From Escherichia coli (lineage in GTDB: Bacteria > Pseudomonadota > Gammaproteobacteria > Enterobacterales > Enterobacteriaceae), in NCBI RefSeq assembly GCF_044324875.1, contig NZ_CP172185.1: a stretch of 64,000 bases of DNA; one strand, given 5' to 3'. How positions within the stretch are numbered: the first letter of the stretch is position 1; the number at the start of each line of letters is the position of its first letter. Below the pieces are notes generated by a model. That model did no database searches. It was given only the letters and a program-made list of their open reading frames with translations, and was not told the DNA's origin. The translations under genes were made by a program, and so were the position numbers. Positions 1-64,000 of this stretch are shown here, in pieces.

Positions 1-1483
1 TAATCCACCTTTCGGCGTGGACTGGAAAAAGATAGAAACCGACATCAACAACGAGCACAAACTCAAAGGTGCTGATGGTCGCTTTGGCCCCGGCCTGCCC
101 CGCGTCTCTGACGGTTCGTTGCTGTTTCTGCTGCACCTGATCAGCAAAATGCGCGATGCCAAAAGCGGTGGCGGGCGGATCGGCATCATTCTTAATGGTT
201 CCCCATTATTTACCGGCGGCGCGGGCAGCGGTGAAAGCGAGATCCGCCGCTACATTCTGGAAGCGGATTTGCTGGAAGGCATTATCGCCCTGCCCACCGA
301 CATGTTTTACAACACCGGTATCGCTACCTATGTTTGGGTGCTGTCCAACAAAAAAGCGCCAGAACGCAAAGGCAAAGTCCAGCTTATCGACGGCAGCAAC
401 CTGTGCGGCAAGATGCGTAAATCGCTGGGGTCAAAACGCAATATTCTCGGAGACGAGGATATTGGTTTAATCACCCGCACGTTTGGCGATTTCGAACCCG
501 TTGCCACCACTACGCTTGCGGCGTTAGGCCTGGAGAAAGCACCCGAACAAAAATCCAGCCGGGGACGCCAGCCCGCAACAACCAAAACCGAGGCGGCAAA
601 AACTTTTGCCAGCAAAGTCTTTCACAGCACCGAGTTTGGCTATCGTCGCATCACCGTTGAGCGCCCGTTACGCCTGTCGGCTCAGATAAGTGATGACGCC
701 ATTGCCACATTACGTTTTGCGCCGAAGCCGTTTAACGCTCCGATGGCGCAACTGTATGACGCCTTTGCTTTCCAGTGGCAGGACGGTCATTACGGCGACT
801 TAACAGCGGTAGAAAGTGAAGCCCGCGCCATTCTTAAAGCCGATTTTAGCGAGCTGAAAGAGAAGCAAATTAAAGATCTGCTCGACAGCAAATTATGGCT
901 GGCCCAGCGCGGGTTAATGGAAAAAGCGCGGCGTATTCAGGCGGCGATGGGTATGCAGGCGGGCGGCAAAGACACCGTTAGCAATGACTTTAATCAGTTC
1001 CAGTTGACGCTGAAAGAGGCGTTCAAAACCGCAGGCGTGAAGCTGGATGCGAAAGAGAACAAGCAGTTTATCGATGCTATCACCCGCAAAAACCCGGACG
1101 CCGAGCCGGTAGTCAGCAAGGTACTGAAAGAAGCGGCCCAACCGTTGTACGGCGCGTTTGAGTACCACGGAAAGGTTGTGGAGTTTGAGCCGGATGGCGA
1201 CCTGCGTGATAACGAGAATGTGCCGTTAAATCCGGCGGTATCTACCAGCGAGTTGATCGAGGGTTACTTCAAAGCAGAAGTATTGCCGCACGTCGCGGAT
1301 GCGTGGATTAACGCCGATAAGCGCGATGCGAAAGATGGGGATATCGGGATTGTGGGGTATGAAATTCCGTTTAATCGCCATTTTTATGTTTATCAACCGC
1401 CAAGGCCGCTGGAGGAGATTGATGCGGATCTGGATGCAGTAAGCGCTGAAATTATGAAACTGTTGCAGGAGGTACATTCCTGA
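1..1483 (+). CDS. hsdM: Type I restriction-modification N6-adenine DNA methyltransferase subunit (HsdM), 5' end truncated by window edge
   Basis: Reading frame is open from position 2; first codons encode NPPFG (gamma-class N6A-MTase motif IV). About 488 aa follow the motif, giving a long C-terminal extension compared with EcoKI-type HsdM. Stop TGA overlaps the ATG of the next gene by 1 nt. Confidence 0.85.
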
Positions 1484-2772
1484 TGGCAGGGTTAAATAAA
1501 TATCAGGCGTATCCGGAGTATAGGGATTCTGGGGTGGAGTGGATCGATGCAATCCCTTTTCATTGGGAAGTGCTACCAACATTTTCTCTATGTGAGGCAT
1601 CGACGAAGAAAAATATCGATGGAGCAGAAAACAATGTGCTCTCATTGAGTTATGGAAAAATTATTCCCAGAGATATAGAAACAAACTTCGGGCTTTTACC
1701 AGAGTCATTTAATACTTATCAAATCGTTGAAAATGGCGATATTATTTTAAGATTAACTGATCTACAAAATGATAAAAACAGTTTACGCGTAGGATTAGTC
1801 AAACAAAAAGGGATTATTACATCTGCATATTTAAAACTCAATTCACAAGGAAGTATGCTATCCGAATATTTATATCGCCTACTTCATTCATATGATACGA
1901 CTAAAGTTTTTTATGGCATGGGAGGAGGGCTGAGACAATCAATGAAATTTGAGGATTTCAGAAGATTGCCCTTACTGCTTCCATCGAAAAACGAACAGGG
2001 AAAAATAATTGATTTCCTCGACCACGAAACAGCAAAAATCGATAACCTGATCGAAAAACAACAACAACTTATTGAACTACTGAAAGAAAAACGTCAGGCA
2101 GTGATTAGCCATGCGGTGACCAAAGGGCTAAATCCTGATGTGCCGATGAAAGATTCTGGGGTTGAGTGGTTGGGTGAAGTTCCGAAACACTGGCACATAT
2201 GCAAGTTAAAATGGTTTGCTAATTTGAAAAGTGGTGATTTTATAACCAGCAATTCAATAGAACCAGAAGGAAACTATCCTGTTTATGGTGGAAATGGATT
2301 AAGAGGATATTATTCTCATTTTACACACAATGGTGAATATGTTCTTATTGGTAGACAAGGTGCTCTTTGCGGAAATATAAATTACGCAATTGGAAAATTT
2401 TGGGCTTCAGAACATGCTGTTGTTGTCACCCCAAACGAAAGAGCTGTTACAATATGGTTAGGAGAATTATTAAGAATAATGAACTTAAACCAATATTCAG
2501 TTTCTGCTGCACAACCGGGGCTTGCGGTTGAAAGAATTACTGATTTATATATTCCAATCCCACCATATCAAGAGCAAATAAATATCGGAACTTATATATC
2601 TAAATATATTTCTCTAGATAAAAAATTGATTGAGCATAGTACAGATAATATTGAACTCCTAAAAGAACGCCGCACCGCCCTTATCTCCGCCGCCGTCACC
2701 GGCAAAATCGACCTACGCAACTGGACCGCGCCCATCCCCGAAGCGGAAACACCCACGGAGGTCAGCGCATGA
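1483..2772 (+). CDS. hsdS: Type I R-M specificity subunit (HsdS), two target-recognition domains
   Basis: 429 aa; conserved central and C-terminal HsdS helices (KIDNLIEKQQQLIELLKEKRQAVISHAVTKG; RRTALISAAVTGKID); TRD motifs PVYGGNG...GALCGN; TRD-coding parts are AT-rich relative to the conserved parts; start overlaps hsdM stop, stop overlaps hsdR start (ATGA). Confidence 0.85.
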   Translation: MAGLNKYQAYPEYRDSGVEWIDAIPFHWEVLPTFSLCEASTKKNIDGAENNVLSLSYGKIIPRDIETNFGLLPESFNTYQIVENGDIILRLTDLQNDKNSLRVGLVKQKGIITSAYLKLNSQGSMLSEYLYRLLHSYDTTKVFYGMGGGLRQSMKFEDFRRLPLLLPSKNEQGKIIDFLDHETAKIDNLIEKQQQLIELLKEKRQAVISHAVTKGLNPDVPMKDSGVEWLGEVPKHWHICKLKWFANLKSGDFITSNSIEPEGNYPVYGGNGLRGYYSHFTHNGEYVLIGRQGALCGNINYAIGKFWASEHAVVVTPNERAVTIWLGELLRIMNLNQYSVSAAQPGLAVERITDLYIPIPPYQEQINIGTYISKYISLDKKLIEHSTDNIELLKERRTALISAAVTGKIDLRNWTAPIPEAETPTEVSA

Positions 2773-5700
2773 GCAACGACATAACAAAAGAGATCAACCT
2801 GCAAAACGACATCATCGCGCAGATGGCAGAAAAAGGCTGGATTGTCGGCAAAGGTGACGGCTACGACCGGGAACGAGCACTATACGCACAGGATACCTTA
2901 AACTTCGTACAAACCACCCAACCGCAAGAGTGGGAAAAATTCGCCCGCGTTTACCCCAACGACACCGAGCGCCATTTCCTCGACGCACTGGTCGCGCAGC
3001 TTAAAAAAGCCGACAGCAACGCCACCGATATTCAGTCGCGCACCAGGGGTACGCTCGGCGTACTTCGCCACGGCCTGAAAATCCGCAATGCCCGTTTTTC
3101 GCTGTGCCAGTTTAAACCGGAACATAATCTCAACCCGGAAACGCTGGCGCGCTATCAGCAGAATATCTGCCGCATTGTGCCGGAACTGATCTACAGCCCT
3201 TATGCCTCAAATAGCGTCTTTGCAGAAACGGGCGTGAAAGCCAAAAAATGGCGCATCGACCTGGTGCTGTTTATCAACGGCCTGCCAATTGCCACGCTGG
3301 AGCTGAAATCCGAATTCAAACAGGCGGTGCAGAACGCCATTGCGCAGTATAAAAAAACCCGCCTGCCGAAAGATCCCGCTACCAATAAGCCCGAACCGCT
3401 GCTGACCTTCAAGCGCGGGGCGCTGGTGCATTTTGCCGTCAGCCAGTATGACGTTTATATGACCACCAAACTCGTGGGTGACAGCACCTTCTTCCTGCCG
3501 TTTAACAAAGGCACCAAAGATGGTGGTGCAGGCAATGAGATCCCCGAAGATACCCACCGCTACGCCACCGATTATCTGTGGAATGAAGTACTGCTGCCGG
3601 ACAACTTATTAAAAATCCTCGCCAGTTTTGTCCATTTGCAGATTGAAGAAAAAGAGGAGTGGAACGGGCTGAAAGCGAAGAAAGAGAGCCTGATTTTCCC
3701 GCGCTATCACCAGTGGGATGTAGTCAACAAACTGCTGGAGGCCGCGACGGTCGAAGGCACCGGCCATAAATACCTGATCCAGCACAGCGCAGGTTCCGGA
3801 AAGTCGAACTCCATTGCCTGGACCGCCCACCAGCTTTCTCGTCTGTACGACGCAAACGGGGAAAAACAGTTTCATTCTGTTATCGTGGTGACGGACCGCA
3901 CAGTGCTGGACGACCAGCTTCAGGACGCCATCTGGCAGTTCGAGCACGCCGACGGCGTGGTCGGGCGCATCAATAATAGAGAGGGCGATGGCTCTAAATC
4001 GGAAAAGCTCGCCAACGCGCTGGAAAACTCGCAACCGATTATTATTGTCACCATCCAGACGTTCCCGTTCGTATTGAAAGCTATCGAAAACAGTGTCAGC
4101 CTGAAGCAGCGTAAATATGCGGTGATTGCCGACGAAGCACACTCCTCGCAGAGCGGTTCTACCGCCCGTCAGCTTAAAGAAGTGCTGATGAGCGAAGAGA
4201 TGGATGATGACGTGGTACTGTCGTCAGAAGATATTCTGGATGCGACCATCGCTGCACGGAAAGGCAGCAGTAACCTGAACTACTACGCCTTTACCGCCAC
4301 GCCAAAATCCAAAACCCTGGAACTCTTTGGTCGCTGTCCGCGTCCCGATGAGCCGGCCTCAAAAACCAATAAACCTGAGGCCTTCCACGTCTACTCCATG
4401 CGCCAGGCAATCGAAGAAGGCTTTATCCTCGACGTGCTGAAAAACTACACCAACTACAAAGTGGCGTATCAGTTGCTGCAAAAGCTGGAAGACAAGGACC
4501 GCGAAGTCGACAGCAAAAAGGCAAAGATAAAGCTCAACCAATGGGTGACACTGCACGACCACAACATCTCGCAGAAGGTGAAGGTGATTGTGGAGCACTT
4601 CCGCAAACATGTGATGCACCTGCTTGGCGGCCAGGCTAAAGCGATGGTGGTCACCAGTTCACGCAAAGCCGCTGTGCGCTACAAGCTGGCGTTTGATAAA
4701 TACATTAGCGAGAACAATTACCAGAAAATCAGCGCGATGGTGGCATTTTCCGGGGAAGTTGAATTCCAGGAAGGCGACCATAACAGCCTGGCATTGTTAA
4801 AGCAGAAATTTACTGAAATAAACATGAACCCCGGCCTGAAAGGGCGGGATATGCGCAAAGCCTTCGACAGCGATGATTATCAGGTGATGTTGGTCGCCAA
4901 TAAATTCCAGACCGGTTTTGACCAGCCAAAGCTGTGCGCGATGTACGTGGATAAACCCCTCGGTGGCGTCGAGTGCGTGCAGACACTCTCCCGCCTGAAC
5001 CGCACCTATCCGGGCAAAGCGGAATCGGGCACTTTTGTCCTCGATTTTTATAATGATCCGGACGAGATCCTCGGCGCATTCCAGCCCTATTTCCAGACGG
5101 CGGAACTGACCGATGTCAGCGATCCGCAGCAGGTATTCGATCTGTTTGAAAAACTGCGCGCCACGCAGATTTTTCAGTGGCATGAAGTCGAGCAGTTCTG
5201 CGAGGCGTACTTCATCAAAAATAAATCGAATGCGGCGATCAGTAATATCTGTAAACCGGCGGTCGAACGCTGGAAAAAGCGTTATCTGATGGCAATAGAC
5301 GCCTATTTGACCGCCAAAGAGATGTTCGAGCGCACTAAAAAAACGGGCGATACGGTGTTAATCACCAATGCGGAAAACAGTTTTAAAGCCTGTAAGCAGG
5401 AGAAAGATCGTCTGGAGATTTTCAAGAAAGATCTCGGCAGCTTTGTTCGCTTTTATGAGTTTATGTCGCAAATCGTTGAGTACGATGACAAGGATCTGGA
5501 AAAGCTAAGCCTGTTTGCCCGTCATCTGCGTCCGCTGCTGCATGAGCAACGTCTGGAAGAGGATGAAATTGATCTCAGTAATGTGGAGATGAGTCACTAT
5601 CGTTTATCGAAAATCCATGAGCAAGATTTACGCTTACAGGAAGAAACGTCTGACTATACGCTGGATGCAAGTAATGATATTGGTACGGCAAAAGCGAAAG

Positions 5701-6032
5701 ATAAAAAAGAGGAGTTTTTATCGCAGGTGCTTTCTCGGATGAATGAATTATTCATTAGCGACCATTTGACCGACAAAGATATGATCAGCAATGCTTTTGC
5801 GGTGTATAACAAAATAACTGAAAATGAAAATGTTATGACACAAATTAAAAACAATCCGCCAGAACAAGCGATTCTTGGTGATTTCCTCCAGGCAGTTGAT
5901 AATGCTGTAATGGACAGTAATGACGCTCGGCAAGAATTTATGTTGCAATATTTATCCGATCCAGTTCGGGCAAAGGGCTTTGCTTATCTGATGTTTGATA
6001 TGCTCACGGGGAAAATTGCTTTGCCAACATAA
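2769..6032 (+). CDS. hsdR: Type I R-M restriction subunit (HsdR), nuclease + SF2 helicase
   Basis: 1087 aa; N-terminal PD-(D/E)xK-like nuclease region (ATLELKSE), Walker A SAGSGKSN, DEAH box VIADEAHSSQ; ATGA overlap with hsdS. Confidence 0.9.
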   Translation: MSNDITKEINLQNDIIAQMAEKGWIVGKGDGYDRERALYAQDTLNFVQTTQPQEWEKFARVYPNDTERHFLDALVAQLKKADSNATDIQSRTRGTLGVLRHGLKIRNARFSLCQFKPEHNLNPETLARYQQNICRIVPELIYSPYASNSVFAETGVKAKKWRIDLVLFINGLPIATLELKSEFKQAVQNAIAQYKKTRLPKDPATNKPEPLLTFKRGALVHFAVSQYDVYMTTKLVGDSTFFLPFNKGTKDGGAGNEIPEDTHRYATDYLWNEVLLPDNLLKILASFVHLQIEEKEEWNGLKAKKESLIFPRYHQWDVVNKLLEAATVEGTGHKYLIQHSAGSGKSNSIAWTAHQLSRLYDANGEKQFHSVIVVTDRTVLDDQLQDAIWQFEHADGVVGRINNREGDGSKSEKLANALENSQPIIIVTIQTFPFVLKAIENSVSLKQRKYAVIADEAHSSQSGSTARQLKEVLMSEEMDDDVVLSSEDILDATIAARKGSSNLNYYAFTATPKSKTLELFGRCPRPDEPASKTNKPEAFHVYSMRQAIEEGFILDVLKNYTNYKVAYQLLQKLEDKDREVDSKKAKIKLNQWVTLHDHNISQKVKVIVEHFRKHVMHLLGGQAKAMVVTSSRKAAVRYKLAFDKYISENNYQKISAMVAFSGEVEFQEGDHNSLALLKQKFTEINMNPGLKGRDMRKAFDSDDYQVMLVANKFQTGFDQPKLCAMYVDKPLGGVECVQTLSRLNRTYPGKAESGTFVLDFYNDPDEILGAFQPYFQTAELTDVSDPQQVFDLFEKLRATQIFQWHEVEQFCEAYFIKNKSNAAISNICKPAVERWKKRYLMAIDAYLTAKEMFERTKKTGDTVLITNAENSFKACKQEKDRLEIFKKDLGSFVRFYEFMSQIVEYDDKDLEKLSLFARHLRPLLHEQRLEEDEIDLSNVEMSHYRLSKIHEQDLRLQEETSDYTLDASNDIGTAKAKDKKEEFLSQVLSRMNELFISDHLTDKDMISNAFAVYNKITENENVMTQIKNNPPEQAILGDFLQAVDNAVMDSNDARQEFMLQYLSDPVRAKGFAYLMFDMLTGKIALPT

Positions 6033-6044
6033 AACACGTTGATA

Positions 6045-6070
6045 GCCGGGGTCGCACTTTCTACCCCGGC
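6045..6070 (+). terminator. GC-rich hairpin downstream of hsdR (gccggggt-N10-accccggc)
   Basis: 8-bp perfect inverted repeat 13 nt after the hsdR stop; no strong T-run, so intrinsic-terminator function is uncertain. Confidence 0.35.
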
Positions 6071-6096
6071 CATATTGTTTACAATAAGGAATAGCT

Positions 6097-6810
6097 ATGC
6101 TGAAGATGATTAAAGATTTTAAATTCAAAAAATACATTAAAAAATTACGTGAAGAAGGTTTGTTTTTTTATGTTTCTTTCGGTTTTATATTTACATTGTT
6201 AATGGAAGTTGATAATCAATTACCATACTATCTTCAACAAGACTTCTTCTTTTATACACTTATAGGATTTATGCCAATCAATATATTCTTTGTTTTGATT
6301 TGCACAAATGTATTTTTCAATGCCGCCCACACACTTATTTCACCTTATAAAGGTCAAAGAGTTGGTGAGAAATTTCTCTCTGAACTTGATAAAAGAACGC
6401 AACAAATTGGCTTTATTATTTCATTTATATGTTTTGGCATGACATTGTTTTGTGCTCTGGCGTGGTTGCTGTTTTTTGAGATGAATAATGAAAGTTACTA
6501 CGCAAAATATACATTAGATTTTTTGGCTGTTTTTATCATTATGATTATGTTTTCTTCAGCAGTTAATCCAGTCATGAGAAGAATATTCCAAAAAATGAAG
6601 GGATCGGACTCACATGGAAATTCAAAAATAATTCTTATAATTATAATCATTGTGTTATTGCTATTATTGCCAATTGCGTACATTATCAATAAAAATAAAA
6701 CAATTGAAATCAATATTAAGAAAGAAACTTATCAGCAAATAAAAGAAAAAACAAAGATGAAACCAGAAGATTATATCAAAAAATTGATTGCTGATATTAA
6801 ATTCAACTAA
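6097..6810 (+). CDS. Hypothetical polytopic membrane protein, AT-rich (likely horizontally acquired)
   Basis: 237 aa ORF with AAGGA RBS 7-11 nt upstream of ATG; several long hydrophobic segments; lysine-rich termini; much lower GC than flanking genes. Confidence 0.55.
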   Translation: MLKMIKDFKFKKYIKKLREEGLFFYVSFGFIFTLLMEVDNQLPYYLQQDFFFYTLIGFMPINIFFVLICTNVFFNAAHTLISPYKGQRVGEKFLSELDKRTQQIGFIISFICFGMTLFCALAWLLFFEMNNESYYAKYTLDFLAVFIIMIMFSSAVNPVMRRIFQKMKGSDSHGNSKIILIIIIIVLLLLLPIAYIINKNKTIEINIKKETYQQIKEKTKMKPEDYIKKLIADIKFN

Positions 6811-6814
6811 TATC

Positions 6815-6848
6815 TATATGTACCCTGGTTTCTTCCTGGGTACATATA
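6815..6848. terminator. Hairpin between convergent genes (tatatgtaccc-N12-gggtacatata)
   Basis: 11-bp inverted repeat lying between the 3' ends of the membrane-protein ORF (+) and yjiS (-); possible bidirectional terminator. Confidence 0.35.
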
Positions 6849-6886
6849 AAAAGTTAATATCCTGATTTATTCTCAACATCCCCCCA

Positions 6887-7051
6887 TCACTCCACATCCT
6901 CCCTGCGTAACCCAATATCCCTCAACCGCTCATCACTCATCTGCTGTAACACCCGCCGGGCCTGCATTTGCCGCCGCCAACGCCTCACTGCCTGCCAGAG
7001 TTGCACAAGTCCAATAAACGGTGCTTTAGCTTTGTTTTCATGAAATTCCAT
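6887..7051 (-). CDS. yjiS: DUF1127 small protein (54 aa), not in supplied ORF track (<60 aa)
   Basis: Minus-strand translation MEFHENKAKAPFIGLVQLWQAVRRWRRQMQARRVLQQMSDERLRDIGLRREDVE; contains the DUF1127 hallmark LxxMSDxxLxDIGLxRxD; divergent from yjiR as in K-12. Confidence 0.7.
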   Translation of the reverse strand: MEFHENKAKAPFIGLVQLWQAVRRWRRQMQARRVLQQMSDERLRDIGLRREDVE

Positions 7052-7227
7052 CGACTGCCTCCTCATCTTTCAGAGGCTTCATCATCCGTCTTCTGGCAGT
7101 TCACAATACAGATGCAAATATTAGTTTTATTTAACATACAGACAGGTTAAAACAGCATCTGCATCCGGTTTTTTAGCCTCATCTGTACCGGTTTTTCTCT
7201 CTGTATGGTCCACATAAGGAATACAGC

Positions 7228-8640
7228 ATGACGCGTTATCAACATCTGGCGACTCTGCTTGCCGAGCGGATTGAGCAGGGGCTGTATCGTCACGGGGAGA
7301 AATTGCCGTCGGTGCGCAGCTTAAGTCAGGAGCACGGCGTCAGCATCAGCACCGTGCAGCAGGCGTATCAGACGCTGGAGACGATGAAGCTCATCACCCC
7401 ACAGCCGCGTTCGGGTTATTTTGTCGCACAACGTAAAGCCCAGCCGCCAGTGCCGCCGATGACGCGTCCGGTGCAGCGCCCGGTGGAAATTACCCAGTGG
7501 GATCAGGTGCTGGATATGCTGGAGGCGCATAGCGACAGTTCCATTGTTCCGTTAAGTAAAAGCACGCCGGATGTCGAAACGCCCAGCCTGAAACCGCTGT
7601 GGCGGGAGCTAAGCCGGGTGGTGCAGCATAATCTGCAAACCGTTCTCGGTTATGACTTGTTAGCCGGTCAGCGAGTGTTGCGAGAGCAGATTGCCCGCCT
7701 GATGCTCGACAGCGGCTCGGTGGTCACTGCCGATGACATCATCATCACCAGCGGCTGCCATAACTCGATGTCGCTGGCGTTAATGGCGGTGTGTAAACCG
7801 GGCGATATTGTCGCGGTCGAATCCCCCTGTTATTACGGTTCGATGCAGATGCTGCGTGGCATGGGCGTGAAAGTGATTGAAATCCCAACCGATCCAGAAA
7901 CAGGCATCAGCGTTGAAGCGCTGGAACTGGCGCTGGAACAGTGGCCGATTAAAGGCATCATTCTGGTGCCAAACTGTAATAATCCGCTGGGATTTATTAT
8001 GCCGGACGCGCGCAAACGGGCCGTTCTCTCTCTCGCTCAGCGTCATGATATTGTGATTTTTGAAGATGATGTCTACGGCGAACTGGCAACGGAGTATCCG
8101 CGCCCGCGGACCATTCATTCCTGGGATATCGACGGGCGAGTGCTGTTGTGCAGCTCATTCAGTAAAAGTATTGCACCTGGCCTGCGCGTGGGTTGGGTCG
8201 CACCGGGGCGTTATCACGATAAACTGATGCATATGAAATACGCCATCAGCAGCTTTAATGTACCGTCCACGCAAATGGCGGCGGCAACGTTTGTGCTGGA
8301 AGGTCACTATCATCGCCATATCCGGCGGATGCGGCAGATCTATCAGCGCAATTTGGCGCTTTATACCTGCTGGATACGGGAATATTTTCCCTGCGAAATC
8401 TGCATTACGCGCCCGAAAGGCGGATTTTTACTGTGGATCGAATTGCCTGAACAGGTCGATATGGTCTGCGTCGCACGGCAGCTATACCGCATGAAAATCC
8501 AGGTGGCGGCAGGCTCGATTTTCTCAGCTTCCGGCAAATACCGTAATTGTCTGCGCATCAACTGCGCTTTGCCGCTCAGCGAAACCTATCGCGAAGCACT
8601 GAAGCAAATTGGCGAAGCCGTGTATCGGGCAATGGAATGA
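7228..8640 (+). CDS. yjiR: MocR-family transcriptional regulator (GntR-type HTH fused to aminotransferase-like domain)
   Basis: 470 aa; N-terminal winged-HTH (LPSVRSLSQEHGVSISTVQQAY), C-terminal PLP-fold aminotransferase-like domain including SFSKSIAPGLRVGW. Confidence 0.9.
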   Translation: MTRYQHLATLLAERIEQGLYRHGEKLPSVRSLSQEHGVSISTVQQAYQTLETMKLITPQPRSGYFVAQRKAQPPVPPMTRPVQRPVEITQWDQVLDMLEAHSDSSIVPLSKSTPDVETPSLKPLWRELSRVVQHNLQTVLGYDLLAGQRVLREQIARLMLDSGSVVTADDIIITSGCHNSMSLALMAVCKPGDIVAVESPCYYGSMQMLRGMGVKVIEIPTDPETGISVEALELALEQWPIKGIILVPNCNNPLGFIMPDARKRAVLSLAQRHDIVIFEDDVYGELATEYPRPRTIHSWDIDGRVLLCSSFSKSIAPGLRVGWVAPGRYHDKLMHMKYAISSFNVPSTQMAAATFVLEGHYHRHIRRMRQIYQRNLALYTCWIREYFPCEICITRPKGGFLLWIELPEQVDMVCVARQLYRMKIQVAAGSIFSASGKYRNCLRINCALPLSETYREALKQIGEAVYRAME

Positions 8641-8757
8641 ATTCGAAATAGTGGCGAGCCCCCTGATTTCCTCTCACGAATAGCGTGTGACTTGTTTTAA
8701 CTTTGCAGGGTCATCTCCACGTTCCAGCATGGCTTAGGTAAAATGCGCTTCGTTCAT

Positions 8758-8857
8758 GCCGGATGCCATGTGAACGCCTTACCAGGTCTACAAAATTTTT
8801 AAAGTTCAATATATTTAATGGGTTATGTAGACCTGATAAGCGTAGCACATCAGGCAG
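8758..8857. repeat. REP/BIME-type palindromic units (two REP-like elements in opposite orientation)
   Basis: gccggatgccatgtgaacgccttaccaggtctac and gtagacctgataagcgtagcacatcaggca resemble the E. coli REP consensus. Confidence 0.55.
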
Positions 8858-8882
8858 TTTTGCGTTTGTCATCAGTCTCTGA

Positions 8883-9964
8883 TTAGTACTCGATCCATGG
8901 ATCGCGCTTGCTTTCAGGCAAGGGCTGATCTAATGCCTGCATTTGCTCTGCCGAAAGTCCGGTATATCGTTGTATCCATTCAGGATCCGCCCCATTCTGC
9001 AACAACAATCGGAGGAGGCTCCGTTCCCCTTCTACTTTCCCTTCTTTCCTCCCCCTCTCCCTTCCCAACAGCCATCCATCATTATGAATTCGCTCTGCAA
9101 TCGTCATTATTCGCTCCCTTTGTTGTGGCATTCGACTGGTTAGTTCGCTGATAAACTCTTTAAAACGCGCTTCATCGCCAGTCAGTAAAATGTAATTTAA
9201 CAGCGCAGTTATCTGGCTGTCATTAGTACACTCTGTAACCAGTAATACTACCAGTTGGTCGATAAGCCCCATCAGATCGCGCTGGCGAATATGCTTTTGG
9301 ATCAACTCCAACAGGGCGACTCTGCGGTGCTGCACAATCTCGTCGTCTGGCACGACAGTGATATCCACCAGCGGGAACGCGGCGGTATATACTCGTCATA
9401 CTTCAAGTTGCATGTGCTGCGACTGCGTTCATTCACCCCAGTCACTTACTTTTGTAAGCTCCTGGGGATTCACTCACTTGTCGCCTTCCTGCAACTTGAA
9501 TTATTTAGAGTATAAAGCTTCCGTGCGGTGGTCGGGTCAGCAAATTCGTCCAGCCAGCACAGGGACCAGGGGTAAGGACTACGGCTACCGTGATAAAACA
9601 GCATCGGGATGACCAGCGGTAGCGGCCGGCGTTTATCATGCTCGATATGGCGCTGCATCACCGCCATGGAATATCGCATCAGGCGAAAGGCCATATGGAT
9701 ATCCTCGCGGCTCTGATGTTCAATCACTACGTAAATATAACCATCACCTTCACGGGTCTTTACCGACCACAGAATATCAGAGTGTAGCGCCCGCAATTTT
9801 TCATCGACAAAGCTGGCGGATTCCAGTTTTAAGCTGTCGAGATCGCACAATTCACGTAAATCTATTGGTAAGTGGATCTCCATAAAATCCCGCGCGGTGT
9901 CAGGGTGGGTGAGAAAGGATTTAAATAATGCGTCATGCGGCGTACTGGTCGTGAAGTTTGTCAT
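8883..9964 (-). pseudogene. rpnD: Rpn-family (YhgA-like, PD-(D/E)xK) recombination-promoting nuclease gene split into two frames (yjiP + yjiQ fragments)
   Basis: N-terminal fragment 9470..9964 ([18 protein letters not shown]...) and C-terminal fragment 8883..9368 are in different frames separated by ~100 bp; same split arrangement as the K-12 yjiP/yjiQ pseudogene. Confidence 0.65.
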
Positions 9965-10430
9965 GGCGATCCGTCACCTGTTGATAAGATGGCCCGACTT
10001 TAGCGACTAACAAAACCATTCTCACCCGGCAATTTCCCGTTCCCCGAGGCGCTTTCCAGGCTATTTTTGTTCTTCTGCAAACGATACATTTTTCCGGAAA
10101 CAGGCTCGCGTTTTACATGTCCTGTACCCGGCAGATATTCCTCTTTCCACCGCGCTCTTTTGATTAACCGCAAATTTTAATTACACTTAAGGTGTATATT
10201 TTCTATGCAACCCATCAATTCAAGAGGTGTAATGTGCTGATGACTATTTGTAATCGTTATACATTCTGACCAGAACTCAGAAGGTATTTCTCTGTCTGTA
10301 TAAGCACAGGCAGTGTGGTTGATTACATGAAATTCAGTACATTTGTCCTTCTCGCCTGCCTTTCGTCATTACCGACGGTATTGAATTTCGTTTTCCCCAT
10401 TGGGGTTCTCCGGACAAGGAGTTGTTTGTT

Positions 10431-44128: not shown

Positions 44129-44442
44129 TTGGGGCCATTTTGACTCATAGAGGAAAGCATCGCGCACAAACTTTTTCAGTTTATTTGTTGGCTTAATATT
44201 CTATTGTTATCTTTATTTATAGATTTTTATATTGCATGAGGTGGTTTTTGGAGAGAAGAATGAGGAAGATGCGTCGAGCCACAGAAACGTTAGCTTTACA
44301 TTTGGCGGAGGTGATGTGAAATTAATTTACAAGAGAAATAATTTACATATCAAACAGTTAGATGCTTTTTATCGTTTTTTAATATTTTTATGCTTGAGAA
44401 AAAATACGTAACTTATTTATGATATGGACAGTTTGGCCCCAA
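44129..44442. promoter_or_regulatory. fimS: fimS invertible phase-variation switch (314 bp) bounded by 9-bp inverted repeats
   Basis: TTGGGGCCA at 44129..44137 and its reverse complement TGGCCCCAA at 44434..44442, exactly 314 bp end to end, between fimA and fimE. Confidence 0.9.
44394..44423 (+). promoter_or_regulatory. Sigma70-type promoter inside fimS (TTGAGA-N18-TATGAT) reading out through the fimE-proximal inverted repeat, i.e. away from fimA (switch in OFF orientation)
   Basis: -35 TTGAGA 44394..44399, -10 TATGAT 44418..44423; the only good outward-facing promoter in the element; the fimA-proximal end has only a weak TTGTGC-N14-TATGAG. Confidence 0.5.
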
Positions 44443-44489
44443 TTGTCTTGTATTTATTTGTTTTTTAACTTTATTATCAATAAGTTAAA

Positions 44490-45086
44490 TCAAACCTCTT
44501 CTCTTTTTAATTTTTCGTTTATGAGATTATTTCTTTCCCATAATCCGGCAAAACGAGCAGCATTACTGGCGGTATAACGTACAGTATGGCGAATATTTCG
44601 ATGCCCGAGATAATCCTGAATTAAACGGGTATCGGCACCACGCTCCGCCAGTTCATAACCGCAAGCATGCCTTAACATATGAGGATGAGTCTGCGTTACG
44701 GTTCCAGCTTCAATACCTGCATCGCGAATAATGCGATAGGCCTGCTGGCGAGAAAGCCGACTCCCGCGGCGAGAAATAAATATAGCGTCGGTCCGGTCAG
44801 CGCCTTTCCAGTTAGCACGTTCCTGGGTCCAGCGTTCCACGGCTTCACGCTCATCAAAACGTAACGGGTGAACGGTAGAAAATCCGTTCTTCAGTCGGCG
44901 AATATTTATTCGACCTTCATTAAGGTCAAGATCCTGATAATGCAGATCAAGCAGTTCACTAATACGCATCCCATGCCGATATGCCAACAGAATAAGACAA
45001 TAATCTCTGGCTCCCGTTGCCCCGTAACAAACCGCCTGCATCATGGCCTGAACTTCTTTACCGGTAAGATAACGACGTTTACTCAC
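44490..45086 (-). CDS. fimE: Tyrosine site-specific recombinase (fim switch, ON-to-OFF)
   Basis: 198 aa; integrase-family catalytic residues (R..HxxR..Y) near the C-terminus (HMLRHACGYELAERG...YLGHRNIRHTVRYTAS). Confidence 0.95.
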   Translation of the reverse strand: MSKRRYLTGKEVQAMMQAVCYGATGARDYCLILLAYRHGMRISELLDLHYQDLDLNEGRINIRRLKNGFSTVHPLRFDEREAVERWTQERANWKGADRTDAIFISRRGSRLSRQQAYRIIRDAGIEAGTVTQTHPHMLRHACGYELAERGADTRLIQDYLGHRNIRHTVRYTASNAARFAGLWERNNLINEKLKREEV

Positions 45087-45563
45087 AATAGTAGTACTCC
45101 TGACTGAGATATATTTGAATGAATACCTATAGGAAACCTCAATCGGTCAAAATTAGCCCAATAGATAAAAAGATAACCACACACGAAGTGATGTGGCTAT
45201 CAGTCAATTACATTAAATATCATACAAAAATAAAATATCACTGATGTGACAACATCTATTTTCATTGATTTGATTCAATATAACAATAGATTGCAGAAGA
45301 TTAACTTCCAGTTGCTTAAAAAATAAAGAAAAAAGTGTGGAAACAGGAGAATTTAAGTGATGTGTAAATTTATGAATGATTTTGTTTATTTATTTTGAAG
45401 AACATAAACCATTGGATTTTGTATGGGTATGGTTAACTTAATGTTTATTATGATAATTAAGAATCACACTTACAATAACATCAATTAATAAATGGTTAAT
45501 CATTTTTGATATATCGTAAGAATAATGTAGTTTTTAACACCATCCCTGGTATCTCAACTATCT

Positions 45564-46166
45564 CTATAAAACAGCGTGACGCTGTCGTCCTCTGGCTCTA
45601 TCCCAGATGCCGTAAAAACGCCCTGCATTACTGGCGGTATACCAGACAGTATGACGAATATTGCGATGCCCAAGATAATCCTGGATAAGTCGCGTATCTA
45701 TTCCCATATTCGCCAAAGCAAAACCACACGAATGGCGTAACATGTGCGGATGAATCTCCAGTGACAACCCGGCATTACCACCAGAAGTCGAGATAATATG
45801 GTAAAACTGTTGCCGAGAAAGCGGATTCCCCTTACGTGATAAAAATACCCACTCGCTCTCAGCATGCGGGTACGAAGTACGGATACTCAACCAGTTTTTT
45901 AAAGCCTGAACTTCTTTGTTCAATAGCGGGTGCGTTGTTGAAAAGCCTTTTTTTAATCGATGGATATATATACACTTTGCCTTAAGATCAATATCCGAAA
46001 TCCTCAATCGACAAATTTCACTCGCCCGGAAACCATGAATAAAACAAAGCAAAGTCAGACAATAATTACGTGCTGCATGAGGCCCGGTATTTGCTGCTTT
46101 AAGGAGTGACTCGATTTCACTATGGGTAAGGAAGTTCCTTTTTTTGTTATCAGCCTTATTCTTCAT
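45564..46166 (-). CDS. fimB: Tyrosine site-specific recombinase (fim switch, bidirectional)
   Basis: 200 aa paralogue of fimE (HMLRHSCGFALANMG...YLGHRNIRHTVWYTAS). Confidence 0.95.
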   Translation of the reverse strand: MKNKADNKKRNFLTHSEIESLLKAANTGPHAARNYCLTLLCFIHGFRASEICRLRISDIDLKAKCIYIHRLKKGFSTTHPLLNKEVQALKNWLSIRTSYPHAESEWVFLSRKGNPLSRQQFYHIISTSGGNAGLSLEIHPHMLRHSCGFALANMGIDTRLIQDYLGHRNIRHTVWYTASNAGRFYGIWDRARGRQRHAVL

Positions 46167-47179
46167 CGTTTTCCCTTATAATTACAGACGCGCACTAGCT
46201 GTGCTGGGTTAGCAATAATCCAACATTTTAATCCTGATTATGTTTATAAAAGCGAACGTTTGCTTAATAACTAACGTAAGTGGACCAGTTCTTCTGAGCG
46301 AACTTAAATGGAGTAGCGATAGTTACTTATAATAACTTTGCCATACAAACGCCATGCTCTTGCATGCTATGTACCTTTATATATTTATCAATCTGGTACG
46401 AATCTAATAATAACCCTCATCATTAATGCAACTAATCTTATCTATATATCATGTGATATGTTCTGTAACAAGTAAAATCAACATAAAAAATTCAGCAAAA
46501 TTTAATATTCGTTCAACTAGCCGTCTCACATATGACATTATTAGTCAACTCCACTTGCCACAAAATGGCTATTTCATGGAACGCAGTAATTTCTTAGTGG
46601 CTATTATCAAGCTAATTCTTAGGTCCCTAGCGATTATTCCTGGCTGGTTCGTCAGTTTAGGTCATGAGATTGTTACATTCCTTTTTATCCTGGAGATATG
46701 GGGGAACGCAGGCGACGCTTTTTCATCTACATCCGTTGGTAAATATGGCTTTGGTCACTACGACTTAAACCTTCCTCAATCACAGCTATTCGCCGGGCGA
46801 TACGGCAAACAAACTAAGTGAAACATCATCCTGAAAACGCCAACATCAACAAGCCTCTCCAGATCGACATCAGGAGTGACCAGTTACAAGCCACAAACCA
46901 AGAAACATATTTCATGATGAGAATTATGCTCAGCCTGATGGCGGGTAAACCCTTATTTTCACCAAGCTCACTGAGTTAGCTTGCAAAGCTTCCTTTGTTT
47001 AGATTCTAAATAAATTATTTATAAAACATATAGTTAAAAGAAAATCTTTAGTTTTTGAAGACCACCGCAATTGTTCGTCTGGCTTCACATGGCATCTGCC
47101 TCTTAGAAAAAGATCGACATATTTTGTGACACGAATTGCAAATCTGGTTTTGTTGTATGGATTGCGTGATTTTTGATCT

Positions 47180-47202
47180 GGTATAACAGGTATAAAGGTG
47201 CA
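47180..47202 (+). promoter_or_regulatory. Putative NanR operator (GGTATA hexamer repeats) upstream of nanC
   Basis: GGTATAacaGGTATAaagGTGCAC: two perfect and one degenerate GGTATA unit, the pattern NanR is known to bind; ~430 bp upstream of nanC in the long fimB-nanC regulatory region. Confidence 0.5.
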
Positions 47203-47617
47203 CCACGATAGTCAATGAAACTGGGCATCTCGCAATCTATGGCAAACATCACTTCAGTTCTTTCTCATCGGGTGATGAAAACGCACTTCAGTCTGAAAGG
47301 AATATGAAAATGAGATCAACAGACACTCTATTTTATGACTCTGGGTAAAATGGATTGAGTAAGTGATATAGCTTACGAACATTCAAATCAATTAAACATC
47401 AGAAGAGATTTTATACTCAGGTATTTAATCTGGTTCTCTGTTTATTTAAATAATGTGGAAAGAGAATTTTCACAGGAGACCTTATACAAAAAATATAAAA
47501 TAAGCTACCCGTTGCCAAAGACACTATAAGCCTGGCAAAAAATATTACACAACATAAATGCTAATTGTTTATGCGGGCTTTGTATTGCTTTCTGTATCCT
47601 ACAAATGAGTGAAATTT

Positions 47618-48334
47618 ATGAAAAAGGCTAAAATACTTTCTGGCGTATTATTACTGTGCTTTTCGTCACCATTAATTTCTCAGGCTGCGACACTGGACGT
47701 ACGTGGTGGATATCGTAGCGGAAGCCATGCCTATGAGACTCGACTCAAAGTCAGTGAGGGATGGCAAAATGGATGGTGGGCAAGCATGGAAAGTAATACC
47801 TGGAATACCATTCATGATAATAAAAAGGAAAATGCCGCACTCAATGATGTTCAGGTTGAAGTTAATTACGCGATTAAACTTGATGATCAATGGACGGTGC
47901 GCCCGGGAATGTTAACGCATTTTAGCAGCAACGGCACACGCTACGGACCCTACGTAAAACTGTCCTGGGACGCGACAAAAGATCTTAATTTTGGCATTCG
48001 CTATCGTTACGACTGGAAAGCTTACCGACAACAAGACTTATCCGGTGATATGTCTCGTGATAACGTTCATCGTTGGGATGGATATGTCACTTACCATATT
48101 AATAGTGATTTCACCTTCGCATGGCAAACGACGCTATACAGCAAACAGAATGATTATCGCTATGCAAACCACAAGAAATGGGCGACGGAAAATGCCTTTG
48201 TTCTACAATACCATATGACGCCCGATATTACGCCATACATAGAATATGACTACCTTGACCGCCAGGGTGTTTACAACGGCAGAGATAATTTATCGGAAAA
48301 CAGTTATCGCATTGGTGTGTCATTTAAACTGTAG
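47618..48334 (+). CDS. nanC: N-acetylneuraminic acid outer-membrane channel (KdgM-family porin)
   Basis: 238 aa from MKKAKILSGVLLLCFSSPLISQA; ends with aromatic residue pattern typical of beta-barrels (VSFKL). Confidence 0.9.
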   Translation: MKKAKILSGVLLLCFSSPLISQAATLDVRGGYRSGSHAYETRLKVSEGWQNGWWASMESNTWNTIHDNKKENAALNDVQVEVNYAIKLDDQWTVRPGMLTHFSSNGTRYGPYVKLSWDATKDLNFGIRYRYDWKAYRQQDLSGDMSRDNVHRWDGYVTYHINSDFTFAWQTTLYSKQNDYRYANHKKWATENAFVLQYHMTPDITPYIEYDYLDRQGVYNGRDNLSENSYRIGVSFKL

Positions 48335-48353
48335 TAGACAGGAGACAGTCACA

Positions 48354-49460
48354 ATGAATAAAACAATAACGGCGCTTACTATCATAATGGCTTCATTTGC
48401 CGCAAACGCGTCTGTATTACCGGAAACTCCTGTGCCATTTAAAAGTGGTACTGGAGCAATTGATAACGACACTGTCTACATTGGTTTAGGTAGCGCAGGT
48501 ACGGCATGGTACAAGCTGGATACACAGGCCAAAAATAAAAGCTGGACAGCGTTAGCTGCATTCCCTGGCGGACCGAGAGATCAAGCAACCTCGGCATTTA
48601 TTGATGGCAATCTGTATGTGTTTGGCGGCATTGGCAAAAACAGCGAGGGCTTGACTCAGGTATTTAATGACGTACACAAATACAACCCCAAAACCAATAG
48701 CTGGGTTAAATTGATGTCGCACGCGCCGATGGGCATGGCGGGCCATGTGACTTTTGTACACAACGGCAAGGCTTATGTTACTGGCGGTGTTAACCAGAAT
48801 ATCTTCAATGGCTATTTTGAAGATCTCAACGAGGCAGGAAAAGATTCAACCGCTATAGATAAAATCAACGCCCACTATTTTGACAAAAAAGCAGAAGATT
48901 ATTTCTTCAATAAGTTTCTGTTGTCTTTTGATCCCTCAACACAGCAATGGAGTTACGCTGGCGAATCTCCCTGGTACGGGACGGCTGGTGCGGCGGTTGT
49001 GAATAAGGGTGATAAAACCTGGCTTATTAATGGCGAAGCCAAACCAGGATTGCGAACGGATGCCGTATTTGAACTTGATTTCACCGGTAATAATTTAAAA
49101 TGGAATAAGCTTGCTCCCGTCTCATCACCAGATGGCGTCGCTGGCGGTTTTGCAGGCATGAGCAATGACTCACTGATATTTGCCGGAGGGGCCGGATTCA
49201 AAGGTTCACGGGAAAATTACCAAAACGGTAAGAACTATGCGCATGAAGGCCTGAAAAAATCATATAGCGCTGATATTCATCTTTGGCATAACGGGAAATG
49301 GGATAAATCGGGCGAATTATCGCAAGGTCGGGCCTACGGAGTATCATTGCCCTGGAATAATAGTTTATTAATTATTGGCGGTGAAACTGCAGGCGGCAAA
49401 GCAGTGACGGATTCAGTTTTGATCTCTGTGAAGGATAATAAAGTCACAGTACAAAACTAA
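48354..49460 (+). CDS. nanM: N-acetylneuraminate mutarotase (Kelch-repeat beta-propeller)
   Basis: 368 aa from MNKTITALTIIMASFAANA (track ORF starts earlier at 48246 and overlaps nanC). Confidence 0.9.
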   Translation: MNKTITALTIIMASFAANASVLPETPVPFKSGTGAIDNDTVYIGLGSAGTAWYKLDTQAKNKSWTALAAFPGGPRDQATSAFIDGNLYVFGGIGKNSEGLTQVFNDVHKYNPKTNSWVKLMSHAPMGMAGHVTFVHNGKAYVTGGVNQNIFNGYFEDLNEAGKDSTAIDKINAHYFDKKAEDYFFNKFLLSFDPSTQQWSYAGESPWYGTAGAAVVNKGDKTWLINGEAKPGLRTDAVFELDFTGNNLKWNKLAPVSSPDGVAGGFAGMSNDSLIFAGGAGFKGSRENYQNGKNYAHEGLKKSYSADIHLWHNGKWDKSGELSQGRAYGVSLPWNNSLLIIGGETAGGKAVTDSVLISVKDNKVTVQN

Positions 49461-49524
49461 TGCTTCAGGGCCCCAGTAAAGGGGCCCTGCTATCAATTTA
49501 TCATTTCAATTACGCGAAAATTAT

Positions 49525-50511
49525 ATGAACGCAATAATATCGCCCGATTATTACTATGTTCTTACCGTTGCTGGTCAGTCTAATGCCATGGCGTATGGCG
49601 AAGGACTGCCATTACCGGACAGGGAAGATGCGCCTCATCCCAGAATTAAACAATTAGCGAGATTTGCGCATACGCATCCCGGAGGCCCGTCATGTCACTT
49701 TAACGACATTATTCCACTGACTCACTGCCCACACGATGTTCAGGATATGCAGGGTTATCACCATCCTCTGGCAACGAATCATCAAACACAGTACGGCACC
49801 GTTGGCCAGGCACTGCATATTGCACGGAAATTACTGCCCTTCATTCCTGATAATGCAGGGGTTCTCATCGTTCCATGTTGTCGTGGCGGCTCGGCTTTTA
49901 TCGCAGGCAGCGAAGGGACATATTCAGAACGGCACGGAGCCAGCCATGATGCTTGTCGTTGGGGATCGGATACTCCGCTATACCAGGATTTAGTCAGCAG
50001 AACGCGAGCCGCACTGGCAAAAAATCCGCAGAACAAATTCCTCGGCGTATGCTGGATGCAAGGCGAATTTGACTTAATGACCAGTGACTACTCGTCACAC
50101 CCTCAACACTTTAATCATATGGTTGAAGCCTTTCGTAGGGAGCTAAAACAATACCATTCTCAGCTTAATAATATTACTGACGCACCGTGGTTTTGCGGCG
50201 ATACCACCTGGTACTGGAAAGAAAATTTCCCTCATGCGTATGAAGCGATTTATGGCAATTATCAAAATAATGTTTTAGCCAATATTATTTTCGTCGACTT
50301 CCAGCAACAAGGTGAAAGAGGACTGACGAACGCGCCTGATGAAGATCCGGACGATTTAAGCACGGGATATTACGGTTCAGCGTACCGGTCACCGGAGAAC
50401 TGGACGACGGCACTGCGAAGTAGTCATTTCAGCGCGGCAGCCCGTCGGGGAATTATTTCTGACAGGTTTGTAGAAGCAATTTTGCGTTTGTCACATTTTC
50501 ACAAAGAATAG
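49525..50511 (+). CDS. nanS: 9-O-acetyl-N-acetylneuraminate esterase (SGNH hydrolase)
   Basis: 328 aa; N-terminal VLTVAGQSNAMAYG esterase motif. Confidence 0.9.
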   Translation: MNAIISPDYYYVLTVAGQSNAMAYGEGLPLPDREDAPHPRIKQLARFAHTHPGGPSCHFNDIIPLTHCPHDVQDMQGYHHPLATNHQTQYGTVGQALHIARKLLPFIPDNAGVLIVPCCRGGSAFIAGSEGTYSERHGASHDACRWGSDTPLYQDLVSRTRAALAKNPQNKFLGVCWMQGEFDLMTSDYSSHPQHFNHMVEAFRRELKQYHSQLNNITDAPWFCGDTTWYWKENFPHAYEAIYGNYQNNVLANIIFVDFQQQGERGLTNAPDEDPDDLSTGYYGSAYRSPENWTTALRSSHFSAAARRGIISDRFVEAILRLSHFHKE

Positions 50512-50579
50512 TACACGCTATTCCTTGTGCAATCAGGCCAACTCGCAATAAAGGCAGCAACTATGCTTGAAGCCCCTTC

Positions 50580-51255
50580 CCCGCCGGATAAATAATATCC
50601 TTACGGCAATTGGTAACCGTATAAAAGGCCTGATGTTTTGAACTGCCGTTGACGGAGATGAAGTAATCTGCTTTTTTGGCAGCATCCAATAACGCATCAA
50701 TGGCAACGCGATCATTGTTGAGCTCAATTCATAGCGCCGGATACAATTTCAATAAGGCGTCTTTACCACGTTGCGTGGCATTTTTGTAATACTGTAAAAC
50801 ACCCGCTTTTTCCCGCGGAGATTCCGATACAACGGAGACGTTACGCTTGCTGGTATGGTTTCTGTCGGGAGGGTACTACCGATATCCTTACAAGCGTAGA
50901 GCTGTTCCATCATGCGTGCCAACAACAACATACGGATATCCAACCGTTCCCAGCGACGTAGGAACATCTCGCGAATGTTAATCCAGTACTGTAGTCGGCG
51001 ATCGCTATCACCAGATTCACAATCATAAAGAACCTCTGCAATATCAATAGTATACTTGAGAATTTGTTTCGATTCATTTTTCGTGCACAACATTTCGATA
51101 GCTTCGAGGGCATCATGGTATTCTTTGTGACTGAAGGTCCATGAAAGTAACGTATCGAGAATAATCCCTGTAGTTGCCAAAATGAGTTGATAACTACACA
51201 ATGATTTGTTTGTACAGAAGGAACGATTATTATATGGTCTTGTAGGGCAGAGCAC
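50580..51255 (-). pseudogene. Degraded gene of unknown function (at least two frameshifts)
   Basis: Minus-strand coding signal continues in three different frames: 51255..50749 (168 aa), ~50790..50745 (RGKDALLKLYPAL) and 50735..50580 (ELNNDRVAIDALLDAAKKADYFISVNGSSKHQAFYTVTNCRKDIIYPAGKGLQA). Confidence 0.4.
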
Positions 51256-51372
51256 GTTGCTACCGTAACAGCGTTGAAGATAATTTGGTCGAGACTGTAG
51301 TGGACCAGTTTAAAATGTAGCAGAATTTTAAAAGTGTCAGGTGCATAGAATTAAAAAAATGGAACTATAAAA

Positions 51373-53106
51373 ATGGAAATCATGTTACCAAAAAACACCT
51401 TATATGATAGAGAGCAAAATATCTTTTTTGAAAAGGTTACGGCCTTAATTGGAGAAAATGGTGCTGGTAAATCCTCGATTTTACAATCCGTATTTATTAA
51501 CTGTTTAACAAAAAAATATCTACCAGAAACAAAGGTTGTTTGTTTTTCTTCTGGACAAAATGAGAAATACTCAACGTACTTCTCTGATTATCTTTCTCAT
51601 GAAAGGCAAGCAAATAGAGGTCTTAGCTTAGATTGTTGTTATTACGATAAATCATGGTCAAAGTTACTAATATTCATATCCACAATTTGTAAATCAAATG
51701 GTCTTGTTAGAAATTTTTTATGTGAGAAAGGCTATATTGATGTATCAGATGATAAAAATGATGATATATCAAGCAAGCTTACATTGACGGTCCGAGTAAA
51801 TTCGGCTTACGTTAATCGAGTAAAAATGGCATTAGCACAAGAAGAACAAGGTATTGAAAATACTTTAAGGTATTCAGCTTATCATAGGACTTTAGAAAGT
51901 TTCATTAATAATATTGTTAATGCTGATTATGATTTCGAGTCTCCACTTGAAGCTCAAGAGATCTTGCTAACTCATTCAAATTTTTTCAATCCATCATTTG
52001 AGGAAGGAGAAGATTCCTTTTTTGATCCTATCATAACATTTTTCACTCAAGCAGCAGATAATGATTACTTTATAATAAAACCATCATTACAGCTAGAGTT
52101 TAAAAATAATATCGAACTGAATGATATTAGTGATGGGGAATATCAAGTACTCTTTTTATACTCTTTGCTTGATATTTTTGATAGTCCTAATACTTTATTC
52201 TTATTAGATGAGATAGATTCCCATTTACATTACAAGAATATTGAGCTCTTATGGCATCGACTACATAGTATTAATGGTTATGCGATAACAACCACCCATC
52301 TATTAGACTCAATTACAGCTACTGATAATGATTTTAAAAACTTAAAGATTGTTGATAAAGGAAAAATAAAAGAAGATGATAAAATAAAAACTATAATAGA
52401 ACGTTTATCTGTCTTGACAAGAATATCAGACGTACAGTTCGAAGTGTGTCGTAAACTAGAAAACATTGTATTGATGGATGATTATAATGATTGGACTATT
52501 TTTTATGCCTTAGCAAAGAAAAAAGGACTTGATGTATCAAAGTTAGATGGCCTCCATGCAATAAAACAGTCCTCTGGTTACGATAATTTAAATCAAGAGT
52601 TCGCAAAACCAAAAATAGAGTGGATTAATTCGCTTTTAAATGTAAATACTGATAAAAAAGTCAAAAAAATATTCATGATCTGCGACAAAGATGAGGCTCC
52701 AATTACCTATCAGAAAGATGGAGTTCAAGTCAATGGAAGTGAATGTTCAAAACATATAGCGAAGTTAGAAAATAAAAACAAAAATAAAATATATCTCCTT
52801 GTCTGGAAAAGAAGAGAAATAAAAAACTACTTATTATCTTATACGGCATTGTCTCATCATGGATTTATCGGGCAAATAAACAATGGTGATCTGCCGGCTA
52901 ACAGTTATTTAAAAGAAAACGATCCTGGAGATAATTCAGCAATTAGCCGGCTTAACGTAAAACATTGCATCACAAAAATAATTGATTCTGATGGTATAGG
53001 ATTAGATATATCAAAACTTTACTCATATATAGAACTTATACCACCTGCTGAGATCAGTGAAGATATAGTGAATATGTACAATTTTTTGGTGGAGAAATTA
53101 AAATGA
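51373..53106 (+). CDS. ABC-type (SMC/RecF/OLD-like) ATPase with C-terminal Toprim/DUF4435-like putative nuclease domain
   Basis: 577 aa; Walker A GENGAGKSS, signature-like SDGEYQ, Walker B LFLLDEIDSHLH, H-loop TTTH; C-terminal acidic motifs (VLMDDYND, ICDKDE, KRREIKNYLL) resembling OLD/DUF4435 Toprim; very AT-rich; stop overlaps start of next gene (ATGA). Confidence 0.75.
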   Translation: MEIMLPKNTLYDREQNIFFEKVTALIGENGAGKSSILQSVFINCLTKKYLPETKVVCFSSGQNEKYSTYFSDYLSHERQANRGLSLDCCYYDKSWSKLLIFISTICKSNGLVRNFLCEKGYIDVSDDKNDDISSKLTLTVRVNSAYVNRVKMALAQEEQGIENTLRYSAYHRTLESFINNIVNADYDFESPLEAQEILLTHSNFFNPSFEEGEDSFFDPIITFFTQAADNDYFIIKPSLQLEFKNNIELNDISDGEYQVLFLYSLLDIFDSPNTLFLLDEIDSHLHYKNIELLWHRLHSINGYAITTTHLLDSITATDNDFKNLKIVDKGKIKEDDKIKTIIERLSVLTRISDVQFEVCRKLENIVLMDDYNDWTIFYALAKKKGLDVSKLDGLHAIKQSSGYDNLNQEFAKPKIEWINSLLNVNTDKKVKKIFMICDKDEAPITYQKDGVQVNGSECSKHIAKLENKNKNKIYLLVWKRREIKNYLLSYTALSHHGFIGQINNGDLPANSYLKENDPGDNSAISRLNVKHCITKIIDSDGIGLDISKLYSYIELIPPAEISEDIVNMYNFLVEKLK

Positions 53107-55004
53107 ACACCTCTTTATTTGAAGATCTACTTACACTAATCAAGAAAAAGAGTTCGATAAGAAATACAGAACAAGCAGTAGAGCTAATTTCATTATTTAT
53201 TTTTTTACATTATATAAAATTATATTTTTATGAAAATGATAAAAGATTCTCAGATATAAAAAACATATCAAGCAACAACATTAATGAAATTAAATATTAT
53301 TACCAGCAACTATATGAAAGCTTTATTTTATCGATAGATATAAAAAATATAAACCACGACATGCTTGAAAATCTCAGGAGCAAGATAGGTTTTTTAATTA
53401 ATAACATCAATAACCATGAAATAATCAAATATATAGATTATTCTCTTTCGCATATACATTCACTTACAGAGTTCTATCAATATGCAAATTCTTATCAATC
53501 TTTAATTCTTAGGATGGTTAATGAATCGGGTCGTTCAGGGGAATATGTTACTCCATCTGCTTTAGTTCAGCTCATGGTTGAAATGTTATCACCTACAGAT
53601 GGCACATCAATCTACGACCCAGCATGTGGAACTGGGGGTTTATTAATAGAGTCAGCACGATATATTAAAGGCAACAGTTTAAACAAAAACTTTAATTATT
53701 CCCTTATTGGTAATGACACATCATCATTTGCCTGTCTAATCTCAATTGTTAACCTTTTAATCAATAAAGAATTTAACTTTGAAATAATACTAAAAGATAG
53801 CTTAGATATAAATTATAAGAATAAAAAATATGACTTTGTTTTAACTAACCCACCATTTGGGAAAAAGAGCGGTTGGGATAATATTCATATTGACACACAT
53901 TATAAAGGACCTAATCTAGACTATTACTTCCTGGAGCATGTTATTGACTCTCTCGCTGTTAATGGCAAAGCAGCCATAATATTACCAGAGCGTTTTTTAT
54001 ATGATGTGAGTAAAGAGTGCATCACTCTTAAAGATAAGATCTTCCAAAATTATAATTTAGATTGTATTTTATCTATACCGTCAGGTGCATTGCTTCCTTA
54101 CACTGCAGTAAAATTATGTATTCTTTTTATAAGTAATTCTGGCCCAACAGATAGAATATTTTTCTACAATTTAAATAATGGTAAAAAATACTCACGTACA
54201 AATACTATAAAATTCGATGATTTTATAGATTTTTTAGAGTCAGCAAAAAATAGAACAATAACTGAACACTCCTGGATTATCAATATTAGTGATACACCTT
54301 CATCTTATAACTTACTCTTAAAAGATAAAGAGCGAAACTCATATGAGTTTCTTAGTGATTCTATAGTTAACATTGAACAGACAATACGTAATAATGAATT
54401 GTTACTAACCGAGTTGTCTTTATTAAGAGAAAAAATAGAGATCTTAGAGTCAACAATAAAAAATCATTCGCATGAATATGAATTTGAGAGACTTAAAGTT
54501 GGAAATATTGCATTAGTAAAATCCGGAAATTTATTACAAAAAAATAGACTATTATCCACTGGGCCAATTCCTGTATATGGTGGGAATGGAGTTATTGGAT
54601 ATAATTATGAGGCAATGGAAAATGGTGAAAATATTATTATTGGTAAGGTCGGAGCTCTTTGCGGAAACGTTCGGTATGTTCAAGGTGATATTTGGGTGAC
54701 AAATAACTCATTAATTATTAAGAATTATTTACCAAATAAAGTTTTAACACCCTACCTTGCAAAGTTATTATCTACTTTAAACTTAAGAAAGCTCGCCGTT
54801 GGTACCGCTCAACAATATTTAACCACAACACAAATAAAAAATGTAGAAATTAACATTCCACCTTTAACGACCCAGCATAAATTAAATATGTGGCTTGATG
54901 AGTTAGATAATACCCTTGAACAATATAATAAGCTCATTGAAAAAATAATGAATGATAAGCGAGAACTTAAAGAGAATTTGTATAAAGGTCTTTTAATAGA
55001 ATAG
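53103..55004 (+). CDS. Fused N6-adenine DNA methyltransferase + single target-recognition domain (HsdM-HsdS-like fusion)
   Basis: 633 aa; GEYVTP and YDPACGTGGLL (SAM binding), NPPFG (catalytic motif IV); C-terminal 170 aa has the HsdS TRD signature PVYGGNGVIGY...GKVGALCGNVRYV plus a conserved coiled helix; very AT-rich. Confidence 0.8.
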   Translation: MNTSLFEDLLTLIKKKSSIRNTEQAVELISLFIFLHYIKLYFYENDKRFSDIKNISSNNINEIKYYYQQLYESFILSIDIKNINHDMLENLRSKIGFLINNINNHEIIKYIDYSLSHIHSLTEFYQYANSYQSLILRMVNESGRSGEYVTPSALVQLMVEMLSPTDGTSIYDPACGTGGLLIESARYIKGNSLNKNFNYSLIGNDTSSFACLISIVNLLINKEFNFEIILKDSLDINYKNKKYDFVLTNPPFGKKSGWDNIHIDTHYKGPNLDYYFLEHVIDSLAVNGKAAIILPERFLYDVSKECITLKDKIFQNYNLDCILSIPSGALLPYTAVKLCILFISNSGPTDRIFFYNLNNGKKYSRTNTIKFDDFIDFLESAKNRTITEHSWIINISDTPSSYNLLLKDKERNSYEFLSDSIVNIEQTIRNNELLLTELSLLREKIEILESTIKNHSHEYEFERLKVGNIALVKSGNLLQKNRLLSTGPIPVYGGNGVIGYNYEAMENGENIIIGKVGALCGNVRYVQGDIWVTNNSLIIKNYLPNKVLTPYLAKLLSTLNLRKLAVGTAQQYLTTTQIKNVEINIPPLTTQHKLNMWLDELDNTLEQYNKLIEKIMNDKRELKENLYKGLLIE

Positions 55005-55012
55005 ATCACAAT

Positions 55013-55039
55013 AGCAGGGTGTCCATAAAACACCCTGCT
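55013..55039. terminator. Hairpin between convergent genes (agcagggtg-N9-caccctgct)
   Basis: 9-bp inverted repeat in the 80-bp gap between the MTase-fusion stop and the hsdR stop. Confidence 0.45.
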
Positions 55040-55084
55040 ACTGGTTGCAAGTAAGTTGCAATATCTGTACTGCTGAAGCTACTA

Positions 55085-58000
55085 TTAATAATGCTCCTCA
55101 ATATACCCATACGCCTTCTGGAACAACTCTTTATCTTTCCCTAGTCCAAACTGGGCCAAGGTCAGTAAAAGCGCCTTTTGGATTTCGCGCGGGCCACTGT
55201 TGGAATTTTGCCAGCCATCAAAGCGGGTAGCTTTCACAATTTTATCAATTTGCTCTACAACATCACCGATTAACTTAGGGGTAGTTTCCGGACGTGTTTC
55301 GAGGAAAAGCTTAGTCAACGCCTGTTTATTATCAGCTTCAGTTACTGGGCGCTCGCCCGTTTCGCGCTCGGCTTGAACGGTATCTTTCGCTGCATCCAAC
55401 AGGCCTTTCAACCAGTCAATGGCCTTGATAACACCAGCTTCATAGTCCTGACGCAGTTTTTCAAGGCGCTCGCCCAATGCCACAAATTTAGGATCATGAC
55501 TGCCGCGCAAACGTCCCATAAGATCAATCTCCAGGCGTTTGGCACGTTGTTCCTGCTCTTTAGCGGTCAGGGTAAAAATAGCGTGCTCGTCCATAACCAA
55601 CTCGTCAATATCATCGCGAATACGATTGATATCAGTATGCTCATGGATCATCTTGATTGTTTCGGGGCCAAGGGCAGCCCAAACAAGCGCACCTGTCTGC
55701 CCTACCGGACGCACCGATTCATAAATTTGCGCCAGCCATTTATAGTCCTGACGATAAGAGGTCAAAAAAGGATCTGGGTTGATAGCTGACCATAACTTGG
55801 ATAACACACCAAAGCTGGCAGCGAATTCATCGCGTTTCTCGTTGGTCGGCAGGCATTCCTGCGCGGCCATAATACCTTCAAAACCAGCTATGGACCGATC
55901 CACACCAGGGAAGAAGGACAAACATTTATTCAGTTGTAACGGCAATAGCTCTTTAAATGCCTCAATTCCCTCTACAACTCCTTCAATTTCTTCAGGGTTA
56001 TAGGCCAGAGCGGTACGCAGATTTTCGAAAACGCCGAGGTAGTCGATAATTAATCCCATGTCCTTGCGTACAGTATCGGTTTCGTACAACCGGTTGGTTC
56101 GGCACATGGCCTGAAGAAGAGTATGATCGCGTAGAGGCTTATCGAGGTACATGCAGTAGCAAATCGGGGCATCAAAGCCCGTAAGCAGCTTGGCGGTTAC
56201 GATAATAAGCTGTAATGGATGTTCAGGATCTTTAAAGCATTCAATCAGATCCTTTTGCACCTGTTCTTCGGCATCAATGTGCTGCCAGCGTTCAAAATCG
56301 ACTTGTTTGACTGGCAGCTCCAACTCATCATGCCATTTAAGCCAATCCTTGTTGAGCTTGTCTTTTTTGCCACCCTCTTCAACTTTAACCGGAGCCTGGT
56401 CAACGTTCATAACCACTTCAACCGCATCAAAACCAAGCTTTTCACCGAGCAAATAATACATCTGCACACAGGCTTCGCGATCGTATACCACAACCATGCC
56501 TTTCATCTTTTTCGGCATAACATGGTTGGTAAAATGCTCAGCAATATCATTACTCACCGCAGCCATACGCCTAGGGGATTTCAGCATGATTGCCAGCTTG
56601 CCTGCACGCCTGGACAATGCTGCTTTTTCTTCTTCATCCAGGTTGTTTTCGGTAGCCAGTTGCTCGAACTCTTCATTGATGGCATCACGATCCACTCGGA
56701 GTTCAGCCAGCCGAGGTTCGAACTTCACCGGGTTAGTTGCGCCATCCCGGATCGACTGCTTATAGCTATAGCGGCTCATATAGCGACCCGGATCTTCTTC
56801 GGCACCGAACAATTTGAACGTATTACGATCAATGCCAGAAATCGGAGTACCTGTCAGGCCATAGAAGTGGGCATTGGGCAACGCCCAGCGCATTTTCTCG
56901 CCTAATCCCCCTTCCTGTGTACGGTGAGCTTCGTCAACCAACACAATGATATTGTCACGGTTGTTCAGGCCATTAGGGTTGCTATCGTCAATTTCGATAT
57001 CTTTAAATTTAAAGATGGTGGTGATTAAAATGCCACGGCTGTCTTGTTCAATGTATTCACCCAGCTTTTTGCAGCTTTGCACTTTAATCAGATTCTTAAC
57101 GTCGGCTCCACCAAAGGTCTCGTTAATTTGGCTGTCCAGATCTCGCCGGTCCACAACGATAAGTACCGTCGGGTTTTTTAACGCATTATCGGCACGTAGC
57201 ATTTTGGCGGCGTAAAGCATCAACAAGGATTTACCCGATCCCTGGAAATGCCAAATAAGACCTTTTTTTGGATAGCCTCTGCGAACACGCTCAACGATTT
57301 GTTTTGCTGCTTCAAATTGCGGATAACGCGGCAAGATTTTAACGCGTTTAGGTGGAGTATTTTTGCCCGTTTTGACGGTTGAAAATAATGCGAAAGATTC
57401 CAGTAACTGCAATAAGGTTTGCGGATTTAACAAACTCTCACAGCTATTGAGTACCGATGCTAATCCCGGCAGAATCTCATCACGAAGCTCAGTATTATGC
57501 CAGGGTCCCCAGTCTTTAACTCGGGCATTAATGGCACCATAGGCAAAGGTTTTTCCTTCGCTGGCAAAGCACAGCAAGTTAGGTACAAAGAAAGATTCAA
57601 CATTTTTCCAGTAGTACTTTTTGCCACCCATGAAATCGGCAGCACCGTCTTGCCAGGTCACGCTGGGGCGTGTTGCGGTTTTAACTTCGCCCACTACTAG
57701 CGGTATGCCGTTCACATAAAGAACAATATCAAAATAGACTTCAGTGGCCGCGATATAGCGAACCTGCTGCGCCACCACAAAGTGGTTGTTCTCTATATTG
57801 TCAAAATCAATCAGATTGATGGTGATATGGTCGCCATTCTTACCAAAAGGCAAGGTTTTGTCGGCCATCAACCATTCCTGGAAGTTTTCATTGGCCTTTA
57901 CCAAGCCGGTATGGCGGGCTTCTAAAACCACTCCTCGCAGTTTGTAAATGACCTCATCGGCATAGTCAGGCTGTCTGCCGATATCAGGGTTTAACGAACA

Positions 58001-58147
58001 AAGCGCGTCTTTTAGCCACTCATCAACGAAGATATCCTGCGCTTGTTTAGGCAGGTTTTCACCGTGGCAGTAAGTCCACTTGACTCCGCTTAAACCTTTT
58101 AAACGGTCGATAATTCCATTTTCTGTGACGGTTTGTTCGTTAAACAT
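55085..58147 (-). CDS. hsdR: Type I R-M restriction subunit (HsdR)
   Basis: 1020 aa; nuclease motif GEVKTA, Walker A QGSGKSLLM, DEAH box VDEAHRTQ. Confidence 0.9.
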   Translation of the reverse strand: MFNEQTVTENGIIDRLKGLSGVKWTYCHGENLPKQAQDIFVDEWLKDALCSLNPDIGRQPDYADEVIYKLRGVVLEARHTGLVKANENFQEWLMADKTLPFGKNGDHITINLIDFDNIENNHFVVAQQVRYIAATEVYFDIVLYVNGIPLVVGEVKTATRPSVTWQDGAADFMGGKKYYWKNVESFFVPNLLCFASEGKTFAYGAINARVKDWGPWHNTELRDEILPGLASVLNSCESLLNPQTLLQLLESFALFSTVKTGKNTPPKRVKILPRYPQFEAAKQIVERVRRGYPKKGLIWHFQGSGKSLLMLYAAKMLRADNALKNPTVLIVVDRRDLDSQINETFGGADVKNLIKVQSCKKLGEYIEQDSRGILITTIFKFKDIEIDDSNPNGLNNRDNIIVLVDEAHRTQEGGLGEKMRWALPNAHFYGLTGTPISGIDRNTFKLFGAEEDPGRYMSRYSYKQSIRDGATNPVKFEPRLAELRVDRDAINEEFEQLATENNLDEEEKAALSRRAGKLAIMLKSPRRMAAVSNDIAEHFTNHVMPKKMKGMVVVYDREACVQMYYLLGEKLGFDAVEVVMNVDQAPVKVEEGGKKDKLNKDWLKWHDELELPVKQVDFERWQHIDAEEQVQKDLIECFKDPEHPLQLIIVTAKLLTGFDAPICYCMYLDKPLRDHTLLQAMCRTNRLYETDTVRKDMGLIIDYLGVFENLRTALAYNPEEIEGVVEGIEAFKELLPLQLNKCLSFFPGVDRSIAGFEGIMAAQECLPTNEKRDEFAASFGVLSKLWSAINPDPFLTSYRQDYKWLAQIYESVRPVGQTGALVWAALGPETIKMIHEHTDINRIRDDIDELVMDEHAIFTLTAKEQEQRAKRLEIDLMGRLRGSHDPKFVALGERLEKLRQDYEAGVIKAIDWLKGLLDAAKDTVQAERETGERPVTEADNKQALTKLFLETRPETTPKLIGDVVEQIDKIVKATRFDGWQNSNSGPREIQKALLLTLAQFGLGKDKELFQKAYGYIEEHY

Positions 58148-58151
58148 ATAG

Positions 58152-59306
58152 TCAAACTCCTAGAAGCTCATATATTAATGCTTGTCTAAGATTAAAATAA
58201 TGTTCTTTTTTATCTCTCAGCACCTTCAATATTTTCTCGAGCGATTCCAATTTTTTTACTAAAATATCTGAGTCAGTAAATAATTTATTATGAATGAAGA
58301 TATCATCAAAAACTCTTACTGTTACTCTTTGCCTACCTGAAGTGCCTTCCATGTGATGAAGAGCATAATGCCTAAATTTCTTTGTTTTGATTATGTAATA
58401 ACCAAGTTTCTTTAGAAAATGATCTTCAAATTTTGATCTCATCACTATAAACTCAGTGGATCCCACAGCTATACTCTCTTCTGCAAGAAAATCAACAAAT
58501 GCTGCCTTACCATTTTCAAAACAAGGTGTGATTCTAGCCAAAAGGATATCATCTTTTCTAAATTTCATACCAGAAGATTTTCCTGACTTAGTTTCTCCTT
58601 TATAGTCTATATATGGAAGTTCAACATCTAAAGATGCCATATCAACATATGGTATTATTTCATCCACTGACCCAATCTTTGGATTAATTAAAAAAGAATC
58701 ACTTAATGAACTCCAGTCATTCTTTTTCCCAGCTGATGTTGTCGCCAGATAAATACCTACTTCAGCATCTATAACATCCTGATATAACTTTCTTACCGAT
58801 AATATAGTTTCATTAAGATGCATATAGCATTCATGGAATTTGTCAAGAATAACTAAGGCACTATTTTGTTTTTCTCTATCGAGAATATTAAATTTAAAGC
58901 TTACAACATCCTTCCATCTAATATGCTTATTAGTTGAACCAATAGTATTTTTTAACGTATGCTCAGCAAAACTTTCAGATTGAAAGATATATGGAAGCAA
59001 TCGACTTTCAAAACCATGATATTGCTTTGGCGTACATACAATAACCTTCTCACCACAATATCCTTCTCTATCAGCTATCGCGACTTTTCTTAACTGCGGA
59101 TTTCTAGTTAGATAAAGTATGTCTCCTGGGCTAAATTTCTTCCCAAAAGTTGGCCCCATATCATCAGGGGCGATTCCGTAGCGAGAGAAAAATATTTCAC
59201 AATTATCAAAGTCTTCTCCTCTTACACAATATTTAACATTAGGATCTAAATTATTCTTCTCCCATATGTTTTTTTCTTTTACTAAGTCAGAAAGAGTAAT
59301 CTTCAT
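58152..59306 (-). CDS. hsdS: Type I R-M specificity subunit (HsdS)
   Basis: 384 aa; TRD motif RITPCFENGKAAFV and TSGRQRV; AT-rich; start overlaps stop of upstream hsdM paralogue (ATGA). Confidence 0.85.
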   Translation of the reverse strand: MKITLSDLVKEKNIWEKNNLDPNVKYCVRGEDFDNCEIFFSRYGIAPDDMGPTFGKKFSPGDILYLTRNPQLRKVAIADREGYCGEKVIVCTPKQYHGFESRLLPYIFQSESFAEHTLKNTIGSTNKHIRWKDVVSFKFNILDREKQNSALVILDKFHECYMHLNETILSVRKLYQDVIDAEVGIYLATTSAGKKNDWSSLSDSFLINPKIGSVDEIIPYVDMASLDVELPYIDYKGETKSGKSSGMKFRKDDILLARITPCFENGKAAFVDFLAEESIAVGSTEFIVMRSKFEDHFLKKLGYYIIKTKKFRHYALHHMEGTSGRQRVTVRVFDDIFIHNKLFTDSDILVKKLESLEKILKVLRDKKEHYFNLRQALIYELLGV

Positions 59307-60766
59307 ATCTTTCCTCCATTAAAAAAGTAAGAAGAGTTCATATTCAATTCTTTTCTAAACGATTGCCATTTACTTATCTCCCTTGAGAGATTTAAATCTT
59401 TAAATTCTTTTTCTATATACACAGGAACATTTAGATTAAAATCGTTATCTTCGACTTCCTCGATAGAGGCTATATACGTAGTAATATTAGAGACATCCTT
59501 CAAACTAATGTAAGAGTTATAGATATTCATTATATTAATATCATTTAAATAAGCATGATTCCTAGTGGTAATAAGTTCATCATAGGCATTTATAAATAAT
59601 ATTTTCCCTTTTAGCTCAGTTCGTTTATTGCAATTCAACAAAATAATACATGCCGGCATAGGTGAATTATAAAACAATCCAGGGCCAAGACTAATTACAC
59701 ATTCAATAATATCTGTTTGAATAATTTTTTCTCTGAGCTGTTTCTCACTTTCTCTGAAGAGAACTCCATTTGGCCAGAGCATAGCTGCGCGACCAGTATC
59801 AGGCTTCAGGCTTTTAATTATATGGGTATAAAACGCATAATCAGCACAGCCCTGCGGTGGTACACCATAAAGATTACGACCATACGGATCAGCGGCAAAC
59901 TTGTCACGATTCCATTTCTTAATGGAGTACGGTGGGTTAGCAAAAATCACATCAAACTGCTTGAGCCGATCGTTTTCAATAAACTTTGGTTCAGCCAGAG
60001 TATCACCGCGCAGCACATCAAATTCTTCAATATCGTGCAGGAACATATTCATACGAGCAATAGCGGAAGTCAGCAGGTTCACTTCCTGGCCATAAAGGTG
60101 CACAGAGCGCCACTCTTCTCCTCTTGCACGAAGATCCATCACTGCATTTAGCAACATCCCTCCAGTGCCACACGTTGGATCATAGGCTGTTTCACCCGGT
60201 TTTAAGCCCATAATGCGCGTCATTAAATGCACGACTGTTCGGTTGGTGTAGAACTCTGCTGCCGTATGACCGGAATCATCAGCGAACTTTTTAATCAGGT
60301 ATTCGTAGGCTTCACCAAGATCATCCTGGGCGACAGATTTAATGCCGAGCGGAATTTTACTGAAATGTTCAATCAGATCAGCCAGCAGATGATCGGGAAG
60401 GCGCTCTTTATTGGTCCACTGTGCATCACCGAAGACGCCATGTAAACGCGGGTTATTGGCTTCAATTAGTCGAAGCGCATTCTGGATCGCTTCACCAATG
60501 TTTTTACTGGTATTGCGTACCTTTTCCCAACTGGCTTCAGAGGGAATATTGAAACGGTGAAACATCGGCATGGCGGCATATTCAGCATCACCTTCATGGA
60601 GTTCCAGCGCTTCGTTATATTCTTCCAGATAGACATCTGACAGGCGTTTGTAAAACAGCAACGGGAAGATATACTGCTTGTAGTCTGATGCGTCAATTTG
60701 GCCACGAAGAAATTCGGCGGCTCCCCAGAGCAGCTCTTCCAGCTTTTTATTACTCATAGTACTCAT
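59303..60766 (-). CDS. hsdM: Type I R-M methyltransferase subunit, paralogue 2 (divergent HsdM)
   Basis: 487 aa; YDPTCGTGGML, NPPYS; EFYTNR replaces the usual EFYTPR; 3' third is AT-rich; ATGA overlap with paralogue 1 stop. Confidence 0.85.
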   Translation of the reverse strand: MSTMSNKKLEELLWGAAEFLRGQIDASDYKQYIFPLLFYKRLSDVYLEEYNEALELHEGDAEYAAMPMFHRFNIPSEASWEKVRNTSKNIGEAIQNALRLIEANNPRLHGVFGDAQWTNKERLPDHLLADLIEHFSKIPLGIKSVAQDDLGEAYEYLIKKFADDSGHTAAEFYTNRTVVHLMTRIMGLKPGETAYDPTCGTGGMLLNAVMDLRARGEEWRSVHLYGQEVNLLTSAIARMNMFLHDIEEFDVLRGDTLAEPKFIENDRLKQFDVIFANPPYSIKKWNRDKFAADPYGRNLYGVPPQGCADYAFYTHIIKSLKPDTGRAAMLWPNGVLFRESEKQLREKIIQTDIIECVISLGPGLFYNSPMPACIILLNCNKRTELKGKILFINAYDELITTRNHAYLNDINIMNIYNSYISLKDVSNITTYIASIEEVEDNDFNLNVPVYIEKEFKDLNLSREISKWQSFRKELNMNSSYFFNGGKI

Positions 60767-62262
60767 ACCTCGAACCCTTCTTTGATAAGCAGGGCCTCCA
60801 GCTCCTCTTCTGCTTTTTCCAGCTCAGCCAGCTTCCGTTGAAAATCTTTGAGCGCTTCTTCCACAGTAATGGTTTCTTCTTCGAGTGGCTTTTGCACATA
60901 ACGAGCAATATTTAGATTGAAGTCATTTTCTTCAATCTCCTTCAGAGGAACCCAGCGTGCAACGCCTTCGATTTCTTTTGCATCTGGCCCTTGTTGCGCC
61001 TGGTCATGATAGATTTGGTATATTTCATCGGCCTGCTTGTTGGACAGCGTATTCTGCGCACGCCCCTTGGTATAGATTTCTTCAGCATTGATGATCAATA
61101 CATGATCTTTATGCGCTGCCGGACGTGATTTACGCAACACCAAAATACACGCAGGAATCCCAGTCCCATAGAACAGGTTGGAAGCAACACCAATAATCGC
61201 CACAATGCGATTCTCTTGCAGTAATTTGGTTCGAATTGCCCCCTCTGCGCCGCCACGAAACAGCACACCATGAGGTAATACGACAGCCATACGTCCATTG
61301 TCGTTAAGTGAAGCAAACATATGCTGCACCCAGGCAAAATCACCATTTGTTTTAGGCGCCAGGCCATATCGCTTACGGCCATAGGGATCGTTCGACCACA
61401 GATCGTATCCCCATTCTTTCAAGCTAAACGGTGGGTTGGCAACAACGCAGTCAAAGGTTTCTAAACGATCGCTTTTTAAAAATTTAGGTTCGCGTAACGT
61501 ATCCCCTCGGACAATATCGAAATCTTCCTGTCCATGCAGGAACAGATTCATACGCGCAATAGCTTCCGTCGTTAAGTTCTTTTCCTGACCCTTGATTTTT
61601 AGTAAACGCGGATCACCACCATTTTCTTTTACATGGTGGATGGTCTCAAGCAGCATACCACCGGTACCACAGGCGGGATCGTAGACACTCTCACCGGCTT
61701 TTGGATCAAGAATGTTAACCATCAAACGAACGATAGTTCGTGGGGTATAGAACTCACCGGCTTTCTTATTGGCTTTGTCTGCAAAGCGTTTGATCAGATA
61801 CTCGTATGCGCGCCCCATATCATCGTCACGGACACTAGAAACGCCAAGGTTCACCTTATTGAAGTGATTGAGTAACGTAGCCAGTAACTCATCAGAAAGG
61901 CGTTCTTTATTGGTCCAGCTGGCATCGCCAAAAATGCCATGCAGTTTAGGGTTTGCCAGTTCTATACCACGGAAGGACTCTTTTAAAGCCTGACCGATGT
62001 CCTTGGTCTCAGCGAAAACATCGCGCCAGTGGCAATTTTCAGGTATCTGAATACGGTGAAACATCTTGCCCTTGGCAAGCTCTGCATCCCCAATGCTCTC
62101 CATCGCATCGGCAAATTCTTCGTCATACACGTCACAAATGCGCTTGAAGAACAGGATGGGGAAAATGTACGTTTTGTAATCTGACGCATCAATGGGCCCT
62201 GTAATAATATGGGCTGCATGCCATAGATGGGCCTCGAGATCTTTTAGGTTAATCAGTGTCAT
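60763..62262 (-). CDS. hsdM: Type I R-M methyltransferase subunit, paralogue 1 (canonical HsdM)
   Basis: Track ORF 60763..62364; start moved to MTLINLKDLEAHLW (AAGAGA RBS upstream), 499 aa; EFYTPR, YDPACGTGGML, NPPFS. Confidence 0.85.
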   Translation of the reverse strand: MTLINLKDLEAHLWHAAHIITGPIDASDYKTYIFPILFFKRICDVYDEEFADAMESIGDAELAKGKMFHRIQIPENCHWRDVFAETKDIGQALKESFRGIELANPKLHGIFGDASWTNKERLSDELLATLLNHFNKVNLGVSSVRDDDMGRAYEYLIKRFADKANKKAGEFYTPRTIVRLMVNILDPKAGESVYDPACGTGGMLLETIHHVKENGGDPRLLKIKGQEKNLTTEAIARMNLFLHGQEDFDIVRGDTLREPKFLKSDRLETFDCVVANPPFSLKEWGYDLWSNDPYGRKRYGLAPKTNGDFAWVQHMFASLNDNGRMAVVLPHGVLFRGGAEGAIRTKLLQENRIVAIIGVASNLFYGTGIPACILVLRKSRPAAHKDHVLIINAEEIYTKGRAQNTLSNKQADEIYQIYHDQAQQGPDAKEIEGVARWVPLKEIEENDFNLNIARYVQKPLEEETITVEEALKDFQRKLAELEKAEEELEALLIKEGFEV

Positions 62263-62505
62263 TGTTGTCTCTTTTCGATCCTGCAGTGCTTGAACTCTCA
62301 GCAACTCATGGATTTCACAGTAAAAAAGCAAGTAAAGCGATTCCACAACCACCTGAGCGTTCAATATGTATGACGCCTTTACCCAAGTTGCTTAAATCAA
62401 GGAAATTGCCTGAGATAATACTCTGGCATCAGAATGATACCAAGTTGAAGGGCTGATTTCCGCATCAATACCTTGTGGTAATAGGGGATTACTCTTTTAC
62501 CCTTA

Positions 62506-63156
62506 TTGGCGCAAAATGGCGGCATTTCCTCATTTCTCCTTCGGAGCATCTTACGCGCTATAACCACTCTCGTTTTTTCCTATTCCCATGCAGATGAAGC
62601 ACTACGCAATGAACTTGAGAAGCATCTCTCCCCGCTGAAGCGAACCGGGAAGATCACAACATGGCACGATCGCCGCATCGTTCCTGGTCAGGAGTTCGAA
62701 CGTCAGATCGACCACTATTTTTCGCAAGCAGATATCATCCTGATCCTGATCAGCAGTGACTTTATTGCTTCTGATTACTGCTATCAGGTAGAGATGAAAA
62801 ACGCACTGGAACGGCATGACCGGGGCGAGGCGGTGGTCATTCCGGTAATTTTAAGAAACTGTGCATGGCATCAGTTAGAATTCGGCAGCATTATGGCGGC
62901 GACTATCGACGGTAAACCCATCACTAAGTTTGCCACCCACGATGAAGGCTACGTTCAGGTCGTCGAGGCTGTCTCGCGTGCCATTGCCCGGATGGAAGCC
63001 AAAAAACCACAGCAAACCATACATATCCCTTCACCGGCTCCGGCGAATCCGATCTTTCAGGGAGTAGATTCCGTTTTTACACCGTGTTCAAGCAACCTTA
63101 TTCTATCTGTTATAGCCAGGATAATGTTGTTCGAAACAGTATTAACGAAACTCTAA
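62506..63156 (+). CDS. TIR-domain protein (possibly disrupted: non-ATG start, 3' frameshift)
   Basis: TIR core LVFSYSHADEALRNELEKHL...ADIILILISSDFIASDYCYQVEMKNALE...VVIPVIL; only an in-frame TTG is available as start (stop at 62482..62484); reading frame changes near 63090..63150 and continues to 63311. Confidence 0.65.
   Translation: MAQNGGISSFLLRSILRAITTLVFSYSHADEALRNELEKHLSPLKRTGKITTWHDRRIVPGQEFERQIDHYFSQADIILILISSDFIASDYCYQVEMKNALERHDRGEAVVIPVILRNCAWHQLEFGSIMAATIDGKPITKFATHDEGYVQVVEAVSRAIARMEAKKPQQTIHIPSPAPANPIFQGVDSVFTPCSSNLILSVIARIMLFETVLTKL

Positions 63157-64000: not shown

Follow-up and report, generated by a model that had tools for sequence, protein, structure and literature searches.

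At the left end of the window, the 64,000-nucleotide stretch of the Escherichia coli contig NZ_CP172185.1 analysed here, we have found a complete and apparently intact Type I restriction-modification (R-M) system of a widespread family with a large HsdM, lying in the immigration control region and accompanied by a separate, rare membrane-protein gene. We give this reading a probability of about 0.85. The methylation, the restriction and the recognition sequence of the system are all predictions from sequence. The R-M family itself is widespread and horizontally mobile, with a fixed M-S-R gene order, an HsdM of ~780-790 aa and an HsdR of ~1085 aa.

The three subunit genes lie on the plus strand. 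The 3' part of hsdM (2..1483, 493 codons plus stop) is open in frame 2 up to the stop at 1481-1483 and carries the NPPF motif at codons 1-4; its residues 1-167 align with profile positions 132-278 of Pfam N6_Mtase. Next come hsdS (1483..2772, 429 aa), with two target recognition domains (TRDs; Methylase_S with two stretches, PADLOC Specificity_I 379 bits), and hsdR (2769..6032, 1087 aa), the restriction/translocase subunit, with HSDR_N, SWI2_SNF2, ResIII, DEAD and T1R_D3-like domains. At the hsdM/hsdS junction, GGAGGTACATTCCTGATG, the TGA stop and the ATG start overlap by one base and a GGAGG stands upstream, and at the hsdS/hsdR junction, GGAGGTCAGCGCATGA, there is a 4-nt ATGA overlap. The 1-nt and 4-nt overlaps together with the GGAGG sites bear out the coupled hsdM-hsdS-hsdR order described in the earlier note.

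These genes show what is expected of a Type I system: a three-gene M/S/R cluster with overlapping junctions, an N6-adenine methyltransferase domain with NPPF in HsdM, two recognition domains in HsdS, and an N-terminal PD-(D/E)xK nuclease followed by SF2 DEAD-box motor domains in HsdR. The HsdR motifs are D164...E178-L-K180, GSGKS at 342 and DEAH at 455, and its score against the TIGR00348 hsdR model is 183 bits, under the 284.55-bit cutoff. By what is known of the Type I family, HsdM, HsdS and HsdR would be produced from one operon by coupled translation; an M2S1 complex would methylate a bipartite target fixed by the two HsdS recognition domains, and R2M2S1 would translocate and cut unmodified DNA.

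Both hsdS and hsdR differ from their closest relatives. In a comparison with the HsdS of SK1144, a relative with the same system, the first ~165 residues have diverged while the remainder is nearly identical, that is, a variable N-terminal domain stands before a conserved remainder; TRD1 covers about 1543-1978 at 35% GC. Since the TRD1 allele differs from those of the nearest relatives, the HsdS here probably recognises another target than they do. Relatives of hsdR at 95-99% identity occur in 114 of 5426 complete E. coli genomes, with none above 96.3%, which makes the present hsdR a diverged allele.

As the promoter and the first 864 bases of hsdM are outside the window, the intactness of this gene in the source genome is assumed from its relatives. 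In the nearest complete ones HsdM is 781 aa long with NPPF at residues 290-293, in agreement with the earlier observation that 488 residues follow an NPPF placed at the very start of the window. A full-length relative shows HsdM_N at 9-143 (7e-27) and N6_Mtase at 155-455 (7e-58), and a single PADLOC model, MTase_I PDLC03029, spans HsdM residues 2-780 with 932 bits. This size had been taken as an oddity, and here the view has to be given up. HsdM proteins of 780-797 aa with 81-85% identity are found across Enterobacterales and beyond, in Salmonella salamae, Citrobacter, Serratia, Yersinia, Klebsiella, Xenorhabdus, Pantoea, Enterobacter, Cronobacter and Vibrio, so the length is a fixed, common family feature. 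The extension searched alone has more than 5000 homologues, the more distant ones in Acinetobacter, Photobacterium and Desulfuromonadaceae. The earlier note had itself named two findings that would speak against it, the first being that such an extension is common in a known family; the large HsdM is indeed common in a very large family.

The extra ~280 aa of HsdM are a family-wide insertion, made up of a disordered linker and a well-folded domain of ~240 aa, which follows the methyltransferase domain and precedes the usual C-terminal tail. The linker (482..631, plus strand) is a predicted low-complexity segment directly after the catalytic domain, where residues 1-50 of the AlphaFold2 (AF2) model have pLDDT values of 43-58 and Pfam gives no match. 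The inserted domain (632..1351, plus strand) consists of strands, a helical bundle and a beta sheet. The canonical tail (1352..1480, plus strand), a motif and a terminal helix with an invariant block G289-Y302 and a model helix at 310-332, is presumed to be the HsdS-binding element. Because the last ~45 residues resemble an ordinary HsdM tail, the extra part should be considered as an insertion, and a simple C-terminal add-on is rejected. We infer that this tail is equivalent to that of the 539-aa HsdM of E. coli EC958 (DYVLTPGRYV plus helix), which has the same position.

The inserted domain might add an activity beyond those of the classical Type I enzymes and so make the family a mechanistic variant; an extra DNA contact, oligomerisation, the sensing of anti-restriction proteins or a regulatory switch are candidate roles. 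Conservation is strong throughout the domain, where many Arg, Lys, Asp, Glu, Trp and Tyr residues are invariant, and this implies a function. In addition, AF2 folds the domain confidently, and it matches no Pfam family and has no structural relative among solved structures; a sequence search of the extension against the PDB returned a chance TPR match only. Even so, we regard a new activity, in any of these roles, as unlikely.

To which Type I family does the system belong? Direct sequence comparison separates it from types IB and ID, and the weak matches to solved chains set it apart from IA and IC. This agrees with the earlier proposal that a family other than the K-12 EcoKI one occupies the variable locus (22-27% identity to the IB- and ID-like systems, weak EcoKI and EcoR124 matches). 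For type IA (EcoKI), the M chain matches only with E = 3e-11 over the catalytic core, and the order here is M-S-R. For type IB (EcoAI), the identities to the EcoAI-family system of CFT073 are 26% (M) and 22% (R). EcoKI and this CFT073 system are allelic occupants of the same region with the same three-subunit logic, but they have the order R-M-S and shorter HsdM proteins (529 aa in EcoKI, 489 aa in CFT073). The type IC system EcoR124I has the gene order M-S-R. Its solved holoenzyme (e.g. 7bst) contains the closest solved HsdR (~1e-11 over 65 residues) and gives a clear HsdM match with E = 2.4e-25, over the catalytic domain only, whereas its HsdM has 520 aa and lacks the insertion.

Type ID (StySBLI) was compared through the M-S-R system of EC958 (E. 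coli ST131), which shows identities of 27% (M), 24% (R) and about 20% (S). The two systems share the chromosomal region, the M-S-R order and an HsdR of 1087 aa, but HsdM is 539 aa in EC958 and 781 aa here, and EC958 has symE and no membrane gene. In EC958 a BrnA/BrnT pair adjoins yjiA, while in SK1144 BrnA alone is annotated. The EC958 system should be EcoMII, as inferred from gene order and not from locus tags; the R subunit of EcoMII is 92% identical to that of StySBLI (PMC4659465). No R-M genes were found near 76 kb, where EC958_0076-0078 had been placed, and the M-S-R system lies in the immigration control region instead. The direct EC958 comparison also rules out an assignment to type ID by association, for which one could cite a 2025 review that gives type ID and GmrSD equal frequencies in the immigration control region, 12% each. 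Nor is the M-S-R order unusual: EC958 shows it at this very locus, and an operon of the form hsdM-hsdS-hsdR is described as 'typical' in Forde 2015 (PMC4659465).

The remaining candidate is type IE, whose prototype is KpnBI of Klebsiella pneumoniae according to the passages of PMC3874165 and PMC2481252 that cite Chin et al. 2004. The present family may possibly be type IE. KpnBI reportedly has an unusually long hsdM, a one-base hsdM/hsdS overlap and 25-33% identity to types IA-ID, and the system here agrees with it in these three points. Moreover, K. pneumoniae commonly carries close relatives of the system, with an HsdM of 786 aa that is 82% identical and an HsdR at 65-93% identity per 100-column alignment block. 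On the other hand, hsdM is 2361 bp in these Klebsiella relatives and reportedly 2631 bp in KpnBI, and none of the Klebsiella cluster members bears the name KpnBI. In a K. pneumoniae member the order and overlaps are the same as here and McrBC follows; the same order and overlaps also occur on Shewanella and Vibrio plasmids. Another Vibrio member, beside a Zorya-like cluster, shows only hsdM and the start of hsdS before its contig ends inside hsdS, and is thus uninformative on the presence of the membrane gene.

In relatives the genes run btsT-yjiX-yjiA-BrnA-Fic-GmrSD-hsdMSR-membrane gene-yjiS-yjiR/rpn-yjiN, which matches the immigration control region as described in PMC12707154, a 2025 survey that gives only types IA, IB and ID as the Type I families of this region. 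The variable segment is the one between yjiA and yjiS, and yjiS (6887..7066, minus strand; DUF1127 3e-12, annotated yjiS in relatives) is a conserved flank that marks its right edge. In the window, tblastn found no match for GmrSD, non-K-12 mrr-like or McrBC probes, and Rfam matched no RNA family on 1-12000. We take K-12 to have the order hsdR-hsdM-hsdS, with yjiT-yjiV-mcrCB-symE between yjiS and the hsd genes. That these K-12 genes are missing here, as had been claimed, stands for symE, with no tblastn match anywhere in the window, and for yjiT and yjiV as far as the ORF content of 1-7228 goes.

Between hsdR and yjiS lies the membrane-protein gene (6097..6810, plus strand, 237 aa), which starts 64 nt past hsdR. 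The description of an AT-rich membrane ORF with a good ribosome-binding site proved right: the gene has 27% GC, encodes hydrophobic stretches, is preceded by AAGGAATAGCTATG and has its own ribosome-binding site. Hydropathy gives four clear hydrophobic stretches, and sequence and model together add a fifth, weaker one near residues 21-38. The AF2 model is all-helical with a pLDDT of 72. Its dN/dS values of 0.12-0.29, from pairs with dS up to about 2, indicate purifying selection on the gene. Pfam yields sub-cutoff matches only (DUF898, MscS_TM, Cation_ATPase_C), typical of hydrophobic sequence, and Foldseek with the model finds generic helical matches only, with E above 1.

Overall, the protein has about five membrane helices and a ribbon-helix-helix-like (RHH-like) tail. 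This conserved C-terminal tail (6691..6807, plus strand), TIEINIKKETYQQIKEKTKMKPEDYIKKLI, is a strand-helix-turn-helix of ~35 residues that resembles CopG/Arc/NikA-like proteins; it is the best-conserved segment of the alignment and has the highest pLDDT of the model, with helices at 209-219 and 223-233. The tail of a Vibrio-type relative has sub-threshold matches to five RHH-type Pfam families, among them NikA-like 6e-5, RHH_7 0.002 and RHH_1 0.003 (17.9 bits, cutoff 20.5); for the E. coli tail itself, Pfam finds no RHH-type match. With five helices, the positive-inside count would make the tail periplasmic and so exclude DNA binding. To our knowledge, a fusion of an RHH protein with a polytopic membrane domain has not been described.

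Two hairpins flank the gene. A GC-rich one without a T tract (6045..6070, plus strand; -16.1 kcal/mol, z-score -2.5) stands just past the hsdR stop and was not called as an intrinsic terminator. The other (6815..6848) is strong, at -18.8 kcal/mol with a z-score of -5.5 and 0 of 200 shuffles folding as well, and is located between the convergent membrane gene and yjiS, where it is likely to act as a bidirectional transcription stop. A consensus terminator scan of 5900-7300 called none, though both hairpins fold well.

The second finding that the earlier note had named against itself, a widespread housekeeping gene, does not apply to the membrane protein. Searches of 5.8 billion and 1.84 billion proteins gave 8 clusters and 12 representatives of its family, respectively, and 100,044 species genomes contained 3 loci; in E. 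coli the gene is present in 114 of 5426 genomes. We consider it a real, separate, rare and fast-evolving resident of the yjiS/yjiN side of the locus that is not part of the R-M machine.

One could argue that this gene serves defence or exclusion independently, for example by superinfection exclusion or membrane-depolarising abortive infection. Five contexts of its relatives lie in the immigration control region. The most distant relative (E = 4.7e-4) belongs to a Vibrio-type island that also contains VspR, an ImmA/IrrE-HTH pair and a Multi_ubiq-ThiF-BubE cluster. Like many defence genes, it is also AT-rich, fast-evolving and narrowly distributed. Against this, PADLOC matches neither the E. coli protein nor two distant relatives, PHROG gives nothing credible (E about 0.01 only), and relatives at 24-26% identity are found among metabolic and transport genes. 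Since the argument is one of guilt by association, and the immigration control region holds non-defence cargo as well (PMC12707154), a defence role of this kind appears doubtful.

Taking together the two separate readings, (a) that the HsdM domain has an extra activity (a second DNA contact, the sensing of anti-restriction proteins or the control of restriction alleviation) and (b) that the rare five-helix protein with its RHH-like tail travels with the immigration control region as a new, self-contained factor for defence or exclusion, we hold them quite unlikely under one joint estimate.

It is very unlikely that the membrane protein is instead a fourth component or accessory of the R-M system (an anchor, a regulator or an abortive-infection effector coupled to HsdR), which would make the locus a four-gene defence system. 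The gene follows hsdR on the same strand at a short distance with its own ribosome-binding site, the numbers of E. coli genomes with the gene and with a 95-99% identical hsdR are equal (114 and 114), and the same arrangement recurs in a contig whose membrane protein bears an E. fergusonii name. However, relatives occur after symE beside a type IA-like system, beside mrr, in S. enterica diarizonae in an immigration control region without any R-M, and in Enterobacter in a non-defence setting; as they lie beside other Type I families or without R-M, the protein is not an R-M accessory, though within E. coli a functional link keeps a slight probability. Likewise, in the K. pneumoniae locus where an R-M system of the same family precedes McrBC, tblastn found no relative of the membrane protein, so the gene is not a regular partner of this family. 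The first hairpin stands between hsdR and the membrane gene, and the GC contents, 27% for this gene and 50% for hsdR, suggest a separate origin.

Finally, the idea that the 237-codon ORF is no gene, just a chance frame or a decayed remnant in an AT-rich spacer, could point to the lack of a Pfam match above cutoff, the extreme AT content and the bare annotation 'hypothetical protein', yet it is effectively refuted by the chance of about 2e-9 for so long an open frame at such composition, by the low dN/dS, by an identical ORF length in 114 genomes and by an architecture and tail motif kept down to about 21-29% identity.

For annotation, the locus calls for no special flag: a well-described variable region carries a standard Type I R-M cassette, and neither the HsdM domain nor the membrane family alters the present reading of this region. 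The membrane proteins form a tiny, AT-rich and seemingly undescribed family, which several enteric genera carry in their immigration control region, often right after symE. The HsdM insertion is a large domain without a Pfam family or solved structure in Type I methylases of Enterobacterales; the extension also has relatives in bacteria further removed. The domain bears on whether the EcoKI/EcoR124 picture covers these enzymes. If the domain does have an extra activity, a very widespread Type I family would differ in mechanism from the EcoKI and EcoR124 paradigms.

In the six-frame ORF list, the left end of the window holds three long ORFs on one strand, with a short AT-rich ORF after them. 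The first is open in frame 2 from base 2 to a stop codon at 1481–1483, begins with the NPPF motif, and is recognised by its N6_Mtase domain (Pfam) as the 3′ part of hsdM. It is followed by hsdS (1483–2772, 429 aa), with two stretches of Methylase_S, and hsdR (2769–6032, 1087 aa), which has HSDR_N, SWI2_SNF2, ResIII, DEAD and T1R_D3-like domains and the ELK, GSGKS and DEAH motifs expected in an HsdR. The AT-rich ORF (6097–6810, 237 aa) encodes a membrane protein, and beyond it yjiS (6887–7066; 59 aa, DUF1127) and yjiR (7228–8640) lie on the opposite strand to the hsd ORFs. The hsdM/hsdS junction is GGAGG-N9-TGATG with a 1-nt overlap, and the hsdS/hsdR junction is GGAGG-N7-ATGA with a 4-nt overlap; given these sites and overlaps, translational coupling of the three genes is plausible. 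Overall, the ORF list, the Pfam domains and the junctions confirm the layout that the earlier note had described, including the membrane ORF downstream.

The M-S-R order, which had been set against the hsdR-hsdM-hsdS of K-12, is not unusual. EC958, an E. coli ST131 strain, has hsdM (539 aa)-hsdS-hsdR (1087 aa)-symE-yjiS at the same locus, and Forde et al. (PMC4659465) term its hsdM-hsdS-hsdR operon 'typical'. They report 92% identity between the R subunit of EC958 and StySBLI, the prototype of type ID. We have compared the subunits of the window directly with this type ID-like system (HsdM 27%, HsdR 24% and HsdS ~20% identity) and with the type IB system of CFT073 (HsdM 26%, HsdR 22%). Since the M and R identities are as low as 22–27%, both type IB and type ID membership are rejected. 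Solved type IA and IC subunits also match the window system weakly: the M chain of EcoKI (type IA) matches the window-type HsdM at E = 3e-11, no match of HsdR to the solved EcoKI chains is seen at E <= 0.001, and the EcoR124 (type IC) chains give E = 2e-25 for HsdM and 1e-11 for HsdR. The weak match to EcoKI bears out the proposal that a Type I family different from that of K-12 occupies this variable locus. KpnBI, the type IE prototype, is said to have an unusually long hsdM, overlapped by hsdS by one base, and reportedly shares 25–33% identity with types IA–ID. The window system fits these traits in its long hsdM, its one-base hsdM/hsdS overlap and its low identity to types IA–ID, and may be a member of type IE.

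Close relatives of the window system are common in Klebsiella pneumoniae. There the genes of the M(786)-S-R(1082) cassette overlap as they do in the window, and the cassette stands outside the immigration control region, with McrBC after it. Per 100-column alignment block, the K. pneumoniae HsdR is 65–93% identical to that of the window. The C-terminal residues are the least conserved (65–76%); the matching last ~900 bases of hsdR (5130–6032) fall to 42% GC, where hsdR as a whole has 50%, and residues 1005–1082 give a weak PADLOC match to the candidate family PDC-S15 (E = 1e-6). Relatives of the family are also found on Shewanella and Vibrio plasmids. On one Vibrio contig, hsdM adjoins a Zorya-like cluster, and the contig ends inside hsdS, so that no hsdR is seen on it. 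In this contig (L019, 1–8623), the long-HsdM family stands back-to-back with the cluster (ZorA-like, OmpA-like, EH_Signature and SNF2 helicase) and a McrB-like AAA protein.

HsdM had been called unusually large. In the full-length protein, Pfam assigns HsdM_N to residues 9–143 and N6_Mtase to 155–455, and no Pfam family to residues ~456–781. This last region alone has more than 5000 homologues, including those of Acinetobacter, Photobacterium and Desulfuromonadaceae, and the whole HsdM as query finds proteins of 780–797 aa with 81–85% identity across Enterobacterales and in Vibrio. In addition, a single PADLOC Type I methylase model spans residues 2–780 with 932 bits, and several other such models are 700–1000 positions long. 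The size is therefore a family trait and large HsdMs are common; a common family feature of this kind is the first of two findings that the earlier note had named as refuting its proposal. The last 333 residues were modelled with AlphaFold from 54 sequences (mean pLDDT 84). The model begins with a disordered linker of ~50 residues, continues with a confidently predicted domain that combines strands, a helical bundle and a sheet (pLDDT >90 for most of residues 51–290), and ends with an invariant block and a terminal helix. Since this last part is placed as the ordinary tail of shorter HsdMs, we infer that the extra length is an insertion ahead of the usual tail, and not a C-terminal add-on.

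The R-M locus is the immigration control region, which stretches from yjiA to yjiN and is described in a 2025 EcoSal review (PMC12707154) as a defence island. Found in it are Type I systems from several families, together with Type IV enzymes and toxin-antitoxin pairs. E. coli chromosomes match window 1–7300, and the order in the close relative SK1144 is btsT, yjiX, yjiA, BrnA, Fic, GmrSD, hsdM (781 aa), hsdS, hsdR, hypothetical protein, yjiS, yjiR (pseudogene), rpn and yjiN. The same core is found in a contig whose membrane protein bears an E. fergusonii name. In the closest complete relative (L001, 3535–6853), BrnA, a Fic-family protein and a 699-aa GmrSD-type enzyme on the opposite strand precede the cassette, a part outside the window. 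Within the window, symE was not found, and the GmrSD, non-K-12 mrr-like and McrBC protein probes gave no match. yjiR is intact in the window and truncated in SK1144. Beside it, the Rpn-family (Transposase_31-like) gene, single and of 306–318 aa in relatives, appears to be split into two minus-strand ORFs (8883–9368 and 9470–9964; 161 and 164 aa), and is possibly a pseudogene.

Against the SK1144 allele, HsdS is diverged over its first ~165 residues and nearly identical over the remainder. This is a classic exchange of the first recognition domain, and it explains why the DNA match between window 1–7300 and E. coli chromosomes has a gap; the recognition domains of the cassette form a new combination. 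Of 5426 complete E. coli genomes, 114 have the hsdR allele at 95–99% identity and two further ones a ~79% copy. None of them goes above 96.3% for hsdR, so the allele of the window is a diverged one. The locus looks either mosaic or like a diverged allele not yet present in complete genomes. One genome matches the adjacent membrane-gene stretch at 98.5%, against the hsdR maximum of 96.3%, and 26 records show at least 99% for some part of the 1–7300 query.

The membrane ORF has 27% GC, and the chance of so long an open frame at that composition is ~2e-9. Its dN/dS values, 0.25–0.29 within Escherichia and 0.12–0.13 among more distant relatives, indicate purifying selection. It is a real gene. As the earlier note had supposed, it is not a widespread housekeeping gene: its protein forms 8 clusters in 5.8 billion proteins and is found at 3 loci among 100,044 species genomes. 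There are 12 representatives in 1.84 billion proteins. Pfam gave nothing above cutoff, PADLOC gave no match, and PHROG none better than E ~0.01. The AlphaFold model is all-helical (pLDDT 72), and gave no useful Foldseek match.

The protein has a Lys-rich N-terminus, four clear hydrophobic stretches and a weaker fifth near residues 21–38, and ends in a conserved tail, TIEINIKKETYQQIKEKTKMKPEDYIKKLI. This tail resembles a ribbon-helix-helix motif. In the most distant relative it gives sub-threshold matches to NikA-like, RHH_7, RHH_1, FitA-like and CopG_antitoxin, and the E. coli tail matches none of the RHH-type families. Five helices and the positive-inside rule would place the tail in the periplasm, in conflict with DNA binding.

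The membrane gene is present in 114 E. coli genomes, the same count as that of the 95–99% identical hsdR. Its relatives have varied neighbours. A 41% identical one lies between the mrr 3′ end and an aldehyde dehydrogenase gene, and those of 31% and 42% identity follow symE downstream of a type IA-like hsdR-hsdM-hsdS. The 33% relative of S. enterica subsp. diarizonae stands in yjiA-AraC-LysE-symE-[homolog]-aldDH-rpn-mdtM-yjiN, a stretch that lacks an R-M system. Relatives of 24–26% come after a GFA-family gene and are surrounded by genes for transport and metabolism. The most distant relative (25%, E = 4.7e-4) lies in a Vibrio-type island that carries VspR, ImmA/IrrE-HTH and a Multi_ubiq-ThiF-BubE cluster. 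This island (L013–L015, ~1400–12000), where ThiF is the E1, also holds several unannotated genes and an HD-domain protein. Beside the same R-M family in Klebsiella, no relative of the membrane gene is found nearby. Considering the varied neighbours and this absence, the membrane gene is a resident of the yjiS/yjiN side of the region rather than a partner of the window's R-M family. Association is all that points to a possible role in defence. At three other enterobacterial loci (L009, 7597–8672; L010, 708–1758; L021, 7520–8691), symE is immediately followed, on its own strand, by a relative, with a gap of ~70 nt at the two loci that have called genes; this suggests that symE and the membrane gene form a conserved pair there.

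Overall, the locus is an ordinary and probably functional Type I R-M cassette, of a widespread long-HsdM family in a well-known variable region, and beside it is an uncharacterised small membrane-protein gene. The unmodelled insertion domain of HsdM and the rare membrane-protein family are the items that might repay work.

Follow-up and report, generated by a model that had tools for sequence, protein, structure and literature searches.

yjiS, a DUF1127 small-protein gene at the edge of a variable type I restriction-modification cassette in Escherichia coli

What is encoded between the type I restriction-modification (R-M) cassette and the regulator gene yjiR in a 64,000-nt stretch of Escherichia coli DNA (assembly GCF_044324875.1, contig NZ_CP172185.1; hereafter the window), and how does it relate to the border between shared and strain-specific sequence? 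An initial annotation, made from the sequence alone, had proposed that a minus-strand ORF under the 60-aa cut-off of the ORF list encodes a DUF1127 protein. Translation of positions 6887-7051 on this strand gives MEFHENKAKAPFIGLVQLWQAVRRWRRQMQARRVLQQMSDERLRDIGLRREDVE followed by a stop (54 codons plus TGA), and QQMSDERLRDIGLRREDVE, the signature quoted at that time, is found inside this translation. The gene is absent from the list only because it falls below the cut-off, as mechanical ORF calling starts at an upstream ATG (7066) and yields 59 aa. This 59-aa extension was rejected, because its ATG overlaps the Shine-Dalgarno sequence and is missing in Citrobacter. The GGAGG core of the Shine-Dalgarno sequence is kept in Escherichia, Citrobacter, and Klebsiella, while the in-frame upstream ATG (7064-7066) is not. 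Since the upstream ATG is missing in Citrobacter, and the ATG at 7051 and the Shine-Dalgarno sequence are conserved, the 54-aa protein is the correct product. The features of the locus are collected in Table 1.

Table 1. Features of the yjiS locus in the window
Feature	Position	Strand	Basis or remark
hsdM, hsdS, hsdR (type I R-M)	1..6032	+	Pfam N6_Mtase, Methylase_S, HSDR_N/ResIII/T1R_D3; PADLOC REase_I; RefSeq AF39
AT-rich orphan membrane-protein gene, first of the variable cassette	6097..6810	+	GC content, TM-like segments
Cassette-borne hairpin, 14-bp arms	6815..6848		Inverted repeat, 93% complementary; RNA fold z=-3.6
Junction: short G-run (TGGGGGGA, yjiS strand) right after the stop	6879..6886		Flank comparison, megablast start
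yjiS	6887..7051	-	Translation, PF06568, RefSeq orthologue annotation, dN/dS 0.06-0.25
Shine-Dalgarno AGGAGG (plus-strand CCTCCT)	7058..7063	-	6 nt before the yjiS ATG at 7051
Candidate box 1, TCTGTA	7107..7112	-	Invariant block CAATACAGA in 25 loci; same offset in Klebsiella
Candidate box 2, TCTGTA	7137..7142	-	Conserved; inside the spacer of the proposed yjiS promoter
Candidate box 3, TCTGTA	7182..7187	+	Within conserved block TCTGTAC.GGTTT
Candidate box 4, TCTGTA	7200..7205	+	Within conserved block ATCTGTATGG
yjiR, divergent MocR-type regulator, 470 aa	7228..8640	+	Pfam GntR + Aminotran_1_2; RefSeq yjiR

The Pfam profile DUF1127 (PF06568, now YjiS-like) matches the product with E=2.8e-12 and 46.6 bits against a gathering score of 23.3. 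The match spans profile positions 1-37 of 37 and YjiS residues 18-54, and the DIGL motif corresponds to D45-I46-G47-L48. Across thousands of complete E. coli genomes, RefSeq names the same 165-nt gene 'yjiS: DUF1127 domain-containing protein'; the window protein is identical at 54/54 positions to the yjiS product WP_000394263.1 of strain 24AR0376. Like the window gene, K-12 yjiS (b4341) encodes 54 aa, faces a divergent yjiR across a 176-nt spacer with the same boxes, and borders the Immigration Control Region (ICR). The two proteins share 51/54 residues (94.4%), the window allele carrying the conservative exchanges K7R, A31T, and R44K, whereas their DNA is only 92.7% identical and K-12 has yjiT and mcrBC downstream in place of the type I cassette and the orphan membrane ORF. 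The identity to K-12, the divergent yjiR, the 176-177-nt spacer, and the RefSeq name together assign the ORF to the yjiS orthologue group. A search of 5.8 billion protein sequences retrieved 151 YjiS relatives; those that are named come from Escherichia, Citrobacter, and Klebsiella, and, among the matches listed, all relatives with a precomputed Pfam domain carry PF06568. A sequence search of the PDB found no YjiS relative with a solved structure, and NCBIfam and PADLOC contained no model matching YjiS. The frame at 6887-7051 is the already known E. coli gene yjiS, which encodes a DUF1127 small protein. The homology to DUF1127 on which the initial annotation had staked its proposal is present over the full profile and in the alignment with K-12 YjiS.

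YjiS is the sole DUF1127 protein of E. coli and was reported to bind PhoR in two-hybrid and far-western assays as well as directly with purified proteins (PMC12501420). In the same study, an E. coli yjiS mutant showed increased pstS expression and faster phosphate uptake, and E. coli yjiS complemented an Agrobacterium triple DUF1127 mutant (PMC12501420). The PhoR link stems from this one 2025 paper, in which the two-hybrid assay was positive in only one fusion orientation (PMC12501420). The orthologue from Salmonella Typhimurium is associated with the inner membrane, can be extracted with salt, and retrieves SsrA and PspA in pull-downs, while single Arg-to-Ala or DIGL substitutions left its infection phenotype unchanged (PMC11707872). 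By its published description, this orthologue likewise has 54 aa, the DUF1127 domain, a DIGL motif, and an amphipathic helix at the N-terminus; it associates with the membrane and contacts a sensor kinase (PMC11707872). SsrA/B as the characterised partner and the escape from macrophages are features of Salmonella only; E. coli is devoid of SsrA/B. The AF2 model of YjiS consists of one long helix (residues 10-45) at moderate confidence (pLDDT 71.8), and the helical hydrophobic moment is highest at residues 8-31; both are compatible with an amphipathic helix that could dock to a membrane or a protein. Thus, the published orthologue data together with the helix model suggest that YjiS is most likely a small peripheral membrane protein that damps the output of a sensor kinase, PhoR in E. 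coli. Following the orthologue experiments, the protein would sit peripherally at the inner membrane and bind sensor kinases, and through its binding to PhoR it would serve E. coli as a brake on the Pho regulon. We consider it highly probable, taking the explanation as a whole, that the window carries yjiS at its usual locus on the ICR edge, that its product is a PhoR-binding brake on the Pho regulon, and that the boxes upstream of it are likely under YjiR control.

The main rival to this sensor-kinase role is that YjiS mainly binds RNA, as does Rhodobacter CcaF1, and that its arginine-rich helix affects sRNA maturation and mRNA stability instead of sensor kinases. CcaF1 and the Agrobacterium proteins SDP1-3, as alphaproteobacterial small DUF1127 proteins, have the Pfam domain and PhoR binding in common with YjiS, and E. 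coli yjiS complements the Agrobacterium triple mutant. They differ from it in that their similarity is about 24-34%, that many of them are shorter than 50 aa with nothing outside the domain, that multiple paralogues occur per genome, and that CcaF1 binds RNA. YjiS itself is arginine-rich and net positive, with 10 Arg among its 54 residues and 12 K+R vs 8 D+E. CcaF1 was reported to bind RNA, and the Agrobacterium mutant that yjiS complements is complemented by the CcaF1 gene as well (PMC8034643, PMC12501420). Against this, the pull-downs with Salmonella YjiS were without RNA association and yielded inner-membrane proteins as partners (PMC11707872), and the direct binding of purified YjiS and PhoR likewise points to a protein partner. 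A predominantly RNA-binding YjiS is unlikely in our estimation, and the damping of a sensor kinase remains the preferred role.

The position of yjiS raises a second issue, namely where the sequence common to the strains ends. As described in later articles that credit Sibley & Raleigh 2004, yjiS is the published edge of the ICR (PMC3874165, PMC2481252, PMC3874153), while a 2025 EcoSal review gives the variable interval as yjiA-yjiN, with these two genes as anchors, in 93% of 9,040 Enterobacteriaceae genomes (PMC12707154). Megablast of window positions 5800-8700 against 5,426 complete E. coli genomes returned 3,760 genomes with a match, and the match extended to the left of yjiS in only 51 of them. 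In the remaining 3,700+ genomes it begins at query positions 1076-1088, i.e., window positions 6875-6887, and the full stretch was matched at 80% or more in only 51/5,426 genomes. A flank comparison of 14 Escherichia loci revealed that strain-to-strain homology ends 0-10 nt past the yjiS TGA, where the G-run is the last stretch partly common to strains and everything leftward is cassette-specific. The gene that follows yjiS differs accordingly among strains: the orphan membrane ORF with the type I R-M system in the window and in strain AF39, yjiT in K-12, a DUF262/GmrSD gene in O157:H7, a penicillin G acylase gene in SE11, and symE in several others. Common sequence up to yjiS and unrelated segments of five neighbour types beyond it are the pattern of an ICR framework gene. 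In line with the framework of Sibley & Raleigh 2004, as cited in these later articles, a variable R-M cassette adjoins yjiS and alternative segments occur at the same site across strains; in difference to it, the window does not reach the yjiA side and the anchor is now yjiN in the 2025 review. The assertion that yjiS marks the conserved/variable boundary was thereby confirmed, and the distance given for the start of the variable region, within ~80 bp of the stop, is true but loose.

On the cassette side, hsdM is cut by the window start and ends at 1483, followed by hsdS (1483-2772) and hsdR (2769-6032). The window thus begins inside hsdM and contains only the yjiS side of the ICR; in strains SE11, PAR, 8178, and WP8, yjiA is found on the far side of the cassette. 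The orphan gene lies 64 nt downstream of hsdR and encodes 237 aa at a GC content of 0.27-0.32 (about 0.29), compared with about 0.52 in the flanks. Its product contains 4-5 hydrophobic, TM-like 19-mers, matches no family in Pfam, NCBIfam, or PADLOC, and could be an accessory protein, hitherto uncharacterised, that belongs to the type I cassette. Besides, HsdR proteins 85-87% identical to that of the window are encoded a few kb from yjiS in the Citrobacter MAG HRGM_0066 (L022, 8962-12162) and in a further Citrobacter locus (L017, 11218-12162), which suggests that the same type I cassette family may have been exchanged between genera at the yjiS locus.

The gene itself is not present in every strain. 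A full-length yjiS was found in 3,736/5,426 complete E. coli genomes (69%), a 3' remnant in about 420, and no yjiS in about 1,270. The description of yjiS as the last core-like gene before the cassette in the initial annotation therefore needs to be qualified: it is the last gene common to strains, but it is not strictly core, being missing or truncated in about 31% of the genomes. The absence of yjiS-yjiR from this share of genomes fits the yjiN anchor of the 2025 review (PMC12707154), and yjiR has independently been reported as accessory (PMC6550539). In strain PAR, only the C-terminal half of yjiS is left beside an Rpn gene, the remainder having been lost together with yjiR and mdtM. A recurrent deletion that removes yjiR and mdtM was observed with one endpoint in yjiS or yjiR and the other beside a gene for an Rpn-family recombination-promoting nuclease, as exemplified by PAR (L005, 5001-5093), strain 8178 (L006, 5348-5662), and the about 420 genomes with a remnant.

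Where yjiS is present, it is unusually variable. At the DNA level, the window allele shares only 90-95% identity with most E. coli alleles, and within-species dS reaches 0.2-0.45 in yjiS vs 0.07-0.14 in yjiR. The divergence of 4-13% in yjiS falls to 1-3% within about 300 nt and decays into yjiR. This polymorphism agrees with the notion of 'bastions of polymorphism' put forward for the hsd region. Strict co-segregation of yjiS allele and cassette was rejected, as YjiS proteins of 83-96% identity occur with one cassette and identical ones beside another: the window (hsd) and 24AR0376 (symE) share an identical YjiS, while the window and E69 have the same cassette and YjiS proteins that are 83% identical. 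In strain AF39 (L001), which shares the cassette (HsdR 97.6% identical in amino acids), positions 7187-8386 of the yjiR region match the window without any difference along about 1.2 kb, whereas 6887-7186 differ by 4% in yjiS and 2% in the spacer, forming a short mosaic patch centred on yjiS. The mixing of alleles and cassettes together with this patch indicates that exchange junctions are located within or at yjiS. Recombination in the flanks, by which cassettes are exchanged, would explain the position of yjiS at the island edge, and such exchange may also have rendered the gene unusually polymorphic and, in Escherichia, deprived it of a conserved 3' flank.

Could yjiS then be functionally part of the defence island, as an accessory or regulator of the adjoining restriction cassette? 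It abuts the cassette without a spacer, it is lost or truncated in the share of E. coli genomes given above, and the 2025 review puts it inside the variable yjiA-yjiN interval (PMC12707154). Nevertheless, the same allele accompanies different cassettes and divergent alleles accompany the same one, the constant partner of yjiS is yjiR and not the cassette, PADLOC gives no match for yjiS, and what comes after the yjiR-yjiS pair in Klebsiella is a set of MarR and efflux genes, without any R-M system. We regard a defence function as very improbable, and favour a housekeeping-type gene that merely borders the island.

The 3' flank of yjiS differs between genera. In most Citrobacter loci (L015-L026), a conserved intrinsic terminator, GAGGCCGG...CCGGCCTCTTTT, lies 10-60 nt past the yjiS stop, consisting of a GC-rich hairpin and a T-run, and about 90 nt downstream of yjiS are conserved. 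All Escherichia loci are without this Citrobacter-type terminator, and each cassette provides the 3' flank of yjiS. In the window, the hairpin at 6815-6848 is situated between the convergent membrane ORF and yjiS; it is without a U-tract and was not called by the terminator scan, and it is plausible as a shared transcript-end structure. One may speculate that a cassette-specific 3' UTR or terminator, together with the polymorphism of yjiS, makes YjiS dosage and, via PhoR, the set-point of the Pho regulon depend on the cassette. We deem this scenario quite unlikely; if true, it would amount to an unrecognised coupling of defence-island turnover with phosphate signalling.

Upstream, yjiS and yjiR form a divergent pair with a spacer of 176-177 nt in Escherichia, Citrobacter, and Klebsiella. 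YjiR combines a GntR wHTH with an aminotransferase-like domain, and its best NCBIfam matches are MocR-like, all of them below the cut-offs. The 176-nt spacer contains four exact copies of TCTGTA vs 0.09 expected, a number reached by 1/5,000 shuffles. An alignment of 25 loci displays sharp conserved blocks despite saturated neutral divergence, and the four boxes are invariant across Escherichia and Citrobacter and occupy identical offsets in Klebsiella, in the layout <- <- -> ->. A fifth box, TCTGCA at 7158, was not counted as core, as its conservation covers Escherichia and Citrobacter and does not extend to Klebsiella. An adjacent divergent MocR-type gene and TGT-containing boxes conserved across genera, the two features sought for a MocR target, are thus both present. 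COG5457, which appears below as a predicted target, is presumably the DUF1127/YjiS family.

TGT is a typical element of MocR operators, among which a four-box class of the type <- <- -> -> has been catalogued (Suvorova and Rodionov, 2016; PMC5320631). The 2016 supplement includes a 'YjiR - Enterobacteriales' regulog that comprises E. coli b4340 and has COG5457 as its predicted target (PMC5320631), and the window resembles this regulog in its divergent MocR-type gene beside a COG5457 gene and probably in its repeated TGT-containing boxes with their four-box layout. As the supplement already lists YjiR with COG5457, the link between YjiR and yjiS is reproduced here and is not new. From box conservation and gene arrangement we infer that the four candidate boxes would set yjiS transcription, most likely through YjiR, which is predicted to regulate its own gene too. 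We found no experimental report of YjiR binding or of an effect of YjiR on yjiS; the article on Salmonella YjiS makes no mention of yjiR, and deletion of yjiR in EHEC had no gut-colonisation phenotype. Genomic SELEX demonstrated that RNA polymerase binds the yjiS-yjiR spacer, with TTAACC-15-TAAAAG as the proposed yjiS promoter (Shimada et al., PMC3946193). These K-12 elements correspond to window positions 7150-7145 and 7129-7124, where the -10 element reads TAAAAC, not TAAAAG. A consensus scan of 6700-7300 called no sigma-70 promoter and no intrinsic terminator, which leaves the SELEX-derived element as the sole promoter proposed for yjiS. In Klebsiella pneumoniae GCA_044069235.1 (L028, 2453-3823), the yjiR homologue is called as two genes (197 aa, GntR; 251 aa, aminotransferase) and is probably a frameshifted pseudogene, beside which yjiS is intact.

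The coding capacity of yjiS is borne out by its evolution. In 29/29 orthologous loci compared, the window included (12 Escherichia, two metagenomic contigs with E. coli-like alleles, 13 Citrobacter, L029, and L030), the frame is intact over 53-54 codons without frameshift or internal stop, with 54 codons in the Klebsiella locus L029 and 53 in contig L030; strain PAR, with only a 3' remnant, stands outside these 29 loci. Pairwise Nei-Gojobori dN/dS values of 0.06-0.25 reveal purifying selection, dS being saturated in comparisons with Citrobacter. Between the window and K-12, 9 synonymous and 3 non-synonymous changes are counted, despite ~4x more non-synonymous sites. Variation clusters in residues 7-32, while M1-N6, P11, F12, W19, and W25 as well as the C-terminal S39-E41-R42-L43-D45-G47-L48-R49-R50 are invariant, with D45, G47, L48, R49, and R50 unchanged in 19/19 YjiS sequences. 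The intact frame in 29 loci and these dN/dS values imply that yjiS is not a chance ORF. That the frame is a non-functional remnant or a chance frame, the real feature lying on the opposite strand or being a non-coding RNA, is hardly conceivable: in its favour are the shortness of the ORF, the overlap with a mechanical antisense ORF, and the scan without a promoter or terminator call nearby, but most changes affect synonymous positions when read in the minus-strand frame, frame and length are kept across three genera, Rfam gives nothing at the gathering score, and translation and protein have been detected for the Salmonella orthologue. The antisense ORF (60 aa, TTG start, 6968-7150) was rejected, as the substitution pattern tracks the minus-strand frame. 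Rfam gave nothing across the whole window at the gathering score, and between 6700 and 7300 at E≤1 it gave only sub-threshold archaeal snoRNA and SAM-II matches, which were treated as chance.

The gene yjiS, its family, its boundary role, a molecular function, and its likely regulator are all in the literature already. The locus illustrates how a 60-aa ORF cut-off hides a real and experimentally studied small-protein gene, and the junction between core and cassette is now placed at base-pair level (window about 6879-6887), which is useful for delimiting the defence island. The candidate four-box operator kept in three genera, the divergence gradient, and the loss of the terminator in Escherichia are modest leads for work on YjiS/PhoR or on ICR turnover.

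Farther along the window, an insertion of ~120 nt (9390-9509, minus strand), as seen in comparison with five other E. coli strains, splits an Rpn-family (yjiP/yjiQ-type) gene into two minus-strand ORFs (8883-9368 and 9470-9964). The insert is a dispersed repeat with a median of 5 copies in 5,425/5,426 E. coli genomes, and its palindromic core, CACCCCAGTCACTTAC...GTAAGCTCCTGGGGATTCAC, looks like what we take to be an ERIC/IRU element.

Follow-up and report, generated by a model that had tools for sequence, protein, structure and literature searches.

An ERIC insertion splits the rpnD gene of Escherichia coli and has probably spread recently among divergent alleles

The window analysed here, a stretch of 64,000 nucleotides from Escherichia coli (contig NZ_CP172185.1), contains on its minus strand two neighbouring ORFs of 164 aa (9470-9964) and 161 aa (8883-9368), which lie in different frames and are separated by a spacer of 101 nt (9369-9469). 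An earlier note on this DNA had taken them for the two halves of one Rpn-family gene split over two frames about 100 bp apart, had identified the gene as rpnD (yjiP/yjiQ), a known pseudogene in K-12, and had proposed that the lesion is old and shared with K-12 rather than strain-specific. Which gene is this, what has broken it, is the break the one carried by K-12, and what may still be made from the locus?

The first question can be answered plainly. The N-terminal fragment matches Pfam PF04754 (Transposase_31, YhgA-like) over profile positions 1-144 (220 bits, E = 3e-65) and the C-terminal fragment matches it over positions 150-202 (44.5 bits, E = 1.8e-11), an agreement far above chance in both cases. 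Since the two matches cover adjoining stretches of one profile, the ORFs are consecutive parts of a single Rpn-family domain and gene, as the earlier note had supposed. The flanking genes are yjiR (7228-8640, plus strand) and mdtM (10422-11663, plus strand), and the order yjiR-rpnD-mdtM is the same in annotated E. coli genomes and in MG1655. At the protein level, the gene of the window is more than 95% identical to rpnD alleles versus 56-57% to RpnA. Synteny and identity together indicate that it is the rpnD orthologue and not another rpn paralogue.

The lesion was located by alignment with an intact allele (NZ_CP145707; WP_077501825, 318 aa), a K-12-like strain and MG1655, RpnA also being aligned. 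It is a net insertion of 125 nt, an ERIC element, after codon 150. Compared with the intact allele, the window has exactly 125 extra bases at this point, with TATA at each junction; the gap can be placed in six equivalent ways, which together with the TATA junctions fits a TA target duplication. The empty site reads CTT-TA-TACC and the filled site CTT-[TA...TA]-TACC, so that the net gain is 127 minus 2, or 125. The junction sequences of rpnD::ERIC are CGGAARCTTTATACTCTAAAT and GACGAGTATATACCGC. The insertion point is a TA in codons 151/152, and the element is missing from intact alleles at exactly that point. The resulting parts are as follows.

9515..9964, minus strand: 5′ part of rpnD, codons 1-150, with the PD-(D/E)XK nuclease core (PF04754 match and RpnA alignment)
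9388..9514, RU-1 orientation on the plus strand: full-length 127-nt ERIC/IRU/RU-1 element (TATAC...GTATA), including the duplicated TA at both ends (consensus alignment)
9470..9514, minus strand: ERIC-encoded 14-residue tail of the cut-off product and its TGA stop at 9472-9470 (translation)
8883..9389, minus strand: 3′ part of rpnD, codons 151/152-318 and stop (PF04754 match, ORF restoration and RpnA alignment)

The true rpnD coding sequence therefore extends up to 9515 and resumes from about 9389/9387, while the N-terminal ORF owes its final 12-14 codons and its stop to the inserted element. The first two ERIC-encoded tail residues coincide with the native Y151 and T152. Read in the rpnD frame, the element supplies 12 foreign codons and then TGA, and the frame downstream is shifted by 125 nt. 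The 3′ part, which holds the non-core Transposase_31 region with the PDDE motif and a variable C-terminal tail, is thus out of frame with the 5′ part. The GTG at 9368, where the listed C-terminal ORF begins, is merely the first start codon past a stop and not a genuine start. When the 125 bases are deleted in silico, a 957-nt ORF of 318 codons is recovered, collinear with intact alleles; the restored protein has 9 substitutions relative to WP_077501825 and no further defect. A single ORF free of indels, which would have made the fragments two independent genes, was looked for and none can be rebuilt. Because the insertion lies within a conserved ORF, its direction is unambiguous: the element was gained by the disrupted alleles, not lost by the intact ones. 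In short, an ERIC insertion into rpnD is the cause of the split. There is no uninterrupted RpnL ORF, and with regard to the full-length RpnL protein the locus is a pseudogene, as previously noted, its reading frame being broken by the insertion. The mechanism of insertion we infer from the structure of the junctions.

The element itself is typical of its family. In gap-free comparison it is identical to the E. coli RU-1 consensus at 110/127 positions and to Salmonella SeRU-1 at 117/127 (87-92%), the reference sequences being those of Delihas 2007 (PMC2759123). Its terminal inverted-repeat arms (9388-9412 and 9490-9514) have 25 nt each and are 84% complementary, and the RNA of the element folds into one long hairpin with a minimum free energy of -56.2 kcal/mol (z = -10.7). 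ERIC is not represented in Rfam by a family of its own; RF02818 gives a sub-threshold match. ERIC/IRU elements are described as 127 bp long with terminal inverted repeats, TA termini and TA target duplication (Delihas 2007/2008, PMC2759123). The rpnD copy resembles the known ERIC/IRU/RU-1 elements (Sharples & Lloyd 1990; Hulton 1991; Wilson & Sharp 2006; Delihas 2007) in its length of 127 nt, its imperfect palindrome, its TATAC...GTATA ends, the TA duplication and the presence of several copies per genome: the element portion of our query has a median of 6-7 matches per genome and is found in nearly every E. coli genome, although only one copy lies within the 64-kb window. It differs in its location. 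ERICs are typically intergenic, and intragenic cases are mostly in-frame fusions near the 3′ ends of genes, outside conserved domains (Delihas). Intergenic placement is usual rather than a structural requirement; this copy lies inside codons 151/152 of rpnD, within the conserved domain, in the orientation with stop codons, and destroys the gene. Read in the published RU-1 orientation, it lies on the plus strand, antisense to rpnD. On that strand, the element creates two mechanical ORFs of 86 and 84 aa (window 9255-9612), which contain the RU-1f and RU-1 peptide sequences described for ERIC by Delihas; their status as genes is unsupported. In Yersinia, how fast an upstream transcript decays depends on how the ERIC is oriented.

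The distribution of the insertion was determined with a 247-nt query spanning both junctions (coverage of at least 80%) in 5,426 complete E. coli genomes. The view that the lesion is shared and not strain-specific stands only in part: there are several carriers, but they amount to 33 of the 5,426 genomes (0.6%), together with some draft E. coli genomes, metagenome contigs and E. albertii. Intact 318-aa rpnD alleles are very common, one cluster member being present on at least 1,000 contigs. No complete E. coli genome matches the window at 99% or more, even across 20 kb of core genes. The window is 100% identical to a draft assembly over 6.3 kb, draft E. coli assemblies contain its exact allele, and the 164-aa cut-off product is exactly the E. 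coli RefSeq protein WP_409406296.1.

Comparison of the carriers provides an estimate of relative age. Among seven E. coli carrier sequences representing about five distinct alleles (the window, CP55_Sichuan/STEC1587, MB52, E308 and three metagenome contigs), the insert is identical at 125/125 positions. The rpnD flanks of carriers with the identical insert differ by 4-7%, and at that divergence, zero differences in 125 nt would be expected with a probability of 1e-4 to 6e-3 for each pair. Most of the differences in the flanks are synonymous (dN/dS 0.05-0.27, dS up to 0.26); taking out the element leaves every carrier with an intact ORF, and the fragments contain no other stops or frameshifts. 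An invariant insert on divergent flanks means that the divergence of the alleles is older than the insertion and that the insertion is recent. The lesion is therefore young, and its presumed old age has to be abandoned. An ancient insertion followed by repeated precise excision is ruled out by the zero divergence of the element. One further copy should be mentioned separately. In E. coli BS-01 (NZ_CP172816), the insert is 117 nt long and shows 12 mismatches and small deletions; with it, rpnD is back in frame but contains stops. We considered a decayed or domesticated element and set this aside, since the changes (many of them to A, and loss in homopolymers) suggest sequencing or assembly error.

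The insertion is also present in E. albertii, in a metagenome contig (L016, 2467-3524) that agrees with E. coli in both its site and its orientation and is identified as E. albertii by its YjiL, WP_273781399.1. The 164-aa product of the E. albertii allele occurs on 21 contigs, one of them of 4.8 Mb. The element is 125/127 identical to that of the window, whereas the neighbouring genes are only about 88% identical. Compared with an E. albertii allele that lacks the element (L020, 310 aa), the carrier shows no difference over 430 nt, from -450 to -20, and then seven differences between -19 and +11 around the element, mostly E. coli-like (DPATARKLYT/AAF versus DPLIARKRYTDEF); E. albertii-specific states are back by +33. 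Such clustering of seven differences has a probability of about 2e-7. On the evidence of a single carrier haplotype and two ERIC-less alleles of E. albertii, it is well supported that a patch of about 160-215 nt from an E. coli-type allele would have brought the element into E. albertii by recombination. Site and orientation are the same in all carrier alleles examined. Both this constancy and the E. coli-like patch speak for one insertion that was then passed on by short-tract recombination, and we regard as well supported the inference that a single recent insertion moved by short-tract homologous recombination onto divergent E. coli alleles and into E. albertii. In E. coli carriers, flank differences come as close to the element as 4 nt (upstream) and 9 nt (downstream), so that the tracts would have to be very short or point changes would have followed later. 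The short patches might also stem from mismatch-repair editing beside the element; long-patch repair would tend to remove the loop too.

The strongest competitor of a single insertion is recurrent site-specific transposition, in which an active master copy would have inserted independently into one and the same TA of rpnD, both in several alleles of E. coli and in E. albertii. It would readily account for an identical element in flanks that differ only 4-9 nt away, and the subtype has indeed moved in recent times. An ERIC copy between ppa and chpB (L015, 223-353, in the E. coli metagenome contig OFLS01000250.1; the empty site is seen in E. coli SMS-3-5, L023) is 125/127 identical to the rpnD insert. 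This site is occupied in 116 of the 5,426 complete E. coli genomes, as a clean 125-nt gain at a TA, and such polymorphism indicates that this ERIC subtype was mobile recently. Judged by its sequence, the ppa-chpB copy is possibly a relative of the source element. However, the uniform orientation in rpnD is unexpected at a palindromic TA unless insertion is biased in orientation, the E. albertii carrier shows an E. coli-like patch rather than pure E. albertii flanks, and no target motif other than TA is known for ERIC (Delihas). A master copy with the exact sequence is also missing from the 100,044 species-representative genomes, in which a variant-specific 46-mer of the insert has no match; in metagenome contigs, the same 46-mer is found five times, four times at the rpnD site and once at ppa-chpB. 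Taken together, we find recurrent transposition unlikely.

We return to the single insertion and to what it would leave of the function of rpnD. Rpn proteins are PD-(D/E)XK DNA endonucleases, toxic on overexpression (Kingston et al. 2017, PMC5350276). Zhong et al. 2023 (PMC10400941) reported that the long protein RpnL is a toxin and the short protein RpnS its antitoxin, made in the same frame from an internal promoter and start codon; RpnS proteins were detected for all five rpn genes of K-12, and M244 of RpnA is an experimentally confirmed internal start. The catalytic set of Rpn is defined by the residues mutated by Kingston et al. (PMC5350276). In alignment with K-12 RpnA, D11, D63, E82, Q84 and R94 are invariant and all lie in the N-terminal fragment. 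The conserved PDDE motif, likewise invariant with respect to RpnA, is in the C-terminal fragment, and the whole C-terminal tail is also past the insertion. RpnD without its last 45 residues is already far less active (Kingston et al. 2017, PMC5350276), so the 164-aa stub, by this analogy, is probably inactive as a nuclease.

Downstream of the element, the internal start of RpnD was placed by alignment with RpnA, and the following features are predicted.

8883..9107, minus strand: predicted rpnD_S gene-within-gene, 74 codons and stop (M245 aligns with RpnA M244)
9194..9223, minus strand: promoter-like site upstream of the rpnD_S start, ATGACA-18-TAAATT with TG (consensus scan)

The predicted RpnD_S would start at the ATG 9107-9105, with GGGAG upstream at 9118-9114, in a stretch about 280 nt downstream of the element. 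The 74-aa product would have a mass of about 8 kDa. It resembles PDB 7th0, the small protein of RpnA, weakly (E = 0.034), and a Pfam search at E of 0.01 or less found no family, DUF4351 included. Promoter-like sites occur in the scan at chance expectation, and 9194..9223 is identical in K-12; it is a weak candidate for the internal promoter. From these features, it appears that the locus has lost the toxin and probably still makes the small antitoxin RpnD_S.

The following scheme would combine these observations. The locus is the rpnD orthologue and belongs to a family whose long product is a toxic endonuclease and whose short product, from an internal start, is the antitoxin. In one event, a 127-nt ERIC entered the TA in codons 151/152 with TA duplication (net +125 nt) and shifted the frame. 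Translation stops 12 codons into the element, leaving a 164-aa product in which the catalytic core is preserved, while the conserved PDDE region and the C-terminal oligomerisation tail are missing. The single recent insertion would then have moved by short-tract recombination to divergent E. coli rpnD alleles and to E. albertii. The candidate internal promoter, the ribosome-binding site and the ATG of RpnD_S would be unchanged downstream, so that the antitoxin is probably kept. We consider this explanation as a whole, with ERIC disruption, spread and predicted retention of the antitoxin, highly probable.

In comparison with the RpnL/RpnS systems (Zhong et al. 2023, PMC10400941), the locus shares the N-terminal PD-(D/E)XK nuclease, a predicted internal start aligned with RpnA M244, a variable helix of four-aa repeats and nearby restriction-modification genes. 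It differs in that the toxin frame is broken upstream of the antitoxin start, leaving at most the antitoxin half. If RpnD_S is expressed, it would resemble the stand-alone RpnS genes (rpnE-ypaA and rpnC_Ss; DUF4351) as an orphan gene for a small antitoxin. However, the latter arose by duplication downstream of an intact rpn gene, whereas rpnD_S would be the leftover of its disrupted host gene.

The existence of such stand-alone genes raises the possibility that the split itself is functional and maintained, as a truncated nuclease plus a stand-alone C-terminal protein comparable to the rpnSs genes (ypaA by rpnE). Natural stand-alone RpnS-type genes are on record (Zhong et al. 2023, PMC10400941), both fragments are free of extra stops and frameshifts in all carrier alleles, and in some genomes the 164-aa fragment carries a RefSeq protein annotation. 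But intact fragments are predicted equally well by recent insertion alone. Moreover, the 161-aa ORF has no credible start, its GTG lacking a Shine-Dalgarno sequence; a stub of 150 residues is unlikely to be an active nuclease given that RpnD minus 45 residues is much less active; and the allele is rare (0.6%). A maintained split is thus very unlikely.

A different matter is whether the disrupted allele spread for a reason. As a ‘toxin-off, antitoxin-on’ allele, it could have spread by selection for shedding a self-harming nuclease with RpnD_S retained, or by biased transmission of the hairpin-forming insert. Either would explain why a patch with an invariant element is found on at least five divergent rpnD alleles and across species; the proposal is nevertheless rather unlikely to be correct.

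The relationship to K-12 is now easily stated. The rpnD gene of MG1655 (b4584, formerly yjiP/yjiQ, annotated as a pseudogene) occupies the same mdtM/yjiR locus and, like that of the window, gives no full-length protein from the reference sequence. It contains no ERIC and is in a single frame, interrupted by a CAG to TAG change (Gln104 amber). A K-12-like lab strain (annotated ‘internal stop’) likewise has no ERIC, one frame and TAG at codon 104. The window has CAG at this codon. The reading in which an old frameshift or deletion, the same as in K-12 rpnD, was inherited by descent draws on the pseudogene annotation in K-12 and the syntenic locus, but it is incompatible with the in-frame TAG and missing insertion of the two K-12 sequences, and with the CAG and the 125-nt ERIC of the window, undiverged among carriers; its probability is negligible. 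The proposal of a common lesion fails accordingly, and the difference between the two lesions implies that the two rpnD pseudogenes arose independently.

The internal RpnS start region is identical in the window and in K-12 rpnD. Apart from the amber codon and the missing ERIC, K-12 rpnD is three four-aa repeats short of the gene in the window and diverges from it at the C-terminal end. The repeat difference corresponds to the following stretch.

9038..9073, minus strand: 36 nt (12 aa) absent from K-12, in the predicted first helix of RpnS (alignments)

This 12-aa stretch begins 12 residues past M245, and four-aa repeats have been reported 8-20 residues after the RpnS start (Zhong et al. 2023, PMC10400941). 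The repeat number also varies among ERIC carriers, with 0, 2 or 3 extra 12-nt units. By its sequence, the 36-nt difference is repeat-number variation and not a lesion.

The K-12 gene presents a puzzle of its own. MG1655 rpnD (L004, 4999-5919) has TAG at codon 104, yet a construct of it was reported as toxic: the 921-nt ‘wild-type’ rpnD construct was toxic and promoted recombination (Kingston et al. 2017, PMC5350276). The available part of that text does not state the source of full-length RpnD from an amber-bearing gene. Speculatively, a Gln-inserting amber suppressor would restore the ancestral residue of RpnD.

An assembly artefact or chimera at a repeated element, which the multi-copy nature of ERIC and the garbled BS-01 copy might suggest, is next to impossible given identical junctions in 32 other complete genomes, independent drafts and metagenome contigs.

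A known gene family has here been hit by a known kind of mobile element, and as a gene-inactivation event this is ordinary. We found no description of an ERIC in rpnD in the literature on ERIC with Rpn, yjiP or yjiQ, and RefSeq labels the carriers’ fragments just as ‘partial’ Rpn pseudogenes. These labels invite equating them with the K-12 pseudogene, and the present data correct this: there have been at least two independent inactivations of rpnD, through an amber codon in K-12 and through ERIC in the window. The rpnD::ERIC allele is a clean example of recent ERIC mobility in Escherichia, backed by the polymorphic ppa-chpB copy. An invariant element on divergent alleles of two species also makes up a small natural record of what appears to be short-tract recombination beside a restriction-modification island. 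Finally, if RpnD_S is still made, the carriers would be natural ‘antitoxin-only’ strains, useful for studying the specificity of Rpn toxin-antitoxin pairs.

Some observations concern the neighbourhood of rpnD. A type I restriction-modification system (17-6032; hsdM cut by the window edge, hsdS and hsdR) and a 237-aa membrane-like ORF together occupy 17-6810 of the window, directly upstream of yjiS/yjiR. The position of this system is taken by yjiT in K-12 and by a penicillin G acylase gene in other strains. rpnD lies about 3 kb from the system, which fits the finding of Zhong et al. 2023 (PMC10400941) that rpn genes cluster with defence genes. In E. albertii (L016, L020 and L021), mdtM, yjiR and yjiS are absent and rpnD is directly beside yjiN on one side; the other side varies by strain and holds an mcrC-like gene, GmrSD or yjiA/yjiX/cstA. 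With these varying neighbours, rpnD marks the border of a variable defence island. The rpnD alleles within E. coli are as divergent from each other (dS up to 0.26) as from E. albertii alleles.

On the other side of the gene, Rfam ES036/CssrF gives a sub-threshold match at 8792-8834 on the plus strand (32.6 bits, the threshold being 37.6). The spacer that separates yjiR from the stop codon of rpnD (window about 8790-8870) bears on its minus strand a palindrome, TGCCTGATGTGCTACGCTTATCAGGTCTACA, which we take to be REP-like.

Follow-up and report, generated by a model that had tools for sequence, protein, structure and literature searches.

An intact fim switch in an Escherichia coli genome, very probably recorded in the phase-OFF orientation

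The fim switch and related invertible promoters

Since 1985, the fim switch of E. coli has been a textbook case of a DNA inversion that causes phase variation. The same logic, wherein a site-specific recombinase of the tyrosine type flips a short promoter-bearing segment between inverted repeats and thereby generates ON/OFF phase variation, is found in fimS of Klebsiella pneumoniae and in the invertible promoters of Bacteroides. These elements are analogues of the locus described here, which is the E. coli fim system itself.

Two recombinases act on the E. coli element. FimB switches it in both directions, whereas FimE, the dominant of the two, acts chiefly in the ON-to-OFF direction, which leaves most cells OFF, and inversion is further shaped by IHF, Lrp, Fis and H-NS (bioRxiv 10.1101/2022.09.20.508701; PMC9096935; PMC2647292). 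The OFF orientation is defined as the one in which the fimA promoter points away from its gene (PMC2647292; bioRxiv 10.1101/2022.09.20.508701). Strains locked OFF are without fimbriae, and in aerated cultures the switch is OFF in essentially every cell (PMC2978726; PMC9096935). Furthermore, a Rho-dependent terminator within fimS shortens and destabilises the fimE mRNA only in the OFF orientation, whereas with the switch ON the fimE transcript reads through into fimA (PMC2647292).

The DNA analysed here is a 64-kb stretch of an E. coli genome (termed the window), and a complete type 1 fimbrial locus occupies its minus strand down to position 37414. Within this locus we are highly confident that positions 44129-44442 constitute the classical invertible promoter element of type 1 fimbriae in E. 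coli, fimS, and that the assembly records it phase-OFF (Table 1). The fimS element of strain MG1655 (NC_000913.3, between fimE, b4313, and fimA, b4314) has the same 314 bp, the same repeats, the same flanking genes and the same orientation. Specifically, the interval from fimE through fimS to fimA is collinear with that of MG1655 and 99% identical to it, and fimS itself is about 98-99% identical. Six substitutions inside fimS and three minor differences in the flanking DNA separate the two sequences; the repeats, their immediate flanks and the -35 and -10 hexamers are all identical, and the SnaBI, BstUI and HinfI sites fall at the same places. It is the K-12 fimS element, to which that of the window is ~98% identical, in which the binding sites that inversion requires, for IHF and Lrp and also for Fis and H-NS, were mapped. 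The locus is thus a canonical fim switch in a canonical state, and as such is already known.

Table 1. Coordinates of the fim switch, its internal features and the surrounding fim genes in the window
Feature	Coordinates	Strand	Basis
fimS, 314-bp invertible element, phase-OFF	44129..44442		Boundaries, MG1655 collinearity, in-silico orientation assays, inversion in strain Z142-7
fimA-proximal 9-bp inverted repeat (IRR by convention), TTGGGGCCA	44129..44137		Sequence and Z142-7 breakpoints
fimE-proximal 9-bp inverted repeat (IRL by convention), TGGCCCCAA	44434..44442		Sequence and Z142-7 breakpoints
PfimA-like sigma-70 promoter (putative), TTGAGA-N18-TATGAT	44394..44423	+	10/12 consensus, best in region
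SnaBI site TACGTA, asymmetric, 35 bp from the fimE-proximal end in the present orientation	44405..44410		Site used in published assay
BstUI site CGCG, Dorman-lab orientation assay	44161..44164		In-silico assay
C-rich, G-poor tract, candidate rut region of the Rho-dependent fimE terminator	44234..44273	-	17 C and 2 G in 40 nt
fimB, tyrosine-type DNA invertase, 200 aa, full length	45564..46166	-	NF007370, 458.4 bits, profile 1-200/200
fimE, tyrosine-type DNA invertase, 198 aa, full length	44490..45086	-	NF007371, 451.7 bits, profile 1-198/198
fimA, type 1 fimbrial major subunit, 182 aa	43461..44009	-	NF011741 FimA, 184.9 bits vs cut-off 140; ATG at 44009
fimI-fimH block, all ORFs uninterrupted	37414..43396	-	ORF list with NCBIfam and E300010 comparison
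fimI	42857-43396	-	NCBIfam above cut-off
fimC	42095-42820	-	FimC model is top match, 258.2 bits vs cut-off 327 (below)
fimD, 878-aa uninterrupted ORF	39392-42028	-	NCBIfam above cut-off
fimF	38852-39385	-	NCBIfam above cut-off
fimG	38336-38845	-	NCBIfam above cut-off
fimH	37414-38325	-	99% DNA identity to annotated fimH of strain E300010

Boundaries of the element and the genes around it

The element occupies most of the 480-bp spacer between fimE and fimA, with fimB and fimE upstream, fimAICDFGH downstream, and a gene order that matches MG1655. On the fimE side, 47 bp separate the stop codon of that gene from the fimE-proximal repeat; on the fimA side, the distance between the ATG and the fimA-proximal repeat is 119 bp. 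The first-pass annotation of this DNA had described an intact 314-bp element with perfect 9-bp inverted repeats, and we confirmed this description: TGGCCCCAA is the exact reverse complement of TTGGGGCCA, and the segment that they bound is present at its full 314 bp, free of deletions.

By itself, a 9-bp inverted repeat is uninformative, because 53 perfect 9-bp inverted pairs with a spacing of 250-400 bp occur within the 64-kb window. We therefore dropped repeat statistics as a line of evidence. That the pair is real follows instead from its position between fimE and fimA, from its collinearity with fimS of MG1655, and from a natural inversion in strain Z142-7 (NZ_CP159686.1) that breaks within the repeats. 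This phase-ON strain carries the same element and flanks as the window. Its flanking sequences are collinear with the window up to position 44137 and again from position 44434, and only the interval 44125-44446 is inverted, which places the natural crossover within the 9-bp repeats. Its 314-bp segment is opposite to that of the window and its promoter faces fimA.

The surrounding genes were assigned by a combination of profile searches and comparison with annotated genomes. Matches above the curated NCBIfam cut-offs were obtained for the FimA, FimI, FimD, FimF, FimG, FimE and FimB subfamilies. The search returned no NCBIfam match for fimH at the limit of 1e-40, and this gene was assigned by its DNA identity to an annotated homolog (Table 1).

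Two of the reading frames in the program-made ORF list are over-extended, running past the annotated starts of their genes. For fimI, the list gives a 223-aa ORF that begins with TTG (42857-43528, minus strand), versus an annotated protein of 179 aa with its ATG at 43396. For fimA, a 201-aa ORF that begins with GTG reaches back to 44066, versus the annotated 182 aa with the ATG at 44009. The intergenic region between fimA and fimI is 100% identical to that of MG1655 over 81 bp and includes the equivalent of the 35-nt FimR2 (b4838) at positions 43416-43450 on the minus strand. FimR2 is annotated as a small regulatory RNA in MG1655, and its equivalent in the window gave no Rfam match at E <= 0.1. 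More broadly, an Rfam scan of positions 43000-47800 at the same limit (E <= 0.1) yielded zero matches.

Orientation of the element

The direction of the promoter-like site provides one indication of the orientation of the switch. The sequence TTGAGA-N18-TATGAT agrees with the sigma-70 consensus at 10/12 positions and was the top site in a promoter scan of positions 43950-44650. Only 10 bp separate the end of its -10 box from the fimE-proximal repeat, and the site reads outward to fimE and away from fimA. The promoter end of fimS therefore adjoins the fimE-proximal repeat and not the fimA-proximal end, with the putative promoter on the plus strand and fimA on the minus strand at lower coordinates. 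In these respects the first-pass annotation, which had placed the site at 44394..44423 on the plus strand pointing toward fimE and fimA on the minus strand at lower coordinates, proved accurate. It had also called this the only strong promoter in the element. The site is indeed the best in the region scanned, but the distinction is not a statistical one: two weaker promoter-like sites match at 9/12 positions, and the three sites in the scan compare with 2.2 +/- 1.4 in shuffled sequences, which is no enrichment over chance. Because of this lack of enrichment the scan was dropped as a statistical test and was used for direction only. The two hexamers are probably those of the fimA promoter reportedly mapped by Olsen and Klemm in 1994, and this identity is consistent with the restriction assays described below. 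A full-text literature search for the hexamers together with fimA returned nothing relevant.

Two published orientation assays were carried out in silico. In the SnaBI assay, a 601-bp product is cleaved into fragments of 403 + 198 bp when the switch is ON and 440 + 161 bp when it is OFF (PMC11724981; PMC13276309). With the primers of this assay (CAGTAATGCTGCTCGTTTTGCCG and CAGAGCCGACAGAACAACG), the window yields a 601-bp amplicon (43968-44568) that SnaBI divides into 440 + 161 bp, which are the published OFF sizes; this orientation check, which the first-pass annotation had proposed, thus bore out its phase-OFF call. When the element is inverted in silico, the fragments become 405 + 196 bp versus the published ON values of 403 + 198 bp. 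An older primer pair for the same enzyme (PMC2978726) gives 602 bp, divided into 442 + 160 bp.

In the BstUI assay, a 539-bp band is diagnostic for OFF, and the ON pattern is 433 + 293 bp with the 433-bp band as the diagnostic one (bioRxiv 10.1101/2022.09.20.508701). We used the primers OL4 and OL20, with their sequences taken from PMC5293775. Digestion in silico produces 539 + 169 bp from the window as it stands and 293 + 415 bp after inversion of the element, and the fimE-side fragments (539 and 293 bp) are exactly equal to the published values. The fimA-side fragments are 18 bp short of the published sizes in both orientations (169 versus 187 bp and 415 versus 433 bp), and the amplicon is correspondingly 708 bp versus the published 726 bp. 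Perhaps the published sizes refer to a K-12 reporter strain or to a tailed primer; the mismatch has no effect on the OFF call.

Published fragment sizes for HinfI were also considered, both for a 602-bp product (ON 484 + 118, OFF 402 + 200) and for a 650-bp product (ON 522 + 128, OFF 411 + 239). Both sets were dropped because swapped primer offsets make them fit either orientation. BstUI fragment sizes alone are ambiguous in the same way, and it was the sequences of OL4 and OL20 that settled them.

A fourth line of evidence comes from base composition. Rho-utilisation sites look like C-rich, G-poor tracts on the strand of the transcript, and Hinde et al. are said to have mapped the fimE terminator, in 2005, to such a region of ~40 bp at the centre of fimS. 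The window has a 40-nt tract on the fimE-sense strand with 17 C and 2 G residues, whereas the best 40-nt interval on the plus strand has 10 C and 7 G. The presence of this tract on the fimE-sense strand fits a Rho-dependent terminator that would act on fimE only in the OFF orientation. A search of fimS for boxA-like motifs found nothing convincing on the fimE-sense strand.

Promoter direction, the SnaBI assay, the BstUI assay and the C-rich tract are four independent lines that agree, and they establish that the orientation is OFF, as the first-pass annotation had maintained. Alignment with the reference, which is collinear and in the same orientation, accords with this result. No evidence speaks against the OFF call beyond the small numerical mismatches in fragment sizes. 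We did consider whether the element could actually be ON, with the true fimA promoter at its opposite end, or else on its opposite strand, and driving fimA as the sequence stands. One of the two 9/12 sites (TTGATA-N18-TAAATT, 44353->44324, minus strand) does face fimA. However, this site is no better than chance in the promoter scan and lies ~195 bp inside the element, and the arrangement is one that the window shares with MG1655 and with 94% of genomes, as fits the reported OFF bias of cultures. Two restriction assays calibrated experimentally against phenotype both return the OFF pattern in silico. We give an ON orientation next to no credence, and the in-silico assays already refute it.

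Orientation among genomes and the state of the switch

How the two orientations are distributed among assembled genomes was determined with an 801-bp query (43900-44700) searched against 5426 complete E. coli genomes. The region is present in 4724 of the 5426 genomes, and the remaining 702 are without any match. The query matched end to end, in the orientation of the window, in 4458/4724 genomes (~94%). Another 248 (~5%) have the inverted arrangement and matched over the full query only after in-silico reverse-complementation of the 314 bp. The last 18 of the 4724 have a partial or disrupted region, one example having IS1 between the pieces. Z142-7 belongs to the inverted arrangement, and its identity to the query with the element inverted in silico is 99.8%. 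O157:H7-type genomes match the query over only 785 bp, as fits a 16-bp deletion in their fim switch region, and no such deletion is found in the window.

The OFF orientation is thus the default state in sequenced cultures, as seen in the MG1655 reference and in 4458 of 4724 complete genomes. It should not be taken as a defect of this assembly, because every fim gene is intact, those of the two recombinases included. What the sequence represents is the majority state of the culture that was sequenced, and not an inability to make fimbriae. The statement in the first-pass annotation that type 1 fimbriae are not expressed accordingly holds for cells in the present orientation and goes too far for the culture as a whole: a consensus sequence is silent on a minority ON subpopulation, and the fim genes are intact. 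For predictions of fimbriation or adhesion from this genome, the strain is best treated as fim-competent and phase-variable. Beyond correct annotation the locus is of little importance, although the census of complete assemblies that came with it (~94% OFF, ~5% ON) is of some small use.

In the established mechanism of the switch, FimB and FimE, both tyrosine recombinases, bind half-sites that flank the 9-bp repeats, and strand exchange within the repeats inverts the 314-bp segment, which carries the fimA promoter beside one of them. In the present orientation, the putative promoter on the plus strand would face fimE, leaving fimAICDFGH on the minus strand with no promoter and the cell with no fimbriae. 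The same promoter would fire antisense into the 3' end of fimE. Meanwhile, the fimE transcript would enter the switch on the minus strand and encounter the OFF-only, C-rich Rho terminator, such that the fimE mRNA is predicted to be shortened and destabilised. Judged from sequence, reversal of the switch is probable: fimB and fimE are intact, as are all structural genes and the repeats together with the DNA immediately beside them.

Antisense control has reportedly been considered, and then set aside, in the literature on the orientational control of fimE. Two more novel readings can be framed for the window: an antisense transcript from the fimA promoter might act alongside the known Rho-dependent terminator to silence fimE and so stabilise the OFF state, or the six substitutions in fimS might alter the switching bias. 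The sequence holds no evidence that argues for either, and we regard both as very doubtful.

Two other explanations accept that the recorded orientation is OFF and differ in what they take it to mean. The OFF state could be permanent in this strain, a locked switch rather than a snapshot of phase variation. The six substitutions relative to MG1655 might be invoked in its favour, as might the 785-bp match of O157:H7 genomes, which fits the 16-bp fimS deletion that locks O157:H7 OFF. Some lineages are locked or strongly biased toward OFF, and EPEC E2348/69 has been reported to be locked OFF (PMC9096935). In the window, however, the full 314 bp with perfect repeats are retained, the sequence around both repeats is as in K-12, and fimB and fimE are full length. 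Furthermore, the close fimS allele of Z142-7 has been assembled in the inverted state. A lock is therefore very unlikely indeed.

It is also conceivable that the culture was a substantial mixture of ON and OFF cells from which the assembler chose one path, in which case the recorded orientation would be an artefact of assembly and would say little about the population. Phase variation makes every culture mixed, static passage shows both orientations (PMC2978726), and 248 complete assemblies record ON, so that assemblies do capture the majority state. Against this, aerated laboratory cultures are overwhelmingly OFF (PMC2978726) and the bias that FimE imposes on the switch runs from ON to OFF (PMC9096935; PMC2647292), and for these reasons an OFF consensus is what an OFF-majority culture is expected to yield. 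The region has no sign of misassembly and is collinear with that of 4458 genomes. We assign an artefact of this kind a slim chance. Most likely the locus is an ordinary, reversible switch that was sequenced while in the majority state usual for it.

The best match to the 801-bp query was strain E300010 (human stool, Mozambique), which is 100% identical to the window over 43900-44700. In that strain fimD (locus 8615-12028) carries an IS1A insertion and is annotated as two pseudogene pieces. Because fimD of the window is an uninterrupted ORF of 878 aa, the window does not derive from strain E300010, and the operon that it carries is undamaged.

Between 41 kb and 63 kb of the window, the sole long stretch without a blastn match to E300010 is 58148-59756. 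This stretch contains a 384-aa ORF (58152-59306, minus strand), and the corresponding position in E300010 is annotated as the S (specificity) subunit of a type I restriction endonuclease. The R and M genes on either side are ~98% identical between the two genomes. The 58152-59306 ORF probably confers a target-recognition specificity different from that of the E300010 S subunit. The two genomes differ also in the gap between gntP and fimH (37202-37285), which spans ~84 bp in the window versus ~15 bp in E300010. The extra DNA is a G+C-rich palindromic stretch, cccctcgcccctccggggagagggttagggtgagggg, beside a REP-like sequence, and it resembles a small intergenic repeat element of the boxC-like kind.

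Follow-up and report, generated by a model that had tools for sequence, protein, structure and literature searches.

A translationally coupled ATPase–Toprim and methyltransferase–TRD gene pair of Escherichia coli as a candidate restriction guardian

Two adjacent genes of E. coli were found to form a pair whose predicted products are a 577-aa protein that joins an ABC ATPase of the OLD type to a divergent Toprim-like domain, and a 633-aa Type I methyltransferase fused to a single target-recognition domain, or TRD (M.S fusion). The pair, located in a 64,000-nt stretch of contig NZ_CP172185.1 (the window), is uncatalogued, yet it is a variant of a known theme. We lean, at slightly better than an even chance, towards reading it as a "restriction guardian" built from two components, akin to PrrC, PARIS and Ronin. 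Most likely it serves as a suicidal back-up alarm, set off once restriction has been disabled by a phage.

The coordinates of the pair and its surroundings are listed in the table below. Both open reading frames, their ATGA overlap of 4 bp and the motifs listed in the original prediction were all confirmed in the sequence, and a GGAG was read just before the overlap. The AT-richness of both genes was likewise seen, with a GC content of 0.29–0.33 over 51–55 kb against about 0.5 across most of the window. Because frames of 577 and 633 codons stand here in DNA of 30% GC, and because full-length homologues of both proteins (25–98% identity) occur in many phyla, the pair does not consist of chance ORFs. 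It is carried by 102 of 5426 complete E. coli genomes (about 2%), in which the two genes are never found apart; they were shown to be translationally coupled and inherited together. When the E. coli and Salmonella loci were compared, conservation upstream of the ATPase start was limited to the last ~190 bp. This leader contains predicted sigma-70-like hexamers at 51257–51284 and 51289–51316, which are consensus matches only, and a search of the leader against Rfam gave no match, so that no RNA element was found. A hairpin lies between the convergent M.S and hsdR genes, a terminator-like site was seen on the minus strand (55051–55034), and the hairpin is probably a bidirectional terminator. A mobile-element origin of the pair was rejected, the check having returned four plasmid matches and none in phage.

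Table. Features of the gene pair and its surroundings in the window
Feature	Position	Strand	Basis and remarks
Conserved 5' leader/promoter region of the pair	51185..51372	+	E. coli versus Salmonella conservation
ATPase–Toprim gene	51373..53106	+	577 aa, ATG start; ORF, translation, full-length homologues; putative effector
OLD-type ABC ATPase domain, residues 1–335	51373..52377	+	Pfam, PADLOC partial matches, invariant residues
Divergent Toprim-like nuclease domain and helical tail, residues 350–577	52420..53103	+	
M.S fusion gene	53103..55004	+	633 aa, ATG start; ORF and translation; putative sensor/decoy, possibly still a methylase in the E. coli clade
N6-adenine methyltransferase domain, residues 126–400	53478..54302	+	Motif I DPACGTGG; motif IV NPPF intact in the window
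Single target-recognition domain (TRD), residues 459–598	54477..54896	+	Pfam Methylase_S 460–615
Hairpin AGCAGGGTG-n9-CACCCTGCT	55013..55039	.	Between the convergent M.S gene and hsdR; read from sequence
Complete Type I R-M operon	55085..62364	-	hsdR 55085–58147, hsdS 58152–59306, hsdM2 59303–60766, hsdM1 60763–62364

The motifs and the predicted structure of the 577-aa protein showed that an ABC ATPase of the OLD type is joined in it to a divergent Toprim-like domain whose catalytic-type residues are intact; this agrees with the domain assignment originally proposed. Pfam AAA_21, AAA_15 and SMC_N cover residues 1–300, and the ATPase domain holds the elements of an OLD-family ABC ATPase: Walker A (GENGAGKSS), the signature (LSDGEYQ), Walker B with the D-loop (LFLLDEIDSHLH) and the H-loop (H309). 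Across 55 diverse homologues, K33, D279, E280, H284 and H309 are invariant. Partial PADLOC matches of this domain were obtained to AriA (3e-15), mad3, AbiLi, PtuA and GajA, and the "restriction system-associated AAA ATPase" TIGR04435 was rejected as an assignment (34 bits against a cut-off of 300). An AF2 model of the whole protein had a pLDDT of 92.5, and its closest full-length structural matches were GajA, PtuA, the retron Eco8 OLD protein and AriA.

The Toprim assignment of the C-terminal domain comes from this confident model, in which the domain has its greatest similarity to Toprim nucleases (retron Ec67, AriB and OLD). By position in the model, acidic residues stand where Toprim nucleases typically have them: strand 1 (residues 364–368) is followed by D369, which is D or E across the family, and by the invariant D373, and strand 3 (432–437) is followed by the DxD pair D438 and D440, both invariant; the sequence also holds VLMDDYND, ICDKDE and REIKNYLL. 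Sequence profiles did not recover this fold: the C-terminal domain matched nothing in Pfam, PADLOC, NCBIfam, PHROGs or a PDB profile search, and nothing was found by hhalign against P2 Old alone. With the 577-aa protein as the query, Pfam gave no match to a Toprim family (Toprim_Old, DUF4435, RloB) at E<=10, and among 35 family members a single one matched RloB (5.6e-3). A HEPN nuclease of the PrrC type was rejected, since the sole Rx4H string, RLNVKH, lacks a conserved histidine (P, E, K, S or D in homologues). Current domain and defence-system libraries miss this putative nuclease family, an addition to the Toprim nucleases.

Domain matches showed that the 633-aa protein combines a Type I methyltransferase with one TRD, as had been anticipated. 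Pfam returned N6_Mtase (6e-43, residues 131–397) and one Methylase_S (1.8e-15), PADLOC returned MTase_I (1.6e-62) and Specificity_I (3.6e-26), and the translation contains YDPACGTGGLL and NPPFG. The single TRD is flanked by two long helices (401–458 and 599–633). Members of the fusion family are 620–655 aa long and always lie downstream of the ATPase gene. The TRD is the best-conserved part of the fusion (52% mean pairwise identity versus 44% for the methyltransferase domain) and is orthologous everywhere, with no exchange between loci. Where the ATPases are >80% identical, TRD identity is 0.95, tracking or exceeding that of the methyltransferase domain; at the same ATPase identity, the HsdS encoded with the family's embedded-layout members (described below) is hypervariable at 35%, while HsdM stands at 92%. 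The diversification of TRDs known from Type I systems is thus not seen in the fusion, and its frozen TRD suggests that M.S is not a normal specificity subunit. Seven M.S orthologues (L010, L057, L063, L064, L067, L070 and P0171) have SG(I/V)PFG in place of NPPFG. In these proteins motif I and the TRD are still present, and so, in the partner proteins, are Walker A/B and the acidic residues of the Toprim domain. NPPFG is kept in 50 of 50 embedded-layout HsdM proteins, and both the SAM-binding and NPPF motifs are intact in the M.S clade of E. coli, Salmonella and Vibrio crassostreae. The loss of motif IV in a sub-clade whose nuclease partner is intact argues that methylation may be dispensable in the M.S family.

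Linkage was counted over 60 species-level loci of the ATPase–Toprim family. A Type I-family methyltransferase gene starts between -65 and +6 nt from the ATPase–Toprim stop in 57 of the 60, in Proteobacteria, Bacteroidota, Desulfovibrio and a Firmicute MAG; together with the constant pairing in the 102 E. coli genomes, this bears out the expected co-conservation. The hsdR gene lies directly upstream of the ATPase–Toprim gene in 49 loci, and 42 have the prrC-like embedded layout hsdR-ATPase-hsdM(-hsdS). An ATPase–Toprim gene standing alone was never seen among these loci, and Type I linkage was seen in E. coli, Salmonella, Acinetobacter, Vibrio, Snodgrassella and Acidiferrobacterales. Adjacency to Type I genes is the rule for the whole family and not incidental. 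Some genes of the family thus lie inside a Type I hsd operon, as those of PrrC and RloC do; the window has the rarer layout, in which the ATPase–Toprim gene and the M.S fusion come after a complete Type I system and lie beside the operon, not inside it. In one Psychrobacter genome both genes of the pair lie between ylqF and mutY with no Type I genes nearby, which suggests that the pair may be self-sufficient. The embedded-layout HsdR (771 aa) aligns from residue 3 with the V. vulnificus HsdR (3h1t) and keeps D...EAK, which rules out a "split HsdR" in which the Toprim domain substitutes for a missing HsdR nuclease.

The adjoining Type I R-M operon was found as predicted, convergent with the pair and 80 bp downstream, and is presumed to be the first-line system that the pair accompanies. 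The six-gene set of pair and operon is collinear in Vibrio, and the neighbouring hsdS differs from one E. coli strain to another even where the pair is identical. A specificity shared with this operon was rejected, since the fusion TRD is unrelated to the adjacent HsdS; it is 34% identical to TRD2 of the ICR HsdS. The pair itself does not make up a Type I system: it has one TRD and no hsdR in its operon, and the hsdR beside it belongs to another system, which is complete and has M and S genes of its own. The methyltransferase domain of the fusion is much closer to embedded-layout HsdM (HMM E about 1e-75; PDLC03021 is the best PADLOC model of both) than to the neighbouring HsdM (1e-30 to 1e-40), and probably descends from the embedded-layout lineage.

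No paper describing the pair was found in a literature search, and the family is absent from PADLOC-DB 2.0, NCBIfam and Pfam. The claim that nothing comparable has been described nevertheless goes too far, since PrrC, Ronin, MADS and OLD-ABC/Toprim modules are precedents. PrrC, an NTPase-nuclease of the ABC type, is encoded within a Type I locus, and PrrC and PARIS are RM guardians (PMC12707154). The likeness to PrrC, which accompanies the Type IC R-M system EcoprrI, consists in an ABC-type NTPase with a C-terminal nuclease encoded in a Type I hsd operon, and the commoner layout of the family follows PrrC's idea. However, the PrrC nuclease is a HEPN anticodon nuclease (Rx4-6H), as in RloC, whereas that of the 577-aa protein is Toprim-like, and the partner in the window is an R-less M.S fusion, not a working R-M enzyme. 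PARIS consists of two separate proteins (the ABC ATPase AriA and the DUF4435 Toprim nuclease AriB) without a methylase partner or obligate Type I linkage, whereas one fused protein is encoded here; the AriA match is limited to residues 200–297, and the AriB, AriAB and DUF4435 profiles did not match the C-terminal domain. Ronin combines an R-less HsdMS decoy with a toxin and does not need its methylase activity (10.1101/2023.04.06.535777). What is proposed for the pair also describes Ronin (RonA, HsdM and HsdS of ECOR55): it arose from a Type I system by loss of hsdR, uses M and S as sensor or decoy for anti-restriction proteins, can dispense with methylase catalysis and sits beside other R-M or BREX systems. 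Its effector, however, is a 61-aa membrane protein and not an ATPase-nuclease, and its HsdM and HsdS are separate, with two TRDs in S; no ronA-like small gene was found beside the pair, in which M and S are fused and the linked gene is the ATPase–Toprim gene.

The fused OLD-family nucleases (P2 Old, GajA of Gabija, HEC-04 and the retron Eco8 effector) share an N-terminal ABC ATPase and a C-terminal Toprim domain in one polypeptide, but they act alone or with a helicase or retron, none with an M.S partner, and belong to other sequence families, no profile of which spans the C-terminal domain. MADS of P. aeruginosa resembles the pair in joining an N6-adenine methylase with ABC ATPase and Toprim components (10.64898/2026.07.10.737580), and weak matches to mad2 (3e-29) and mad3 (3e-13) were obtained. 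It comprises eight genes, of which mad6-8 are mandatory (10.1101/2023.03.30.534895); membership was rejected, as the pair has two genes only, mad6, mad7 and mad8 are absent, and NCBIfam MAD2 scored 60 bits against a cut-off of 720. In Type IIG and Type ISP enzymes nuclease, methyltransferase and TRD form one polypeptide; M.S has no nuclease domain, and its best IIG match is confined to the TRD. OLD-ABC/Toprim back-up modules attached to RM-like systems have also been described (PMC12839542).

The logic proposed for the pair, in which an R-M complex silences the effector and inhibition of restriction releases it, is borrowed from PrrC. Two M.S chains would dimerise via the TRD-flanking helices into a mimic of the Type I M2S1 core, which would bind and silence the ATPase–Toprim protein. 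A phage or plasmid anti-restriction protein acting on this core, either a DNA mimic (Ocr, ArdA) or a peptide (Stp), would be the trigger; the ATPase–Toprim protein would then be released, or turned on by its own ATPase, and would degrade an essential nucleic acid, possibly tRNA, as do PrrC and the tRNases AriB and P2 Old (PMC11464382, 10.64898/2026.07.10.737580), or DNA, as does GajA, so that growth of the infected cell would be halted. Like PrrC, the guardian of the commoner and presumably ancestral layout hsdR-ATPase-hsdM-hsdS would watch the working Type I enzyme of its own operon; in the window layout hsdR would have been lost, M and S fused, and the module placed beside an unrelated complete Type I system.

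Other explanations were weighed against the same evidence. The pair could be a new R-M architecture, in which (M.S)2 methylates a symmetric bipartite site and steers the ATPase–Toprim protein, replacing HsdR, to unmethylated DNA. Its composition is formally that of an R-M system (methyltransferase, TRD and ATP-dependent nuclease), the catalytic motifs are intact in the E. coli clade, MADS joins methylation-based discrimination with ABC and Toprim components (10.1101/2023.03.30.534895; 10.64898/2026.07.10.737580), and GajA-type Toprim domains cut DNA. However, a degenerate motif IV beside an intact nuclease would be self-lethal if the enzyme were gated by methylation, the TRD never diversifies, unlike the HsdS of the sister layout, and the operon of the commoner layout already encodes an HsdR of its own, which bears a PD-(D/E)xK motif; we give this explanation only a slim chance. 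The frozen TRD and the NPPF-less sub-clade with its intact nuclease argue against a methylation-gated enzyme and for a guardian of the PrrC/PARIS/Ronin type. The original prediction had offered both an OLD-like nuclease restrained by sequence-specific methylation, which these observations do not support, and a PARIS-like guard working with a methyltransferase, which gains support.

It is also conceivable, if rather unlikely, that the 577-aa protein is an autonomous single-protein OLD-like defence hitch-hiking in or beside Type I loci, with M.S an unrelated orphan or degenerating methylase. Fused ABC ATPase–Toprim proteins are able to defend unaided (HEC-04, 10.1101/2024.01.29.577857; P2 Old), unrelated defence genes are often embedded in Type I operons (TgvAB, PMC11411939; Payne et al.), and the loss of NPPF in some M.S genes could be plain decay. 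Hitch-hiking accords poorly with the tight spacing of the methyltransferase gene in 57 of 60 loci and the constant company of the ATPase–Toprim gene, with the retention of a fused, full-length M and S with a highly conserved TRD after hsdR was lost, and with the presence of both genes at the stand-alone Psychrobacter locus. That locus, where no Type I system is near, also weighs against M.S being a second specificity for the neighbouring enzyme through its HsdR, with the ATPase as an accessory factor. A complete Type I system is constantly adjacent, as this would require, but the neighbouring systems are of different HsdR families (T1R_D3-like versus EcoEI_R_C), the methyltransferase of the fusion comes from another lineage than the neighbouring HsdM, McrBC intervenes in Acinetobacter, and a sub-clade has a dead motif IV; this explanation is highly improbable.

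A broader form of the guardian reading, held tentatively and at somewhat less than an even chance, is that these loci are widespread, unnamed anti-anti-restriction guardians. Their Type I methyltransferase core, reduced in the window to one M.S polypeptide with a frozen TRD and catalytically dead in some lineages, would bait phage anti-restriction proteins and cage an OLD-like ATPase–Toprim nuclease, linking the principles of PrrC, PARIS and Ronin; as part of the same joint claim, the loci would form a series from a guardian in a working Type I operon through M–S fusion and hsdR loss to the loss of methylase catalysis. The known triggers Ocr, ArdA and Stp make the guardian reading directly testable in E. 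coli. If it is true, many EcoEI/V. vulnificus-like Type I operons of Proteobacteria and Bacteroidota would come with an abortive back-up already built in, and a stripped-down version with its own bait would be present in about 2% of E. coli. The pair would then be a second, independent example of bacterial decoy immunity after Ronin, and its natural intermediates would reveal how a restriction enzyme becomes a sensor.

The two open reading frames of the original prediction were recovered at exactly the predicted positions, and all motifs cited for them were present in the translations. The stop codon of the first gene and the start codon of the second share an ATGA, with a GGAG about 10 nt upstream. 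The AT-richness of the pair was also borne out (GC 0.29–0.33 vs roughly 0.5 in most of the window), as was the convergent Type I operon beside it (hsdR, hsdS and two hsdM genes), which starts 80 bases downstream. The window is E. coli chromosome and extends from the classical hsd locus across yji, uxu and fim genes to nanCMS; a defence island starts with the pair directly after nanS. The pair was found in 102 of 5426 complete E. coli genomes, the two genes always together.

Several further features of the window were recorded. An 861-bp stretch without an annotated gene occurs in exactly the 102 E. coli genomes that have the pair; its conservation with Salmonella is limited to the last ~190 bp, and it holds an unannotated 168-codon ORF. 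By alignment with strain CB7453, the other AT-rich patches (GC 0.33–0.38) correspond to a hypothetical gene beside hsdR, a pentapeptide-repeat protein gene and yjiC. The two tandem hsdM paralogues of the neighbouring operon are 46% identical. Conservation of its M1-M2-S-R cassette reaches from E. coli to Vibrio (M1 87%, R 86%, S 24%) and is far above that of the ATPase (45–59%) and the M.S fusion (35–40%). A gene for a TIR-domain protein, which matched no NCBIfam family, lies divergent from hsdM1 and is also present, in longer form (327 aa), in the Salmonella locus.

Coordinates of the pair and of other features in the window
Feature	Position	Strand
ATPase-Toprim gene (protein 1, 577 aa)	51373-53106	+
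M.S fusion gene (protein 2, 633 aa)	53103-55004	+
Hairpin between pair and Type I operon	55013-55039	
Tandem hsdM paralogues, neighbouring Type I operon	59303-62364	-
TIR-domain protein gene	62506-63156	+
Stretch without annotated gene	50512-51372	
Unannotated 168-codon ORF	50749-51255	-
Third Type I system (3' part of hsdM, hsdS, hsdR)	17-6032	+
hsdS of third Type I system	1483-2772	+
hsdR of third Type I system	2769-6032	+
Further AT-rich patches	6001-7000; 15001-18000; 30001-31000	

Residues 1–335 of protein 1 form an ABC ATPase domain (Pfam: AAA_21, AAA_15, SMC_N), and all of its partial PADLOC matches (AriA, mad3, AbiLi, PtuA and GajA) fell within this part. For residues 350–577, neither Pfam, PADLOC, PHROGs nor the PDB sequences gave a match, and a profile of 35 sequences did no better. 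Searched with this domain, 1.84 billion representatives yielded only 120 clusters, and nearly all full-length matches were 565–750-aa proteins with the domain at the C-terminus. The top Foldseek PDB match of these residues was the OLD C-terminal region (probability 0.94, E 1.6e-2), a moderate score that Rossmann-like folds such as the Piwi MID domain also reach; the best structural matches of the full protein were GajA, PtuA, a retron Eco8 protein and AriA. Strand 1 is followed by the acidic D369 (D/E family-wide) and an invariant D373, strand 3 by an invariant D438-x-D440, and R480, E482, Y486 and K530 are likewise conserved. Because the conserved residues occupy the positions that a Toprim site requires, we read this region, despite the moderate fold scores, as a putative divergent OLD/AriB-type Toprim nuclease domain. 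As an oddity, the REIENY motif of the whole family is REIKNY in the window's clade.

In protein 2, the M.S fusion, an N6-adenine MTase (Pfam N6_Mtase, 6e-43) is joined through a long helix to one Methylase_S TRD (1.8e-15), and a further helix ends the protein. The second TRD of the HsdS of the classical hsd locus is 34% identical to that of the fusion (HMM E 4e-33).

The context was inspected in E. coli, Salmonella, Acinetobacter, Vibrio, Snodgrassella and one Acidiferrobacterales MAG, and a species scan (one genome each), annotated using HMMs built for this analysis, gave 60 loci. The linkage was found to extend beyond E. coli: 57 of the 60 loci have a Type I-family MTase gene starting −65 to +6 nt from the end of the ATPase-Toprim gene, and 49 have hsdR directly upstream of the latter. 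In layout A (42 loci), hsdR, coding for about 770 aa, comes first, followed by ATPase-Toprim, hsdM and hsdS; the ATPase-Toprim gene sits inside a Type I operon, as prrC does, and HsdR retains its own PD-(D/E)xK motif. Layout B is that of the window and 12 further distinct loci, and consists of a complete Type I system, then the ATPase-Toprim gene, then the M.S fusion. Its six genes are collinear in Vibrio (M-M-S-R-ATPase-M.S), whereas the pair is inverted in E. coli and Salmonella; in Acinetobacter, McrBC intervenes. The MTase domain of the fusion shares its best PADLOC model with layout-A HsdM and is closer to it (E about 1e-75) than to the HsdM next door; layout B therefore looks like layout A minus hsdR, with M joined to half of S. 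Possible intermediates are four loci from Desulfovibrio and Bacteroidota (L046, L052, L059, L061), where the ATPase-Toprim gene is followed by hsdM joined to a single non-conserved TRD (683–716 aa) and hsdR is mostly still upstream.

In locus L002 (12512-14530) and 13 other layout-A loci, hsdS is followed by the gene for a conserved protein of 672 aa that has no Pfam, PADLOC or NCBIfam match. This protein, often accompanied by the RhuM and MobI genes of a mobilisable island, may be an additional component. The cassette of Leclercia adecarboxylata (L072, 6577-13466), with hsdR, ATPase-Toprim and hsdM in frameshifted pieces and hsdS still one ORF, is a decaying copy.

The DISCRIMINATING results are two, one on the behaviour of the TRD and one on catalysis. 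Layout A shows the specificity shuffling normal for Type I systems: mean identity is 80% for HsdM and 30% for HsdS, and HsdS remains as low as 35% even where the ATPases are >80% identical. The TRD of layout B is orthologous in every locus, and no other part of the fusion is as well conserved (mean pairwise identity 52%, vs MTase domain 44%, N-terminus 27%); TRD identity reaches 95% where the ATPases are >80% identical. The neighbouring hsdS varies among E. coli strains with an identical pair. The catalytic MTase motif is (D/N/S)PP(Y/F). NPPFG is kept in 50/50 layout-A HsdM proteins; it is replaced by SG(I/V)PFG in seven M.S orthologues (L010, L057, L063, L064, L067, L070 and P0171) and by HPPFF in one more. 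These variants retain motif I and the TRD, and their partners retain all ATPase and Toprim motifs. Judged by their motifs, they should be inactive methylases.

Beside a dead methylase, no methylation-gated nuclease could persist, and a true R-M system with the Toprim nuclease replacing HsdR, close to one proposal of the original prediction, is quite improbable. An autonomous Old-like gene that merely hitch-hikes is also unlikely, if somewhat less so, when set beside the linkage and the frozen TRD. That the fusion supplies a second specificity for the neighbouring HsdR is hardly credible: the neighbouring HsdR families are not the same across hosts, and in an uncultured Psychrobacter (L057, 8945-12704) the pair, its methylase motif IV degenerate, stands alone between ylqF and mutY, with about 9 kb free of Type I genes to both sides.

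The best-supported reading, towards which we lean, is that the pair is a restriction guardian, and it builds on the observed domains, coupling, linkage, frozen TRD and loss of the catalytic motif. As a mimic of the Type I M2S1 core, the dimer (M.S)2 would keep the ATPase-Toprim protein in check until an anti-restriction protein binds; the nuclease, thereby released or activated, would cause abortive infection. The M.S–ATPase-Toprim contact, the trigger and the nuclease target are inferred. Several analogues are described: PrrC and PARIS are guardians (PMC12707154; PMC11464382), Ronin is an R-less HsdMS decoy whose NPPF mutant is still functional (10.1101/2023.04.06.535777), and P2 Old is an abortive tRNase (10.64898/2026.07.10.737580).

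By analogy, the pair probably works like PrrC, PARIS and Ronin, yet it belongs to none of them: the HEPN motif of PrrC, a profile match to AriB or DUF4435 (PARIS) and the ronA of Ronin are all missing, as are the mad6-8 of MADS. Whether the pair was already catalogued was checked, and neither protein reached a family cut-off in PADLOC-DB 2.0 or NCBIfam; no published description was found in a literature search whose coverage stopped short of Krishnan et al. 2020, which possibly lists the neighbourhood. As regards the theme, the earlier claim that no such system was known is too strong: OLD-type ABC ATPase and Toprim modules are a known suicidal back-up on RM-like systems (PMC12839542; Payne et al.). 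The part new to specialists would be the series of frozen TRDs and dead methylases.

Follow-up and report, generated by a model that had tools for sequence, protein, structure and literature searches.

Gene organization of the locus

Four intact open reading frames, hsdM1, hsdM2, hsdS and hsdR (M1, M2, S and R), were found on the minus strand between positions 55085 and 62262 of the window, which is the whole 64,000-nucleotide stretch of Escherichia coli DNA analyzed here (Table 1). The operon sits in an E. coli defence island at tRNA-Leu (leuX). Both M proteins carry complete methyltransferase motifs, EFYTPR/NPPF in M1 and EFYTNR/NPPY in M2, in agreement with the first-pass annotation of this DNA. 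The RefSeq annotation names both M genes merely 'subunit M'; the protein accessions are WP_000172635.1 for M1, WP_001376687.1 for M2 and WP_000705188.1 for S.

Table 1. Genes and candidate features of the operon, in window coordinates.
Feature	Position	Strand	Remarks
hsdM1	60763..62262	minus	499 aa from ATG; predicted m6A-type methyltransferase subunit (NPPF, AGEFYTPR)
hsdM2	59303..60766	minus	487 aa; predicted m4C-type methyltransferase subunit (NPPY, AAEFYTNR); 484 aa with RefSeq start at 60757
hsdS	58152..59306	minus	specificity subunit, 384 aa, 32% GC
hsdR	55085..58147	minus	restriction/translocase subunit, 1020 aa
AT-rich swappable specificity cassette	58148..59770	minus	from M2 codon ~330 to M2 end, plus whole S
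Promoter-like site upstream of M1	62415..62443	minus	weak; consensus match only, 9/12 matches
Terminator-like hairpin just past hsdR stop	55034..55051	minus	weak; consensus match only
Terminator-like candidate, M1 end, within M1	61212-61195	minus	weak
Terminator-like candidate, M1 end, upstream of M1	62443-62423	minus	weak

The mechanical open reading frame of M1 reaches back to a TTG at 62364, and the ATG start is supported because M1 of the characterised PacII system opens with the same MTLINLKDLE. With an M2 start at 60766, the M1/M2 junction, GAGGTATGAGTACTATGAGT, contains an ATGA overlap; RefSeq places the start at an ATG 9 nt downstream, which shortens M2 to 484 residues and leaves a 5-nt gap after M1. 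The overlap reported earlier for this junction thus holds only with the upstream start, since the RefSeq start gives a gap instead. The other two junctions are as first described, with an ATGA overlap, together with a Shine-Dalgarno sequence, between M2 and S (GGAGGAAAGATATGAAG) and a 4-nt gap between S and R (TGA-CTAT-ATG). Promoter and terminator scans of the region gave site counts no higher than in shuffles, and the sites listed in Table 1 are weak candidates only.

The base composition of the operon is uneven. M1 and R have a GC content of 46.6% and 46.7% respectively, against 47.7% for the window backbone, so that their earlier description as 'core-like' is roughly right. S is at 32.2%, and the GC content of M2 drops from ~0.45 to ~0.27 past codon ~330, which bears out the AT-richness noted for S and the 3' end of M2.

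The two methyltransferase subunits

Alignment of M1 with M2, which the first-pass annotation had proposed, gave 46% identity and 65% positives over 482 aligned residues (E 4e-154). Both proteins are HsdM-like, yet fall just short of the trusted cut-off of the classical hsdM model: the NCBIfam TIGR00497 hsdM equivalog scored 228.1 bits for M1 and 214.4 bits for M2, with a cut-off of 242.75. MADS and BREX methylases were rejected as identities for the M proteins, the matches being partial and far below cut-off.

The M proteins were compared with those of PacII from Pseudomonas alcaligenes NEB 585, which has the site C(m4C)C-N5-RTTGY and the structures 7vru and 7vs4 (PMC5100572, PMC9613975). M1 was found to match PacII M1 (PDB 7vru_A) along its full 499 residues with 85% identity (984 bits), against 475 bits for PacII M2 (7vru_B), and M2 to match PacII M2 with 842 bits and 76% identity, against 440 bits for PacII M1. 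For both proteins, the score against the corresponding PacII subunit is roughly double that against the other PacII M. The two systems have the same subunit set, and M1 and M2 have diverged to a similar extent in both (45% identity in PacII). Residues that were functionally tested in PacII are kept in both proteins, namely D25, E170/F171, N276-F279 and R401 in M1, and R29 (R21 here), D33/D36/K38, AAEF, NPPY, the NSPM loop and R410 in M2. When taken per 50-residue block, the identity between M2 and PacII M2 is 78-100% over residues 1-300 (mostly 88-100%) and 31% at the C-terminus. The loop lining the M2 pocket reads NSPMP here and NSPME in PacII (N375-S-P-M-E379), the fifth residue being a proline instead of a glutamate; this variant was absent among the commonest loop forms in 80 species.

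M1, the M2 core and R are under strong purifying selection. The dN/dS values were 0.035 for M1, as compared with the most diverged E. coli allele, and 0.027 for R, and the M2 core (codons 1-325) is the most constrained part of the operon with a value of 0.008. A regulatory or decoy M subunit, one of the roles first suggested for the second gene, does not agree with two M genes that are both intact and under purifying selection, and a decoy or degraded M gene was rejected on the basis of the intact motifs and dN/dS values of 0.008-0.035. That M2 in particular might be a catalytically inert subunit could be argued from canonical Type I enzymes, which need one M gene, and from PacII M2, which does not bind S when alone (PMC5100572, PMC9613975). 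However, M2 retains an undamaged motif I (DPTCGTGG) and motif IV (NPPY) along with AAEF and the pocket loop, its core shows the constraint given above, and in the PacII crystal structure the flipped cytosine sits in the pocket of the orthologous M2, which loses m4C when NPPY is mutated (PMC5100572, PMC9613975), all of which make an inert M2 extremely improbable.

Recurrence in other species and class assignment

The occurrence of the order M1-M2-S-R in other genomes, a further check proposed at the outset, was followed in 80 species fetched via M2, among them Gammaproteobacteria, Bacteroidota, Desulfobacterota, Planctomycetota, Leptospira and others. In 77 of the 80 species, the NPPY M2-type gene is preceded on its own strand by an NPPF M1-type gene, and S and usually R come after it; in the remaining three, the upstream flanks were short (0.4-2.2 kb) and contained no M1-type gene. 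Two juxtaposed systems were rejected as an explanation of the locus since the same gene order recurs in this way.

The signatures of the two proteins are similarly constant. AAEFYTNR and NPPY were observed in all 80 M2-type proteins, and among the 75 M1-type proteins AGEFYTPR occurs in 74 and NPPF in all. It was suggested earlier that the P-to-N change in M2 may affect SAM or DNA handling. An effect on base handling points in the right direction, as this position adjoins the Phe that forms part of the aromatic cage around the flipped base (PMC9613975); the change is a family-wide signature.

Type I systems with two methyltransferases, one of which marks adenine and the other cytosine, were described as a class by Morgan et al. 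2016 (PMC5100572), and the structure of the PacII M1M2S-DNA complex was solved by Zhu et al. 2022 (PMC9613975, PDB 7vru). Members of the class have two hsdM genes with 45-55% identity in the order NPPF-M, NPPY-M, S and R (PMC5100572). M1 (NPPF) produces m6A and M2 (NPPY) produces m4C within an M1M2S heterotrimer, the assignment being based on catalytic mutants and single-subunit expression, and systems of the class restrict lambda-vir (PMC5100572, PMC9613975). The following defining features were found in the operon: an M1/M2 identity of 46%, an upstream NPPF M1, a downstream NPPY M2 overlapping the S start, the M2-type residues R29, the Phe of AAEF and NSPM, and the order M1, M2, S and R on one strand. 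Canonical Type I systems (families IA-IE) use a single hsdM for both M subunits, and the two distinct, conserved M genes place the operon outside these families. Very probably, then, the operon represents a complete Type I restriction-modification system of the known m4C/m6A two-methyltransferase subclass, its methylation chemistry being predicted by homology.

The heteromeric methylase core, one of the possibilities raised in the first-pass annotation, matches the M1M2S class by PacII orthology, gene order and signatures. The contrast that the annotation drew between two hsdM genes and established knowledge does not hold, as this is a published and structurally solved subclass (PMC5100572, PMC9613975); the architecture, chemistry and structure having appeared in 2016 and 2022, the locus matters little for discovery. 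A literature search for a published E. coli example, motif or methylome returned the two class papers only.

Among the named systems, Sen483I from Salmonella enterica SL483 (site CCC-N5-RTAG) belongs to the same class and is likewise enterobacterial; the operon is likened to it by published description. Sen483I and the other eight systems of Morgan et al. follow the same M1(NPPF)-M2(NPPY)-S-R logic, and the distance separating their methylated bases obeys a 7-bp rule. PacII differs from the operon in that the four genes are contiguous here as M1-M2-S-R, and in its S subunit, which is almost unrelated outside of the first target recognition domain (TRD1). EcoR124I (family IC) and EcoKI (family IA) share the R2M2S-type machinery, the HsdR motor, a bipartite S with two TRDs and the four-helix bundle formed by S helices and M tails, whereas they have one hsdM gene, two identical M subunits and m6A on both strands. 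Their M proteins are more distant, with 197 bits to M1 and 169 bits to M2 for EcoR124, and 55-94 bits for EcoKI.

Specificity and restriction subunits

Both remaining subunits were recognised by profile searches, R by TIGR00348 (477.9 bits, cut-off 284.55) and PADLOC REase_I (E 2.7e-110), and S by PADLOC Specificity_I (E 1e-30). S of PacII is the only solved relative of S, the match extending through TRD1 alone (residues 29-180, E 2.4e-9) with 29% identity, and the two TRD1 are homologous. We infer that the N-terminal TRD1 of S is the cytosine half-site domain and TRD2 the adenine half-site domain. A BLAST search with TRD1 in the 80 two-methylase loci gave 79 matches to S open reading frames, nearly all in the N-terminal TRD, with E-values down to 6e-23 and 30-37% identity for the ten best matches, while TRD2 gave no match to the S open reading frames of the same loci. 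TRD1 would thus fit the conserved cytosine-recognising TRD family of the class, in which TRD2 is hypervariable, at the level of the family only (29-37% identity). Out of the three residues that contact the CCC bases in PacII, R75 is kept, and N and K replace R76 and H94 respectively; with one of the three conserved, a prediction of the m4C half-site from the PacII contacts was dropped. The 'PLPPL' turn motifs described by Morgan et al. between the TRDs and helices are degenerate in S.

By homology to PacII and nine other characterised systems, the C-terminal tail of M1 would bind S, after which M2 would be recruited to form an M1-M2-S heterotrimer that clamps the bipartite site. TRD1 would then offer the cytosine to M2 (NPPY) for N4-methylcytosine formation on one strand, and TRD2 the adenine to M1 (NPPF) for N6-methyladenine formation on the other. 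Unmodified sites, with HsdR bound, would be subject to ATP-driven translocation and cleavage.

The specificity cassette and its alleles

When compared by BLASTN with five other E. coli alleles, only 55000-58146/58148 and 59587/59756-62500 were found to align. The 3' edge of the intervening segment is the junction of the S stop and the R start (58146-58148), and at the opposite edge nucleotide identity and GC content both fall at M2 codon ~330. Between the E. coli alleles, S is 22-30% identical, M2 80%, and M1 and R 97-100% (R 98.4-99.9%); M2 outside the AT-rich part is likewise conserved to 97-100%. The AT-rich part of the operon is therefore an allelic cassette, consisting of the C-terminal ~150 residues of M2 and S, that is exchanged among E. 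coli strains against a fixed background of M1, M2 core and R.

A segmental replacement, as suggested in the first-pass annotation, hence stands for the AT-rich M2 3' end and S but fails as the origin of the two M genes. The breakpoint inside M2 and the mosaic composition might be read as signs that two M genes are the product of such a replacement, or that M1 is what remains of another Type I system that lay next to this one and has degraded. Either origin is hardly credible, as the breakpoint falls within M2, at codon ~330, and not between the M genes, M1 precedes M2 on the same strand in several phyla, M1 is intact and constrained, and PacII requires M1 for assembly (PMC5100572, PMC9613975). 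Neither M open reading frame carries an inactivating lesion, and M1 belongs to the operon across the species compared, contrary to what the first-pass annotation named as grounds for abandoning its reading.

Over its last ~150 residues, M2 reaches no more than ~40-55% identity with any other M2 that was found, and its best match in the loci of the 80 species is at ~40%. A protein search with M2 330-487 for the donor of the cassette gave 54 candidates, which are fragments of the same allele (98%) or relatives with 29-55% identity, and no donor among them. Known m4C half-sites are limited to three, CCC, GCC and TCY (PMC5100572), and the TRD1 of the present allele was assigned to none of them. 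We tentatively consider, at somewhat less than even odds, that the cassette, with this M2 tail and a very divergent S, came from outside the sampled diversity and may specify an m4C half-site beyond these three.

The tail of M1 is invariant across the E. coli alleles while S changes completely, and the cassette is assumed to be compatible with this unchanged tail. Were it not, the allele would be a mismatched hybrid in which the imported cassette assembles poorly with the resident M1, leaving the enzyme partly or wholly inactive, for instance with m6A only, as PacII M1 and S alone yield partial m6A (PMC5100572, PMC9613975). The distance of the cassette from all sampled relatives, the altered TRD1 contact residues, the degenerate turn motifs and the constancy of the M1 tail against a wholly changed S are all in line with such a hybrid. 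We nevertheless regard it as improbable, since all four open reading frames are intact and the same M1 is also combined with widely differing S proteins in other E. coli alleles. An identical M2 protein was found in 277 contig-collection blocks, and 20 complete genomes carry the allele. In addition, a cell with an intact R would not survive a failure of modification, so that long-term persistence alongside an intact R argues for working modification.

The E. coli population data further suggest that, in the two-methylase class, specificity is exchanged as a unit made up of the M2 tail together with S, the M1 tail being a generic anchor on which unrelated S helices are tolerated. This adds a small point on specificity exchange in heteromeric Type I enzymes, in that the M2 tail and S are swapped between a fixed M1, M2 core and R. 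Two M genes followed by S and R were observed at the same place in 109 of 5426 complete E. coli genomes, 20 of the 109 having the present S allele; O17_K12a and DG342-2 are examples of strains with this allele. In about 2% of complete E. coli genomes, a Type I site is thus predicted to bear N4-methylcytosine, and as an annotation this predicted m4C is relevant to the interpretation of methylomes and to transformation barriers.

Operon organization

The four minus-strand reading frames of the operon, hsdM1 (M1), hsdM2 (M2), hsdS (S) and hsdR (R), were found where the first-pass annotation had placed them. Its description of the M2/S junction as an ATGA overlap and of the S/R junction as a 4-nt gap also holds. 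The ATGA overlap that it gave for M1/M2 is present in the sequence but not with the RefSeq start of M2, which is the next ATG, 9 nt downstream, and leaves a 5-nt gap. Pairwise alignment shows M1 and M2 to be full-length paralogues with 46% identity, carrying the motifs already noted (EFYTPR and NPPF in M1, EFYTNR and NPPY in M2). The described compositional split was likewise recovered: GC content is 46.6% in M1, 46.7% in R and 32.2% in S, while that of M2 is about 0.45 up to codon ~330 and 0.27 thereafter. A scan for promoter-like and terminator-like sites gave weak candidates at the operon ends.

Annotated features of the two-methylase operon and its surroundings
Feature	Coordinates	Strand	Description
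M1	60763-62262	-	ORF, 499 aa counted from the ATG
M2	59303-60766	-	ORF, 487 aa
M2 pocket loop	59650-59670	-	Residues ~366-372
S	58152-59306	-	ORF, 384 aa
R	55085-58147	-	ORF, 1020 aa
Two-gene module	51373-55004	+	Very AT-rich (29.8% GC); convergent with hsdR
TIR-domain protein	62506-63156	+	216 aa; PADLOC ThsB, E 3e-89; divergent from M1
Mrr-like restriction endonuclease, C-terminal part	63496-64000	-	PADLOC PDC-S02, Mrr_cat; runs past window edge
Second Type I system	1-6032	+	Canonical single-M; classical hsd/yjiS position; M cut by window start
Second system, S	1483-2772	+	
Second system, R	2769-6032	+	

Assignment to the m4C/m6A Type I class

M1 and M2 matched the same PADLOC Type I methylase models, and R exceeded the NCBIfam hsdR cut-off. 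The decisive result for identifying the two methylases, at the level of sequence, is their match to PDB 7vru, the M1M2S methyltransferase of PacII (from Pseudomonas alcaligenes NEB 585) on DNA (Zhu et al. 2022, PMC9613975). M1 aligned to chain A over all 499 residues (984 bits, 85% identity) and M2 to chain B (842 bits), each scoring about half as much against the opposite chain. The m4C/m6A Type I subclass, with PacII as its founding member, already counted more than 300 systems in REBASE in 2016 (Morgan et al. 2016, PMC5100572). The two M genes of such a system are similar without being the same (45-55% identity). The upstream one, M1, carries NPPF and makes m6A; the downstream one, M2, adjoins S, carries NPPY and makes m4C; R follows downstream (PMC5100572). 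The window's operon shows every sequence-level feature of this subclass. We therefore assign it, by homology, to a class already described in the literature and solved structurally, and the heteromeric methylase core first proposed among the explanations for the paired genes is correct. A literature search for an E. coli representative of the class, or for the motif of one, returned no paper; the window carries a new and so far uncharacterised allele of an established type.

Both subunits keep the residues whose importance has been demonstrated in PacII, namely D25, E170/F171, NPPF and R401 in M1, and R29 (R21 here), D33/D36/K38, the AAEF phenylalanine, NPPY, the NSPM pocket loop and R410 in M2. 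The loop lies within the imported cassette described below. Its sequence is NSPMP in the window, against NSPME in PacII; nearly all of 80 species loci likewise have NSPME or something close to it.

By analogy with PacII and its relatives, for which the steps have been shown, M1 would bind S first and recruit M2, and the resulting M1-M2-S heterotrimer would clamp a bipartite site. The N-terminal target recognition domain of S (TRD1) would deliver a cytosine into the M2 pocket to give m4C, and the second (TRD2) would offer an adenine to M1 to give m6A. Joined by HsdR, the complex would restrict unmodified DNA.

Distribution and selection

A scan with an M2 alignment, using one genome per species, yielded the 80 loci in 80 species, with Gammaproteobacteria, Bacteroidota, Desulfobacterota, Planctomycetota, Leptospira, Patescibacteria and Chloroflexi included. 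The M1-M2-S-R order, whose recurrence had been put forward as a check, was indeed found elsewhere: in 77 loci an NPPF M1-type gene lies upstream of an NPPY M2-type gene in the same orientation, with S and, in most cases, R after them. For the remaining three, the short upstream flanks (0.4-2.2 kb) showed no M1-type gene. AAEFYTNR and NPPY occur in all 80 M2-type proteins, AGEFYTPR in 74 of 75 M1-type proteins and NPPF in all 75, so the P-to-N difference is characteristic of the subunit that methylates cytosine.

The suggestion that one M might be a decoy, or decayed, was rejected because both genes are under strong constraint, with dN/dS against the most diverged E. coli allele of 0.035 for M1 and 0.008 for M2 codons 1-325 (R, 0.027).

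Cassette exchange in E. coli

In its E. coli host the operon lies inside a defence island at tRNA-Leu (leuX), flanked by ahr/yjgR on one side and nanS/fim on the other. An M(x2)-S-R operon occupies this island in 109 of 5426 complete E. coli genomes, 20 of which carry the window's allele; most of the others aligned in two pieces covering ~77-78% of the query. Against five other alleles, identity is 97.4-99.8% for M1 and 98.4-99.9% for R, but only 80% for M2 and 22-30% for S. DNA similarity ends at the S stop/R start (58146-58148) and restarts at 59587-59756, and M2 codon ~330 is a break in both nucleotide identity and GC. Conserved flanks with breaks at these two points identify the AT-rich stretch as a cassette for specificity, composed of S and the last ~150 residues of M2, which recombination exchanges between the flanks. 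Since M tails and S helices build a four-helix bundle in the PacII structure (PMC9613975), it is plausible that the M2 tail was transferred together with S; the M1 tail seems to have stayed invariant despite the complete change of S. No cassette donor was found by a protein search with the M2 C-terminus or among C-terminal matches in the 80 species loci.

In a more diverged copy, L018 (E. coli Z1322HEC0001), the stretch 10166-11904 holds a 76-aa helix-turn-helix gene (231 nt) that directly precedes and overlaps M1, and a tyrosine integrase also ahead of M1, adjoining tRNA-Leu. This arrangement may be an ancestral version that was mobile and had a controller protein. The O17_K12a genome, with an operon 100% identical to that of the window, retains near the tRNA only a remnant of an integrase, past the window's end.

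Specificity subunit

TRD1 of the window gave 79 BLAST matches to S reading frames in the 80 loci, nearly all at the N-terminal TRD (30-37% identity for the ten best), whereas TRD2 gave none among the same frames. The result is consistent with published observations that the m4C TRD is conserved while the m6A TRD is hypervariable (PMC5100572). In two of the other E. coli alleles, L014 and L018, TRD1 is 71-76% identical to that of S.PacII and keeps the CCC contact residues; the window's TRD1 keeps only one of the three.

Neighbouring genes

The module next to R encodes two proteins, an ABC/AAA_21-type ATPase of 577 aa and an N6_Mtase of 633 aa that is fused to a single Methylase_S TRD; no nuclease gene was recognised in it. 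In E. coli it is present alongside most copies of the Type I operon, though not in the L018 island version, and in some strains its ATPase is split (426 + 85 aa). The TIR-domain protein is 216, 237 or 327 aa long depending on the strain, and no ThsA-like gene was seen near it. In related genomes the island continues up to tRNA-Leu with genes for a helicase-PLD protein of 1171 aa and an HNH nuclease. In the second Type I system, the S region is unlike that of the closest reference genome.
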